DNA of 59,306 nucleotides. Source: Coleofasciculus chthonoplastes F2-STO-03. GTDB lineage: Bacteria > Cyanobacteriota > Cyanobacteriia > Cyanobacteriales > Coleofasciculaceae. Of this stretch, positions 1 to 59,306 are shown in pieces. Made by a program: the position numbers and the translations under genes. The notes under the pieces were generated by a model. That model saw nothing but the letters and a program-made list of their open reading frames with translations, was not told the origin of the DNA and did not search any database. Location of the stretch: contig JAVJWO010000173.1 in NCBI GenBank assembly GCA_040222015.1, positions 1-59,306 of the forward strand, in the 5' to 3' direction. How positions within the stretch are numbered: position 1 is the stretch's first letter; each line of letters begins with the position of its first letter.

Positions 1-120
<120 letters not shown>

Positions 121-325
121 AGAGTGTTTTTTTCTAGGCTCTGAAACATCACCTATTAATAGGTAATGTTTCCAAGTTATCCTTATTAGTTGAGAGAGTC
201 TCAGTTTCCTGATTCCCCTCGAAGTTTTTTGACAAGGAGTTTTGTATGCTTGGCTTTCAAACTATTGATTTGTCTTGGTTCGGACGCTTGGGTTGGGAGT
301 GAACTCCGTTTCAAGCGCATTTACC

Positions 326-354
326 AATGTAGTGCCTCTTTCTGGAGTTGTCAA
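326..354 (-). promoter_or_regulatory. sigma70-type rRNA operon promoter
   Basis: Minus strand TTGACA (354-349), 17 nt spacer, TACATT (331-326), about 200 nt upstream of the 16S 5' end. Confidence 0.8.
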
Positions 355-652
355 CCTTTTGCGGGATTTTTTTTTGAGGGAAGGCTGAAAATCCCTCGAA
401 TTAAGGGATTTAGCCGACTAATTTTTTTTTGCTCTACTCCTTTACTCAGAGAGTACCTTCCAGCAAACCACTCAGGCACTATGTCGATCGCACTATCCTG
501 TTACACTCAAGTAACCAATCACCTGCCTACCCTCAGACAAACACACTCAACTCCCCCGCGCTCGCTTAACGCACGAACCAGGTATCCAGCCACGACAATC
601 GAGCAAGATGCCAAAATGTAGTGATAGATTTTGACAAAAATGTGGAGGTTGT

Positions 653-1546
653 GTGAATTTTCAGTCTGTAATTGCTACGTTACACCAGTTCTGGAGCGAT
701 CGCGGTTGCCTGATTGCTCAACCCTATGACATCGAAAAAGGTGCAGGAACCAAGAACCCACAAACGTTTCTCAGATCCATTGGCGATGAACCTTGGTCAG
801 TAGCGTATGTAGAACCTTGCCGACGACCAACCGATGGACGCTACGGGGAAAATCCAAATCGCTTCCAACACTACTATCAGTATCAAGTCCTGATTAAACC
901 CTCACCCAACACGATTCAAGAAATTTATCTGGATTCCCTCCGGGCTTTGGGCATTCATCCTGAAGATCATGATATTCGCTTTGTCGAGGATAACTGGGAA
1001 GATGCCACTGTCGGAGCCTGGGGAACCGGTTGGGAAGTTTGGCTCGATGGAATGGAAATTACCCAATTTACCTACTTCCAGCAGTGCGGTGGCGTAGACT
1101 GTCGCCCAGTTTCCATCGAAATTACCTATGGGTTAGAACGAATCTCCATGTATCTACAAAGAGTCGATGCGATGACCAAAATTCAGTGGAATGACCACCT
1201 TAACTACGGCGATGTTCACCTCCAAGGTGAAATAGAGCAATGTACCTATAATTTTGAAGCCTCTAACCCCGACTTATTATTGACACTGTTTGGTTTGTAC
1301 GAACAAGAAGCCAAGCAACTCATTGACAAAAGCCTCGTCTTACCCAGTCTTGACTATGTTCTCAAATGTTCTCATACATTCAATTTGCTGGATGCCAGAG
1401 GGGTAATTTCGGTGACGGAACGGACACGCTATATTGGCAGAATTCGCAACTTAGCAAGGCGAGTGGCACAACTTTACTTACAGCAACGAGAAGGATTGGG
1501 ATTTCCGCTCAAGTCATCACCCCCCTCTCAAAAGCTATCGGTTTAG
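653..1546 (+). CDS. glyQ: Glycine--tRNA ligase alpha subunit
   Basis: [39 protein letters not shown] and [13 protein letters not shown] motifs. Confidence 0.97.
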
Positions 1547-1625
1547 GGTTGGCGACTGAATACCTTCGTTGTGCTTGTTGTTTCTTTCATACCGTTTTGG
1601 TTTGGAAACCCGGTTTAGCTATCCG

Positions 1626-3977
1626 ATGAATCTTGCCAGTGGTTCCCTACTGAGTGTGGCTTATATTCTTGCCCTATTGTCTACAGCCCTTGTTGGCTTG
1701 CCTACTCGTACTGTTATCTGGCAAGAGTATAGTCTTTTAATCCTGAGTGTAATCGGCATCGGCATAATTTGTGCGATCGCGCTTCCTCGAATTTGGCGCA
1801 CTGGACCTAGACCTAGATTATGGCTGATGGCTAGCCTAGTTGCGGTTATTGCCCTTCTCTATGTGCAACTGCGCTTACCTCAACCTGCATCCAATGACAT
1901 TAGTCAATTTGTTGCGTCTAGACAAGGTACGATGCAAGGGCAGGTTGTGACCATTCAAGGTGAAGTGGAAACCGTTCCGCGACTCACCCGATCACAGAAG
2001 GGACAATTTTGGTTAGAAGCTACCCAACTCACTGAACTGGAAAGTAATGAAAATCGCGGCACAACGACGCGAGGTGTCACCGGGAAGTTATATGTAACGG
2101 TTCCTTTATTGCAATCCACGGGTCTTTTCCCGGGTCAAACTATTTCCGTTACGGGAGTTTTATACAAACCCAAACCTGCCGCTAATCCTGACGGCTTTGA
2201 TTTTGCCACCTATTTAGCCAAGGAAGGCGCGTTTGCTGGCTTAAGTGGGCGACAAGTCAGTTTTCCCGATGAAAATCAAGAACCAAGCTGGGGATGGTGG
2301 ATGTTACGCCAACGTATTATCCATGCCCAAGTTCGTCAGCTAGGGAGTCCAACGGGTCCCCTTTTGAGTTCTATTGTGTTGGGACGCAAAGCCGTCGATT
2401 TACCTTATGATATTCGCGACCTATTTATTCAAACTGGATTCGCTCATGTCTTGGCAGCGTCTGGGTTTCATGTATCATTAATTTTGGGTTCGGTATTAGC
2501 GTTAACGAAACGGTTGGGAACAAAAACGCAATTCGGGATTGGACTAACGGCGTTACTGATTTATGTTGGCTTAACGGGTTTACAACCATCAGTTCTGCGA
2601 GCTGCGATTATGGGAGTAGGCGCATTAGTGGCGCTGCTGACTCATCGACAAGTTAAACCCTTGGGTTCTCTATTACTCGCCGCAACGATTTTATTGATTA
2701 TCAATCCGTTGTGGATTTGGGATTTAGGCTTTCAGTTAAGCTTTTTAGCCACTTTGGGATTGCTAGTAACCGTACCTCCCTTAGTTAAGCACCTCGACTG
2801 GTTACCTTCAGTTATTGCCGCTTTGATCGCCGTTCCCTTAGCCGCACTGTTGTGGACATTACCCTTACAACTGTATGTTTTCGGCATGATTGCCCCCTAC
2901 AGTGTGGTTGCCAATATTATCGGCACACCCTTGATTAGTTTAATTAGCTTGGGGGGTTTTCTGAGTGCTTTGGTTGCGTTAATTTCACCCCCAGCAGGTA
3001 GTGCGATCGCGGGATTGTTGTACTATCCTCTTCAAGGCTTGCTGGAACTGGTGCGATTTTTTAATACTTTACCCGGTAGTTCAGTCGCCCTCGGCACGAT
3101 TTCCCTGACGCAGTTATTTCTACTGTATGGGTTAATTGTTATCACTTGTATGAGTTCTCGCGTACAGTTACGAGGAGTATTCGCAGGTGTAATTGCTTTA
3201 ATGATCGTTGTTTTACCCATTTGGCAATCGAGGCTGGAACAGTTTCAAGTTACTCTCTTAGCGGCTGATCAAGAACAGATTTTGGTGATTCAGGATCAGG
3301 GTCAAGTGACGCTTGTCAATAGCGGGGAAACTGATACCGCCACCTTTACCATCCTGCCTTTTTTGCAAAAGCAAGGGGTTAATCAGGTGGATTGGGCAGT
3401 TGCTGTTGATTCACAACCTCGTTTTCGGAGTGGTTGGGTGCCAATATTGGAAAGTTTGCCCGTTAAGCGGTTTTATGACTTAGCTCATTCAGAACCGTTA
3501 CCCACTGATACACAGGCGATCGCAGAAGCTGTTCAATCCCAAAATGGAATTTATGAAGTCGTGTCAACGGAACAACGTTTAGCAGTTGGTGCTACGGGTT
3601 CTGGAGAAAAAACGACGCTCGAATTAATCAAGGCTCAACCCCCTATCGTACAGCTTCAAATTAAGGATCAAACCTGGTTACTCTTGGGAGATATGTCACC
3701 CGATGAGCAAAACCAATTCGCCCAAAGGGGTAATCTCCCTCAAATTCAAGTGCTATGGTGGTCTGGTGAACCTCTCACGCCTCAATTGGTAGACGTACTC
3801 CAACCTGACGTTGCGATCGCATCGGCGGAAGTCATCGAACCCCAAGCCGCCAAACTCCTACAAAATGCTCAGATTGAATTGTACTGGACAGGTCGTGATG
3901 GGGCGATTCAGTGGACACCTGAACAGGGCTTTGAAACTACCTTGGAGGCTAACCGTACTGATGCGGCGCTTTTTTGA
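1626..3977 (+). CDS. comEC: ComEC/Rec2 family competence (DNA uptake channel) protein
   Basis: NPDGFDF..YL, G.AHVLAASGFHV, PSVLRAAIM and DLGFQLSFLAT motifs, many TM segments and a degenerate MBL-like C-terminus. ATG at 1626 is preferred over the track start at 1569. Confidence 0.93.
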   Translation: MNLASGSLLSVAYILALLSTALVGLPTRTVIWQEYSLLILSVIGIGIICAIALPRIWRTGPRPRLWLMASLVAVIALLYVQLRLPQPASNDISQFVASRQGTMQGQVVTIQGEVETVPRLTRSQKGQFWLEATQLTELESNENRGTTTRGVTGKLYVTVPLLQSTGLFPGQTISVTGVLYKPKPAANPDGFDFATYLAKEGAFAGLSGRQVSFPDENQEPSWGWWMLRQRIIHAQVRQLGSPTGPLLSSIVLGRKAVDLPYDIRDLFIQTGFAHVLAASGFHVSLILGSVLALTKRLGTKTQFGIGLTALLIYVGLTGLQPSVLRAAIMGVGALVALLTHRQVKPLGSLLLAATILLIINPLWIWDLGFQLSFLATLGLLVTVPPLVKHLDWLPSVIAALIAVPLAALLWTLPLQLYVFGMIAPYSVVANIIGTPLISLISLGGFLSALVALISPPAGSAIAGLLYYPLQGLLELVRFFNTLPGSSVALGTISLTQLFLLYGLIVITCMSSRVQLRGVFAGVIALMIVVLPIWQSRLEQFQVTLLAADQEQILVIQDQGQVTLVNSGETDTATFTILPFLQKQGVNQVDWAVAVDSQPRFRSGWVPILESLPVKRFYDLAHSEPLPTDTQAIAEAVQSQNGIYEVVSTEQRLAVGATGSGEKTTLELIKAQPPIVQLQIKDQTWLLLGDMSPDEQNQFAQRGNLPQIQVLWWSGEPLTPQLVDVLQPDVAIASAEVIEPQAAKLLQNAQIELYWTGRDGAIQWTPEQGFETTLEANRTDAALF

Positions 3978-4044
3978 ACCGTTGAGACGCTTTTGAGATG
4001 CTACTCAGTAACAATGAGTGCTACTATCATAAGAACAAAGACCT

Positions 4045-4131
4045 GGAGAGGTGGCAGAGCGGTTGAATGCGGCAGACTCGAAATCTGTTATGGTGTCACA
4101 ACCATCGGGGGTTCGAATCCCCCCCTCTCCG
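4045..4131 (+). tRNA. tRNA-Ser(CGA)
   Basis: GGAGAGG/CCTCTCC acceptor stem with G discriminator, anticodon arm GCAGA-CT-CGA-AA-TCTGT, long variable arm, GGTTCGAATCC T-loop. CCA is not encoded. Confidence 0.95.
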
Positions 4132-4337
4132 TTGAACGTCAACCTAAATTTAGGATTATACCTTGACAGATTGAGCTACTTGTGATTTAGCTTTAAACGG
4201 AAGTTCCCCCAGATTTTTCCTTAGCTGTTTCTGCCCGTTGCCAAAAGGTGTCATCCTTCATGTAAAAACTATAATCCCAAATTCGAGCGATGATAGATAA
4301 TTAAGAGAATCAGGGACAACTAGCCACCAGGACAGCC

Positions 4338-6401
4338 ATGACCCAACGCCACTGGCTCGATATTACCGAATATGTTTGTATCGGGGGTTCATTTTTGGGA
4401 ACCGCGATCGCAGCCGCTACTCAGCAAGTCGTCTACGCCGCTACCCCCTTAACCTTTACTCTGGGGGTAAATGTCCTGAATCGCCAACGGCTGCATCAAC
4501 TCAACCGCCAGCACCAGGATACTGCGATCGCGCAGGTGTATCAAAATCTAGAACCGATTCACGAGCAATTCTCTCAACTGGATATCCAGACTCAGGAGCG
4601 TATCGATCACCTTAAGGACATTAATGCTCAACAGTATAAGACGACGATCGCGAAAATTCATCAGCTAATCGAACCCCTGAATCAACAACTGATTCAATTG
4701 GATAGCCGCAGCCAAGAACAACTGGAACAATTCAATAGCGCGAATCAGCAACAACACGCGGAAATTATCGCCCACATCTATCAACTCATCCATCCTCTGC
4801 AGCTGCATCTGACTCAACTCGACGAGACAACCCAACAGCGCGATCGCCAAACCCAAACCCAACTGGATCAATTACACGCATTACAACACTTGCAAGCCGA
4901 AGGAATTCTGGCTTATATTAACCCCCTCATCGACACCCTCAACCAGGAACTAATTCGCCTGGATAGCCAAACTCAACAGCGATTTGCTGAATTTAACGCC
5001 GCCAACCAGCAACAGCATGATGCGATTATTGCCGAAGTTCAGCAACAGCTTGAGCCCCTGAAAACTCAACTCGACACGTTAACGCCACAGGTTACTAATC
5101 AAGGATTACAGCTTGGACAACTAAAAGACGCGATCGCGAAATGGTATGACTATCTTGAACCCCTGAACCAGCAAGTCTCTCACCTGGAAACCAACGCGCA
5201 ACAGGTCAATTCCCAGCGACACCAACAGATTGAACAACTTAAGGAGACAATTGTTCAACTTCAAACGACAATCTATAAACTGCAAGATATTAAAGACAAA
5301 AATCGATTACCCTCACCGCCCCAAAACGCCCCAGAAACACCAGAACCCTCATATCTTTCCCTGGCAATGTTAAGACATGAACTTGACGCCGGACTTCAGG
5401 GAGTGGGCAAAACTATGCATCAGATTGGTAATTCCCTGCAAGATGTATGGACGGGACTAACCACACTGGAAACTCGCACCGAGTCTGGTTTAATTACCCA
5501 AAACTGGCATTGTGTACAAACCTTAACTGCCCATTCGGGTAAAATTAATGCAGTGGCGATTAGTCCCCAGGGAGAGATTTTTGCCAGTGGAAGTGATGAC
5601 CAAAGCCTGCGACTCTGGCAATTAAAAACGGGTCAGGAGATGGGGATTCTGGCTAAAAATTTTGCCTGGTTTAATGGCGTAAAATCAATGGCGTTTAGTC
5701 CCGAGGGGAAACGGCTTGCCTGTGGTAATGATGATTATACGATTAAAGTGTGGGCGTTAGAAACTGGACAGGAACTTTATACTCTCATGGGACATTCAAG
5801 TTCGGTTAAATCAATTGTCTTTAGTCGAGATGGGCAACGTTTAATTAGTGGGAGTGATGATAGAACGATTAAACTGTGGAACCTGGAAATTGGCAAAGAA
5901 ATTCCCCTATCGATTCAGCACTCCGATTGGCTAGGGCGAGTTAACGCCGTGGCGATTAGTCCCAAGGGTCAAATTCTTGCCAGTGGAAGTGATGATAAGA
6001 CGATTAAGGTTTGGGATTTAACCACAGGTCAATTGATGATGACGTTGAGTGGGCATAAAGCGGCGGTTAAGTCACTGGTATTTAGTCCTGATGGCAAAAT
6101 AATTGCCAGTGGCAGTTCGGATCAAATGATTAAGCTTTGGTATTTGGGAACGGGTAAAGAAATGAGTACCTTGTCGGGGAATTTTGGTTCGGTTAATTCA
6201 CTGGCTATGAGTCTAGATGGGAAGGTTCTGGTGAGTGGGAGTTCGGATGAGACGGTTCGGCTTTGGCAGTTAAGTACAGGAAAAATTATTGATATTCTGA
6301 AAGGGCATAACAGTGCGGTGTATTCTGTGGCGATCAGTCCGGATCGCAAGACTGTGGTGAGTGGGAGTTCAGATAAGACGATTATAATTTGGCGGTGTTA
6401 A
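4338..6401 (+). CDS. WD40-repeat protein with N-terminal hydrophobic segment and Gln-rich ~40-aa helical repeats
   Basis: About 7 C-terminal WD40 repeats (GH...V..VAISPDG...ASGS.D.TIK.W); N-terminal half is Q/L-rich and repetitive. Confidence 0.9.
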   Translation: MTQRHWLDITEYVCIGGSFLGTAIAAATQQVVYAATPLTFTLGVNVLNRQRLHQLNRQHQDTAIAQVYQNLEPIHEQFSQLDIQTQERIDHLKDINAQQYKTTIAKIHQLIEPLNQQLIQLDSRSQEQLEQFNSANQQQHAEIIAHIYQLIHPLQLHLTQLDETTQQRDRQTQTQLDQLHALQHLQAEGILAYINPLIDTLNQELIRLDSQTQQRFAEFNAANQQQHDAIIAEVQQQLEPLKTQLDTLTPQVTNQGLQLGQLKDAIAKWYDYLEPLNQQVSHLETNAQQVNSQRHQQIEQLKETIVQLQTTIYKLQDIKDKNRLPSPPQNAPETPEPSYLSLAMLRHELDAGLQGVGKTMHQIGNSLQDVWTGLTTLETRTESGLITQNWHCVQTLTAHSGKINAVAISPQGEIFASGSDDQSLRLWQLKTGQEMGILAKNFAWFNGVKSMAFSPEGKRLACGNDDYTIKVWALETGQELYTLMGHSSSVKSIVFSRDGQRLISGSDDRTIKLWNLEIGKEIPLSIQHSDWLGRVNAVAISPKGQILASGSDDKTIKVWDLTTGQLMMTLSGHKAAVKSLVFSPDGKIIASGSSDQMIKLWYLGTGKEMSTLSGNFGSVNSLAMSLDGKVLVSGSSDETVRLWQLSTGKIIDILKGHNSAVYSVAISPDRKTVVSGSSDKTIIIWRC

Positions 6402-6558
6402 TGATGGGGGTATTGGGATTATATTTTAACGCTCCAGGGACGCGGAGGGAAGCGCAGAGTAACGCAGAGGAATTGGAGGTGTTTGAAGTGAAATGTTATG
6501 AAATTGGAGAAATAATCGGAAATGATATAGCAGGATAGCAGGTGAGTTGAGCGATTAG

Positions 6559-6876
6559 TTATTCATAATGATACCTACACCCTAAAAAATCAATCTGAAG
6601 ATTTTCAACTCGATAGACAAGTCGATGCTCTAGGTCAATGCGCCGTGACCATATATTTGCTTCCATATACTTCAAAGGTTCAGGTTTACCAATTCCAGCA
6701 AAAGGATCTTGCATGACAGCCGTAACTAAATCCAATATTTTTGAGGCTTTCTGAAAATCGTGCTTAAACCACCAGGCTAAATCTTCTTTGAATTGAGAGC
6801 TAAAACCAGTAATTCGAGTAACGACTACTGGTTTACTCTGTTCAGATTCAGATTTCTTTTTCTTTTTCTTGCTCAA
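6559..6876 (-). CDS. yoeB: Txe/YoeB family toxin (type II TA)
   Basis: DPF.GIGKPEPLK, WSRRI..EHRLVY and terminal CRYHY motifs; overlaps the antitoxin 3' end. Start (TTG) is uncertain. Confidence 0.92.
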   Translation of the reverse strand: MSKKKKKKSESEQSKPVVVTRITGFSSQFKEDLAWWFKHDFQKASKILDLVTAVMQDPFAGIGKPEPLKYMEANIWSRRIDLEHRLVYRVENLQIDFLGCRYHYE

Positions 6877-7153
6877 TCCCTAACTCCTGCTCAAGTTCTT
6901 CAATCGTTTGAGGTTTAATTTTTCCGGCTTTAGACTCCTCTATAGCATCCAATAACCGACGAGCATTGGCAGGTGATCTAAATAGATAAACAGTTTCAAC
7001 TAAACTGGTTAAATCAGACTCTGAAATCAAAGCAACATTTTCACCATCACGGCGGTTTATGATATAGATCTGATGATTTTGTACTACCTGTTCTAATAAC
7101 TGAAAAAAGCCATTTCGTGCCTCTGTTGGGGATGTGATTTCGTAGGGAAGCAT
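6848..7153 (-). CDS. yefM: Phd/YefM family antitoxin
   Basis: TEAR..F..L...V, I.RR.GENVALISE and SL.ET.YL.RSPANARRL motifs; directly upstream of yoeB. ATG at 7153 is preferred. Confidence 0.92.
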   Translation of the reverse strand: MLPYEITSPTEARNGFFQLLEQVVQNHQIYIINRRDGENVALISESDLTSLVETVYLFRSPANARRLLDAIEESKAGKIKPQTIEELEQELGIEQEKEKEI

Positions 7154-7160
7154 AAGCTGA

Positions 7161-7187
7161 TGTACATAGTTATGTTCATTTATTATA
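7161..7187 (-). promoter_or_regulatory. yefM-yoeB -10 box and candidate autoregulatory operator
   Basis: TATAAT on the minus strand (7187-7182). TGTACA (7161-7166) and TGTTCA (7173-7178) lie 12 bp apart, like the TGTACA-core YefM operator of E. coli. Confidence 0.65.
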
Positions 7188-7245
7188 AGCAATGCGCCCT
7201 GATCAAGCCAAAATAGAGACGAATACCTCTATATTCCTCTGGCTG

Positions 7246-9207
7246 ATGAGCTATTGTCTCAATCCTCACTGCGATCGCCCCCAAAACCCGGATGGGATGC
7301 GGTTTTGCCAACGTTGTGGTTCTAAGCTGTTGCTGCGAGAACGTTACCGCAGTCTGGGATTGATTGGACAAGGGGGGTTTGGCAAAACGTTTTTAGCGGT
7401 GGATGAGGATAAACCCTCGAAACCTCAATGTGTGATTAAGCAGTTTTTTCCCCTCTACCAGGGGACAAGCGATGTCCGGAAAGCGACAGAATTATTTGAA
7501 CGAGAAGCCGTGCGTCTGGATGAGTTAGGGAAACATTCCCAGATTCCGGAATTGCTGGCTCATTTTACCCAGGATAATCGCCAATATTTAGTTCAAGAAT
7601 TTATTGATGGGCAAAATTTAGCCCAAATCCTGGCAAAGGATGGGGTATTCAACGAACAGCAGATTCGGGAGATGCTGCGAGATTTGCTAGCTATCCTTGA
7701 GTTTATCCACTCGCGTTCTGTGATTCATCGCGATATTAAGCCAGAAAATATTATTCGTCGTCGGCATATTTATACTGGGGAAACGGGGGAAAATGAAGAA
7801 GGTGTGATCAAGGGTAATTTAGTTTTAGTTGATTTTGGTGCGGCTAAACATGCCATTGGTACAGTAAAAACGGGAACGACTGTGGGGACACCGGACTATA
7901 TCGCTCCAGAACAAGCTAAAGGAAAAGCCATTTTTGCCAGCGATTTGTATAGTTTGGGTGTCAGTTGTATTCATTTACTCACCCAGGTAGTTCCTGAACA
8001 ATTGTTTGATACGGGTGAAGATATATGGATATGGCGGCGTTGCTTAAAAACTAATTCGATTAGTGATGAATTAGCCTATATTTTAGATAAACTCCTGAAA
8101 CGAGCCACCAATCACCGTTATCAATCCGTCGCTGAAGTTCTGCGGGATTTAAATCAACTCCCCTCGATTTCGCTAGCTCAACTCCCCACACCATCGCTAT
8201 CGCCCCAATCAATTGCCCTGTCAGCACTTCAGGGAACAGGAAATCAAAGCGCGATCGCATCCACTCCGGCACATCCTCTCATCCTCCAGCCCCCCTCTCA
8301 TCCACCCTTAACCAATTGGCAAGTTGTGCAAACTCTCGATGGACATTGGGGTTCGGTAGAAGCGGTAGCGATTAGTCCCGATGGCTTAATTCTTGCTAGT
8401 GGTAGTGCAGACGCCACGGCGATGTTATGGCAGTTACCAGAAGGGCGAGAGTATCATACTCTAAATGGTCATCTTGAACGAGTCTGTGCTGTCGCTTTCA
8501 CACCCGATAGCCAATGTTTAGCCACAGGAAGTTATGACCAAAGGATCAAACTTTGGCAGGTAGAAAATGGACAAATTATTTTAACCCTAACGGGTCATAA
8601 GAAATGGATTAGTTCCCTCGCCATTAGTCCCGATGGAGAGATATTAGCTAGTGGTAGCAATGATGGCACGATTAAGTTATGGCATATCCAACAGGGTAGG
8701 GAATTACAAACGCTTACAGGACATACCTCCTATATTAATGGAATTGCCATCAGTCCCGATGGAGAAAATATTGCCAGTGTTAGTGGGGATGGAACGGTGA
8801 AATTATGGCATAAGAGTACAGGGGTAGAACAGTATAGTTTTGGTCATAGCCAGTTACGTTTCGGCTTTTTCTATTCCGTCGCTTTTAGTCCCGATGGGCA
8901 ACTTTTGGCTACAGGAAAAAGCGATGGCACAATTACACTATGGCAGTTAGGGGCAAGACGGGAACTTGGTACGCTCAGGGGTCATACTCAACGAGTACGA
9001 ACATTAGCCTTTAGTCCTGATGGATACACCTTAGCCAGTGGTAGTATGGATAAAACGATTAAAATTTGGCAACTGTATGATAGGCAAACCCTTGCTACCT
9101 TGAATGGGCATACTTGGGAAGTGTATGCTGTTGCCTTTAGCCCAGATGGTGAGACACTTGTGAGTGGCGGTATGGATAAAACGATTAAAATTTGGCGTTG
9201 TGATTAA
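7246..9207 (+). CDS. Ser/Thr protein kinase with N-terminal 4-Cys motif and C-terminal WD40 propeller
   Basis: MSYCLNP.C...C..CG prefix; GQGGFGKT, HRDIKPEN, DFG and APE motifs; about 7 WD40 repeats. ATG at 7246 is preferred. Confidence 0.93.
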   Translation: MSYCLNPHCDRPQNPDGMRFCQRCGSKLLLRERYRSLGLIGQGGFGKTFLAVDEDKPSKPQCVIKQFFPLYQGTSDVRKATELFEREAVRLDELGKHSQIPELLAHFTQDNRQYLVQEFIDGQNLAQILAKDGVFNEQQIREMLRDLLAILEFIHSRSVIHRDIKPENIIRRRHIYTGETGENEEGVIKGNLVLVDFGAAKHAIGTVKTGTTVGTPDYIAPEQAKGKAIFASDLYSLGVSCIHLLTQVVPEQLFDTGEDIWIWRRCLKTNSISDELAYILDKLLKRATNHRYQSVAEVLRDLNQLPSISLAQLPTPSLSPQSIALSALQGTGNQSAIASTPAHPLILQPPSHPPLTNWQVVQTLDGHWGSVEAVAISPDGLILASGSADATAMLWQLPEGREYHTLNGHLERVCAVAFTPDSQCLATGSYDQRIKLWQVENGQIILTLTGHKKWISSLAISPDGEILASGSNDGTIKLWHIQQGRELQTLTGHTSYINGIAISPDGENIASVSGDGTVKLWHKSTGVEQYSFGHSQLRFGFFYSVAFSPDGQLLATGKSDGTITLWQLGARRELGTLRGHTQRVRTLAFSPDGYTLASGSMDKTIKIWQLYDRQTLATLNGHTWEVYAVAFSPDGETLVSGGMDKTIKIWRCD

Positions 9208-9244
9208 AACTAACATAAACTGCCAAGTCAATTTCCTGCCTCCT

Positions 9245-11104
9245 CTAAATTAGATCGAACATCTTTAAATATCGTGAAGGTTCTTGCTTACGAATATCTC
9301 CCCAAGGCATTTTCTTGGTTCTCGGATAAGAAAAAACTAGAATCCTTCTCGCACGAGTAGTCGCAACAAACATATTACGCTTCTCTTCCTCTAAACCCTC
9401 ACCTTTTGCCCGATAATCTGGAAACGTTCCCTCAGTCATGCCTACCAAGAATACTACATCGAACTCTAAGCCTTTCGAGGAGTGAACTGTAAGCAATGCC
9501 AAACCTTCTTGCTTGGGTTGCTGAGTGGTTCCCATCGCGACTTGGCTGAGAAACGAAGTAAGACTGTGTTTGCCTCCTGGTTGAGAGCGTAGAAAAATAT
9601 CCCAATGTCTACGCCATAGTTGAGTATCCTCCATAATAAGTGCTCGTTCCTCTTCGTTTTCGATCGTCTGTGCAAATGTATTTAAACTGTCCATCGCTTT
9701 CAAAAACTGACAGTTTCCCTGTTCTGTATATCCCAACTTTTGAATAGCGTTTAACACGATTTCTGGATTAGGATCATTAGATGTGCGTTTGGTTAGAGTT
9801 GTAATCAGTTTCAAACCATCATCCCTATCCGGTAAAGGAATAGCTTGTTCTTCAATTTGCCAACGATTGAGAAGAATACTGAGATGAAAGCGATCGCGAG
9901 GATTCACCAATAGTCGCAAGCAAAGTTGAAAGTCTTTTATAAGATCAGATTCACTTTCATCTTGAGGAGAAAGTTGCTTGTAGTAAGGGATTTGGCGTTG
10001 ACTTAGCTCTTCTTCTACCTCTGACAACACGTACCTAGTACGTCCCAGAATTGTACAGTGTTCCAATGTCAGAGAACCCTCAATATCTGGATGTCCCCGC
10101 TTGATGATATCTTGCAGGTAATTCACCACCAGAATAGCTTCATGTTTCTCGTCATCAGCAACGAGAATATCGATGTCTCCTTGTATTGGTAGAGAACCTT
10201 CTACTCTATAATTTGGATCTAGCTTTTTGGCTGTACGGACAACAGCTTGAGATGAGCGAAAGTTTTCTGTCATCTCAATCCTTTTAGCTTGGAAATCTCG
10301 TTCAAACCCTTCAAGATACTTAGGATCGGCTCCATTCCACCCAAAAATAGCCTGCTTTGGATCTCCAACCATCATAACATTGCGATATTCAGAGCCACAT
10401 AAAGCACAAATGACCTGATATTGTGCTTCATTGAGATCCTGGGCTTCATCAATGCAAATGTATCGATACTGACGACGATAGAAATCAGCAATTTTTGGTC
10501 TTTCTGTCAACAGTTGATAAGTCAGTAAGAGTAAGTCATCAAAATCTACTGTGTTAGAAGAGCGAAGAGCTTGATTGTACGCTTCATAAACCCTTCTATC
10601 CGTGTAGTCTCCGATGGCTTCCGGTGGATACAGATATTTTTTTGACCGTTCAATCGTATTAAACCATTCACTTAACTTTTTTCGTTGTGACTTAGCATCT
10701 CCAGTGGCATACAATTCAAGTTGTAATTTTGGATCATCCATCACCGCTTGGAGTAGAATCTGCCTCCGATCTTGATTAGATTCTAGAAGATTAGGTCTTC
10801 CTTCAATCCCCACAGATTTACCTCTGTTCGCCAATACTTCTAAGCAAAAGCTATGGAGTGTACCGATGAATGTCCGTTGATGGATATCGGGAAATTCAGC
10901 CAGACGCTCCCTCATTTCATTCGCCGCTTTGTTGGTGAATGTCAGTGCCAGTATTCGGAAATGTCCTGTACTTTCTGTCAGAAGTCTGCGAATGCGTTCA
11001 GTTAAGACACGAGTTTTACCAGAGCCTAGACCAGCGATGACAAGCCAGGCTCCATCACCATACTGAACAATCTGTCGTTGAGTTTCTGAAAGATGAATAG
11101 TCAT
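9245..11104 (-). CDS. UvrD/Rep family SF1 helicase, GajB-like
   Basis: AG.GSGKT, LTFTNKAA.EM..R, IDEAQD, VGD.KQAIF, NFRS, TVHSSKGLEFD and VATTRAR motifs; starts 5 nt after the OLD-type nuclease stop. Confidence 0.9.
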   Translation of the reverse strand: MTIHLSETQRQIVQYGDGAWLVIAGLGSGKTRVLTERIRRLLTESTGHFRILALTFTNKAANEMRERLAEFPDIHQRTFIGTLHSFCLEVLANRGKSVGIEGRPNLLESNQDRRQILLQAVMDDPKLQLELYATGDAKSQRKKLSEWFNTIERSKKYLYPPEAIGDYTDRRVYEAYNQALRSSNTVDFDDLLLLTYQLLTERPKIADFYRRQYRYICIDEAQDLNEAQYQVICALCGSEYRNVMMVGDPKQAIFGWNGADPKYLEGFERDFQAKRIEMTENFRSSQAVVRTAKKLDPNYRVEGSLPIQGDIDILVADDEKHEAILVVNYLQDIIKRGHPDIEGSLTLEHCTILGRTRYVLSEVEEELSQRQIPYYKQLSPQDESESDLIKDFQLCLRLLVNPRDRFHLSILLNRWQIEEQAIPLPDRDDGLKLITTLTKRTSNDPNPEIVLNAIQKLGYTEQGNCQFLKAMDSLNTFAQTIENEEERALIMEDTQLWRRHWDIFLRSQPGGKHSLTSFLSQVAMGTTQQPKQEGLALLTVHSSKGLEFDVVFLVGMTEGTFPDYRAKGEGLEEEKRNMFVATTRARRILVFSYPRTKKMPWGDIRKQEPSRYLKMFDLI

Positions 11105-11109
11105 GGAGT

Positions 11110-12720
11110 TTATATTCCTCGCTTTGTCAAATCAAGATCATCGGACACTTGTTCAAATAATTGTCTTATTTTGCAGGGAAAGCGGCGATTTTTATCAGTC
11201 AGGTTGGTAATCGCTTGTGCAAGCGGTAAGCCATATTTAGTCTTGTCTCCACTCAGAATATCAATCATTGCTCTAATATCACCACCTTCGGATTTATAGT
11301 CTCTGATGATTTTTTTTGTTAAGTTCTGACCATGCTTGTCTTTCATATATTCCCTAAGATAGCCTGTTTTTTCATTACAGGTGTCAAGCATAGTTTGAAT
11401 GACATCACCATAGCCTTCATGCACAAGATAAGACTCAAAATTATCTCCAGGAGACAGAAATAAAATATTTGAATGTTGGGAGTAATCTGAAATACCAATT
11501 TTTTGTAAAGCTGATTCAACCCTGTTAATAGCTAAATCTTCTGCATCTGATAAAATGTACCAGGGAATTCCAAAATTGGAGACAAGTCTCAGAAAAGGTA
11601 AATATTTTCCATAACCTCCAACCCCAATTAGGCTGATTCCGAGAGCATTTGGTTGTAGTTCCCAATACTTCTCAGCAAATTCTGGGAGTGCTTGTTCTTC
11701 AGTTTCACCCTCGAAGAGAATGACAGCACGAGCATACAGCAAGTCTCCTCTAGTATTCATCACCATCCGCTCAATCTTGCGTTGATCTTCTTCCATCAGT
11801 GAAGAAGTATCCAGTTGGGTGACGATTGTATCGGCTCCATTTTTTCGGAAATGGCGAAACGTTGAGATCTGCGCTTGGCTGGCAATATAAGGTGAATGAG
11901 TACTGACGATTCGTTGACCTGGAATTTGTTTAATCTGCTCAAAGAGCGCTCGTTGTGCTTGAGGATGGAGATGAGCTTCTGGTTCCTCTAAACCTAACAT
12001 GGGATGTACCGTCCCATCCTGAACATCCCTTTTGCGCCACGTCATGTAGGCTCGGAAGGTCAACAGAACAGCCAAACTCCGTGTTCCCATTCCATGTCGA
12101 GCAAGAGGAAAGGTTTGAGCACCTCGGGTTGCGAAGTTAATGTCTGCCCCTTTACTCAGATTTCGGAGATGACGGGGAATTGGATTAATAAAAACGCTAT
12201 CTTGCTCACAGGAAATAGTTTGATATAGCTCATTTAGATGAGTCTGAACGTGTTGAAGAACTTCGCTAGAGTTGGTTATTTCTTGGTTTAACTCACCCAG
12301 ACGATTTTCAAATTCTTCCACTTTGTCATCGGTCAGACCCAAGTCAGAAACTAGTCGATTCCAAAAGGAGTTTTTATTATACATTTCCTCTTGAATATCT
12401 CGTTTAGCATCGATTAGGTAAAGTGCTAACGGCTCAATGTGACTAAACCACACAGAACCAGCAATGTGGGACTCTTCCCATTTACTCGGATCATGCCAAT
12501 CTTGTAAAAATCTCCGTTCTGTAACGTACTCACGGCGCACCTCATCCCACTTCGTCTGAGTGCGAATTGCGACAAAATCATTGTCTTGCTCATCTTGTGA
12601 AATTCCGTTTCCCCAAAGAGCAAGCCAAAAGCTATCTGCGGGAAAACCATCAATAATATCGCCTTGAGCATCAACTGGGCGAATGAGAATATCAATAGTT
12701 ACTACTCGTTCCTTAGGAAC
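11110..12720 (-). pseudogene. OLD-family ABC-ATPase/TOPRIM nuclease (GajA-like), 5'-truncated
   Basis: G.GTRS signature, Walker B LGLEEPEAHLHP, H-loop STHSP and TOPRIM VILFEGETE are present. The frame stays open upstream of the track start at 12540 (..VVTIDILIRPVDAQG..FVAIRTQTKWDE), but no Walker A or start codon appears before a repeat at ~12750 and an in-frame stop at ~12817. Confidence 0.8.
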
Positions 12721-12749
12721 TTTATACTCTCTTGGAGCTAGATAGATGC

Positions 12750-12795
12750 CTCTGCGTACCTCTGCGCTTTCCTCTGCGTACCTCTGCGTTAAAAA
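12750..12795. repeat. CTCTGCG(T/C) short repeat element; related inverted copy at ~6427-6470
   Basis: ctctgcgtac-ctctgcgctttc-ctctgcgtac-ctctgcgttaaaaa versus taacgctccagggacgcggaggggaagcgcagagtaacgcagagg. Confidence 0.7.
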
Positions 12796-12919
12796 ATAAT
12801 TTTCACACTCAATTATTTAATATAGAAAAACATGATCAATTTCCATTTGAGCATAAAAATCTAATCATTAGTCAAAACATTAATGTAGAGGCGCACAGAC
12901 GTGCGCCCTTACCCCACAC

Positions 12920-13231
12920 TTACCACTTGAGCAAATTAAACTGCTCCATATCAATCGTGTCGCGATTGCGATAAATCGAAAGCACAATTGCCAACCCAAC
13001 CGCCGCTTCAGCCGCCGCTACCGTAATTACAAACACGGTAAAAACCTGACCTTTAATTCCCACAGGGTCAATAAAATTAGAAAACCCCATTAAATTCAAA
13101 TTGACCGCATTTAACAGCAGTTCAATTGACATTAACACGCGCACAGCATTGCGGCTGGTAATCAAGCCATAGATACCAAGGCAAAACAAAGCGGCCGCTA
13201 GCAGTAAAAAATATTGAAGTTGGAGTTCCAT
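12920..13231 (-). CDS. ndhE: NDH-1 subunit 4L (NuoK)
   Basis: [21 protein letters not shown] and [11 protein letters not shown] motifs; operon position. Confidence 0.97.
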
Positions 13232-13259
13232 GAATTAACATTTAATGTTTGATGTTTGA

Positions 13260-13566
13260 CAGTTGGGCGGGTTTTGTTGATCACTTATCGGTAACAAAGT
13301 TCATTAAAAGCATAACTCTTTCCTTACCGACAGTTGGGCGGGTTTTGTTGATCACTTATCGGTAACCCAGTTGGGCGGGTTTTGTTGATCACTTATCAGT
13401 CACAAAGTCTATTGAAAGTATAACCCTTTCCTTACCGACACTTGGGCGGGTTTTGTTGATCACTTATCAGTCACAAAGTCTATTGAAAGGCTAAACCCGC
13501 CCCTACACCCGCCCCTACACTCGCCCCTACACCCGCCCCTACACCCGCCCCTATTCCCGCCCATAG
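13260..13566. repeat. Amplified REP-doublet: 4 copies of a ~36-bp GGGCGGGTTTT arm plus 6 tandem ACCCGCCCCTAC 12-mers
   Basis: Arm copies start at 13260, 13331, 13368 and 13439; the 12-mer array spans 13495-13566. Confidence 0.9.
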
Positions 13567-13577
13567 CACAATAGGTT

Positions 13578-14204
13578 TTATCGGGTGCTTTTTTGAGCAT
13601 CTCCGCCTACAGATGCCAACTGACGCTGGCGTTCTGGTAAGGTAGAAAACTCAGTCTCTGATGTATCGCGAGGTATCAAGCTTTCTGGGATAAAATCGCG
13701 ACGTGCCAAAATAATTGCTCCCACCATCGCCATCAATAACAGTACCGAGGCGAGTTCAAATGGCAGTAAAAAGTCACTGAAGAAATGCTTACCAATCTCC
13801 ACCACTGATTCTTCACCGAGAACCGCCGTACCTGAATAGATAGACCAAGGTGTCGCTAATATCATCGTCCCCAGCAAGGCAAATAATCCCAGGCAAACCA
13901 GAGCGGTTACACCTTGACGAATCCAACTATTTGCAATAGGTTTAAAATCTTCTCGCTTGTTCACCAACATAATGGCAAACAAAATTAGTACATTCACTGC
14001 ACCCACATAAACCAAGATTTGCGCGGCGGCGACAAAATCAGCATTAAGCAACAGGTAAAACCCCGCCATACTAATGAAGACACCACCGAGTAAAAATGCT
14101 GAATAAACGATATTACTGAGTAGGACAACGCCTAAGGCTGACCCAATCATCATCACCGACAAAATTGCAAATGAAACAAACTGAACCCCTTGGGCTAGAT
14201 CCAC
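13578..14204 (-). CDS. ndhG: NDH-1 subunit 6 (NuoJ)
   Basis: NIVYSAFLL, AQILVYVGAVNVLILFAIMLVN and LPFELASVLLL motifs. Confidence 0.97.
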   Translation of the reverse strand: MDLAQGVQFVSFAILSVMMIGSALGVVLLSNIVYSAFLLGGVFISMAGFYLLLNADFVAAAQILVYVGAVNVLILFAIMLVNKREDFKPIANSWIRQGVTALVCLGLFALLGTMILATPWSIYSGTAVLGEESVVEIGKHFFSDFLLPFELASVLLLMAMVGAIILARRDFIPESLIPRDTSETEFSTLPERQRQLASVGGDAQKSTR

Positions 14205-14277
14205 TGTACCTTCACTCCTTGCACTCTAGTTAAAATGACAGATTAATCCCACGGAAATAGACTCCGTGGGATCAGCT

Positions 14278-14892
14278 TTAAGCATTCTTCGCTGTTTCTT
14301 CTTCTTTAGTCGGTTCCATTTGCTCGACAATTTCTTCCGGACGCAAACCAGCACGTCGAGAACCTGGCGGTAAATCGTGGGGATCTGTGACTCCTTTGGG
14401 TAGGTAAGCCAATTCCCGTAATGGCGTAACCATCGGGTCTTGCGTCACTTTGTACGGCAGGCGTCCCATCGCCACATTATCATAGTTGAGTTCGTGGCGA
14501 TCGTAGGTAGACATTTCATACTCTTCTGTCGCCGACAGACAGTTGGTGGGACAGTATTCAATGCAGTTCGCGCAGAAAATACAAACCCCGAAGTCAATAC
14601 TATAGTGCTTGAGATTCTTTTTCTTACTGACTCTATCGAATTCGTAGTCTACCACTGGCAGATTAATCGGGCAAACTCGCACACAGACTTCGCAAGAAAT
14701 ACACTTGTCAAATTCAAAGTGAATCCGACCCCGATACCGTTCAGAGGGAATCAGTTTTTCATAAGGATACTGCACGGTAACAGGACGGCGCTGCATGTGG
14801 TCGAAGGTTACGGATAAACCTTGACCAATATAACGGGCAGCTTGAGCTGTTTCTTTGGCGTAATCGCCAACTTGTTTGAGGAACTTGAGCAT
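14278..14892 (-). CDS. ndhI: NDH-1 subunit I (2x 4Fe-4S)
   Basis: [12 protein letters not shown] and [12 protein letters not shown] ferredoxin motifs; TVQYPYEK. Confidence 0.97.
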
Positions 14893-14985
14893 AATTTGTT
14901 ATTCGTCATTCGTCATTTGTCATTCGTCATTTGTCATTGGTCATTTGTTTTTAACTATGACCAATGAACAATGACCCATCAACAA

Positions 14986-16104
14986 TCAACCCCCGAATGC
15001 CACGGGAAAGGTGAGTTTCAGAGCGGCTGTTAACAGCAGATTCACTAATCCAATAGGTAAAAGGAACTTCCAGCCCAAATTTAGGAGTTGGTCAATCCGT
15101 ACACGGGGAACTGTCCAGCGCAGCAGAACCGCAATAAAGAGGAGAAAGTAAGCTTTGAGTAAGGTCATGGTAATTCCCAGAGAAGCGGTAATTACCTGTA
15201 ACCAGGAACTGGTTTCACTTACACCTAACCAAGTGGCTAATCGGTCAAGGGGAATCGGGAATTCCCAGCCGCCTAAGTACAGCACCGCCACTAATAGGGC
15301 AGAAAGGATTAGGTTAACGTAAGATCCGATATAAAACAAACCAAATTTCATGCCGGCATATTCGGTTTGATAGCCAGCAACCAATTCCTCCTCGGCTTCG
15401 GGTAGGTCAAAGGGAAGTCGCTCACATTCGGCTAATGCGGCAATCCAAAAAATCAAAAAGCCAACGGGTTGACGCCAAATATTCCAGCCTAAGATGCCAT
15501 ACCCGGATTGCTGTTCCACAATATCGATGGTACTTAGGCTATTGGACATCATCACCACTGCCAATACCGCCAGCGCCAGGGGAATTTCGTAACTAATCGA
15601 CTGGGCAGCTGCTCTTAACCCCCCAAGTAGGGAATACTTGTTATTGGAGGCATAGCCTGACATCAGCAAACCAATGGGCTGAATACTCGACAGGGCAATC
15701 CAGAGAAATATCCCCAGTCCTACGTTAGTAATAATCAGGTTCTGTCCAAAGGGGACAATCAGGTAGGACAAAAAGACAGGGATGACGACGAGTATGGGTC
15801 CGAGGGTAAATAGCCATCGGTCTGCTTTGGCGGGGACGATATCTTCCTTAAACACCAACTTGAGACCATCGGCGACGGCTTGCAGAACACCCAGAGGTCC
15901 AGCATATTCCGGACCAATCCGCTGTTGAGCCGCAGCAGAAATTTTTCGTTCCAGCCAGACTATGACAAGGACACCCACGGTGGCGCCGATAATCATCAGG
16001 AACATCGGCAGGGGCATCCACATCGCCTTGGCAGCACCACTGGGGATGCCAAAATCTTTAAGCGATTCAATAAAACTTCCTTGAAGGTCAATTCCTGCGT
16101 TCAT
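14986..16104 (-). CDS. ndhA: NDH-1 subunit 1 (NuoH)
   Basis: [19 protein letters not shown] and [21 protein letters not shown] motifs. ATG at 16104 is preferred. Confidence 0.97.
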
Positions 16105-16402
16105 CTTGGCAGCTACGTGATATTTACTGAGGTAATTTGACACTTACCGTATCAAATTATGCTATCGGTTTGATTTGTGAAGTTTTTTTGACAGTCTCAC
16201 TGCCTAGTATACCGTTCGAGGTTAATCCGTTACATAAGACCTACGCAAATCTAGTCTGATGATTGTTGCTTATGTCCCTGCTCCCAGACGTAGCTAGCTA
16301 GGTTTCTATCGTCTTCCCCTTGCTCAATCAGAGCAAAAAAGGCATCTTGGAAGAATATATAGAAAATATTAAGTTTTCACCGTTTTACTGCAAGAGGTGG
16401 TT

Positions 16403-17239
16403 ATGACCCAAGCCAATCTTCTGGAATTAGCGAAACAGGGTAATGATGCGGCGATTCTATCGGTGATGAATTATGTGCTGCAAGACCGCAATATTACCGC
16501 CCAAGCTGCACTCAAAGGGAATTGCCTGTTGGTACTCCTGAAAGCGGTTCAAGTCCCTGACCAAAAATTATCGGTGACAATTGTCCGCAAACTGATGGCA
16601 CACTTACGAGTCCCATCGATCGCCTCTGTGCAAATGTATGGTAAACAGGTTGGACAACCTGCCCCCTCTTGGATGGAGGTTATCGATTTGCGGGATGAAC
16701 TCGAACCATTGAAACCCAAAAGTAACCTGTTTCAGCTATTGGGTCAATGGTGGACAAAACCTCTGCTGCTCCTAGCGTTGATTCCCTTGGGAGTGCTTAG
16801 TCTGTATGTTTATGTATCACTTCCCTTAGGAAAATCGATTATACCTGTACAAGCCGAGTCAACCGCCTTCGAGGTTCAGGAAATAGAACAGCCTACGATA
16901 GAACCTTTAGATAACTCCTCTGATCACTCTGTTTCCACTTCAGTCGATCAACCTCAATCCGGTATTTCATCCTCACCGATGTTGCCTTCGCCCACGCTAT
17001 CGTCTCAACCTGAACCCTTTCAGAACGCGGTGAATCAAGCCATGCATGCGGCGACACTGACTCAATCGGCGCAAACCCCCGAAGAATGGGACATCGTGGT
17101 GAGTCATTGGCAAGACGCGATCGCACTCATGGATGCTGTACCTCCTTCCCATCCTCAACATAGCCTTGCCCAGCAAAAGGTGATCGAGTATCAGGAAAAT
17201 CTCAACTATGCTCAGAAAAATACAGCGATTAGTCAATAA
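16403..17239 (+). CDS. Cyanobacterial hypothetical single-pass membrane protein with C-terminal helical (TPR-like) domain
   Basis: LELAKQG...AI N-terminal domain, TM segment (LLLLALIPLGVLSLYVYV), S/P linker and W..AIALM..VP......AQQK..EYQ.NL.YA C-terminus. Confidence 0.75.
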   Translation: MTQANLLELAKQGNDAAILSVMNYVLQDRNITAQAALKGNCLLVLLKAVQVPDQKLSVTIVRKLMAHLRVPSIASVQMYGKQVGQPAPSWMEVIDLRDELEPLKPKSNLFQLLGQWWTKPLLLLALIPLGVLSLYVYVSLPLGKSIIPVQAESTAFEVQEIEQPTIEPLDNSSDHSVSTSVDQPQSGISSSPMLPSPTLSSQPEPFQNAVNQAMHAATLTQSAQTPEEWDIVVSHWQDAIALMDAVPPSHPQHSLAQQKVIEYQENLNYAQKNTAISQ

Positions 17240-17392
17240 TAATTTATGGTTAATTTCGGTTTGAACTTTGCATCTCTTTTAGGACTCCTTGATATCATAA
17301 CTCTTCCGTTTAATGTCTCCAAGAAACCATCGCTAACAACTCGCGATCGCTCCTCCTTTCACTTGAGTTTTTGGGAGAAGCGATCACCTGTT

Positions 17393-18550
17393 TTACACTA
17401 AGGGAATTTGCGATGTCCGTTCCTGGATAGGAACATAAGCGACGTTGTGATCGCCAGTATAAATCTGGGTGGGTCGAAAAATCCGGTTTTCTCCGAGCTG
17501 TTCGTTCCAGTGCGCCAGCCAACCGGCTACCCGTGCGATCGCGAATATCGGGGTAAACAAGTCGGTGGGAATACCCAGTTTCCGATAAACCAAACCGGAA
17601 TAGAAATCTACATTCGCGTAAATGCCTTTATATCCCAGTTTTTCCTCAACCGCCTGTTCTAACTCCAAGGCAATTTCGTAGTATTTATCGGAACCAAACT
17701 TATCAAATAGTTGTTCGGCTAAATTCTGAAGAATCGTTGCTCGCGGATCTTTCACCTTATAGACGCGGTGACCAAATCCCATGATTTTTGCCTTGCGCAG
17801 CAAGCAATCCTCTAGATAGGGACGCACATTTTCCACCGAACCAATTTCTTCGAGCATCGAAATCACTTCTTCATTCGCCCCCCCATGCAAAGGACCGGCA
17901 AGGGTACCGACTGCGGATGCGATTACCGCATAGGGGTCAGTTAACGTCGAAGCTGTCACCATGGCTGAGAACGTAGACGCATTGATCGTATGTTCCGCAT
18001 GGAGGGTTAAGCAAACATCAAAGACGTGAGATTCTAGGGGGTCAGGTTCTTGCTCGGTGAGCATATACAGGAAATTAGCCGAATAGTCTAAATTATCGTT
18101 CGGCTTTACCGGGTTATTCCCCTTCCGCATCAGCTTAAATGCTGCCACCATTGTCGGGATTTTCGCCAACAGGCGGACAACGGCTTCCCGGATATAACTA
18201 GGAGCGGGGAGAGCGCGTTTTGAGTAAAAAAGACCCAATGCTGCTGCAGAGGCTTGCAGTGCATCCATCGGATGTCCGGTTTCCGGGAAACATTTCATCA
18301 TGTCCTGAATCCGATATTTAATCCGTCGATGATAACGAATTTCCGTTTCAAACGCTTTTAGCTCCTCCTTGGTTGGTAGCTCACCCCAAATGAGCAGATA
18401 GGCGGTTTCTAGGAACGTGCTTTTTGTAGCGAGTTCTTCAATCCGAATACCGCGATACTCTAATATTCCCTTTTTGCCATCAACATAGCTGATACTGGAT
18501 TGGGCAGCGGGAATGCCTTCTAAACCTGGTTTATACTCGCAGACAGTCAT
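17393..18550 (-). CDS. gltA: Citrate synthase
   Basis: LHAEH..NASTF, GPLHGGANE, GFGHRVYKVKDPRA and NVDFYSG motifs. Confidence 0.97.
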   Translation of the reverse strand: MTVCEYKPGLEGIPAAQSSISYVDGKKGILEYRGIRIEELATKSTFLETAYLLIWGELPTKEELKAFETEIRYHRRIKYRIQDMMKCFPETGHPMDALQASAAALGLFYSKRALPAPSYIREAVVRLLAKIPTMVAAFKLMRKGNNPVKPNDNLDYSANFLYMLTEQEPDPLESHVFDVCLTLHAEHTINASTFSAMVTASTLTDPYAVIASAVGTLAGPLHGGANEEVISMLEEIGSVENVRPYLEDCLLRKAKIMGFGHRVYKVKDPRATILQNLAEQLFDKFGSDKYYEIALELEQAVEEKLGYKGIYANVDFYSGLVYRKLGIPTDLFTPIFAIARVAGWLAHWNEQLGENRIFRPTQIYTGDHNVAYVPIQERTSQIPLV

Positions 18551-18725
18551 AGATTCGTGCTTTTAACCTCTACAATATGGGTTGTTTAGTTGCCCGTTGA
18601 CATCCTCCCCCGGCTAAAGAGCGCGGGAGCCTCCACCATCGCTTGCCCGGTGAAGGGCGCTTCCGTTTCCGGAGTAGAGACATTTGAAGTGTTCTCAGGC
18701 TAACTTACCAGAAACTGGGAGATTA

Positions 18726-18739
18726 GTAGTGTGTGTTAC
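18726..18739. promoter_or_regulatory. Candidate NtcA-type box upstream of gltA
   Basis: GTA-GTGTGTGT-TAC matches GTA-N8-TAC; the motif is short, so a chance match is possible. Confidence 0.35.
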
Positions 18740-18758
18740 AAAAATTCTTAAGGATCGC

Positions 18759-19262
18759 TTAGATTAGCCATTTTGGAGAGGTTAGCAAAAATAGCTCACT
18801 TTGCCCCAGGGGAACTCCTGTTTCTTTCAGGTTTAACCCAATAACGCCCGCTTTCTTGAGGACGAGTTTTTCTTGTGCTTCTCCCCACACCAACAATTCT
18901 GCCCAATTGCCTAAATCCGGTTGATGACCGACTAACGCCAAACAGCCTGTACCGTTTCGGTTTTGACGCCATTTCTGTAGCCAGTTAACCCAGGTATGGA
19001 TATCCCCATCAGGCGCAAGGTTGGGAAATTCGTCGAGTTGCTCACCCAAACCTACGTCTTGCAGAATCGCGGCGGTTTCTCGCGCCCGGACTAAGGGACT
19101 GGTTAATATAGGGTCAAAATGCAAACCGCGATCGCGCAGTTGCTTGGCGACTTTGGTGGTTCTCTTGCGTCCTTTGCTGGTTAGGGGACGATCTTCATCG
19201 TTGGCATAGTCTTCGCGATCGGCAGCGATACCATGACGGATCAGGTAAAGTTTTATTGTCAT
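18759..19262 (-). CDS. sixA: Phosphohistidine phosphatase SixA
   Basis: LYLIRHG.A, D..RPLT..G, SPLVRA.ETA and LVGHQPD motifs. Confidence 0.93.
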   Translation of the reverse strand: MTIKLYLIRHGIAADREDYANDEDRPLTSKGRKRTTKVAKQLRDRGLHFDPILTSPLVRARETAAILQDVGLGEQLDEFPNLAPDGDIHTWVNWLQKWRQNRNGTGCLALVGHQPDLGNWAELLVWGEAQEKLVLKKAGVIGLNLKETGVPLGQSELFLLTSPKWLI

Positions 19263-19294
19263 CCGTTTTTTATTTTTTCCTGAAAATTAAGATT

Positions 19295-20575
19295 TTAATC
19301 GGCGTGAATCACATTATCTTTGGGATTGACTAAGCGCCACAGTTTTTGCTTGATTTGAATATCGAAAACTTCCCATTTAAGCTTGGTGTATTCGGTATTG
19401 TCATTAAAGCCACCTAAGAAGCCAATGGGGATTTCAAAGCCACCAGCGGTCATGCGCCCGCCACCAAAGAATCGTCCCTGATTGTCTTGACCAAAGGCTT
19501 CTTTAATAAATTCGTCGGGATCAAGGGTGATTTTACTGGTTCTCAAGGAACCAATCACGACTTCGACTTCTTCGTCTTCGTTGTGAACAATCCCGTATAC
19601 GACAGCCGTATGGACATTTTCTTCAGTGACCAAAAAGTCAGCGGCTTGGGGAATTGCATCCCGGTCATCGTACCGTAAATAGCCTACCCCCGCCATCGAG
19701 AAATTATTCTGGACAATGCGATTTTTCAGCGATCGCTCAATCACATCCATGACTCGTCGCGATCGCGCGGTTTGCAGGACAGCATTGAGTAACTGTACGT
19801 CATAGAAACGACTCAAATACGCCGCCGCTAGGAAATCTTCTTCCGTCGCCCGCATCAAGCGATCGGTATCAACACGTAGACCGTGCATTAGTGCTGTAGC
19901 ACACTTAACATGGGTGCTAATGCTACTATCCAGCTTGAGTAACCCAGTTTGTAGGTATTGGCTGAGGATCGTAGCCGTTGCCCTTGTCTGAGGGCGTAAA
20001 TCGGTAAATTCTGCCTCCAGATTATCCTGAGGGTTGTGATGGTCAATCAGGACGACAATGGGGACACCCGCTTGTTTGACAAAGGGCATTAATTGGGTTG
20101 TGGTTCCCTGATTATCCACCAGAACACAACCTTGATACACGGAGAAATCCCGATCCTTCAATGTCTGAATTCCCCAGCGCTTAGCGGGTAAGTTGGTCAA
20201 CTTGACCAAGGCAATGTTTTCCTGATGAGACAAAGTTCCGGCATATACAATGTCACATTGAATATTGTATTGTTGGGCAATTAACTGGTAAGCCCAAGCA
20301 CTCGATAGAGCATCAGGATCAGGGAAATCTTGAATGACAATAAGCTGGCGTTCTGAACTGTGACGATCTAAAACCTGTTGCAGTTCTCCTATTTTGGCTT
20401 GGGATGCATCAAAACGCTGCCGAGGTTCACGGGTATTGTTACTGCTGTTCTTGGGATTTTTTGGGGACGTTTTCTGTTGGTGTGAAGCCGCCGCACTCCC
20501 ATCCGAAGGTGATGCTTTAGGGGGTAGAGCGTTATTATTAACAGATTTAAGTGAGTTGGATTCCATCGTGGGCAA
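19295..20575 (-). CDS. DHH family phosphoesterase (NrnA-like)
   Basis: QDFPDPDA, VLVD, IDHH and GGGR..AGG motifs. Confidence 0.88.
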   Translation of the reverse strand: MPTMESNSLKSVNNNALPPKASPSDGSAAASHQQKTSPKNPKNSSNNTREPRQRFDASQAKIGELQQVLDRHSSERQLIVIQDFPDPDALSSAWAYQLIAQQYNIQCDIVYAGTLSHQENIALVKLTNLPAKRWGIQTLKDRDFSVYQGCVLVDNQGTTTQLMPFVKQAGVPIVVLIDHHNPQDNLEAEFTDLRPQTRATATILSQYLQTGLLKLDSSISTHVKCATALMHGLRVDTDRLMRATEEDFLAAAYLSRFYDVQLLNAVLQTARSRRVMDVIERSLKNRIVQNNFSMAGVGYLRYDDRDAIPQAADFLVTEENVHTAVVYGIVHNEDEEVEVVIGSLRTSKITLDPDEFIKEAFGQDNQGRFFGGGRMTAGGFEIPIGFLGGFNDNTEYTKLKWEVFDIQIKQKLWRLVNPKDNVIHAD

Positions 20576-20699
20576 GGTATTCAGCCGTCATAGTTTTACA
20601 CCAATTGCCCCTGGGATAGTGGCTGGTGATTGCATGGGTATTGAAACCCACTCTTATACCTTATAACCCAATATCTGAAAATCAATTTTTTCAGGGTTA

Positions 20700-21197
20700 T
20701 TAAACACCAATCACATACTTTCGCCATTCCTGATGGACTCCACCTTTGACCTGTTTAGCCACCTCAAAGTGCAAACTGCTATAGGGTCTGCGGGGTTGAT
20801 GTCGCAATATCATGTTAGCTTCCTTGGGCGTTCGGTTGCCTTTTTTGACATTACACCGTACACAGGCGGTGACAATGTTTTCCCAAGAATCTCCCCCGTG
20901 TCGAGAACGCGGAAGCACATGATCGAGGGTTAAATCATCTCCCGTGTATCCGCAGTATTGACAAGAATGACTATCACGATAGAGGATATTGCGGCGGGTT
21001 AAGGGAATTTCTTTGTAAGGAACCCGAACATAATGGCGCAAGCGAATAACTGTGGGAAGCGGTAACTCTGGATAGACATATTTACCATTGTGTTCAATCT
21101 GTTCCGCTTTGCCTTTGAGCATCAAAACAACCGCTCGTCGCCAATTGGTGACATTGAGCGGTTCGTAGGAGGCGTTTAACACCAGAACCTTGCTCAT
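20700..21197 (-). CDS. HNH endonuclease (McrA-like, conserved cyanobacterial type)
   Basis: VLVLNASYEPL, RD...CQYCG, LTLDHVLPRS..G.DSWEN.VTAC..CN..K motifs. Confidence 0.92.
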   Translation of the reverse strand: MSKVLVLNASYEPLNVTNWRRAVVLMLKGKAEQIEHNGKYVYPELPLPTVIRLRHYVRVPYKEIPLTRRNILYRDSHSCQYCGYTGDDLTLDHVLPRSRHGGDSWENIVTACVRCNVKKGNRTPKEANMILRHQPRRPYSSLHFEVAKQVKGGVHQEWRKYVIGV

Positions 21198-21439
21198 TAG
21201 GAGATCGAAATAAAGTGAATATTATTCCACATATTAGCACAGGTTGATGGGGCTGGGTCATATTTTCATGATCACTTATCAAAGCGAAACATCAGTGCGA
21301 TCGCGGATTTGTCATTCTCCAACGCCAAAAATTTTCCGCCTAGCTGACGGGTTCAGTCTAAGATTTAAGGTAGATGTATCCTATATCTAGTGTTTTCAGT
21401 TTTGATTTGAATCATTTCAACACTAAATACATAATCGGT

Positions 21440-22960
21440 CTACTGATTTTTTTTACCCCGCAGCCAATAGGTTGTCATTTCTCCCTTACCTTTAATCTGA
21501 ATCACACCGCGTTCCTCAAACTCGTATTCATCCTTGAGCAATCCATAAGTCGCCTGTGTTACCTGAATCTGACCGGGTAAGCCATGAGACTCCATGCGGC
21601 TAGCCGTATTCACAGTGTCACCCCACAAATCGTAGCTAAACTTTTTAATGCCAATCACACCCGCGACAACAGGACCACTATTGATACCAATCCTGAGGCG
21701 AAAATTTTCTCCGGTTTCGTGATTAAATTCATCAATGGCTCGCTGCATCTCTAACGCCATCTGCGCGATCGCCTGAGCATGATCCAGACGCCGCCGAGGG
21801 AGTCCCGCCGCCACCATATACGCATCGCCAATCGTTTTAATTTTTTCCACGCCATGTTCCTCGACGAGTCGGTCAAATTTGGAGAAAATCTGGTTCAGCA
21901 GTTCGACTAGTTGAGTCGGTGAGGTTTGCGTGGAAAACTTGGTAAAATTTACCAGATCGGCAAACATAATCGTCACCCCTTTAAAACTCTCCGCGATCGT
22001 ACGTTGACCCCGCTTCAACATCTCTGCTACGGGTTGAGGTAAGATATTCAATAGCAGGAGTTCGGAACGTTTGCGGGCACGAGTGAGGGCAACTTCAGCT
22101 TGTTTTTGTTCGGTAATATCAGATACCGTTCCTTCGTAGTAGAGGAGTTTACCCGCTTCATCTTTAACCGTATCGATATTTTCCACAATCCAAATAATGC
22201 TGCCATCTTTCCGATAAACCTGAGACTGAAAGTCGGATAAGGTATCGTAGCGCTGAATTAAAGCAGCTAACTCTTCCTGGCGTGTGGGTTCAACATAAAG
22301 TTGTTCTCCAATATTCCTCGCCTGTTCCATGAGGTCTTCGGGGGAGGTATAGCCTAAAATTTTAGCTAGGGCTGGATTCGCAGTGATATAGCGTCCCTCA
22401 GGGGTGGCTTGGAAAATGCCCTCGGTGGCTCGTTCAAAGATACTGCGATATTTCTCTTCCGCTTGACGCAGGGATGCTTCTGCCCGTTGTCGTTCTTGTA
22501 TTTCGGCTTGGAGTTGCAGATTTTGCTCCTCTAGCCGCTTTTGCAGGTTCCGGAGTGCCAGATGGGTTGTTACTCTAGCTTTGACTTCTTCCTGCTGTAC
22601 GGGTTTGGTGATGAAATCTACCGCTCCTAGATTCAATCCTTTAACCTTATCCACCGCATCAGACAGCGCACTGAGAAACAGCACCGGGATATCCCGTGTG
22701 GCTGGATTCGCTTTCAGGCGACGACAGGTTTCAAAGCCATCAATCCCTGGCATCATCACATCCAGTAAGATGAGATCGGGTTTGGCATACTCGACTTTTT
22801 GCAGAGCGCTTTGCCCATCCTGCGCCACCAAAACTCTGAAGCCAGAATCGGTTAAAAAGTCAAAGAGGACACCGAGATTATGAGGAGTATCATCGACAAT
22901 AACGATGACGCCTTGATTAGAATGTTCATCATTCATCGGGGCTGACGTAGTTTGGTTCAT
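21440..22960 (-). CDS. Class III adenylate cyclase with REC and PAS domains
   Basis: REC (IVDD, LLDVMMP, K-P), PAS, MFADLVNFT, KIKTIGDAYM and YDLWGDTVNTASRMES; the Lys/Asp pair indicates ATP specificity. Confidence 0.92.
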   Translation of the reverse strand: MNQTTSAPMNDEHSNQGVIVIVDDTPHNLGVLFDFLTDSGFRVLVAQDGQSALQKVEYAKPDLILLDVMMPGIDGFETCRRLKANPATRDIPVLFLSALSDAVDKVKGLNLGAVDFITKPVQQEEVKARVTTHLALRNLQKRLEEQNLQLQAEIQERQRAEASLRQAEEKYRSIFERATEGIFQATPEGRYITANPALAKILGYTSPEDLMEQARNIGEQLYVEPTRQEELAALIQRYDTLSDFQSQVYRKDGSIIWIVENIDTVKDEAGKLLYYEGTVSDITEQKQAEVALTRARKRSELLLLNILPQPVAEMLKRGQRTIAESFKGVTIMFADLVNFTKFSTQTSPTQLVELLNQIFSKFDRLVEEHGVEKIKTIGDAYMVAAGLPRRRLDHAQAIAQMALEMQRAIDEFNHETGENFRLRIGINSGPVVAGVIGIKKFSYDLWGDTVNTASRMESHGLPGQIQVTQATYGLLKDEYEFEERGVIQIKGKGEMTTYWLRGKKNQ

Positions 22961-23097
22961 AGTTTATCGTTCATCGTTCATGATTCATTCCCTGATGAAG
23001 TGCCATAAACGGTAAACAATAGATAATAAGCCTGGGATGGAAGATACACCAACTTCAAAATCAAGCCAGAGTAGAGATACGGGTATTGTTGCCAATC

Positions 23098-23240
23098 TCC
23101 TCTGCTTCCCCAGCTTCCCCAGCTCCCCCAGCTCCCTCTGCTCCCTCTGCTTCCCCAGCTCCCCCAGCTCCCTCTGCTCCCTCTGCTCCCTCTGCTCCCC
23201 CAGCTCCCCCAGCTCCCTCTGCTCCCTCTGCTTCCCCAGC
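23098..23240. repeat. 9-bp tandem repeat array (CTCCCTCTG / CT(T/C)CCCCAG), about 16 units
   Basis: Directly visible between the GGDEF and cyclase genes; it generates several spurious low-complexity ORFs. Confidence 0.9.
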
Positions 23241-23243
23241 CAA

Positions 23244-24308
23244 TCACTGGGGTGAGGAGCGAGAGGGTGAAGGTATAGAGCATACACTCTGAGAGTGAGG
23301 ATCGTCCAGTGGCAGAAAAACTGCGCGATCGCGCCCCGTTCCTTTTGCCTGATACAATGCTTGATCCGCCGCCGCTATTAGCGCTTCCGGAGAGGTTTGA
23401 TGACAAGGAACAGTGCTAGATACCCCCACACTTAAGGTGACAGAATCTTTTATCGGCGATCGCGGATGCGTCAAACCCAACAGAGTCAGCTTCGACTGAA
23501 TAAATTTGGCAACTTGTAACGCGCCTTGGGCTGGAGTATTCGGTAGAATCACCGCAAATTCTTCTCCACCATAGCGGGCGACTAAATCGGCGGGACGCTT
23601 TACCACCTGTTTCATCGCTTGCGCCACCTTATACAAACATTCATCCCCAGCTTGATGCCCCTTAGTATCATTGTAGAGTTTAAAATAGTCTACATCACAT
23701 AAAAGTAACGACAATACCCATTGTTCTCGTCGGGAAATCCGCCACACTTGGTTAAAATATTCATCAAATCGATGCCGATTCGCTACCTGAGTTAAACTAT
23801 CTAACGTGGCTAAACGCTTCAGTTGAGCATTCGCTTTTTGCAGTTTTGCCTCAGCCTCCTGACGCTGCTGAATCTCCTGTTGGAGTTGCTGATTTTGGGT
23901 TTGCAGATTTTGGCGTAGCTTTTGAATCGTCAGATGGGTGTTCACTCGCGCCAACACGATTTCCTGTTGGGTGGGCTTAATAATATAATCAACCGCGCCT
24001 AATTCAAATCCTTTGATAATAACCGCCGTTTGAGACAGGGCGGTGAGAAAAATTACTGGGATATCTTGGGTATCCGGATTAGCTTTCAGACGCCGACAGG
24101 TTTCAAACCCATCAATTCCCGGCATAATTACATCCAGCAAAATGATATCGGGATGCTCAACTTCAGCTTTTTTAATCGCACTGTCACCATCCCTTGCCAC
24201 GATAACCTGAAATCCTGCCTCACTCACAAAATCTAACAGCACTTCTGAGTTGGTGAGATTATCATCAACAATGAGAATTGTCTCTTGATCAGATGCTTCA
24301 ACCGTCAT
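23244..24308 (-). CDS. Response regulator-diguanylate cyclase (REC-GGDEF, PleD/WspR-like)
   Basis: REC domain, coiled coil, D.LT..ANR, DVDYFK.YND..GH..GD, RPAD I-site and GGEEF active site. Confidence 0.93.
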   Translation of the reverse strand: MTVEASDQETILIVDDNLTNSEVLLDFVSEAGFQVIVARDGDSAIKKAEVEHPDIILLDVIMPGIDGFETCRRLKANPDTQDIPVIFLTALSQTAVIIKGFELGAVDYIIKPTQQEIVLARVNTHLTIQKLRQNLQTQNQQLQQEIQQRQEAEAKLQKANAQLKRLATLDSLTQVANRHRFDEYFNQVWRISRREQWVLSLLLCDVDYFKLYNDTKGHQAGDECLYKVAQAMKQVVKRPADLVARYGGEEFAVILPNTPAQGALQVAKFIQSKLTLLGLTHPRSPIKDSVTLSVGVSSTVPCHQTSPEALIAAADQALYQAKGTGRDRAVFLPLDDPHSQSVCSIPSPSRSSPQ

Positions 24309-24409
24309 TAGTCATTAGTCCTTTGTCATTTGTAATTAGTTCTTGTTCTTCATTCATTCACAACTCAACACTCAATATTTAATCCTCAATCTTAACACTA
24401 TTAATTACT

Positions 24410-27400
24410 TTAATCCGGCATATATTTTTTCACAAACTCCAGAATTTGTTTTTCTTGAAACCCGTTAGCTAAAAGGCGTATTTTTTGGGCAAATGGAATC
24501 CATCGCGGCTCGAATTTTTCAAGTTTATCGGCTTGCTTAATAATCCCTTTAATATCACCCATCATGGCTAATTCATAAAGAACATTCATTTCTTTTTGGG
24601 GCGGTGCAATAATCTTTGAAGGAGTAATCGAAACCTCGGCATTTTGATCAGGTAGTCTTTCTGAAGGGTAAGCACTATTAGGGGCTTTGTCTGATTCATA
24701 AATCCACTCTAAATTGAGATGCTTTTGCAAAGTAGCAAAGAGAGTTTTGGCTTGTATAGGTTGTCCAATAAAATCATTACAACCTGCGGCGATAGATTGC
24801 TGTTGTTTTTCTCCAAAAACGCTGGCTGAAATCGCCAACACAACGGTATCCCGTAACGATAGAATTTCTCGTATCCGTCGAGTCGCTTCTAATCCATCGA
24901 GTTTTGGCATCATCAAATCCATTAAAATTGCGTCAGGGTGTTCTTGTTGCGCTTGCTGGAGACAGTCTTCACCATTTATCGCTTCAAGTACCTCAAATCC
25001 TAAGGGTAACAATAAATTGACTAAAATCGAACGATTTTGCCATTGATCATCAGCAATCAATATTTTGCGCGGATAACCGCTAAACCCAATAATAATTCGG
25101 TCTTCCACCACATCCATTGCTTGATCAGGAGAGACGGTAGGTAAATCTAAATCAACATAAAAGGTACTCCCTTGACCAACATGACTTTCGACATGAAGTT
25201 CACCGCCAAGGAGTTGAACTAATCGCTGACTAATCGCTAATCCTAATCCCGTTCCTTCCACCTGGCGATTCCGATCGCCAATTTGATGGAAGGGTAAAAA
25301 GATATTGGTTAATTGTTCAGCCGCAATGCCAATTCCGGTATCTTCAATTTGAAAGCGCATAGTGTTGGATGTTTCTGTCGCTGGTTCTTGGGCTGAAGTA
25401 TAACCCACTTTAAATGTGATACTCCCCTGATCCGTAAATTTAATCGCATTTCCCAACAAATTAATTAGCACTTGTCGCAATCGTTTTTCATCACCCCGGA
25501 CAATTTTAGGTAAAGGATAGAGAGGTTGATAGTGAAAGGCAATGGCTTTTTCGTCCGCCCGAATACGAACCATTTCGATAATGCCTTCTAGAAAATGGGG
25601 GAACTGAAATTCGCTTAAACATAAGTCCATTTTCCGGGCTTCGATTTTAGACAGGTCTAAAATATCGTTGAGTAGGGTTAACAGATGTTCCCCACACTGT
25701 TGAATAATACTCAGTCCCTGCTGCTGCTTGGTAGTGGGATGAGGTTCCCGTTTGAGAACTTGAACATAGCCTAAAATACCGTTGAGTGGGGTGCGGAGTT
25801 CATGACTCATATTTGCCAAAAATTCGCTTTTGGCATGATTGGCGGTTTCGGCTTCTTGGCGGGCTTGTTCCAGGTGTAAATTCTTTTCGGCTAATTGTTG
25901 ATTAATTCGGGTTTGTTCTTCTAACAGTTGACTCTGGGCGAGGGCAATTCCTACCTGATCCGCGAGTTGACTCAACAGTTCAATTTCAAACATTTCCCAC
26001 TGTCGCGGACCACTACATTGATGGGCAATTAATAGACCCCAGAGGTTCTCTCGTTGTAGAATGGGAACGACTAAATTCGCTCTCACACCAAAGGGTTGTA
26101 AAAGTTCGATATGACAGGGTTCTAAGTCGGCTTGGTAGAGATCCTCGATCGCGCGAATGCGTCCTTGGCGATATTGCTCTAGGTAGCCTTCCCGAAAACA
26201 GGGATCATAAATCTCCTGTCCTTGAATCGGTGTCCAGCCAGGAACTACAGCTTCCGTCATAATCACGCCGGTTCCATCATCATTGAGTTGGTAGATCACC
26301 ACTCGATCCACTTGCAAAATTCGGCGCACTTCTGTTACCGTTGTTTGCAGGATGGCATCGAGTTGTAAGGATTGGCGAATCTTCAGGGTAATTTCGGCAA
26401 AGAGTTGCCGTTGTAGGGTTTGACGCCGCAGTTCGGCTTCGGAATGCTTGCGTTCGGTGATATCTTCGGCAATCCCAGCAATGCGGGTCATTTTACCCTT
26501 GTCGTTGAACACCCGAAATGTCCGCACCCAAACCCAGCGTTCACTCCCGTCGGGACGTAAAATGCGGTATTCTTGTTCAAAGTCTTGTTCCCCTTGCAGT
26601 TGTTTCCCTAACGCCTCCGCCACGCGATCGCGATCATAAGGATGAATATTATCTAACCAGGTCATCGGCTGGTCGTAAAGACTTTCGCGGGATCGTCCCC
26701 AAACTTCCTCGTAGGCGGGACTCAGATAAAACATACGGCTTAAATCGGGTGTGGTTAAAAAGAACACTTCCCGGATATTTTCCGCCAGTTGACGGAATTG
26801 TTCCTCTCTCTCCAGTAACGCGGCTTCTGCTTGTTTGCGATCGCTAATATCCGTATGTGTCCCGACAATTCGCGTCACCTTACCCTTGTCATCCCGCAGA
26901 ACCAATCCGCGCGATAAAAACCAAGGGGTTGAACCATCGGTGTATACCATGCGAAACTCTAATTTCCATTGCGATAGTTCACTGATGAAAAGTTGATCGA
27001 TGCTGATTTTTACCATCGACTTATCCTCTGGATGAACCCGCGCCATCAACTCATCAAAGCTGGGGGTATCTCGGTCTTCAGGATAACCAATCAGATGCAG
27101 AAATTGGGGCGAATAATAGTAGGTCTTTGTTTTGAAATTAATATCAAACAGTCCGCTATCATTGGCTTGAATCGCTAGGGCAAACCGTTCCTCACTCTCC
27201 CGTAATGCCGTTTGCGTTTGCTGGCGTTGAGTAATATCCAATGCCATGGACGCAATACCGATAAGATTTCCTTGGCTATCAATTAGAGGCGTATTATACC
27301 ATTCACAAATAATAGTTCTGCCATCTTTCGTGATATTCTGATTACAGGAACGAGCAACTTGTTTGTCATACCATAGTTTCGCTTTAATTTGTTTAATTTG

Positions 27401-28897
27401 AGCTTGGGCAGCCGGAGGTACAATTAGAGTAGACGGATGACCTAAGGCTTCGTCTCGACGATAGCCAAAAATGGTTTCCGCCGCCGGATTCCAATCAACA
27501 ATATGCCCATCAGTATTCCATTCAATCACCGCCAGGGGCGTTTGTTGAACCAATAGGGCGAGACGTTGATCATTTTTCCGCAACGCTTTCTCCATCTGCT
27601 TCTGTTCTACCACTTCGGCTAAGAGTTGGCGATTAGCGGCTTTCAATGCGGCGGTTCGTTCCTGAAACTGTTGATCGAGATGGGCAACGATATAGCGAGA
27701 CTGGGTGTCGCGATCGCACAATTCTTGATAAGCCGTAGCGCGATCGCTGACAATAGCAGCGACAATCAGGGCGGTTATGGTGAAGATGGCGATAAACACA
27801 TCTTGGGAAACGATAACCCGATTAAACGACTCCAACCTCTCAGCCTGTTGCCAAAAGGCGATACTCGCGACTACACCAATACCCAATGCGGTAATTCGTT
27901 GACCCCATTGCAGGGCTGCCCATAAAATAAACGGAAATAGCAAATACTTTAAGTCAATTTGAACGAAAGACTGATTTAACAAATTGCTTAACTGAGTGGC
28001 AAGTTGTTGATGAAATTGGACTCCGATTGGATTAGAACCCGTTAGGCTATCACCTGTTACACTAACCGAGGAATTAGCGGGAATCGAGAAAACACCAAAC
28101 ACCAACCCACTCACGATTGCCAATCCAATTAGCCAAACTCCAACTTGAATGATGAGTGCTGATCCTTCGCTTCGCTCTAGAACATGACTTGTAGGGGCGG
28201 GTTTCACTACCATTGTTTCTGACTTAACCCAGATAGAACTAAACCCGCCCTTACCCAAATTGTGAATGAACGGTATAACTCCCCTATCTTCCCCTGCTTC
28301 CCCTGCTCCCTCTGCTCCCTCTGCTCCCTCTGCTCCCTCTGCTCCCTCTGCTCCCTCTGCTCCCTCATCCCCCAACTGCATCATCGAATCACCCTGAGTC
28401 AACAGTACAGGCGTAACCACTAAAAGTCCCATCGCATTACTCAACCACCACCGCAGCCAATCTCCTGCACCCCATTCCCCCGCCAAAACTTCACCCAACA
28501 GACGAATGGTGGGACTCACCAGGGAGGATAATAGAACCATACCCACCAGAAATTTGACCACATCCCGGCGACGATTTAACCCTGGATGCATCTCCCAGGA
28601 TTGAACCAACGTCACACCCCACCAAGCTTGTATCGTACAGCCTAAACAGGATGCGATCGCAACCGTTCCCGGAATTCCCATAAATAGTGCCCTAGATAAC
28701 TCAGCCAAAGCCACACCCAGCCACAGATTGCGCCCCAGTAACATCAAGGCGGCTTGACTTATTCCGGCGGGAATCCAGAGAAGGGGGATAATATTTTGAT
28801 AACTAACAATTTTGGCAGTCGCGATATAAATTAGCGTCAAGGCTAAGACGTTGAGGAAATATCGTCCTAACGGAGAAAGATTCCAGGTTTTGTTCAT
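24410..28897 (-). CDS. Hybrid sensor histidine kinase MASE1-PAS-PAS-PAS-GAF(cyanobacteriochrome)-HisKA-HATPase-REC
   Basis: N-terminal MASE1-like TM region, three PAS/PAC domains, GAF with DPCF and CH motifs, H-box FLANMSHELRTPLN, N/G1/F/G2 boxes and REC (IADD, LMDLMMP). Confidence 0.93.
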   Translation of the reverse strand: MNKTWNLSPLGRYFLNVLALTLIYIATAKIVSYQNIIPLLWIPAGISQAALMLLGRNLWLGVALAELSRALFMGIPGTVAIASCLGCTIQAWWGVTLVQSWEMHPGLNRRRDVVKFLVGMVLLSSLVSPTIRLLGEVLAGEWGAGDWLRWWLSNAMGLLVVTPVLLTQGDSMMQLGDEGAEGAEGAEGAEGAEGAEGAGEAGEDRGVIPFIHNLGKGGFSSIWVKSETMVVKPAPTSHVLERSEGSALIIQVGVWLIGLAIVSGLVFGVFSIPANSSVSVTGDSLTGSNPIGVQFHQQLATQLSNLLNQSFVQIDLKYLLFPFILWAALQWGQRITALGIGVVASIAFWQQAERLESFNRVIVSQDVFIAIFTITALIVAAIVSDRATAYQELCDRDTQSRYIVAHLDQQFQERTAALKAANRQLLAEVVEQKQMEKALRKNDQRLALLVQQTPLAVIEWNTDGHIVDWNPAAETIFGYRRDEALGHPSTLIVPPAAQAQIKQIKAKLWYDKQVARSCNQNITKDGRTIICEWYNTPLIDSQGNLIGIASMALDITQRQQTQTALRESEERFALAIQANDSGLFDINFKTKTYYYSPQFLHLIGYPEDRDTPSFDELMARVHPEDKSMVKISIDQLFISELSQWKLEFRMVYTDGSTPWFLSRGLVLRDDKGKVTRIVGTHTDISDRKQAEAALLEREEQFRQLAENIREVFFLTTPDLSRMFYLSPAYEEVWGRSRESLYDQPMTWLDNIHPYDRDRVAEALGKQLQGEQDFEQEYRILRPDGSERWVWVRTFRVFNDKGKMTRIAGIAEDITERKHSEAELRRQTLQRQLFAEITLKIRQSLQLDAILQTTVTEVRRILQVDRVVIYQLNDDGTGVIMTEAVVPGWTPIQGQEIYDPCFREGYLEQYRQGRIRAIEDLYQADLEPCHIELLQPFGVRANLVVPILQRENLWGLLIAHQCSGPRQWEMFEIELLSQLADQVGIALAQSQLLEEQTRINQQLAEKNLHLEQARQEAETANHAKSEFLANMSHELRTPLNGILGYVQVLKREPHPTTKQQQGLSIIQQCGEHLLTLLNDILDLSKIEARKMDLCLSEFQFPHFLEGIIEMVRIRADEKAIAFHYQPLYPLPKIVRGDEKRLRQVLINLLGNAIKFTDQGSITFKVGYTSAQEPATETSNTMRFQIEDTGIGIAAEQLTNIFLPFHQIGDRNRQVEGTGLGLAISQRLVQLLGGELHVESHVGQGSTFYVDLDLPTVSPDQAMDVVEDRIIIGFSGYPRKILIADDQWQNRSILVNLLLPLGFEVLEAINGEDCLQQAQQEHPDAILMDLMMPKLDGLEATRRIREILSLRDTVVLAISASVFGEKQQQSIAAGCNDFIGQPIQAKTLFATLQKHLNLEWIYESDKAPNSAYPSERLPDQNAEVSITPSKIIAPPQKEMNVLYELAMMGDIKGIIKQADKLEKFEPRWIPFAQKIRLLANGFQEKQILEFVKKYMPD

Positions 28898-29643
28898 CGG
28901 ACTTTCTAACGTTTAAATTATTCAGTAGCAATGATTAATTGCGCTTTCAAATAAACCATCAAGCGCTTATTGGAACGAGTTTAGGCGGGCAATCAAGGTA
29001 GCACCAATACCATTTCCCAAAAACCAGTCCTTTCCCCATCCACCAAGCGGCTACAATCTCAACTCTAAAATCGGATCAGGATCGGGCGGAATCGGGAGAG
29101 CGATCACCCTTAGAGTTTAACATCTTAACTCAAAGCCATAAATTCAAACTTAAGCTAGGTTCGTAGTCAGCACTTTCGTGTTACCAGCGTTTGTTCTCGA
29201 AGGATAAACCTTAAAATGAATGTCGCTGACTTAAGCTGGGTTCGTAAGTACCTAGACATAAATTCTGTACGAAGACAGCGCTTACTACAAACTCTAAATT
29301 CAGCGACATTCACCTTAAAACCAGTAACATTCGACTTTATTTTGTATGGTGTCGCGTTAGCCTAGTGCAAGAAAGCAGAAATCACTGAACAGCTAACATC
29401 TCCCCCAGCTTCCAGACGTAGCATGCTACGTCTCTACAACCCCTGCTCCCCCTGCTCCTCCACACCTACAAAGCTGCTCCAATATTTCCGCCAAGCTGCA
29501 CTAGCGGGATGTAGTACATTGTCTATACACAAGTTAGCCAGATATGACTGTGATCTTGATCATATTAATTTAAAATTAATATCACATTTCACTTTCAACT
29601 CCCTCACAAATTGACCGTCTGAATATCACCGGAGTCAAGGACA

Positions 29644-29659
29644 AGTAACACAGATTACA
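29644..29659. promoter_or_regulatory. Candidate operator AGTAACACAGATTACA (GTA-N8-TAC, NtcA/CRP-type); identical copy at 37759-37774
   Basis: Exact 16-bp match between two intergenic regions of the CIS locus. Confidence 0.55.
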
Positions 29660-29667
29660 TTGGGATA

Positions 29668-29967
29668 ATGAAGAATAATTTGAATAATCAAAACACATCA
29701 GATATCTCTCATAATCTAAAATCTGATCCACCTGTTTTTATCTACATCTTTGGTCTTGCTATGAACCTTTGGATTATCAGTCTATACGCGCTTGTTTCGT
29801 TTTATTTATTAGTGGCTTGGTTACGCTTTTTCAGACAAGGAAGAGGAATGTCAGATCAGCAAAAAGTTTTATCCTTACTCACTATTGGTATCGCCACAGT
29901 ATTTTGGCCCCTTGTCCTCCCCATTGCTTACGTGAAATTACTAGATGCTACAGCATCGCAATCGTAG
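29668..29967 (+). CDS. Small membrane protein, hypothetical
   Basis: Hydrophobic helices and an IAT.FWPLVLPIAY motif; the true start may be a later ATG (29761). Confidence 0.6.
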   Translation: MKNNLNNQNTSDISHNLKSDPPVFIYIFGLAMNLWIISLYALVSFYLLVAWLRFFRQGRGMSDQQKVLSLLTIGIATVFWPLVLPIAYVKLLDATASQS

Positions 29968-30162
29968 GGATGTTCCAGTGGAACATCTTTACAAGACTTA
30001 AACAAATCACGCATAAGGTTAATTGAACCTTGGAATAAGAGGGGCTTACCTTACAGGTGGGTAAGCCATTTTCTCAACCCTCTGCTAGAGTAGTCAGTAA
30101 GAGTCTTTCGGGAAAACTCAGCTTGACAATCCCCGGAAAAACTGAGTCAGAGATAATCGATC

Positions 30163-30672
30163 ATGTCACAACTTGTTAAAGCTAAACTGATTTCTACAGA
30201 TGGTGGGGGAACCATTGATTTCATGTTCAACCCCAACCAGTTGGCGTTTAGCCAGCAAATTAACTTAACAAAAAGTAGTGGAGCGCGAACGGGTCGAGGA
30301 TTACCCAAGGTTAACTTTGCTTATCCTGAACCCGTTACCCTCTCGATTAACGATGTTATTTTTGATACCTATGAGACAGGTGAGAACGTTCTCCGTTACC
30401 TGAAACCCTTTGAGAAAGCGGTAAATTTTGCCGAGTCGGGGGAAGGAAAGGAAAAACGGCCTCCCACTTATGTGTTTACCTGGGGATCTCAGGAGTATAT
30501 TCGCTGTTTTGTTACAAAAGTTGATTATAACTTGACCATGTTTCTGCCCGATGGGACACCCGTCCGAGTCTCGGTTAACCTGACATTGGAAGAAATTGAT
30601 GAGTCGTTTTCACAACCGGGAATGGGAACACCCCAACCTGGTGATAGCCAGCGTCAGAGTAATGGGCGTTAA
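30163..30672 (+). CDS. CIS tube-initiator/hub protein (Afp7/Cis7-like, no LysM domain visible)
   Basis: F.FNP..L, FDTYE, RPP...F.WG and TMFLPDGTP.R..V.L.L.E motifs; immediately precedes vgrG. Confidence 0.82.
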   Translation: MSQLVKAKLISTDGGGTIDFMFNPNQLAFSQQINLTKSSGARTGRGLPKVNFAYPEPVTLSINDVIFDTYETGENVLRYLKPFEKAVNFAESGEGKEKRPPTYVFTWGSQEYIRCFVTKVDYNLTMFLPDGTPVRVSVNLTLEEIDESFSQPGMGTPQPGDSQRQSNGR

Positions 30673-30711
30673 TATAGCACGGTGGAGAACTCGCTCCTTT
30701 GACAAGCAAGC

Positions 30712-30824
30712 TAAGTAGGGGGGCAATTAAAGTTAACGGCGGAGATCGTCATTCGCTTATGTAAGGGTTTGAGGAACATTCACAGAACTTAACATAGTTC
30801 GGTTTATTTCCACCGACCTACTTA
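30712..30824. mobile_element. MITE-like element with TA-AGTAGG...CCTACT-TA ends, nested in an older copy (30679-30902); other copies at 38015-38155, 43424-~43494 and ~52221-52351
   Basis: Terminal inverted repeats, flanking TA and a shared internal TTATGTAAGGGTTTGAG...ACTTAA.ATAG...GTTTAT core. Confidence 0.75.
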
Positions 30825-31138
30825 CCTCATTCGTTTATGTAAGAGTTTGAGAGCTATTGACAAAACTTAATATAGTTGAGTTTATGTCCACGAATCTACT
30901 TATAATAGTTACTTGTTGAATTTTTACGGATGAATGCTACATTCATCTTAAACAGGTTATTCAGATTAGTTTACAAAACGTAAAACTAAGGCAAGCGAAA
31001 CAAACAGGCAATACAATAAAAAAATCCCCCAAGCCCCTGCTTTCTGCCTAAATTGTCCCCTTCTCACATCAATTCCCCCTGGGTAAATTCCCAGTCAGTG
31101 GCACAACTCAGTGCTAATTCTTCATTCTAGAGGTCGCC

Positions 31139-33085
31139 ATGGCTGTTACTTATGTAGCTGAACCGATTTTAGAAATTGATGGTCAGTTAGCGTCCAAAGC
31201 GTTACTTAACGACATCCTTGAAATCGCTGTGGAAGAAAGCCTCCATCTTCCCGGAATGTTCACCTTAGTGATTAAAAATGATTACTTTCCGGGGCGTACT
31301 GAGGATACAACCTGGCGACATGCAGGCTTATTTGAAATTGGCAAAACGATTAAGATAGGTTTCGGTTCAAGTACCACCCAAGCCCAGGAGTTTGAAGAAG
31401 AAAAGAGAGATTACGTTCTAGAAGGGGAAATCACGGCGATGGAGTGTCACTTTACCCGCGACTCAGAAGCCCCGATGATGATTCGCGGCTATGATATCTC
31501 CCATCGACTGTGGCGGGGGCGGTATAATCGCTCATTTCAGAACATGACCGATACCGATATTGTGAACAAAATTGCTGGGGAAGTCGGGATACCCACAGGT
31601 ACGATTGATGAAACGGGTGGACCTTATGGATATGGGGATATCAATGGGTCAAATGGCTATATTTTTCAAGAAAATCAGACTAACCTAGAATTTTTACGCG
31701 AACGCGCCGCCCGTAACGGGTTTGAATTTTTTGTTCAAGATGGAACATTAAACTTCCGTAAACCCAAAGTAGATGAATCGCTAGAACTTAAATGGCTGAA
31801 AGATGTCCATAGTTTCCAGGTTAGAGTCAGTAGCGCCGAACAGGTGAGTGAAGTTGAGGTACGGGGTTGGGACTACAGTCAAAAACAAGCCATTGTCGAA
31901 ACAGCAAATCGAGGACAAGTCCATACCAAAAATGATTATGGGAACGGCGCTATCACCAGTACCAGCTTTAAAGGGAAGCCACCTACACCCAAAATGGTTT
32001 TAGTGGATCAGCCTGTCTTCAATTCTCCCGAAGCTAGAACCATCGCTCAAGCTATTTGTGATGAATTAGGCGGCGAATTTGTTCATGCGGATGCCAAAGC
32101 AGAAGGAAACCCCAAAATTAGACCGGGACGGGTGATCAAACTCAGCGATTTAGGCAAATACAGTGGAGAGTATTACGTAACTGAAACCCGTCACCTGTTC
32201 GACGAACGTATTTACACTACAGAGTTTACTATCCGAGGATTACGTGGCGATAATCTCCCACCCCTGTTATCCCATGAAGCCCCATTTCAACCCGGACAAA
32301 CACTCCTTGTAGGTATTGTAACTGATAACAATGATCCGAATAGTTGGGGAAGAGTCAGAGTCAAGTTTCCTACCTTAACCGAAGAACACGCCAGTTATTG
32401 GGCGCGAGTTGTCGCCCCAGGTGCGGGTTCCAGTCGCGGCTTAGACTGTTTGCCAGAAATTAATGATGAAGTGTTAGTCGCGTTTGAACATGGGGATATT
32501 CATCATCCTTATGTGATTGGCGGGGTGTGGAATGGTAAAGATAAACCACCAGAACCCGTAACGAATAGTGTCATGGATGGCAAAGTTAGACTCCGGACAT
32601 TGAAAACTCGCACGGGTCATACGTTACAGTTTGTTGAAGAGGATAAAGGAAGCAGCAAAAAAGGCGTTTATCTGGATACAGTGTATGGTCATCATTTATA
32701 TCTGAATGATACGGATAAATTTATCGAAGCGAAAACGAAAAATGGTCATCAAGTACGTCTAGATGATCAGAATAAGAAGATTATCATAAAAACTCAAGGA
32801 GGACATACTTGTGAAATGAAAGATCAGGGAGGGAATATTACGCTGGAATCAACGCGAACAATTAATATAGAAGCTCCCCAGAATATCACCTTAAAAGTAG
32901 GGGGCAGCACGATAGAAATTTCAACAACTAGCATTATCCTCAAGCAAGGTGTTAATAAGATAGAACTAGGTCTATCAGGGATTACTATTGATTCCCAAGC
33001 CATGACTACCCTGAGTGGACTGACCACATCAGTACGGGGCAAGGCAGCGATTACAGTTTCAGCTCCAACTGTTAGCTTAGGCTAA
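31139..33085 (+). CDS. VgrG-related spike (gp27/late control D + gp5 OB-fold + beta-helix), Afp8-like
   Basis: Q.NQTNLEFLRERA.R.G, VRGWD, GIVTDNNDP...GRVRVKFP, WARV, LPEINDEVLVAFEHGD..HPYVIGGVWNG and repeated KT..GH units. Confidence 0.92.
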   Translation: MAVTYVAEPILEIDGQLASKALLNDILEIAVEESLHLPGMFTLVIKNDYFPGRTEDTTWRHAGLFEIGKTIKIGFGSSTTQAQEFEEEKRDYVLEGEITAMECHFTRDSEAPMMIRGYDISHRLWRGRYNRSFQNMTDTDIVNKIAGEVGIPTGTIDETGGPYGYGDINGSNGYIFQENQTNLEFLRERAARNGFEFFVQDGTLNFRKPKVDESLELKWLKDVHSFQVRVSSAEQVSEVEVRGWDYSQKQAIVETANRGQVHTKNDYGNGAITSTSFKGKPPTPKMVLVDQPVFNSPEARTIAQAICDELGGEFVHADAKAEGNPKIRPGRVIKLSDLGKYSGEYYVTETRHLFDERIYTTEFTIRGLRGDNLPPLLSHEAPFQPGQTLLVGIVTDNNDPNSWGRVRVKFPTLTEEHASYWARVVAPGAGSSRGLDCLPEINDEVLVAFEHGDIHHPYVIGGVWNGKDKPPEPVTNSVMDGKVRLRTLKTRTGHTLQFVEEDKGSSKKGVYLDTVYGHHLYLNDTDKFIEAKTKNGHQVRLDDQNKKIIIKTQGGHTCEMKDQGGNITLESTRTINIEAPQNITLKVGGSTIEISTTSIILKQGVNKIELGLSGITIDSQAMTTLSGLTTSVRGKAAITVSAPTVSLG

Positions 33086-33148
33086 TACATCTGAAATCGA
33101 TACCTGATAGATAAAAGAAAGTAAAAAAGTAGTCAAAATAAATAACAA

Positions 33149-33544
33149 ATGCCGTTTCAAACTTGTATGGGAGCAACCCTTCAATGTATTCCGTTTGGTG
33201 TAGCACCCAGTTCGTTAATTGTGATTCCAAAAGGTCCACCTGTATCCGTAAAGGGAATGCTCGCTGCTACAATTATGGACTTTGTGCCAATTACCAATAT
33301 TCCGCCTTTTGGTCTGTGTACATCTATAGCTAATCCAGCCGTAGCCTCAGCCACAGCAGCCGCTTTAGGGGTATTAACTCCGATGCCCTGTCTCCCTGTT
33401 CCCGTCGGACCCTGGAAGCCTGGAGCAATTAAAACAAAGATTAATAAACTTCCGGCACTCCCCGATTTTGCTGTTTGTAACTGCATGTGGGGCGGTGTGA
33501 TCAAGATTATGAATCCGGGACAATTTCAAGTGAGTGTTCTCTAA
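33149..33544 (+). CDS. PAAR-like spike tip protein (DUF4280 type)
   Basis: GATLQC..G, NIPPFGLC, PC.P....PW.PG and C.C.WGG.I.I..PGQ motifs; follows vgrG. Confidence 0.88.
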   Translation: MPFQTCMGATLQCIPFGVAPSSLIVIPKGPPVSVKGMLAATIMDFVPITNIPPFGLCTSIANPAVASATAAALGVLTPMPCLPVPVGPWKPGAIKTKINKLPALPDFAVCNCMWGGVIKIMNPGQFQVSVL

Positions 33545-33549
33545 ATTAA

Positions 33550-34380
33550 TTATTCTTTTAAAGGGATAAATACATTCCGGTTCATCCATTGGGGAGTCTT
33601 GTTAGCACTCATCACCCGCAATTCAACACTCATTCGATCCTGAGTCATGGTTTCAGTAACATAAGTTTTGTGAAGCGTGCCATTCAGAAAAATAAGAACA
33701 TCTCCCAGAGTCATTTCTGGAGACCAAAACTCATCGGGTGCAAAACGTTGTCTGAGTTTCACCTCGTTTAGACAGTCATAATGGAGAAGCTGATCGAGAT
33801 TTCGTCGGATAAACTGAAGCCCCGGTCGATCTCGCCCACAATCCGTGAGCGGTATCCAGCAGGTAATCAGAGGTGTTAACGGCTCAATGGTATAGTAATT
33901 ATTGCTATCTGATAAGGGATTAAACCTAACTCCTAACGCCCCATCTTGGTGCCAGCTATGGGGGGTATGCAAGGGATGATAGTGTGAGAGAGCATACTGT
34001 TTCCTAACCCACGATTGAGAAAGGTTAAACAAAAGGGAGCTATCCATAATCTTGGCTAAAACCTGATAAGCTAAAGAATTAACTACAATAGATAGCATTT
34101 GGTGCGAAATTTTCTCGAAAGCATGGGTGACTTGATCATCATCAAGAGCAAAAAGACTAACGGAGGTGACTCTAATATTAAAAAAATAGTAGAAAGGGAG
34201 ATAATCACTGACCTGTTCGATTCCCTGTTCATGAATAATCTGTTCTATGTAAGAAAAACATTGAGTAGCGGATCGAGTAACAAGGGAAAGTTGAGCAGTA
34301 TCGAGGATTCCTTTGAGCAGAACAACTCCATAATTTTTGAGTAAAACTTCTGCCTCTATGACTGAATTATGAACTTCCAT
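33550..34380 (-). CDS. PhyH-like Fe(II)/2-oxoglutarate dioxygenase
   Basis: WHQD (HxD), TCWIPL.DCG, GDVLIF...TLH.T and R.SVELR motifs; oriented opposite to the CIS genes. Confidence 0.82.
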   Translation of the reverse strand: MEVHNSVIEAEVLLKNYGVVLLKGILDTAQLSLVTRSATQCFSYIEQIIHEQGIEQVSDYLPFYYFFNIRVTSVSLFALDDDQVTHAFEKISHQMLSIVVNSLAYQVLAKIMDSSLLFNLSQSWVRKQYALSHYHPLHTPHSWHQDGALGVRFNPLSDSNNYYTIEPLTPLITCWIPLTDCGRDRPGLQFIRRNLDQLLHYDCLNEVKLRQRFAPDEFWSPEMTLGDVLIFLNGTLHKTYVTETMTQDRMSVELRVMSANKTPQWMNRNVFIPLKE

Positions 34381-34477
34381 ATCTTTAACGAGACTCAGGT
34401 TTTGGCAAATCGGCTAAAATTTTGAGACACGGGTAAGAACGTACTGATTCTAACTCACTAAATTTCTAGAACTAGAA

Positions 34478-34894
34478 ATGGCAGACATTACCAATAATCA
34501 ACCCCGATCTTATTTGGGTAGGGGACTATCTTTTCCATTACGGGGAAACTTACAAGGAAGCCTGCAACTCAGCGCCGACATCCGGAACATCGAAGAATCG
34601 ATCGCACTGATTCTGGGAACTAAGGTAGGTGAACGGGTTTACCGCCAAAATTTTGGGTCACGCCTGTCTGAAATCGCCTTTGCGCCAATGAATACCCAAA
34701 CGCTTTTGCTGATCCGAATATATGTTGAGGAAGCCCTCAAAATGTGGGAACCTCGGATTGTACTGGATGGCGTTTATACAGAACCTGATCCGATTCTCGG
34801 TCGTGTCAATATTATTATTGAATATCATCCGAAAGACTCCCATGATACTCGGAGTCTGGTTTATCCATTCTATCTCCAGCCATCTGGGGAGTAG
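34478..34894 (+). CDS. GPW/gp25 baseplate protein (Afp9-like)
   Basis: LG.G.SFP, IEESI..IL.T..GERV.R..FGS.L, WEPRI and LVYPFYL motifs. Confidence 0.92.
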   Translation: MADITNNQPRSYLGRGLSFPLRGNLQGSLQLSADIRNIEESIALILGTKVGERVYRQNFGSRLSEIAFAPMNTQTLLLIRIYVEEALKMWEPRIVLDGVYTEPDPILGRVNIIIEYHPKDSHDTRSLVYPFYLQPSGE

Positions 34895-34968
34895 TTGGTC
34901 ATTGTTGATGGTTCATGGTTCATGGGGACATAAGACAAATGACGAATGACAAATGACAAATGACAAAT

Positions 34969-37194
34969 ATGGAATTTGATTTTTTACCGAATTTACCAAA
35001 ATCAGATCTAGACGATCGCGCGTTTCAGGATTTGGTGGAAGAGTGTATCCTCCGCATTCCCCGCTACTGTCCAGAATGGACAAATTACAACCCCAGTGAT
35101 CCAGGAATCACGCTGATTGAACTGTTCGCCTGGTTAACTGACCAAATGTTGCTGCGGTTCAATCAAGTCCCCCGGCGTAACTATGTTACCTTTCTGGAAT
35201 TACTGGGGATTCGCCTGCAAGCACCAACGCCGGCGCAAACCCAACAAACGTTTTATCTGAGTTCGTCTCTCCCCGAAGCCTACACAATTCCCACGGGAAC
35301 CGAAGTGGCGACGGTACGCACCCAAGCCGACGATGCGATTATTTTTAGCACCGATCGCTCCCTAGTGATTGCTAAACCCAGCATCCGCCATTTTCTCACA
35401 TCCGACACCGCTGACGACCAACCCCAAGTCCTGCGCGATCGCTTTGTGGGAACTTGGAATCAGCGACCCAGTGGCGAATGGGAGGGCTTGGAATTATCTA
35501 TTTTTAATGAACAACCCCAAACGGGAAATTGCTTTTATCTTGTCTTTGAGGGGGATCAACCCATCGAAGGCAATGTTATCGCCCTCCGGATTAGGGGTGA
35601 AGCCGCTACCTCCACCGGGATTAATCCCGAAGATCCCCCCCGCCTTTGGCAAGCCTGGAATGGTATGTTTTGGCAACCCATCCTGCTCCAAGAAGCAGAT
35701 GATAGTACCAAAGGATTTAGTTTCAGCGAACTGATCCGTCAAGGGGGTGATCCGTTACAAGGGGCGGATGTTGTCCTGCATTTGCCCCTACGTTTACCCG
35801 TTACCCAATTTGTTACCTATCAGGGACGTTGGCTACGCTGTATTTACAGCGAACCCCACTTCAATCAACCCGGTTATATTCGTTCCCCGCGCATCGTTGG
35901 TTTAGATGTCCGGTCGATTGGCGGTACCGTTGAAGTCACCCAATGTACGACGATTCGTAATGAAATTCTCGGCGAAAGTGATGGAAATCCCGGTCAAACC
36001 TTTCAACTCCAAGGACGGGGAATTTTACCGCGCCGGGATGAGGAACATATTCTGGTGATTCCACCTGGAGGTTTACCACAAATTTGGCAAGAAGTCAATG
36101 ACTTTGCCGACTCTGGTCCAGAAGACCTGCATTATACCATTGATGCGATTACTGGCATGATTCAATTTGGTCCCCTATTACGAGAACCCTCTCAACTGCA
36201 AGAACAAACGCGGTGGCGTTCCCGTTCCCAGAGAGTCCCGTCGCAAATGCTCAGTTTAGTCAGTGGTAGAAATAGCGGGGTAGAACGACGGGAGGGCGCG
36301 GCGATGCAGTCGATGGAACGTCAATATGGCGCGGTTCCCCCTAGAGGTGCTGTGATCCAAATGGTTGCCTATCGCATTGGGGGCGGTCAACAGGGTAACG
36401 TGCAACGGGGCGCGATTCAAGTCCTCAAATCCGCCGTTCCTTATGTGGCGAACGTGATTAACTATTCTCCCGCCCGGAATGGCGCTGATGCGGAATCTTT
36501 AGAACAAGCTGTGATCCGAGTACCGCGACTCCTGAGAACCCGCGATCGCGCCGTCACTCGCGAAGATTTTGAATACCTAGCCATGGAAGCCGGAGGCGGT
36601 TCTATTGCTCGCGTGTTATGCTTATCGCCAATTCTCAAAGAAGACGCCGGACGAGTACGTCTGCTGCTTGTACCCAACGCCAATACCGATGGGATTGAGC
36701 GCGGTGAAGGAATTGACCCAGACTTCTTAACCCTGACCCCACAACTCACCGAGCGAGTGTTGAGTTATCTCAATGAACGACGGTTACTCGGTGTGGAAAT
36801 CCTCTGTAGCCAACCCAATTACGTTGGGGTTGCGGTACAAACAGAAGTGGCTCTCGATACAGCTTATAATAATCCCCGTGCCCAACAAGAAATACTATTG
36901 AAACTACAAACCGCACTCTATCGCTTTCTCAATCCCCTGACTGGGGGTTCAGAGGGTAAAGGGTGGTCTTTTGGTCGCCCAGTTTACTCATCTGATATTG
37001 TCACCTTATTGCAAAGCGTTCCTGGGGTACAGTATTTAGGGGCAGTCCAGCTATTTGAATTACGGCGTCAGGGACAAAATTGGATGCGAACCTTGCCGCG
37101 AACCCCTGTTATTGATCCTGGTCCGTTGGGTCTAATTTGTTCCTGGCATAATAATCGATTACGCTCTGGTCATGTGATTAATTTGATTACATAA
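34969..37194 (+). CDS. Baseplate J-like assembly protein (Afp11-like)
   Basis: LDDR.FQDLV.E...RIP.YCPEWT.YNPSDPGITL.ELFAW, G.SDG.PGQ.F, Y..GGG..GNV, RAVT.EDFE.LA and G.GW.FGR motifs. Start is 34969 or 34960 (the latter lies within a heptamer repeat). Confidence 0.92.
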   Translation: MEFDFLPNLPKSDLDDRAFQDLVEECILRIPRYCPEWTNYNPSDPGITLIELFAWLTDQMLLRFNQVPRRNYVTFLELLGIRLQAPTPAQTQQTFYLSSSLPEAYTIPTGTEVATVRTQADDAIIFSTDRSLVIAKPSIRHFLTSDTADDQPQVLRDRFVGTWNQRPSGEWEGLELSIFNEQPQTGNCFYLVFEGDQPIEGNVIALRIRGEAATSTGINPEDPPRLWQAWNGMFWQPILLQEADDSTKGFSFSELIRQGGDPLQGADVVLHLPLRLPVTQFVTYQGRWLRCIYSEPHFNQPGYIRSPRIVGLDVRSIGGTVEVTQCTTIRNEILGESDGNPGQTFQLQGRGILPRRDEEHILVIPPGGLPQIWQEVNDFADSGPEDLHYTIDAITGMIQFGPLLREPSQLQEQTRWRSRSQRVPSQMLSLVSGRNSGVERREGAAMQSMERQYGAVPPRGAVIQMVAYRIGGGQQGNVQRGAIQVLKSAVPYVANVINYSPARNGADAESLEQAVIRVPRLLRTRDRAVTREDFEYLAMEAGGGSIARVLCLSPILKEDAGRVRLLLVPNANTDGIERGEGIDPDFLTLTPQLTERVLSYLNERRLLGVEILCSQPNYVGVAVQTEVALDTAYNNPRAQQEILLKLQTALYRFLNPLTGGSEGKGWSFGRPVYSSDIVTLLQSVPGVQYLGAVQLFELRRQGQNWMRTLPRTPVIDPGPLGLICSWHNNRLRSGHVINLIT

Positions 37195-38450
37195 GTGTGA
37201 ATTGAGAAGGGCGATCGCACTTCATTCTAACCCATACGCGATCGGTTCCGTCTCCTTTCCCTGACGCTGCTCTACCCGACAAATCAGCGCCTGTCGTACC
37301 TGGGCGATCGCACTCATCAGATAACGACGACTATTCACGACATACCACTTTACCCTTTCCGTATCCTTCGCTACTGACATAGTTTTGACTTTCCTTAAGG
37401 TTGTTTCGGCGAAACCTGTCAAGTTCTGATAATTCAAACTATTCTTTCCCAAAAAAAGGTTTGAATATTTAAATCCGTTTGATGTCTTAACAAAACATCA
37501 TAATTTCTCGTTTTTGACGCATTTTCCGGAATAATCTACGAATTCACAGGAAATTCAGCCCTTGTGAGCCGGATGTGCGGTTTTCAGGTATATTATCTAT
37601 GGTGGGTTTTTTGTAGGCAAAAATAATTCTGAGCTAGCTAAACCCCTTGAATATTGGTAAAACAATGTATAATTTCTGGTTTTCCTCTCCCGCCCAATAT
37701 TCCCTTGGACGCATATATTTTGTTCAACTTACGATAAAAATCATTACAAGGTCTTGACAGTAACACAGATTACACAGAAAAGGAAATGGTACAGACATAT
37801 ACTAAATCGTGAGGGACACAGATTCACACAGACAACTCAATCGGACTTGTTGAATCCGTGTTGGAGTGAGCAAAATTGGAGTCGCCCATTCTCCACTTAC
37901 TATCCGCTTGGGTAAAGCTATAGTTAGCGGCGGTCAGGTTTTATCAGCTTTATCCTGATTTTTAATGAAGTTGATCAACAGATTAATACTGGCACTTGCA
38001 AAGGACAGAAATGATAAGTCGGTAGACACAATAAAAGTGAACAGTAGAGGGCGTCATACTTACTTCCTCTGAGGAGCAAGCTACGTCTTATGTAAGGGTT
38101 TGAGAGGTATTTACATAACTTAATAGGGTTGAGTTTATTTCCACTAACCTACTGAGTTGAACCGTCGTTATTCACTGCTATAATCACTCCATGGTTGATG
38201 CAATTAGATACACTGACCGAACCATGTCAAGTGGATCGGATTAAGTAGGGTAGACTACCCAATTTGAATGTGTAGGGGCGGGTTTAGGGAATCCAGTTTC
38301 CCTATTGATGACAACGTTTGTACAAAACCCGCCCTGACCAAATGACAAATGACAAATGACAAATGACAAATGACGAATGACGATCCCCACCGTTAACATT
38401 AAATTTCCCCACCGACTTACAAAAACGGGGGGAGTTAACTTGGATTTAGT

Positions 38451-39488
38451 ATGACACAAGCTCGCGATATATTACCCTTACGTCTACAACTAACCCCCAT
38501 GCAGTTGCCAGAGGTCACCCCTCAGCCGATTGCCGGGTCAAGCGAGTCTGCCGCACCTTTACTCAGCCAAGCCAAACGGGAAACAGAACGTCGCGGGTGC
38601 TACCTTACCCTCTATCCGGGAGAACCGAGTGAACTGCTGCTGGAACTGGAAAACCTCAGCAACCAAACCTTAGACTTAGATATTAATATCCAGGGAGATT
38701 TTCCCTCCCAATGGTATCGTTTGGGTATGGAAGGGCGGGAACTTCTGGCTGGTGGGCGCATGGAAGCGGTGATTCGCTTTTATATGCCAGCCGATTTCTT
38801 TGAGTCTAATCAGGATTGGGACACTAAACCCTCTCACCGCCTCGATTATCGCGGTCAGATTTATGTCTATTCCAGCCAATCGGGAACGGGGAGCAAACAT
38901 ATTGAATCAGCAAGCTTTAATCTCTATGTTCGCCCTCGTAGCTTATATCTAAACTTTGTACCCGAAATTTATCAAGAAGTCGATTTTATCGGTCGCTTTC
39001 TGAAAATTTTCGAGCAAGCCTTTGAACCCACCTTACAATCCCTGGAGGCTTTATGGGCGTATCTCGACCCCTTAATGACACCAGAAACCCTTCTACCCTT
39101 TCTGGCACATTGGGTAGGTTGGCAACTCAACCCCGCCTTAAGCCTACAGCGACAGCGCTATCTGATTCGTCAGGCGATGGAGATTTATCGCTGGCGAGGG
39201 ACGCGCCGGGGATTACGATTTTACCTGCATCTATTTACGGATTTACCCTTGGATGACCATCTTCCCGAACATCAAAAGCATATTTGTATTCAAGAAGTGT
39301 TTGGTCAGGGATTTATGATGGGGAACACCCACCTAAATGAAGACTCCCTGATTGGTGGCGGACAACCGTATCATTTCATTGTCCGACTGCGCCCTGAACC
39401 CCCGACTAAAATTGACGAATTATTAGTGCATCAAATTATTCAACAAGAAAAACCTGCCTTTTGTACTTATGAACTCTATATTGAATGA
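38451..39488 (+). CDS. Phage tail protein (P2 gpI-like baseplate wedge) with N-terminal Ig-like extension
   Basis: YL..VP.IY.E.DF..RFL.IFE, YLDP..TP...LPFLA.WVG, YRWRGTRRGL and I..EKPAF motifs. Confidence 0.87.
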   Translation: MTQARDILPLRLQLTPMQLPEVTPQPIAGSSESAAPLLSQAKRETERRGCYLTLYPGEPSELLLELENLSNQTLDLDINIQGDFPSQWYRLGMEGRELLAGGRMEAVIRFYMPADFFESNQDWDTKPSHRLDYRGQIYVYSSQSGTGSKHIESASFNLYVRPRSLYLNFVPEIYQEVDFIGRFLKIFEQAFEPTLQSLEALWAYLDPLMTPETLLPFLAHWVGWQLNPALSLQRQRYLIRQAMEIYRWRGTRRGLRFYLHLFTDLPLDDHLPEHQKHICIQEVFGQGFMMGNTHLNEDSLIGGGQPYHFIVRLRPEPPTKIDELLVHQIIQQEKPAFCTYELYIE

Positions 39489-39577
39489 CGAATGACGTAG
39501 CCTGCTTCTCAAGGGAAGCGAGTATGACGAATGACGAATAACGAATGACGAATAACGAATGACAAATGACAAATGAC
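39485..39577. repeat. Heptamer STRR arrays (TGAC(G/A)AA); also at ~14903-14950, 24303-24335, 34933-34966, 38335-38382 and 53757-53830
   Basis: Directly visible tandem 7-mers in intergenic gaps. Confidence 0.9.
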
Positions 39578-41051
39578 TAACCACTTCCCTCCCCCATCTC
39601 TCCAACAATTTGAACGTCTTCATGTCACAGACGGCTTACTGATTGATGCCCAACGTTGGCAGTTAGCTCACTACTATCATCGCCAGTATCATAGTACCTT
39701 TTACCAATCTCTACATCAGCCCGGAATTGTCTTCGGGTTGGGGGTACATATCATTCCCGCCCCCGCTGAGGTTGTGGCGAAATACCGAGATGAACGTTGG
39801 GTGGAAATTCAACCGGGACTTGCGATTGATTTATTTGGCAATTTTATCGTAGTGCCAGAACCCATGTCCTATCGGATTTCTTCAGAAGCGACTTCAGGAG
39901 AACCCTTGATAGTGTATTTGGTGGTTAAATTTAGAGATCCCGCAGAATTACGCACCCGTAGAGTTATCGATAGAATCGTCGAAACATTTCGGATTAATGA
40001 AAAGGCAAATCCACCCACGGAGGGGGATGTTGAACTCTGTCGAATTCTTCTGAAAGCAGGACCCGTTAAACTGGAAGCGCCCGTCAATATTTTCTCCCCT
40101 AGCTATAACCAGTTGGACTTGCGCTACCGTCTTCAGCCCCAAGCTCGACCTCTGGCGAGCGTTCACGTTGCCATGTACAAAGGGCTAGCTGTGGATAACT
40201 ATGAACATGAGCGTATTTTATCGAATCTTTCCTATCTTCTACAATCAACCACTGGACTTTACCCTGCTCTCCAGGGGAGGGATGAAATTGGACAATTTAG
40301 TTTACACTCGGCAGAGTTACAAGCTATTTTAGAGTATGATTTATTTTTCATGATCGATCGCCAAGTTCAGGTGTTAGGGGAATCGGAATTTGAGGTGCTG
40401 CGAAAGTATTTAAAGGCAGGAGGTACACTTTTAGTCGAAGCCTCGGCAGGATTAAAGCATTGGATTCAAGGCAATGCGATTAAAGACCTGAGCAACATTT
40501 ACCAAGAACTCGAACAGGCGCTAACCCAAATCGATGATAACCCCAATATTGATACGGATACAAGATTAAAGCAATGCCGACAAGATATTGTTAGTGAACG
40601 AGAGATGATTGCTACAGAGTTAGCCAGACGCAAGAATTCGATCGCGGGTCGATTCCAAGAGTTTGCCCAAAGTATAGGAACCCAGTTAACGCCACTGGAA
40701 AAATTAGACCGTCACGACTTACTGCGGACTAAACCCTTTCTCTTTGCCACGACACCTCGTATCAATAGAAAGCCGATTCAAATTTTAAGGGGTGGCGGAA
40801 TTATTGTCGCGATCGGTAACTTATCGGAGGCTTGGGGAATCAATGAAAAGCAAGTTCTTTCCCGTGAAGCGATCCGTACAGCTCAGGAAATAGGGATTAA
40901 TATTTTGCATTTAGCTTGGCGTCGCCGACAACTAACCCGTGGACAGCAGCCACCACCAACAGTTACGACATCAAGCCCTTCCCACCCTTCCAATCCATCA
41001 CAACCGTCAGATAGATCGCGTCGAGATGAGCTGTTTGATAAGTTAATGTAG
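39573..41051 (+). CDS. CIS-associated protein: N-terminal baseplate-anchor-like domain plus C-terminal DUF4159-like domain
   Basis: RL...DGLLI....W..AH.YHR...Q..HQPGIV.GLGV and PG.AID..G..IVV N-terminus; L..YL..GG.LLVE, PF.F and W.......R..IR...E.GINI C-terminus. Confidence 0.7.
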   Translation: MTNHFPPPSLQQFERLHVTDGLLIDAQRWQLAHYYHRQYHSTFYQSLHQPGIVFGLGVHIIPAPAEVVAKYRDERWVEIQPGLAIDLFGNFIVVPEPMSYRISSEATSGEPLIVYLVVKFRDPAELRTRRVIDRIVETFRINEKANPPTEGDVELCRILLKAGPVKLEAPVNIFSPSYNQLDLRYRLQPQARPLASVHVAMYKGLAVDNYEHERILSNLSYLLQSTTGLYPALQGRDEIGQFSLHSAELQAILEYDLFFMIDRQVQVLGESEFEVLRKYLKAGGTLLVEASAGLKHWIQGNAIKDLSNIYQELEQALTQIDDNPNIDTDTRLKQCRQDIVSEREMIATELARRKNSIAGRFQEFAQSIGTQLTPLEKLDRHDLLRTKPFLFATTPRINRKPIQILRGGGIIVAIGNLSEAWGINEKQVLSREAIRTAQEIGINILHLAWRRRQLTRGQQPPPTVTTSSPSHPSNPSQPSDRSRRDELFDKLM

Positions 41052-41155
41052 GGTGTTGAACAGGGAACACCTCGACTTACCTCGGCTTCGCTCGGTAACA
41101 CGCTCGGTGTGTCACAGGGAAACTGGGGGAGTTTCAGGAGTAAGGAAGGACAATA

Positions 41156-43339
41156 ATGGTAGATAATTTAATTGATACAACGGTTTCCCCAAAACAACTT
41201 CGATTTAAGCCAGGAGGTTTACCTGCTTCATTTGAAGTTAAAGTCGTTAATGATAGCGAGCGCTTTGCCAGTTTTCAGGTGGAAGTAACGGCGGCTGGAG
41301 TTGATGATGATCGGCTTCCGGATTGGTACACGATCTCCCCAGAAGTGGGGACTAAAAAGCCGCCGGGTGATGTCACCCATTTTCAGGTGGCGATTATCGA
41401 TAATCCTGTTCCCGGGTTTGTCGGATTGATGAACCTAACGGTGCGTGTCTTTTCCATGGAACTCCCGGATGAAGACCGAGAAGTATTGCGGTTAATTCTA
41501 GAACAGGGTACGGGTTCAATTCCGTTAAAATTGGATCTGCCAGTACGGGAGTTTCAAGAACGTCCAGCAAGTCAGCAGGAAATTCCGGTACGGGTTTATA
41601 ATCCCAGTCAACTCGAAACCCATGTTACATTAAACTTTTCAGGCATAGATCCAACCTGGATTGTCGATGGAACCGAACGCCAATTATATCTACCTCCAAA
41701 CGGACAAGTCACTGAAACATTTATTTGCCAAATTCCTGACATTTCCCAAGCGCCCAGTCGGATTTATCCCTTTGCGATCGCGGCGACTCATCGCCATGGT
41801 TCTCCCGCCCAAGTGGAAGGTACGCTGGAAGTTTTACCGATGGGATTGGTTGAGTTTAGCGCCACTCCCAAACAACATCAAATTCCCGCCAAACGCCCTT
41901 GGATACCCAACTGGCGTAATTCCCCGGTTCCCTACACCTTGGAATTTGAGAATCATAGCAATCTTCAGCAACAGGTTACTGTTAATATTCAGGGTGAAGA
42001 CCAACAGGAATGTACCTTAGAATTGCCAGATAAACCCGCCGAATTGAATCCGGGTCAAACGGTTCAAGCGCCGCTGAGAGTTCAAGCCAGACGCCATTTA
42101 TGGGGTCGAAAAAAGGAACTTTCTTTAGAAGCATTGGCGACGTTATCGGATCAACGTTTAGGGAATACCAATCCGGCTAGCAAACTGTTACGACTCGATG
42201 TTTATCCGATTATTCCAACTTGGTTACTCCTAGGTGGAGGATTGCTGCTTTTATATTTTATCTGGTGGCTATCTTGGCTCAATCCCGATAATAAGTTTTT
42301 TGGGCATCAAGCGGCGGTGAATTCGGTGCAATTTAATGGCATGAGCCAGAATGTTGTCAGTGGATCTAATGACGAAACTTTAATTAAATGGCGAGTCGAT
42401 GGTTTTTTTAACCCCTTTGCTAATCCAGAAGTGGAGGAGATTGCCGATACAGGTAAAGCTGTGCGGGTTATTCGTTATAAACCAGTCGATAATAACGTGG
42501 TGGCGACAGGGTTAGAAAATGGTGAAATTCAACTGTTGAATTTATTGGCAGAAACTCCAAAATTAATGATGTCTTTTTCCCAGGAAAAAGATGATCGAGT
42601 GTTGGCATTAGAGTTTACAGATGACTCCCGCTACCTGTTTAGTGGTCACGGCAGTGGTTTGGTACTTGGGTGGGACATTCAACAAAATTTAGGCGAAGCC
42701 GATGCGGGAGTGAATGGCAATGTTGAACCCCTACGTAGCGGACGATTCAAATTCGCCATATATGCCTTAAATTTTGTGGGACAAGGTAATCAAAATTTAG
42801 TGGTTGCTGGACGGTTTAACACCTTAGCCATTTGGAATTTACCCAACCCAGATAATGTGGCAATTCCTATACCCTATCGTGAAGGGGGTCAGGATGACTA
42901 TATTTTCAGTATTGATGTTGCTGATATGAAACCTTATCTAATGGCAACGGCTGACAATCAAGGCTATATTACCTTGTGGAATATGGAATCCTGTTTGGTT
43001 GAGGGTCAACCGTCCTGTGAAATTATTGACCAATGGTCGAATGGTCATGACGGTCAAGCGGTACGATCTGTGGCGTTGAGTAATGGGGGTTGTTACTTAG
43101 CTAGTGGCGGCGATGATGGACGAATGATGCTGTGGCCCCTAACCACTCGGGGTAAACGAGCAGAAAATTATGTAAGTGGTATTGAAGTGGGTCGGTCATT
43201 GAGAAACAAAACATTCAATAGTGTGGATATAAATGTTTTGAAGAGAAATATTCTCATCGCTAGTGGTAGTGACGATACCCTGGTGCGGGTGAGACGAGCG
43301 AAACGGCTCAAAGGGTTAGGGTGCGATCGCGATGAGTGA
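41156..43339 (+). CDS. Single-pass membrane protein: ~3 Ig-like beta-sandwich repeats, TM helix, WD40 propeller
   Basis: Repeated V.V.N.S....PG motifs, TM segment IIPTWLLLGGGLLLLYFIWWLSWL, and WD40 repeats (GHQAAVNSV..SGSND, GHDGQAVRSVALS..ASGGDDG). Confidence 0.8.
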   Translation: MVDNLIDTTVSPKQLRFKPGGLPASFEVKVVNDSERFASFQVEVTAAGVDDDRLPDWYTISPEVGTKKPPGDVTHFQVAIIDNPVPGFVGLMNLTVRVFSMELPDEDREVLRLILEQGTGSIPLKLDLPVREFQERPASQQEIPVRVYNPSQLETHVTLNFSGIDPTWIVDGTERQLYLPPNGQVTETFICQIPDISQAPSRIYPFAIAATHRHGSPAQVEGTLEVLPMGLVEFSATPKQHQIPAKRPWIPNWRNSPVPYTLEFENHSNLQQQVTVNIQGEDQQECTLELPDKPAELNPGQTVQAPLRVQARRHLWGRKKELSLEALATLSDQRLGNTNPASKLLRLDVYPIIPTWLLLGGGLLLLYFIWWLSWLNPDNKFFGHQAAVNSVQFNGMSQNVVSGSNDETLIKWRVDGFFNPFANPEVEEIADTGKAVRVIRYKPVDNNVVATGLENGEIQLLNLLAETPKLMMSFSQEKDDRVLALEFTDDSRYLFSGHGSGLVLGWDIQQNLGEADAGVNGNVEPLRSGRFKFAIYALNFVGQGNQNLVVAGRFNTLAIWNLPNPDNVAIPIPYREGGQDDYIFSIDVADMKPYLMATADNQGYITLWNMESCLVEGQPSCEIIDQWSNGHDGQAVRSVALSNGGCYLASGGDDGRMMLWPLTTRGKRAENYVSGIEVGRSLRNKTFNSVDINVLKRNILIASGSDDTLVRVRRAKRLKGLGCDRDE

Positions 43340-43567
43340 GAACGCTTGATGAAGCTCAAACGTCTAATTCTAGCTAGCATCACCACCTTCTTCACCACTT
43401 TACCCAATTTTCCGGTAACAGCATAAGTAGGTGGACACAATTAAAGTGAACGGTGGAGAACTCGCTGCCCGAAAAGAAGCAAGCGACGTCATTCCTCAGG
43501 GAACAGGGAACAGGTAAGGTAGAGTGAGTTAACTTCCCCAGCTTCCCCATCTCCCCCAGCAAAAACT

Positions 43568-44743
43568 ATGACTCGCGTCGTTGGATTAATCAGTGGTACG
43601 TCAGTTGATGGAATTGATGCGGCTTTCGTGGAGATTGCGGGTTCCGAGTCCGATTTAACTGTGGAGTTATTGGCGGGAGAGACTTACCCCTACCCGGAAC
43701 AACTGCGATCGCAAATCCTTAATCTCTGTGCGGGTGGTTCTATATCGATGGCAGAATTCGCTGGATTAGATGATGCGATCGCGCGACAATTTGCTCAAGC
43801 CGCCCAAGCCATCCAAAAACACCACCCACCCGCCGCTACACTGATCGGTTCCCACGGTCAAACCGTTTACCATCGCCCTCCGGCTCCCCAGCTCCCTCAC
43901 CCCTGTGTCCCTCCACCCCCCTACACCCCTTTGGGCTATAGTCTTCAATTAGGACGGGGAGAGGTTATTGCTGACGCCACAGGGATTAAAACGGTTAGTA
44001 ATTTCCGTGTCGCTGATATTGCGGTTGGGGGTCAAGGAGCGCCCTTAGTCTCCAAAATTGATGCTTGTTTGCTCTCCTCCCCGACTCAGCACCGATGTAT
44101 CCAAAATATCGGCGGAATTGGTAATGTTACTTACCTCCCTCCCTGTCAAGGAAATTGGTTAGAGTTGGTCAGTGGTTGGGATACAGGACCAGGAAATACG
44201 CTGTTGGATTTAGCCGTGCAGCATTTTACCCAGGGACGTCAATCTTATGACCAAGACGGGAACTGGGCGCGACAAGGTACAGTTTGTCAAGCCTTGCTTA
44301 ACAAATGGTTAACCCATGACTTTTTCCAGCAACCCCCGCCTAAATCCACAGGGCGAGAATTATTCGGCTGGGATTATCTACACCAAAGTATTGCCGAGAG
44401 TCAAGCCTATTCTCTGAGTCCGGCTGATCTATTGGCAACCCTGACAGAACTCACCGTCGCGTCTATAGAGGACAGCTATCGTCGCTTTTTACCGAAGATG
44501 CCTGATCAGATATTCGTATGTGGTGGGGGTAGCCGCAATCTTTATCTCAAACAGCGCATGCATTCCCGGTTACAATCCGTACAGATACAAACAACGGATG
44601 AGGCTGGGGTGAGCGGAGATTTCAAAGAAGCGATCGCCTTTGCCGTTTTAGCCTATTGGCGAGACTTGGGCATTTGCGGGAATCTCCCACCAGTTACGGG
44701 CGCGAAGCAGGCGGTACCTTTGGGTAATATCGCGTCATCTTAA
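43568..44743 (+). CDS. anmK: Anhydro-N-acetylmuramic acid kinase
   Basis: GL.SGTS.DG.D, GSHGQT..H.P, GGQGAPL, NIGGI.N, DTGPGN, PKSTGRE.F, CGGG and EA.AFA motifs. Confidence 0.96.
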
Positions 44744-44825
44744 ATAATTAACGGAGAATCCAGCATTTCTTGTCCACTTGGGATTACACTAAATACTGAA
44801 ACACAATTGCCTATTTTTTTATCCT

Positions 44826-45085
44826 ATTCAACAACCCTAACTTACTTCGTTGAAGTCAGGGATTGTCGGACAAACGACAATTTAAACCGTTGAATACCGC
44901 ATAGAGTCTCGGTTTGGTACAGACACCTGGATACTTCCCTAGTCCGGATTAAATCTAAAGCCTTTTGTCAGGCTGTTGGTAGAGACGCGCCATGGCGCGT
45001 CTGTACAAGACATCTTAACCGAGATGGCGGGAAGGGACTACATTTCGACTTCGCTCAATGTAAACACTTTTACTCGTGAGGTTTA
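44826..45085 (+). ncRNA. Putative omegaRNA scaffold of the IsrB element
   Basis: Sits 5' of an IscB-family ORF; paired segments include TCTCGGTT/AACCGAGA and CTTCCC/GGGAAG. Inferred by eye; no covariance model was run. Confidence 0.6.
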
Positions 45086-45091
45086 TCACCC

Positions 45092-46283
45092 ATGTTACGA
45101 GTACCCGTTCTATCAAAATCAGGCAAGCCGTTAATGCCTACAAAACCTAGCCGCGCTAGACGTTGGCTAAAAAACGGTAAAGCCAAAATTGTACACAACG
45201 ACTTAGAATACTTTGCCATTCAGTTGACCTTTAAGACAGGAGAAAGTACCCAACCTATAGCTTTAGGCATAGATCCCGGAAAATGTTATTCAGGGATTGG
45301 GGTTCAATCGAGCCTTGCTACTCTCTGGATGGCTCATTTAGTCCTACCGTTTAAGACAGTTAAGGAACGGATGGAATTACGGCAAATCATGCGTCGAGCC
45401 AGACGGGGAAGACGGATTAACCGGAAGCTGTCTTACTCTGAACGCTGCCATCGTCAAAAAAGGTTTAATAACCGCAGACAAGGACCCATTACCTCCCTCA
45501 ATTCGAGCCAACAAACAGCTAGAGTTACGGGTAGTTAAAGAGTTGTTTAAGCTGTTCCCTGTTAGTGCTATTCACTATGAGCTAGTCATGGCTGATGTTG
45601 ATAAAACCAGTGGACGTAGCTCGGCTCGTAGGAGCGTTGGCTTTTCTCCAGTTATGGTGGGACAACGACAGATGCTTAACTGGTTGTCTAAGTTAGCTCC
45701 TGTTGTTACCCACAAAGGATGGCAACGGGATGGTAATGGAACCAGTCAACTTAGACAATGGTTAGGGTTAGCCAAAGACAAGAAAAACAAATCGAACCAA
45801 ACACCTGCAACTCATGCTGTTGATGGTGTGACCTTAGCCGCGTCTGAGTTCATCCAATGGCGAGAACGACACTCCAGTAATGCTAAGCATGGCAACTGGG
45901 AAGGTGGTGTTCAGATTACACAAGCACCGTTTGCAGTAATTCGTAGACCGCCCGTTAGCCGCAGACAATTACACCTTTGTGTTCCGACTAAAGGAGGTAA
46001 GCGGCGCAAATATGGTGGCACAGTTACCCGTCATGGGTTCAGAAAAGGTGATAAGGTTTTAGCCGAAAAAGCTGGAAAGGCTTACATCGGCTGGTGTTCT
46101 GGAGACACTGAGAAGCAGGTTTCAGTTAGCGATGCTAGCTGGAAAAGACTTGGGCAGTTTACTGCCAAGAAAGTCCGGTTGTTGCAGCGAAGCACGGGGT
46201 TAATCGTTCGCATTGAGCGAAGTCGAAATGTCGTGCCTTCAACTGGATTGTCAAACCTTGCCACGTTGAGTGGCAAGGTTTGA
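45092..46283 (+). pseudogene. isrB: IsrB (HNH-less IscB family RNA-guided nickase), frameshifted
   Basis: PLMP motif, RuvC-I GIDPG, Arg-rich bridge helix, RuvC-II YE, RuvC-III HAVD and no HNH/CxxC. A +1 frameshift at ~45485-45488 is bridged by [20 protein letters not shown] in the second frame. Confidence 0.85.
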
Positions 46284-46434
46284 CCTCTATCCCTATCCGG
46301 GTTGCTTCGCTGAACCCGGAGTCTCACGAGATATCCTATGACTACGATTTTGGCAATCTGCTTGGTCAGGCATTGTGCCATAGTTGAGGACAAATTCAAC
46401 CAGCACTATTCGATTAGAGGCAAAGGGTAACGCT

Positions 46435-46881
46435 GTGGCTCACACCTTTTTAATGGAGGCAGGACGCTGGACACTCCAGGGAAATTGGCTGGAGCGCAAT
46501 GGATCTCTTCTAAGCGTTAGAGGGAAAACAATTGTTGCCTGGGGTCGAGAAAACTGGTTTACGATGGTAACCAAGCTGGTTTTTCCCGACGATGAGCGTG
46601 AAGATATTTCTTTCCAATATCGGGGGCGTCTTGATGCCGGAGAACGGCAGTATACCTTCGTCTTACAGCATAGTGTTTTGGGTCGTGTTGAGGGCGAAGG
46701 TTGGATCGCTCCAGAATCCATTGTGCAACGCTATTGGGTTTTAAGCGATCGTCAAAGACGTAGTGGTTTTGAAACCCGACACCAACTTGATGATAATACC
46801 TACTACCTCTCCAGTAGCATCATGGCGGGTCATTATCTGACCAGCACAATGGAAGCAACGCTAGAACGACAGCCTGGATAG
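46435..46881 (+). CDS. Conserved cyanobacterial hypothetical protein
   Basis: Well-formed beta-rich ORF (HTFL.E.G.W.L.G.W, LG.VEGEGW); GTG at 46435 is preferred. Confidence 0.72.
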   Translation: MAHTFLMEAGRWTLQGNWLERNGSLLSVRGKTIVAWGRENWFTMVTKLVFPDDEREDISFQYRGRLDAGERQYTFVLQHSVLGRVEGEGWIAPESIVQRYWVLSDRQRRSGFETRHQLDDNTYYLSSSIMAGHYLTSTMEATLERQPG

Positions 46882-47369
46882 CACAAGCCTATAATCAGAA
46901 GTATAAAGTGTGAAGTATCAACACTCAGCACCCCGTACTAAAGTAATGGGGCTTCGATCCTTCACGCTTAGTTAGAACCGTTCTGCTTGTATTCCTCTCC
47001 GGTTGAAAGACACGGAGTTTCCTACATTGGAGGTATTTTGATAAAATCACTCACTGGGATTTGACCTTCCTAAAAATCTGTGACCTTTTACCTGCTTTTC
47101 ATGTGTTAGCGTAGCAGGATATAGTCCGGGATAGACTGATCAATTCTACGTTATCCTTGACTTATGAAACGTATTGAGTTAACGGATTTCGGTTTACCAC
47201 AGGTGTGGCTCCAGATGAACTATAGCTGGTCACAATGGCACAATGGAACGAGTAACCGAGTGAGTTATTGGGTCTAGTTCTTGTTTGATGCTGCTTGCCG
47301 AATTGCGCTTGGGTCAAACTGGTAAATAGGTATCGTTCACAACTGCTCCAAGCTCTCACTAAACCAATC

Positions 47370-48908
47370 ATGACAAAAGACCCTAATCATGGTCGCATAC
47401 TCGCCAACCGCTATCAACTCATTGGATTGATAGGTCAGGGCGCTATGGGTCAAGTTTATAAAGCTAAAGATATGTTACTAGGCGGCGTTATTGTCGCTGT
47501 CAAATTCCTATCCCAAACCTTGCTCAACCAAAAAATGCGCGATCGCTTTGAGCGAGAAGCGACGATCTGTGCGCTACTGGGGGAAAAAAGTAATCATATC
47601 GTGCGCGTCCGGGATTATGGCGTGGATGAAAATGATATTTCGTTTTACGTCATGGAATTCCTAGAAGGCAATGGCTTAAGTGAAATCATTCGCGATCAAA
47701 CCATACCCTTACCTCGGTTTCTCAATATTAGCCGTCAGATTAGTTTAGGGCTGCAATGCGCTCATAAGGGGATCGTGATCGAAGGTGAACTTAGCCCAAT
47801 TATTCACCGAGATATTAAACCCAGTAATATTCTGGTGGTTGAAGACGCCTCCTTCGGAGAACTGGTGAAAATTCTCGACTTTGGTATTGCCAAGCTGATC
47901 CAGTCCAACAGCGAGCAAACACACTCGTTTATGGGGACGTTAGCCTATTGTTCCCCCGAGCAAATGGAAGGACGGGAACTGGATAACCGCTCAGATATTT
48001 ACAGTCTGGGCGTGATGATGTTTGAGATGCTCACCGGCGAAATGCCGATTGTGGGCGAATCGAATTCCTTTGGCGGGTGGTACAAAGCCCATCACTTCAA
48101 CCCACCCCGCCGCTTTGAAACCGCGAAACCGGATTTGAAATTGCCCAAAGCCTTAGAAAATCTGGTGATGAGTTGTCTGGCAAAAGAAGCCAGCGATCGC
48201 CCGCAAACCATTGAGGAAGTCATTCAGACATTAGAACCCTTAGAACAACGTTTTGGTCAAGGACGACAACTCGGTCAACGGATTGGTGCTGTACTCTCGA
48301 AAATATCCCGAGCCGAAGAACCCGCCCAGAAGCCTCCCGCTCGTTCTATTGAAGACCTCTGCTTACAAACGTTTTGGCCCAAAAACAAACCCCAAGCCTC
48401 GATTGTTTTTCCCCATATTATTCGTACCAGTCAGGAACTATTAGCCACCCTTTGGGTAATGCTAACCAAGGACGATATTGAAAACCGCCGCATTAGCACC
48501 CGCTATAACCAATTCCTATTTCTGATGTCTCCCCATCCCATGGTGTTATGGATTACAGCCCTGCACAATCGGCAACATGGCGCTCGTTGGCTAACCTGTT
48601 ATTTGGATCTGAAAACAGCCATGGGTCAAAAAGTGATCCGCATTTTAGGAGAATCAGGAAACTACCGGATTTTATTCTTTGCCCTGACTGAACCGCAACG
48701 CTGCGCCAACGTGATGACTGCCACCATTGCCTCAACTCAGCGAAAACTACTCCTAGATTGGGCAAATGCCAGCCATGCGGCTATGCCCAGCACTCAGCCT
48801 CAGCTCAGTAAACGAATTCTCAAGCAAGAGCTTGAGAAACTTAAGCCGAAAATTGTGATGAAGCTAGAAGCCGTTCACACCGATTACCCAACCGACATTT
48901 CCGGATAG
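47370..48908 (+). CDS. Ser/Thr protein kinase (SpkA-like architecture)
   Basis: GQGAMGQVY, VAVK, HRDIKPSN, DFG, SPEQ and DIYSLG motifs. ATG at 47370 is preferred. Confidence 0.9.
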   Translation: MTKDPNHGRILANRYQLIGLIGQGAMGQVYKAKDMLLGGVIVAVKFLSQTLLNQKMRDRFEREATICALLGEKSNHIVRVRDYGVDENDISFYVMEFLEGNGLSEIIRDQTIPLPRFLNISRQISLGLQCAHKGIVIEGELSPIIHRDIKPSNILVVEDASFGELVKILDFGIAKLIQSNSEQTHSFMGTLAYCSPEQMEGRELDNRSDIYSLGVMMFEMLTGEMPIVGESNSFGGWYKAHHFNPPRRFETAKPDLKLPKALENLVMSCLAKEASDRPQTIEEVIQTLEPLEQRFGQGRQLGQRIGAVLSKISRAEEPAQKPPARSIEDLCLQTFWPKNKPQASIVFPHIIRTSQELLATLWVMLTKDDIENRRISTRYNQFLFLMSPHPMVLWITALHNRQHGARWLTCYLDLKTAMGQKVIRILGESGNYRILFFALTEPQRCANVMTATIASTQRKLLLDWANASHAAMPSTQPQLSKRILKQELEKLKPKIVMKLEAVHTDYPTDISG

Positions 48909-48918
48909 GGAATCACTT

Positions 48919-48982
48919 GTAGGGGCGGGTTTAGGGACTAAATTGCGCTAGTCACCGATAACCTTTCAACAAAACCCGCCCT
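48919..48982. repeat. REP-doublet family GTAGGGGCGGGTTT-(~36 nt variable)-AAACCCGCCC; copies at 28191-28254, ~38272-38333, ~57264-57325, single arms at ~48992 and ~59147
   Basis: Conserved inverted arms with unrelated inner sequences; this copy lies between convergent genes. Confidence 0.85.
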
Positions 48983-49041
48983 GATTCAATTGTGGGGGCG
49001 GGTTTCATCACATTCGGGTGGCAAAAAACGATAATTGTCGG

Positions 49042-50448
49042 TTAAAGCTGCTTCACCTCAGCCACAAGCTGCGCCACAACATCCTTGGCACTACCAAACA
49101 GCATCATCGTCTTATCGCCATAGAACAACTCATTTTCAATACCAGCAAAGCCCGCATTCATACTTCGCTTAATCACGATCGCGTGCTTTGCCTTATCGAC
49201 ATCGAGAATCGGCATCCCGTAAATCGGACTACTGCTATTGCTGCGAGCAGCTGGATTCACCACATCATTGGCACCAATGACGAGAGCAACATCAGTATTA
49301 TCAAACTGAGGATTGATGTCATCCATGTCGTAGAGATAGTCATAAGAGACATTCGCTTCGGCTAAGAGGACATTCATGTGTCCCGGCATCCTACCCGCAA
49401 CCGGGTGAATCGCGTATTTGACCTCAACGCCCAGTTTTTCAAGCTGATCGGCTAACTCGCGCACGGTATGTTGTGCCTGAGCCACTGCCATCCCATAACC
49501 CGGAACAACAACCACAGAGCGGGCATAGCCCAACATCATTGCTCCTTCTTCAGCATCGATGCTATGGACAACCTTGTCGCCGACACCAACAGCACCACCA
49601 GCACCGCCTTGAGCCTCACCGCTACCAAAGGCACTAAATAGCACGTTGGGTAGGGAACGGTTCATCGCCTTACACATAATATTGGTCAGGATTAAACCCG
49701 AAGCCCCAACCAATGCTCCTGCCACAATCAGCATATCGTTCATCACGACAAAACCCGCTGCACTCGCCGCTAACCCGGAAAACGAGTTCAGCAGTGAGAT
49801 CACCACAGGCATATCGCCGCCGCCAATGGGTAGGACAAAGAAAATCCCTAACACTGAGGAGATACCCACCATCGCCAGAAAGATGGTTGTATTGTCCGGT
49901 GTCACTAATAGGTAGCCACTACAGACTAAAAAGCTAATCAGGAGTAAGGCATTAAATAGTTGCTGCAAGGGAAACTTGACTGGTTTACCCGTAATCAACC
50001 CCTGTAACTTGCCAAATGCCACAAAGCTGCCGGTGAGGGTGACGCCACCAATTAGCACACCCAGAATCACGGTAATCGTAGACCCTAAGGGTACACCTTG
50101 ACCTGTACTCAGCAAGCGCCAAAATTCCCCGATCGCGACTAAGGCTGAGGCGGCACCACCCAACCCATTCAGCAAGCCTACCATCTGAGGCATGGCAGTC
50201 ATCGCCACTTTATACGCTGCCGTCACACCAATCACAGCACCAATGGCGATTCCCACCAGAATCATTTGATAATTTAAGACCTGTTGGTTCAATAGAGTTG
50301 CCACCACAGCCAGTAGCATCCCCACTGACGCCCAAACGTTTCCTTGGCGTGCTGTTGCGGGTGATCCCAGCTTCTTCAGCCCAAAGATAAATAATCCAGT
50401 TGCGACTAAATACGTCAGTTCAATCCCAGTCGGTAGAAAGTCGGTCAT
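49042..50448 (-). CDS. pntB: NAD(P) transhydrogenase beta subunit
   Basis: MPQMV, GGGDMPVVISLLNS, VPGYGMAVAQAQ, HPVAGRMPGHMNVLLAEA and GANDVVNPAA motifs. Confidence 0.97.
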   Translation of the reverse strand: MTDFLPTGIELTYLVATGLFIFGLKKLGSPATARQGNVWASVGMLLAVVATLLNQQVLNYQMILVGIAIGAVIGVTAAYKVAMTAMPQMVGLLNGLGGAASALVAIGEFWRLLSTGQGVPLGSTITVILGVLIGGVTLTGSFVAFGKLQGLITGKPVKFPLQQLFNALLLISFLVCSGYLLVTPDNTTIFLAMVGISSVLGIFFVLPIGGGDMPVVISLLNSFSGLAASAAGFVVMNDMLIVAGALVGASGLILTNIMCKAMNRSLPNVLFSAFGSGEAQGGAGGAVGVGDKVVHSIDAEEGAMMLGYARSVVVVPGYGMAVAQAQHTVRELADQLEKLGVEVKYAIHPVAGRMPGHMNVLLAEANVSYDYLYDMDDINPQFDNTDVALVIGANDVVNPAARSNSSSPIYGMPILDVDKAKHAIVIKRSMNAGFAGIENELFYGDKTMMLFGSAKDVVAQLVAEVKQL

Positions 50449-50461
50449 GTTCTCACCTCAC

Positions 50462-50740
50462 TTATTTCTTAAACATTTGCAACATTCGATCCGTCACCAG
50501 GAAACCGCCCACCACGTTAACCGTGGCGAGTACGACAGCGACTAAACCCAAAATGACGGTGACATTCCATTCCTTCGAGCCGGAGATGAGTAATGCGCCG
50601 ATGACGGCAATCCCGGAAATGGCATTTGCCCCAGACATCAAGGGAGTATGTAGGGTGGGTGGCACTTTGTTGATCACTTCAAAACCAACAAAGGCAGCTA
50701 AGACAAAGACAAATAAACTGGCAATGAATGTGGTAGTCAT
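50462..50740 (-). CDS. pntA: NAD(P) transhydrogenase alpha subunit part 2 (membrane)
   Basis: VPPTLHTPLMSGANAISG and NVVGGFLVTDRML.MF motifs. Confidence 0.95.
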   Translation of the reverse strand: MTTTFIASLFVFVLAAFVGFEVINKVPPTLHTPLMSGANAISGIAVIGALLISGSKEWNVTVILGLVAVVLATVNVVGGFLVTDRMLQMFKK

Positions 50741-50796
50741 CTTTTTCTCCTTTTTCGGGGTTCATGGTTCTAACGGAACCTAACCTATACCTACAC

Positions 50797-51942
50797 CTAG
50801 ACAGTTGTACTCATTTGAGAGAGGGCATCTTTCACCCGCTGATTGCGAATTTCACCAGCGTGGGTAATACAGGTGCTGTCTACAATATCATCCTCAAAAT
50901 TGAGTTGTAACTGTCCCTCTTTGACCAGGTACTGTAATAACGTTGAGATATTCTTGGCGTACATCTGGCTGGCGTGGGTGGGCATAGACGCGGGGACATT
51001 GATTGGACCGATAACGGTTACGCCATGACGAACGATATCTTTTCCAGCTTCAGTAACGGCACAGTTTCCACCTTGTTCAGCGGCGAGATCCACGATCACT
51101 GAACCCGGACTCATTTGCTCAACCATCTCTTCCGTCACCAGTACGGGAGCTTTTTTGCCGGGAACTTGGGCGGTGGTAATCACCACATCTGCCTGCTTAA
51201 CGTGTTCCGCGATCACCTCTTGGGTGCGCTGCTTCGCGGCGTCAGAGACTTCCTTGGCATATCCCCCTTCAGCCACGGTATCTTCTTGGAGATCGACCTC
51301 AACAAACTTCGCCCCCAGGCTTTGTACTTCTTCCTTCACCGCTGGACGAATATCAAAGGCTTCTACCATAGCACCCAAGCGTCGGGCAGTCGCGATCGCT
51401 TGCAGTCCAGCTACACCTGCACCCAGGATAAACACTTTTGAGGGTTTGATTGTTCCCGCTGCTGTAGTTAACATGGGAAAGAATTTCGGTAACGCGGCGG
51501 CGGCAATCAGTACCGCTTTGTACCCGGCTACCCCAGCTTGGGAAGACAGCGCATCCATACTCTGGGCGCGACTGGTACGGGGAATCAACTCCATACTGAA
51601 GGCAGTCACCTTACGATTTGCCAGTTTCTGGGCAACCTCTGGCTTACCGAGGGGACTGAGGAAGCTAATTAGTGTTGAGCTTTCCCGCATCTGGTTAATT
51701 TCATCATCCTTGGGAATGCCCACTTTCAGGATGACATCAGCTTCAGCCCAGAGTTTACCTGGATCTGAGACTAGGGTAGCTCCCGCCTCCTCATAAGTGC
51801 GATCGCTAAAAAACGATGCCTCTCCCGCACCGTTTTCCACCCAAATCTCTAAGCCCTGTTTGACCAACCGGGCAACCGTATCCGGAATCAGGGCGACCCG
51901 ATTTTCGCCCACTTCAATTTCTTTAACCAGTGCTATTTTCAT
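50797..51942 (-). CDS. pntA: NAD(P) transhydrogenase alpha subunit part 1 (NAD-binding domain I)
   Basis: E.RVAL.P, PR.SRAQSMDALSSQ, GAGVAGLQA and DLAAEQGGNC motifs. Confidence 0.96.
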   Translation of the reverse strand: MKIALVKEIEVGENRVALIPDTVARLVKQGLEIWVENGAGEASFFSDRTYEEAGATLVSDPGKLWAEADVILKVGIPKDDEINQMRESSTLISFLSPLGKPEVAQKLANRKVTAFSMELIPRTSRAQSMDALSSQAGVAGYKAVLIAAAALPKFFPMLTTAAGTIKPSKVFILGAGVAGLQAIATARRLGAMVEAFDIRPAVKEEVQSLGAKFVEVDLQEDTVAEGGYAKEVSDAAKQRTQEVIAEHVKQADVVITTAQVPGKKAPVLVTEEMVEQMSPGSVIVDLAAEQGGNCAVTEAGKDIVRHGVTVIGPINVPASMPTHASQMYAKNISTLLQYLVKEGQLQLNFEDDIVDSTCITHAGEIRNQRVKDALSQMSTTV

Positions 51943-52597
51943 GATGACTCCTTATAGACTAACCGAAAAAATATGCCTTGGTCGTTAGGCTAATGCCTTA
52001 TGTACGAAGGTCGTATTTTTATGACATGATAGCCCTTGTGCCTTCCTTTTGCATCAACACTATCTAATCGATCTTTGGCTGAGAAAATTCGTCTGTCTTG
52101 AGGACGATTGAGTGAAGTTTTTTCTCCCTACTACGTTGGTGAGACGTTTCATCCCAACTCGCTAATAGAATTTGCCTGAGAGTTAACCTCTTTGTTAGGG
52201 TTGCCACCTGTGCGTGTGGTAGTGGTAGATGAACAACTAAGAGCGTTATCCTTGCTTATCTTGAGAAGCCAGCTAAGTCATTCGTTTAGGTAAGGGGTTG
52301 TGGGCTATTTACAAAACTCAATATAGTTTAGTTTATTATCACCAAACTACCTATTACCGACTTGAACAATTAATTTAGCTATCGTACATATCACTTGAAT
52401 ATAGAGAAGTTTTTGATAAAAAACATAAACCCATCTTCCTGTCTTCATCCGCCTCAACTATTAAATTACAAGCATGATCACGTTCTCCCACTCAATATAC
52501 CTAGATAAATGTCGATTAATTCGACAATCTGGCTCATTACATAGATCTCCATTTTTGGGGAATAATCAGAAGTATGAGCAGCTTTTTTCAAAATTTG

Positions 52598-52613
52598 TGT
52601 ATATTTAACTACA
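52598..52613. promoter_or_regulatory. Candidate NtcA box in the pntA / DUF2808 divergent region
   Basis: TGTA-TATTTAAC-TACA matches the full TGTA-N8-TACA consensus. Confidence 0.45.
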
Positions 52614-52893
52614 GATACGACGAAGACGCACTAAAGGGATGACTAGAAGCTGCCAGACACTTTAGCTGAGTCAAAGCTGAGAGTCAAGCCAATTAGAACT
52701 TACTGAATAAGCGTTGTGGTGAGTGGGAACCCTTGAAGCTCTTGGAGCTGGGGGAAATAAGCCAAGGCACTTTTGCTATCTTTTAAGCGTCTGTACCATC
52801 GCCGGACTACAACATGACGTAAATCTGCTACAGTCAAAGATTGTAAAGTTTAGTAACAAGCTTAGTTTTAGTACAGCCAAAGGTTTCTCTCTT

Positions 52894-53427
52894 ATGTTTA
52901 TCAGCAAATCTCCGTTAGGACGATTCGTTTCAGCCGTTGCCTTAACAGGCTGTTTATTCACGGGTGTAGCCCTTCGGACATTGGCTCAGAGTAATCCTGG
53001 GCTGACGATTTTTAGCGGGGTGGAACGGGAAAACATTCTGAGGTATCATTTCGACTTTGGGGGTCGTGCTGCGGCTTGGGATCGATTGAAACTGAGGATT
53101 CCGCAGAAAAAGATGGAATTGGCGGTGCAGCAGATTGACCTACGTTATCCCGATTATTACACCGGAAAATTTGATCCCGATCGCGTGGAAGTTAGGGTTA
53201 ATGGCGAATCCCTACCCATTGCTGAGGTGAACTGGGATAAAGACAATTACCAGCTTCAGATTTATATGCAGGAGCCAATTCCCGCCCAAGAGAAGGTGGA
53301 AATCGTCTTGTCTAATTTGAAAAATCCTCGGTTCGGCGGTACGTTCTACTTTGAATGTCTGGTATGGACTCCGGGTGATGTTCCCCTACCCCGTTATCTG
53401 GGAACCTGGATTGTTACAGTGAGTTAG
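52894..53427 (+). CDS. DUF2808-like exported protein
   Basis: Signal-peptide-like N-terminus, YPDYY.G.F, NP..GG.FYF and YLGTW motifs; usual position upstream of rpmH. ATG at 52894 is preferred. Confidence 0.78.
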   Translation: MFISKSPLGRFVSAVALTGCLFTGVALRTLAQSNPGLTIFSGVERENILRYHFDFGGRAAAWDRLKLRIPQKKMELAVQQIDLRYPDYYTGKFDPDRVEVRVNGESLPIAEVNWDKDNYQLQIYMQEPIPAQEKVEIVLSNLKNPRFGGTFYFECLVWTPGDVPLPRYLGTWIVTVS

Positions 53428-53535
53428 GGTATTGAAATGCTACCATAATAGATCGTGACTCTTTGGTGAACTGGGGAAAGGAATATAACTCCTTTCACTT
53501 TCTATTTGAAGATGTAGCAGGATAAACAATAAACA

Positions 53536-53673
53536 ATGACAAAACGAACATTAGGCGGTAGTAACCGCAAGCAAAAACGCAAATCAGGATTTCGCGCCCG
53601 CATGCGAACCAAAAACGGTCAAACTGTGATTAAAGCCCGCCGCAGTAAAGGACGTTATCGTTTAGCTGTGTAG
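53536..53673 (+). CDS. rpmH: 50S ribosomal protein L34 (not in ORF track)
   Basis: Translates to [45 protein letters not shown]; upstream of rnpA. Confidence 0.96.
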
Positions 53674-53838
53674 TGTTAATCGTGTCCAGGTTTAGGACTG
53701 ACTGTTAGGCGTTGATTCGGGTAGGGTGCTTGATCATGCGCCCTATCGCCCCTTCCCTGACAAATGACGAATGACCAAGGACAAATGACGTAGCTTGCTT
53801 CTTGAAAGGGAGTGAGTATGACCAAGGACAAATAACAA

Positions 53839-54243
53839 TTGTTGCCTCAAGAGCATCGACTTAAGCATTGGCGAGATTTTAAGGCAGTATACCAAAAAGG
53901 AATTCGTCGCTATGGACGCCATTTAACCGTGCGCGGGTTACATTTGCCTAGGGTTAACCATGAAGATGGACTCCGTTCAGACAAATCACAGGTCAATCCT
54001 CCTACTCCATCCCCCACTCGTATCGGTATTTCCGTTAGCCAAAAAGTCAGTAAAAAAGCCGTTATCCGTAATCGCCTGAAACGGCGAATTAGAGCCGCTT
54101 TGCGCCAATTATTGCCGCGACTGATACCCGGTTGGCATGTCATAGTTGGAGTGCGCCCCAGCGCCTTGGAGTGCGAATATGCTCAATTTTTGCAAGAATT
54201 AGAGCAGTTATTGGTAGATGCTGAGGTAATAAATGGGCATTAA
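53839..54243 (+). CDS. rnpA: Ribonuclease P protein component
   Basis: LP..HRLK...DF..VY and RIGISVSQKVSKKAVIRNRLKRR (RNR motif). Confidence 0.95.
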   Translation: MLPQEHRLKHWRDFKAVYQKGIRRYGRHLTVRGLHLPRVNHEDGLRSDKSQVNPPTPSPTRIGISVSQKVSKKAVIRNRLKRRIRAALRQLLPRLIPGWHVIVGVRPSALECEYAQFLQELEQLLVDAEVINGH

Positions 54244-54625
54244 AGAAGAAACCTATTATGAGGGGGGTCCCCATATCGGTGACTTGATTATAAACATTTT
54301 GTTGGGGTTCACGGTTATCGCCCTGCCCTTAACCATTGGGGCGGTTGTGCGGGCGTTATGGCTGCGCTATCGGGTGACAACTCGTCGCATTTCGGTGACA
54401 GGGGGATGGCAAGGGCGCGATCGCACGGATATTATCTACTCCGAAATTGCTCAACTGCGGAAAGTTCCCCGTGGTATCGGTCTGTGGGGCGATATTGTGG
54501 TTATCCTGAAAGATGGTAGCCGTTTAGAACTGCGGGCTATGCCTCAGTTTCGCGAAATTTACGATTATATCGGTGAAAAAGTTTCTGCCAAAACGGGTAA
54601 ACCTCTAGATTCCGTTAAGGCTTAA
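54233..54625 (+). CDS. bPH-domain membrane protein (cyanobacterial rnpA-yidC intervening gene)
   Basis: YYEGGPH.GDL and RALW.RY.VT.RRISV.GG motifs; conserved synteny. Confidence 0.85.
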   Translation: MGIKEETYYEGGPHIGDLIINILLGFTVIALPLTIGAVVRALWLRYRVTTRRISVTGGWQGRDRTDIIYSEIAQLRKVPRGIGLWGDIVVILKDGSRLELRAMPQFREIYDYIGEKVSAKTGKPLDSVKA

Positions 54626-54963
54626 AGTATAGCGGCGGTGAGCAAGGGAGCAATGTTCGTGGGTGTCGGGTATTGGGTGTCGGGTGTGGGGAATAATTGA
54701 ACTCCTCACCTCGTTCAGACAACTCTAAGTTGAAGGAGCGCCAACATGATCAGAAATTTCTGCCAAATTTATGTATTTTTGGATACATTTTCCCATTGAA
54801 TTTCTTTTGGCTGCCCAAGACGGCGATCGCCTGAAAGCTGCCCCCATGGGGTGAAAGCGTGGAGAATCCCCAGGGCAATTGCGGGACATTGCCTCCCATT
54901 GCCGCCAATATTCGATAAATTAGATTCAGAAAACGTTACAGCGCCTAGGTTGACTTTATACGA

Positions 54964-56133
54964 ATGGATTTTGGTATCGGGTTTCTTTCCAACAACGTCA
55001 TGCTGCCAATCCTGGATTTCTTTTACGGGATTGTGCCTAGCTACGGTCTTGCCATCGTGGCACTGACTCTGGTAATTCGCTTTGCTCTCTATCCCCTGAA
55101 CGCAGGCTCCATTCGCAACATGAGGCGCATGCGAATTACCCAACCCTTAATGAAAAAGCGGCAAGAGGAAATTCAGCAACGCTATGGCGATGACAAGGTA
55201 AAACAACAAGAGGAGATGAGCAAACTCTTCCAGGAGTTTGGTAATCCTCTAGCCGGGTGTTTCCCTGTGCTACTGCAAATGCCTGTATTGTTTGCCCTAT
55301 TTGCCACATTGCGGGGATCACCGTTTTCCAATGTGAACTACACAGTGGATGTACAAATCTTTCCCCGGGAGAAAATGGAGTTCATCCAGCCCCAAGCTTT
55401 TGCAACTAAACCCCAAAATATTTACTTTGCCGATGGGGTTCATTCACCCGTCGCCGCTGTCTTACCCAGTGGTAATCGGTTAGTGGTGGGGGAGAAAACC
55501 CCAATCGACTTTCAATCCGTTGAAGGGAAATCCCTCAGTACCCTAGAGAAGGAATATCCAGACACCAAAATTGTGCCTAAATGGGAAATCACCAAAGGGG
55601 AAGACAAGGTACACTTTGCCGAAGATGGCACCCTGGAAGCCTTAGAACCGGGTGACGTCACCCTAAAGGCGACAATTCCCGGACTAGCCGCCGAGCGAGG
55701 ATTCCTATTTATTAATGCCCTAGGACGAGTGGGCGCCTTTGGAGATGATGGCGAAATCCACTTGGATATTGTGGGCATGATTCTATTTTTTGGCGTGAGT
55801 TTGTATGTGAACCAGGTTCTCACGGGTCAAAATGCTCCTAGTGGTTCATCCCAGCAAAATACGGTGAATAAGATTACGCCAGTTTTATTCTCCGGGATGT
55901 TCTTCTTCTTCCCCTTACCCGCCGGGGTATTGATGTATATGGTGATTGCTAACGTTTTTCAGACGCTGCAATCCTTCATTTTAATGCGAGAACCCCTACC
56001 GGACAATATCCAAAAAATGGTTGAGGAGCAAGAAAAAGCGGAACAGAAAACCCAATCCAAGGACAAGTCCGGCGAAGGGCGAGAATCACTGCCATTTGAA
56101 CCGAAACGTTCCAAGAAAAAAGCGTCAAGTTAG
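54964..56133 (+). CDS. yidC: Membrane protein insertase YidC
   Basis: [29 protein letters not shown] and PAGV.MY motifs. Confidence 0.96.
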
Positions 56134-56135
56134 CT

Positions 56136-56618
56136 ATGAGTAATCAGCAGCGGGGTCAACAGTGGCTAGAAGAGTTGCTACGCTTATCCAATGTGTCAGC
56201 GACAGTACAAGTCACTGATGAGAACCAAGATAGTAAAGCCAACTACTGGTTAACCATTGATCAAAGCCAATTGACTGAGGCAGAGATTCAAACCCTGATT
56301 GGCGTTAATGGTAAGGTACTTGATGCGCTACAGTATCTGGCAAATGCAACGCTTAACCTCGGTAAGCCATTAGCGGATCAGGCGGCGTATACCGTTGAAC
56401 TCAATGGTTACCGTCTACAGCGTCAAGAGGAACTCCGGATACTGGCAGATCAGGCGGCACAGAAAGTACGGGAGACGGGTCAAGATTATGAATTGCGATC
56501 GCTCTCCGCCGCCGAACGCCGTCAAGTGCATACGTTGCTCCAGGAATGCGAAGATTTAGAAACCCACAGTCAGGGTCAAGAACCAAACCGTCGCTTGGTG
56601 GTGCGTCTGCGTCCTTAA
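56136..56618 (+). CDS. jag: Jag/KhpB family KH-R3H RNA-binding protein
   Basis: LIG..G..LDALQYL, ERRQVH (R3H) and S.G.EP.RRLVV motifs; follows yidC. Confidence 0.88.
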   Translation: MSNQQRGQQWLEELLRLSNVSATVQVTDENQDSKANYWLTIDQSQLTEAEIQTLIGVNGKVLDALQYLANATLNLGKPLADQAAYTVELNGYRLQRQEELRILADQAAQKVRETGQDYELRSLSAAERRQVHTLLQECEDLETHSQGQEPNRRLVVRLRP

Positions 56619-56680
56619 CTAAGGATTAGGGTTTAAAATCGGGGGTAGGGGTGGCTTGTTGGCAGCAAAGGAGTGGCATC

Positions 56681-57184
56681 ATGGAAGTAATTTATATTCC
56701 TGGATTGCTTAAATTACCAGAGCAAACCGAGGTGATTCAGGTCAAAGAATTCCTGCCCGATTTAGAAACGCTAACGCCTGTGCGAGGAGGCTTGCAAGTT
56801 AAGCATCAAGGGAATTATTTAGAAGTCTCGGCGCAAACCGAAACGATTATTACCCTAGCCTGTAACCGATGTTTGCAGCAGTACAATCATCGGTTAAGCG
56901 TGGATGTATCGGAACTGGTTTGGTTAGATGAAGCTGCCGATCAACAGGAGCTGGGTATATTGGAACGAGAAACACCCTTGGAGGAGTTAGTGGAAACCTT
57001 ACATCCCCAAGGGTATTTTGATCCCAATAGTTGGCTTTATGAGCAGTTGTGTCTAGAAATTCCACCTCGACAGTTATGTGACGCCAACTGTCCAGGAATT
57101 GTCATGGATGAGAATGATAGCACTAAGCCAACTGATCGGCGTTGGGATGCTCTGGAAATTTTGAAGGGAAAATTGCCAGGGTAA
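56681..57184 (+). CDS. YceD/DUF177 family protein
   Basis: C.RCL, C...C.G and D.RW.AL motifs. ATG at 56681 with GGAG RBS. Confidence 0.88.
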   Translation: MEVIYIPGLLKLPEQTEVIQVKEFLPDLETLTPVRGGLQVKHQGNYLEVSAQTETIITLACNRCLQQYNHRLSVDVSELVWLDEAADQQELGILERETPLEELVETLHPQGYFDPNSWLYEQLCLEIPPRQLCDANCPGIVMDENDSTKPTDRRWDALEILKGKLPG

Positions 57185-57489
57185 TTAATGGTCTTATGTC
57201 TTATGTCTTACTCGCTTCCCGAAAAGAAGCAAGCTACGTCTTATGTAATTTGCCTAGATCCATGTAGGGGCGGGTTTAGGGATAAATGTTGATTATTTAT
57301 CCTAACTGAGATACAAAACCCGCCCTCCTCTCATTTCATTTATCGCAGTCGTGTACACGGGGAATGGAGCCGATGCACTTTCTAAGAAAGGAAGTCCTGT
57401 CGGACTGCTATTTATGTAAGGGAACGAATTCCTCCCCATACATAAATGACAGGGGTTTCCATTCGCCCCCTTACCAACCCCGATTTTCT

Positions 57490-59004
57490 ATGAGTTTTAA
57501 TGATGAGTTTGAGCTGCTGCTACGCGCCCGCTATCCCCTAATTTACATCCCCACCCTGGAAGAAGAACGAGCCGAAGTCGCGATCGCACAGGCGGCTCAA
57601 CGGTTGGGTGAACGGGCGGTTTATTTGTGGGATTTTGTCGATGGCTATCAAGGGAACCCCAATGATCAAGGGTTTGGACGCCGCAACCCTTTACAGGCTT
57701 TAGAGTTTGTCGAGAAAATCCCCGCCAACGCCCCTTCTATATTTATCCTCAGAGACTTTCACCGCTTTCTAGAAGATATCTCCGTTTCTCGCAAACTGAA
57801 AAACCTGGCGCGACTCCTAAAATCCCAGCCGAAAAACCTCGTCATTGTTACCCCCCAAGTCGCCATCCCCCCAGACTTAACCGAAGTGCTGACGGTACAA
57901 GAGTTTCCCTTACCCGATGTTGGGGAAATCAAAGCCGAAATTAGCCGCTTAGTTGCCGCCACCAGCCAATCCCTCAGCGACAAAGTTTTAGATGAACTGG
58001 TGCGCTCTTGTCAAGGGTTATCCTTAGAACGGATACGCCGAGTATTAGCCAGAGCGATCGCGGTGCGGGGACAAATCCAACCCGATGACGTGGAAATGGT
58101 GCTAGAGGAAAAACGCCAATCGATTCGTCAAACCCAAATCTTAGACTATTACCCCACCAGCGAACGAATTTCCGATATTGGCGGCTTAGACAACCTCAAA
58201 GACTGGCTGCTGCGCCGAGGCGGTGCCTTTACCGAACGCGCCCGACAGTATGGATTACCCCATCCCCGTGGCTTGCTATTAGTCGGAATCCAAGGCACCG
58301 GAAAATCACTAACGGCTAAGGCGATCGCCCACCATTGGCATCTTCCTCTATTACGCTTAGATGTCGGGCGTTTATTCGGCGGCTTAGTGGGAGAATCCGA
58401 ATCCCGCACCCGCCAGATGATTCAACTCGCCGAAGCCTTAGCCCCCTGTATTCTCTGGATTGATGAAATTGACAAAGCCTTTGCCGGAGTAGAATCCAAA
58501 GGCGATTCCGGTACCGCCAGTCGGGTGTTTGGTACGTTCATCAACTGGTTAGCCGAGAAAAAATCCCCCGTGTTTGTCGTCGCCACCGCCAATAATATCC
58601 AAGCCCTCCCACCGGAAATGCTGCGGAAAGGGCGATTTGATGAAATCTTTTTTGTCGGCTTACCCTCTCAAGACGAACGCCAAGCGATTTTTGAACTGCA
58701 CTTAGGGCGACTGCGCCCTCATAACCTCAAAAACTATGATCTAGAACGACTCGCTTACGAAACCCCCGACTTTTCCGGCGCAGAAATTGAACAAACCCTG
58801 ATCGAAGCCATGCACATTGGCTTTAGTCAAAATCGAGATTTTACCACCGATGATATAGTAGAAGCCGCCAGCCAAATCGTTCCCCTAGCCCGTACCGCCC
58901 AAGAACAAATTCAATTTCTCAAAGACTGGGCAGCGGCGGGAAAAGCACGGATGGCGTCTAGAGATAATCGTTTAAGCAGTCGGATTCAGCGTCAACTGCA
59001 ATAA
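57490..59004 (+). CDS. ycf46: AAA+ ATPase Ycf46 family
   Basis: LRARYPLIY, IGGLDNLKDWL, GIQGTGKS, WIDEIDK and LRKGRFDEIFFV motifs. ATG at 57490 is preferred. Confidence 0.9.
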   Translation: MSFNDEFELLLRARYPLIYIPTLEEERAEVAIAQAAQRLGERAVYLWDFVDGYQGNPNDQGFGRRNPLQALEFVEKIPANAPSIFILRDFHRFLEDISVSRKLKNLARLLKSQPKNLVIVTPQVAIPPDLTEVLTVQEFPLPDVGEIKAEISRLVAATSQSLSDKVLDELVRSCQGLSLERIRRVLARAIAVRGQIQPDDVEMVLEEKRQSIRQTQILDYYPTSERISDIGGLDNLKDWLLRRGGAFTERARQYGLPHPRGLLLVGIQGTGKSLTAKAIAHHWHLPLLRLDVGRLFGGLVGESESRTRQMIQLAEALAPCILWIDEIDKAFAGVESKGDSGTASRVFGTFINWLAEKKSPVFVVATANNIQALPPEMLRKGRFDEIFFVGLPSQDERQAIFELHLGRLRPHNLKNYDLERLAYETPDFSGAEIEQTLIEAMHIGFSQNRDFTTDDIVEAASQIVPLARTAQEQIQFLKDWAAAGKARMASRDNRLSSRIQRQLQ

Positions 59005-59306
59005 GCTGTTCGGTATTTAGGTTAGGTACCTCAATCGCTCAAAGGCAACAGGCAACAGGGAATACACAATTTAAATGCGTCTTAGCTTAAAAGTTTTGAG
59101 TTTTGAATTTTGACCCTTCGCTTCGCTCAAACAACCTGGCGTGTCTGTAGGGGCGGGTTTAGGAACCACCCGTGTCAACTTAAGGTAGAAAATCAATGCT
59201 GGCAAGGTTTTAAGCTGTGTCTATTTACTCCTCGACATTTCCCCCTCATCCCCTAACCCCAACTCCGGACCCCCCTCGTTCCCCCCTACCCCCCTCGTTC
59301 CCCCCT

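Follow-up and report, generated by a model that had tools for sequence, protein, structure and literature searches.

The baseplate and spike module of Coleofasciculus chthonoplastes F2-STO-03 as a probable part of a split contractile injection system of subtype IId

A 59,306-nucleotide stretch of the cyanobacterium Coleofasciculus chthonoplastes F2-STO-03, called the window here, encodes the spike and baseplate of a contractile injection system (CIS) with no sheath gene beside them, which raises the question of the machine to which these parts belong. The eight CIS-related genes at 30163-43339 are intact and all lie on the plus strand, flanked by a signalling cluster (21440-28897, minus strand) and anmK (43568-44743). 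The preliminary description of a co-oriented module holds for these eight genes but not for a PhyH-like gene that lies among them on the minus strand. The features of the module are as follows.

30163..30672, plus strand: tube initiator/spike hub (Cis7/Afp7-like, PF19266 CIS_tube), 169 aa; Pfam 5e-20
31139..33085, plus strand: VgrG spike (Cis8/Afp8), 648 aa; NF033848 VgrG_rel 351 bits, cut-off 275
33149..33544, plus strand: DUF4280 PAAR-like tip protein (Cis10), 131 aa; PF14107 2e-30
33550..34380, minus strand: PhyH-like dioxygenase gene; PF05721 8e-4, under the cut-off
34478..34894, plus strand: gp25-like sheath initiator (Cis9), 138 aa; PF04965 1e-16
34960..37194, plus strand: baseplate J wedge protein (Cis11) of the subtype IId type, 744 aa; TIGR02243 664 bits, over the cut-off
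37222..37452, minus strand: 5' stub of an Afp15-type AAA ATPase gene; similarity to the intact ATPase of genome G015
38451..39488, plus strand: Tail_P2_I wedge protein (Cis12-like), 345 aa; TIGR02242 122 bits at residues 168-292, over the cut-off
39573..41051, plus strand: DUF4159 protein, putative tail-fibre-like baseplate appendage; sub-cut-off CIS13_fam match and predicted structure
41156..43339, plus strand: TM-WD40 bitopic protein; AF2 model, hhalign and family survey

No sheath or tube gene is present within 16-30 kb on either side of the module. A tblastn search of the window used 11 proteins of the same genome as queries (sheath, tube, cap, tape-measure, chaperone and ATPase) and gave a sole match, the AAA domain of the gene at 57364-59004. 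This gene lies far beyond the module and was rejected as Afp15, with 28% over the AAA domain only and no match to the WHD. The earlier statement that sheath, tube, cap, tape-measure and Afp15 genes are lacking in the 59 kb was confirmed for the window, apart from the ATPase stub. The stub shows 76% identity over 70 residues to the N terminus of a 727-aa ATPase that is encoded intact at this site in G015, and window positions 37247-38292 are 86% identical to the start and upstream DNA of that ATPase gene. In G021, the same site contains ATPase and DUF4157-like genes. The stub would be the remnant left by the deletion of a cassette of ATPase plus cargo. A promoter and terminator scan of positions 29500-44000 was uninformative (20 and 11 sites, compared to 24.4 and 14.7 expected).

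The description as sheathless applies to the window only, as the genome encodes 2 sheaths, 6 gp19 tubes, 2 Pvc16 caps and 4 WHD-AAA ATPases. The parts considered here are distributed over the following contigs.

C173 (the window contig): tube initiator, VgrG, PAAR-like tip, gp25, two wedges, fibre-like appendage and membrane protein
C85: sheath, three tubes, two chaperone-like genes and Pvc16 cap
C22: fourth tube and a 324-aa gene
C216 (with paralogous cassettes): ATPase and DUF4157 cargo
C181: second Ig-TM protein

The eCIS core set Afp1/5, 2/3/4, 7, 8, 9, 11, 15 and 16 is completely encoded in the genome, with tubes from C85 and C22, sheath and cap from C85, the ATPase from C216 and the initiator, VgrG, gp25 and baseplate J from the window. 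The 324-aa gene of C22, considered as a candidate tape-measure-like cargo, gave no family match, and passages of PMC13277306 did not decide the assignment. The absence of a tape-measure gene is usual in lineage II. A further contig, C23, contains a separate, complete subtype-Ib-like CIS with its own VgrG, gp25 and tip, a long baseplate, a lineage I sheath and a CIS_TMP tape measure. Hcp (PF05638) and IcmF_C/TssM (PF06744) gave 0 matches in this 99.99% complete genome with profiles that both match the E. coli control; the Hcp tube and TssM membrane complex that define T6SS subtypes i-iii are lacking here.

The module and the C85 sheath locus are at least 41 kb apart. The assembly consists of 219 contigs, so that distances between loci are minimum values. 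In dbeCIS, neighboring core genes of a contiguous locus are separated by <30 kb, and other arrangements count as split loci; the parts described here, being non-contiguous, fit the split-locus class of Chen et al. 2019. An assembly artefact was rejected because the module and the sheath locus are embedded among housekeeping genes, 16-45 kb in from the ends of their contigs.

The lineage of the parts was assigned by best-match tests. Baseplate J shows its best PDB match with 9GTP, the Streptomyces CIS (E 6e-117), followed by 7AEB (6e-7, over 220 residues). The C85 sheath likewise matches the Streptomyces CIS structures 8BKY and 9GTP best (E 1e-106), and the best matches of the C23 sheath are 7ADZ and 7B5H. 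Judged by these best matches, not by a tree, Afp11 and the sheath appear to group with the Streptomyces CIS, apart from lineage I. The module shows the IId traits of one baseplate J and a one-piece VgrG of 648 aa, and the CIS_TMP gene encountered is part of the separate C23 system. The module and the C85 sheath very probably form a split system of dbeCIS subtype IId (Streptomyces/Roseiflexus-type), in which, as far as the genes tell, every IId part is present, intact, under purifying selection and of one lineage. The proposal of a split CIS that shares a sheath encoded elsewhere is borne out by the C85 sheath of this lineage. The Anabaena thylakoid-anchored tCIS and AlgoCIS (7B5H, 7ADZ; PMC8894136) match the C23 cluster instead (sheath E 5e-136 and 1e-141). 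The lineage of the Anabaena tCIS differs from that of the module, and its fibre Cis13 itself bears a TM segment, in contrast to the TM-less fibre-like protein of the module, which does not appear to be a thylakoid-anchored tCIS or of subtype Ib.

The distribution of the genes among relatives links the baseplate to the sheath. In the family sample, the baseplate and sheath orthologs each occur in 28 of 48 genomes and together in 27, of which 6 carry both on one contig, 4.6-11.2 kb apart. G022 (1440 contigs) shows the baseplate without a sheath ortholog and G004 (1050 contigs) the reverse. The phylum sample contains the baseplate in 14 of 161 genomes, all 14 with a sheath and one (G084) with two of each; G115 has a sheath and no baseplate match at E 1e-120. 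Across 24 relatives, baseplate and sheath are correlated in their identity to the source genome (Spearman 0.82), a value given little weight because the relatives are kin and not independent. A C22-type tube lies upstream of the initiator in six loci (L042-L044, L048, L050, L052).

The preliminary description had named relatives with the same genes contiguous with sheath and tube genes, in an already described lineage, as a finding that would refute it in favor of a simple rearrangement. Such relatives were found: sheath and tubes adjoin the baseplate genes in L038, L049 and L051, and split loci of dbeCIS subtype IId are tabulated by Chen et al. 2019 (PMC6899500). Table S2 of that study lists 13 split loci, 8 of them cyanobacterial IId (Acaryochloris, Anabaenopsis, Gloeomargarita, four Arthrospira and Nostoc PCC 7107). 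By the published table, not by sequence, these show the same separation of baseplate and tube genes, a single Afp11, a one-piece VgrG and no tape measure. They occupy two locations, compared to at least five in the source genome, which contains a contiguous Ib-like CIS in addition; the split-locus search omitted genomes with a contiguous locus. The split architecture is already known for subtype IId, and the source genome adds a further case. The baseplate without a sheath changes little in itself, because it is an effect of the window on this known architecture. In the literature searched, no experimental work on IId systems from cyanobacteria was found, and a search for the genus name with 'contractile injection' gave no paper.

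The nearest solved sheath and baseplate are those of the cytoplasmic CIS of Streptomyces coelicolor (8BKY, 9GTP; PMC10066040, PMC10020575, PMC12237407). The two systems share Cis11, a Tail_P2_I-type Cis12 wedge and the lack of Afp14, and the bitopic Ig-TM proteins of the source genome seem to resemble Sco4256-4258. The source genome differs in its split genes, four tube genes, fibre-like Cis13-type gene and swappable PAAR tips, in a WD40 domain after the TM helix where Streptomyces has a ricin-type lectin, in the lack of a CisA-like match in one comparison and in a two-membrane host with thylakoids. The Roseiflexus CIS (PMC12998442) is also of subtype IId and comes from a mat-dwelling filamentous phototroph in which close CisA homologues are missing. 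It belongs to the Chloroflexota, its cluster is reported as syntenic with that of Streptomyces and its particles were seen by cryo-ET.

TM-WD40 contains three Ig-like β-sandwiches (1-349), a TM helix (352-372) and a seven-blade WD40 propeller (388-716) in an AF2 model with a pLDDT of 91.6. Foldseek with the whole model returned WD40 propellers only, which leaves the Ig part without a structural match from that run. A TM-like segment is present in 90 of 92 homologs, and a profile search with the N-terminal part gathers 1604 proteins at E 0.001. The gene occurs in 29 of 48 family genomes, comprising all 29 with a IId system and none of the 19 without, and its product appears to be a dedicated partner of that system. 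In hhalign, a RICIN-domain protein of a Streptomyces plasmid served as a stand-in for Sco4256, chosen by position, TM helix and annotation. The C181 profile matches it with 96.7% (E 4e-10); TM-WD40 gives 46% (E 2e-4) directly and 97.4% against the C181 profile. Against the zinc-ribbon TM protein that takes the place of CisA in one plasmid-borne Streptomyces cluster, the N-terminal profile of TM-WD40 reaches a probability of 0.2, and no CisA-like protein was detected in this single comparison. Through the stand-in, TM-WD40 seems to resemble the Sco4256 effector family and not CisA, and it is probably a distant member of that family.

An ancestral IId cluster would have come apart, its genes now lying at five or more loci (C173, C85, C22, C216 and C181), the products of which would assemble in trans as in 9GTP. 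By analogy with that structure, the initiator ring would cap the VgrG-PAAR spike, gp25 and the wedges would be the base on which tube and sheath grow, the cap would close the far end and sheath contraction would drive the spike. Once the IId identity is granted, it is about an even call, by analogy to the studied systems, that the particle is cytoplasmic and, in a stressed cell, fires at one of the membranes of that cell; the Sco4256-like bitopic proteins would then act either as a partner on the membrane side or as cargo. The Streptomyces mode of action may not carry over because of the lack of a CisA-like match and the extra fibre-like gene. Eight metatranscriptome runs contain 13-14% of sampled words of 34478-43339, which are word matches without read placement and no evidence of expression.

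The same split IId particle could alternatively be a true extracellular CIS released by lysis, the DUF4159 fibre binding other cells and DUF4157 cargo and PAAR toxins being delivered. The DUF4159 protein is modeled (pLDDT 87.7) with a phage-RBP shoulder domain (10-192) and a class I GATase-like DUF4159 domain with a helical hairpin (195-454). Its N terminus matches NF053767 CIS13_fam below the cut-off (E 2.5e-8), and VIA-align pairs the model with the 9h5b tail fibre (Z 8.4, rmsd 3.4, 126 aligned) and with 4i66 (Z 15.4, rmsd 3.0, 182 aligned). No TM segment was found in the protein, and DUF4159 was not mentioned among the literature matches listed. The model points to a tail-fibre-type anchor domain, encoded directly after the Tail_P2_I gene as for the eBAP3 fibres in PMC12923769. 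In subtype IId, the Afp13 fibre is missing in most, not all, loci, and a fibre-like gene is present here. The tip also varies, as the preliminary description had suggested: residues 561-640 of VgrG show 76-86% identity in 2 close relatives, whereas 6 further ones reach 20-23%, so that the last ∼90 aa form part of an exchangeable tip allele. At the tip position, a PAAR-motif gene replaces the DUF4280 gene in other close relatives (allele survey), and the PAAR extension of the L034 allele, with a neighboring gene, weakly matches a XopG-type family. The VgrG-tip/PAAR cassette is swapped among close relatives, and the PhyH-like gene, present in L030 and L033 and missing from the remaining close loci, would be a passenger of the tip allele of the module. 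Five DUF4157 genes in the genome also favor extracellular delivery. However, the distal DUF4159 domain has a GATase-like fold and no recognized adhesin fold, the studied IId systems of Streptomyces and Roseiflexus are cytoplasmic and the two bitopic proteins closely track the system. Release by lysis is overall rather doubtful, and slightly less so given the IId identity.

Less probable is a particle docked baseplate-first on a membrane via the bitopic Ig proteins, from which a living cell would fire outward or into the thylakoid lumen. TM-WD40 occupies the Streptomyces CisA position downstream of the wedge genes, its occurrence follows the system without exception and a T6SS is lacking. Against docking, the extra N-terminal domain of the Tail_P2_I protein is weakly like the Ig domains of the membrane proteins (blastp E 0.004-0.06 to the C181 protein and TM-WD40), and by homology TM-WD40 would belong with the Sco4256 family, whose members were described as toxic proteins associated with cargo and not as anchors. 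Docking is judged unlikely, barely less so if subtype IId is taken as given. It is similarly unlikely that cyanobacterial IId systems would be a distinct membrane-docked class, in which a GATase-head fibre and an Ig-extended Cis12 dock on two bitopic Ig proteins with WD40/Ig heads sensing the periplasm or thylakoid lumen, and a living cell fires swappable tips with PAAR toxins.

A small chance is left for a silent relic that was scattered recently and is being lost. The ATPase stub would agree with this, as would additional breaks that follow baseplate J in L028, L029 and L034, and the local ATPase cassette has decayed. The structural reading frames are nevertheless all intact, and in each of the 8 other genomes from this genus the baseplate J and TM-WD40 matches contain no internal stop. 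Module genes show dN/dS values of 0.04-0.24 in four sets of relatives (tube initiator, 0.07-0.10), at or below the housekeeping level (anmK, 0.19-0.21), as pairwise ratios that are blind to very recent relaxation. Even less credible is an alternative baseplate using the sheath and tubes of C23: both systems occur within one genome, but C23 has its own complete set of parts, its baseplate is 27% identical to that of the module over 191 residues only and in 7 of the 8 other genus genomes the sole sheath match at E 1e-30 is of the C85 type. The stand-alone, non-contractile spike-baseplate device of the preliminary description, which would suit the sheath-free flanks and a 42-kb Oscillatoria plasmid with a baseplate block and no annotated sheath, can be dismissed almost entirely because the baseplate type co-occurs with the sheath type (in the source genome, and in 27 of 28 family and 14 of 14 phylum-sample baseplate genomes), and the sheath initiator gp25 is kept with a dN/dS of 0.04-0.07.

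With the split IId system, a full IId parts list is now given for a mat-forming genus, including three conserved accessory proteins that differ from those of Streptomyces. Screens based on gene clusters will overlook or misassign such split systems. Should the two bitopic proteins turn out to anchor the particle, they would add a further mode of CIS membrane attachment, and the membrane-docked reading, if true, would provide cyanobacteria without a T6SS with a T6SS-like weapon, built in trans from at least five loci beside a tCIS-like machine.

The module at 30163-43339 of the window is a genuine, intact baseplate module of an already known split CIS. Split loci were defined by Chen et al. 2019, who, in the accessible part of that paper, tabulate 13 of them (Table S2), 8 being cyanobacterial IId, the dbeCIS subtype of the Streptomyces and Roseiflexus systems; the same part gives Afp14 as generally absent from lineage II. 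The eight genes named in the preliminary description (tube initiator, VgrG, DUF4280 PAAR-like, gp25, baseplate J, Tail_P2_I, DUF4159, and TM-WD40) all lie in this interval on the plus strand with intact ORFs, and the reported absence of sheath, tube, cap, and tape-measure genes holds for the 59-kb window. That inventory overlooked a PhyH-like gene and an ATPase relic:

33550-34380, minus strand, PhyH-like gene within the module
37222-37452, minus strand, 5' end (~70 codons) of an Afp15-type ATPase gene, in the 1.26-kb gap 3' of the baseplate J gene

The relative G015 has an intact ATPase of 727 aa at the corresponding position; the stub shares 76% identity with it, and window positions 37247-38292 show 86% identity to the start of that gene and its upstream DNA. 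In a second relative, G021, ATPase and DUF4157-like genes sit between the same two baseplate genes as the stub. The stretch between these two baseplate genes is therefore a slot for ATPase plus cargo, lost by deletion here. Short tandem heptamer and dispersed repeats lie between module genes (34895-34959, 38050-38400, and 39489-39572); those at 38050-38400, with up to 118 blastn matches elsewhere in the genome, could promote rearrangement. Elsewhere in the window, an OLD-family TOPRIM/AAA gene and then a UvrD helicase gene (9245-12540, minus strand) form what we take to resemble a Gabija-type defence pair, and a 148-aa RRXRR-domain ORF and the 246-aa ORF close behind it, which matches no Pfam family (45092-46283, plus strand), are possibly one broken mobile gene.

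The source genome, G000 (assembly 99.99% complete), contains family matches for 2 sheath, 6 gp19 tube, 2 Pvc16 cap, 4 WHD-AAA, and 5 DUF4157 proteins, which fall into two systems; neither Hcp nor IcmF_C was found in it. Further parts lie on four other contigs:

C85:25423-31883, sheath, three tubes, two short chaperone-like genes (so labeled by position, with no Pfam match), and cap
C22, fourth tube and a 324-aa neighbor gene
C216, ATPase with DUF4157 cargo
C181, 952-aa bitopic protein

The best match of the C85 sheath is Streptomyces 8BKY/9GTP (E 1e-106), and that of the window baseplate is 9GTP as well (E 6e-117). No baseplate gene was found among the ORFs listed for C85:25423-31883, and the module lies at least 41 kb from this sheath locus. 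A contiguous cluster at C23:5951-23074 (L015 and L016) has its own tape measure, long baseplate, spike tip, gp25, VgrG, initiator, tubes, sheath, and cap, together with a peptidase S74 gene. The best hits of the C23 sheath are AlgoCIS 7ADZ and Anabaena 7B5H. This cluster is of the AlgoCIS/tCIS (Ib) type, so G000 has two CIS lineages. The Ib-type thylakoid-anchored system characterized, in the text available, by Weiss et al. 2022 has its counterpart in G000 in the C23 cluster and not in the window module. No experimental work on cyanobacterial IId systems and no paper on CIS in Coleofasciculus was found in literature with thin coverage of subscription journals. Four Afp15-type ATPases occur in G000, each near a DUF4157 gene, besides one lone DUF4157 gene; these scattered loci are cargo cassettes that may belong to either CIS:

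C216:50326-55135, cargo-cassette locus
C94:3637-7634, cargo-cassette locus
C214:499-5272, cargo-cassette locus
C23:27657-33000, cargo-cassette locus
C158:3933-8243, cargo-cassette locus

In a family sample of 48 genomes, including G000 and the unpublished genome G005, which by itself carries none of the conclusions, the baseplate ortholog (at least 56% identity, leaving out 8 genomes with 37-40% partial matches to longer baseplates) and the sheath ortholog (at least 64% identity, leaving out 14 genomes with partial matches of at most 55%) each occur in 28 genomes and jointly in 27; the two genomes that break this pairing come as 1440 and 1050 contigs. Both genes share a contig, 4.6-11.2 kb apart, in 6 of the 27; the window's genus contributes 8 genomes with both genes, and none of these is among the six. 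Across an even phylum sample of 161 genomes, the baseplate is present in 14, all with a sheath, and the sheath in 15; two pairs lie on a single contig, at spacings of 11 kb and, within a 6.1-Mb contig, 51 kb, and the members of the other 12 are on separate contigs, where contig breaks may play a part.

Forty loci were surveyed from the genome collection; they overlap with the genome handles and are not independent counts. Sheath and tubes adjoin baseplate genes in L038 (Coleofasciculus sp. LEGE 07092), L049, and L051, and a C22-type tube lies upstream of the initiator in six loci. The closest named relatives are Coleofasciculus sp., with baseplate identities of 93-95%. G015 carries a second initiator copy (L074:15757-16314), 81% identical and oriented divergently to the sheath gene, at the position that the start of the baseplate operon occupies in L070; this copy is the trace of an old junction or break point. 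A further break directly follows the baseplate J gene in L028, L029, and L034. Plasmid-borne IId baseplate blocks adjoin a nif cluster in Pseudanabaena ABRG5-3 (L090) and lie among ATPase and DUF4157 genes on Oscillatoria pOSC7112.04 (L093), where no annotated sheath was found within 42 kb. A CHASE2 gene adjoins the C22 tube, and the IId clusters of two relatives contain homologs of it. The interval from the DUF4159 gene to the TM-WD40 gene is often occupied by sensor-like genes, one of them annotated as cache domain; signaling genes may travel with the IId system:

G000:C22:58766-60562, CHASE2 gene
L069:29-889, CHASE2/sensor-like gene
L096:13740-15593, CHASE2/sensor-like gene
L090:18612-19988, CHASE2/sensor-like gene
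L071:5276-6340, CHASE2/sensor-like gene

A single particle assembled in trans from five loci is most likely; together, the loci would build it on the plan of 9GTP, the Streptomyces CIS particle described in the accessible part of Casu et al. 2025. There is roughly an even chance that this particle is cytoplasmic and, under stress, fires at the membrane of the cell that made it, a mode that the available texts report for Streptomyces and propose for Roseiflexus.

The DUF4159 protein (predicted model, pLDDT 87.7) has an N-terminal domain resembling phage receptor-binding shoulders, with middling scores (9h5b, Z 8.4; 4l92, Z 8.2), and a GATase-like second domain (4i66, Z 15.4); residues 10-122 match CIS13_fam below the cut-off. 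Its gene directly follows the Tail_P2_I gene, as eBAP3 fibers do in the accessible text of PMC12923769, and the protein would be a short fiber-like appendage. That a fiber-bearing particle is released as an extracellular weapon is considered less likely than the cytoplasmic mode.

The predicted model of TM-WD40 (pLDDT 91.6) comprises three beta-sandwiches, a TM helix, and a 7-blade propeller, and its hydrophobic segment is kept in 90 of 92 homologs. An N-in, C-out topology is likely because TM-WD40 has no N-terminal hydrophobic segment and its propeller contains conserved cysteines. The N-terminal part occurs in 29 of the 48 family genomes, exactly those with a IId baseplate or sheath. Of these 29 genomes, 28 also encode the C181 protein, which is absent from all 19 others. 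The two proteins are paralogous (profile-match probability 97.4%). A RICIN-domain TM protein, encoded between ATPase and sheath on a Streptomyces plasmid, is also matched by the C181 profile (probability 96.7%) and weakly by TM-WD40 (46%); no match was obtained between TM-WD40 and the protein that occupies the CisA position in the Streptomyces plasmid cluster (0.2%). Sco4256 homologues are placed in cyanobacterial IId regions, including that of Microcoleus PCC 7113, in the available part of Vladimirov et al., and Sco4256-4258 are, in that of Casu et al. 2023, toxic in E. coli and required for filled tubes and stress-induced death. A membrane-docked machine is improbable.

Pairwise dN/dS values of the module and C85 genes are 0.04 to 0.24 across four sets of relatives, compared to 0.19 to 0.21 for anmK, and dS against G015 is raised in VgrG alone (1.1 versus 0.12 to 0.42). 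Among the window and 8 close loci, a 648- to 658-aa VgrG accompanies DUF4280 in 3 of 9, a 619- to 624-aa VgrG accompanies a 218- to 220-aa PAAR protein in 5, and a 375-aa PAAR protein with an extension is found in L034. Beyond residue 560, VgrG is only 20 to 23% identical to other alleles. The VgrG C-terminal and PAAR alleles thus differ among close loci, and the suggestion of an exchangeable tip is borne out for the spike end. Swapping of the spike tip is common in T6SS. The C-terminal extension of the 375-aa PAAR protein (L034:2388-4182) bears a weak resemblance to the XopG family (E 1e-17, below the cut-off), and the PAAR gene is followed by a 243-aa gene; the two may form a toxin and immunity pair. 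The remaining value of the module lies in its conserved set of accessory proteins and its swappable tip.
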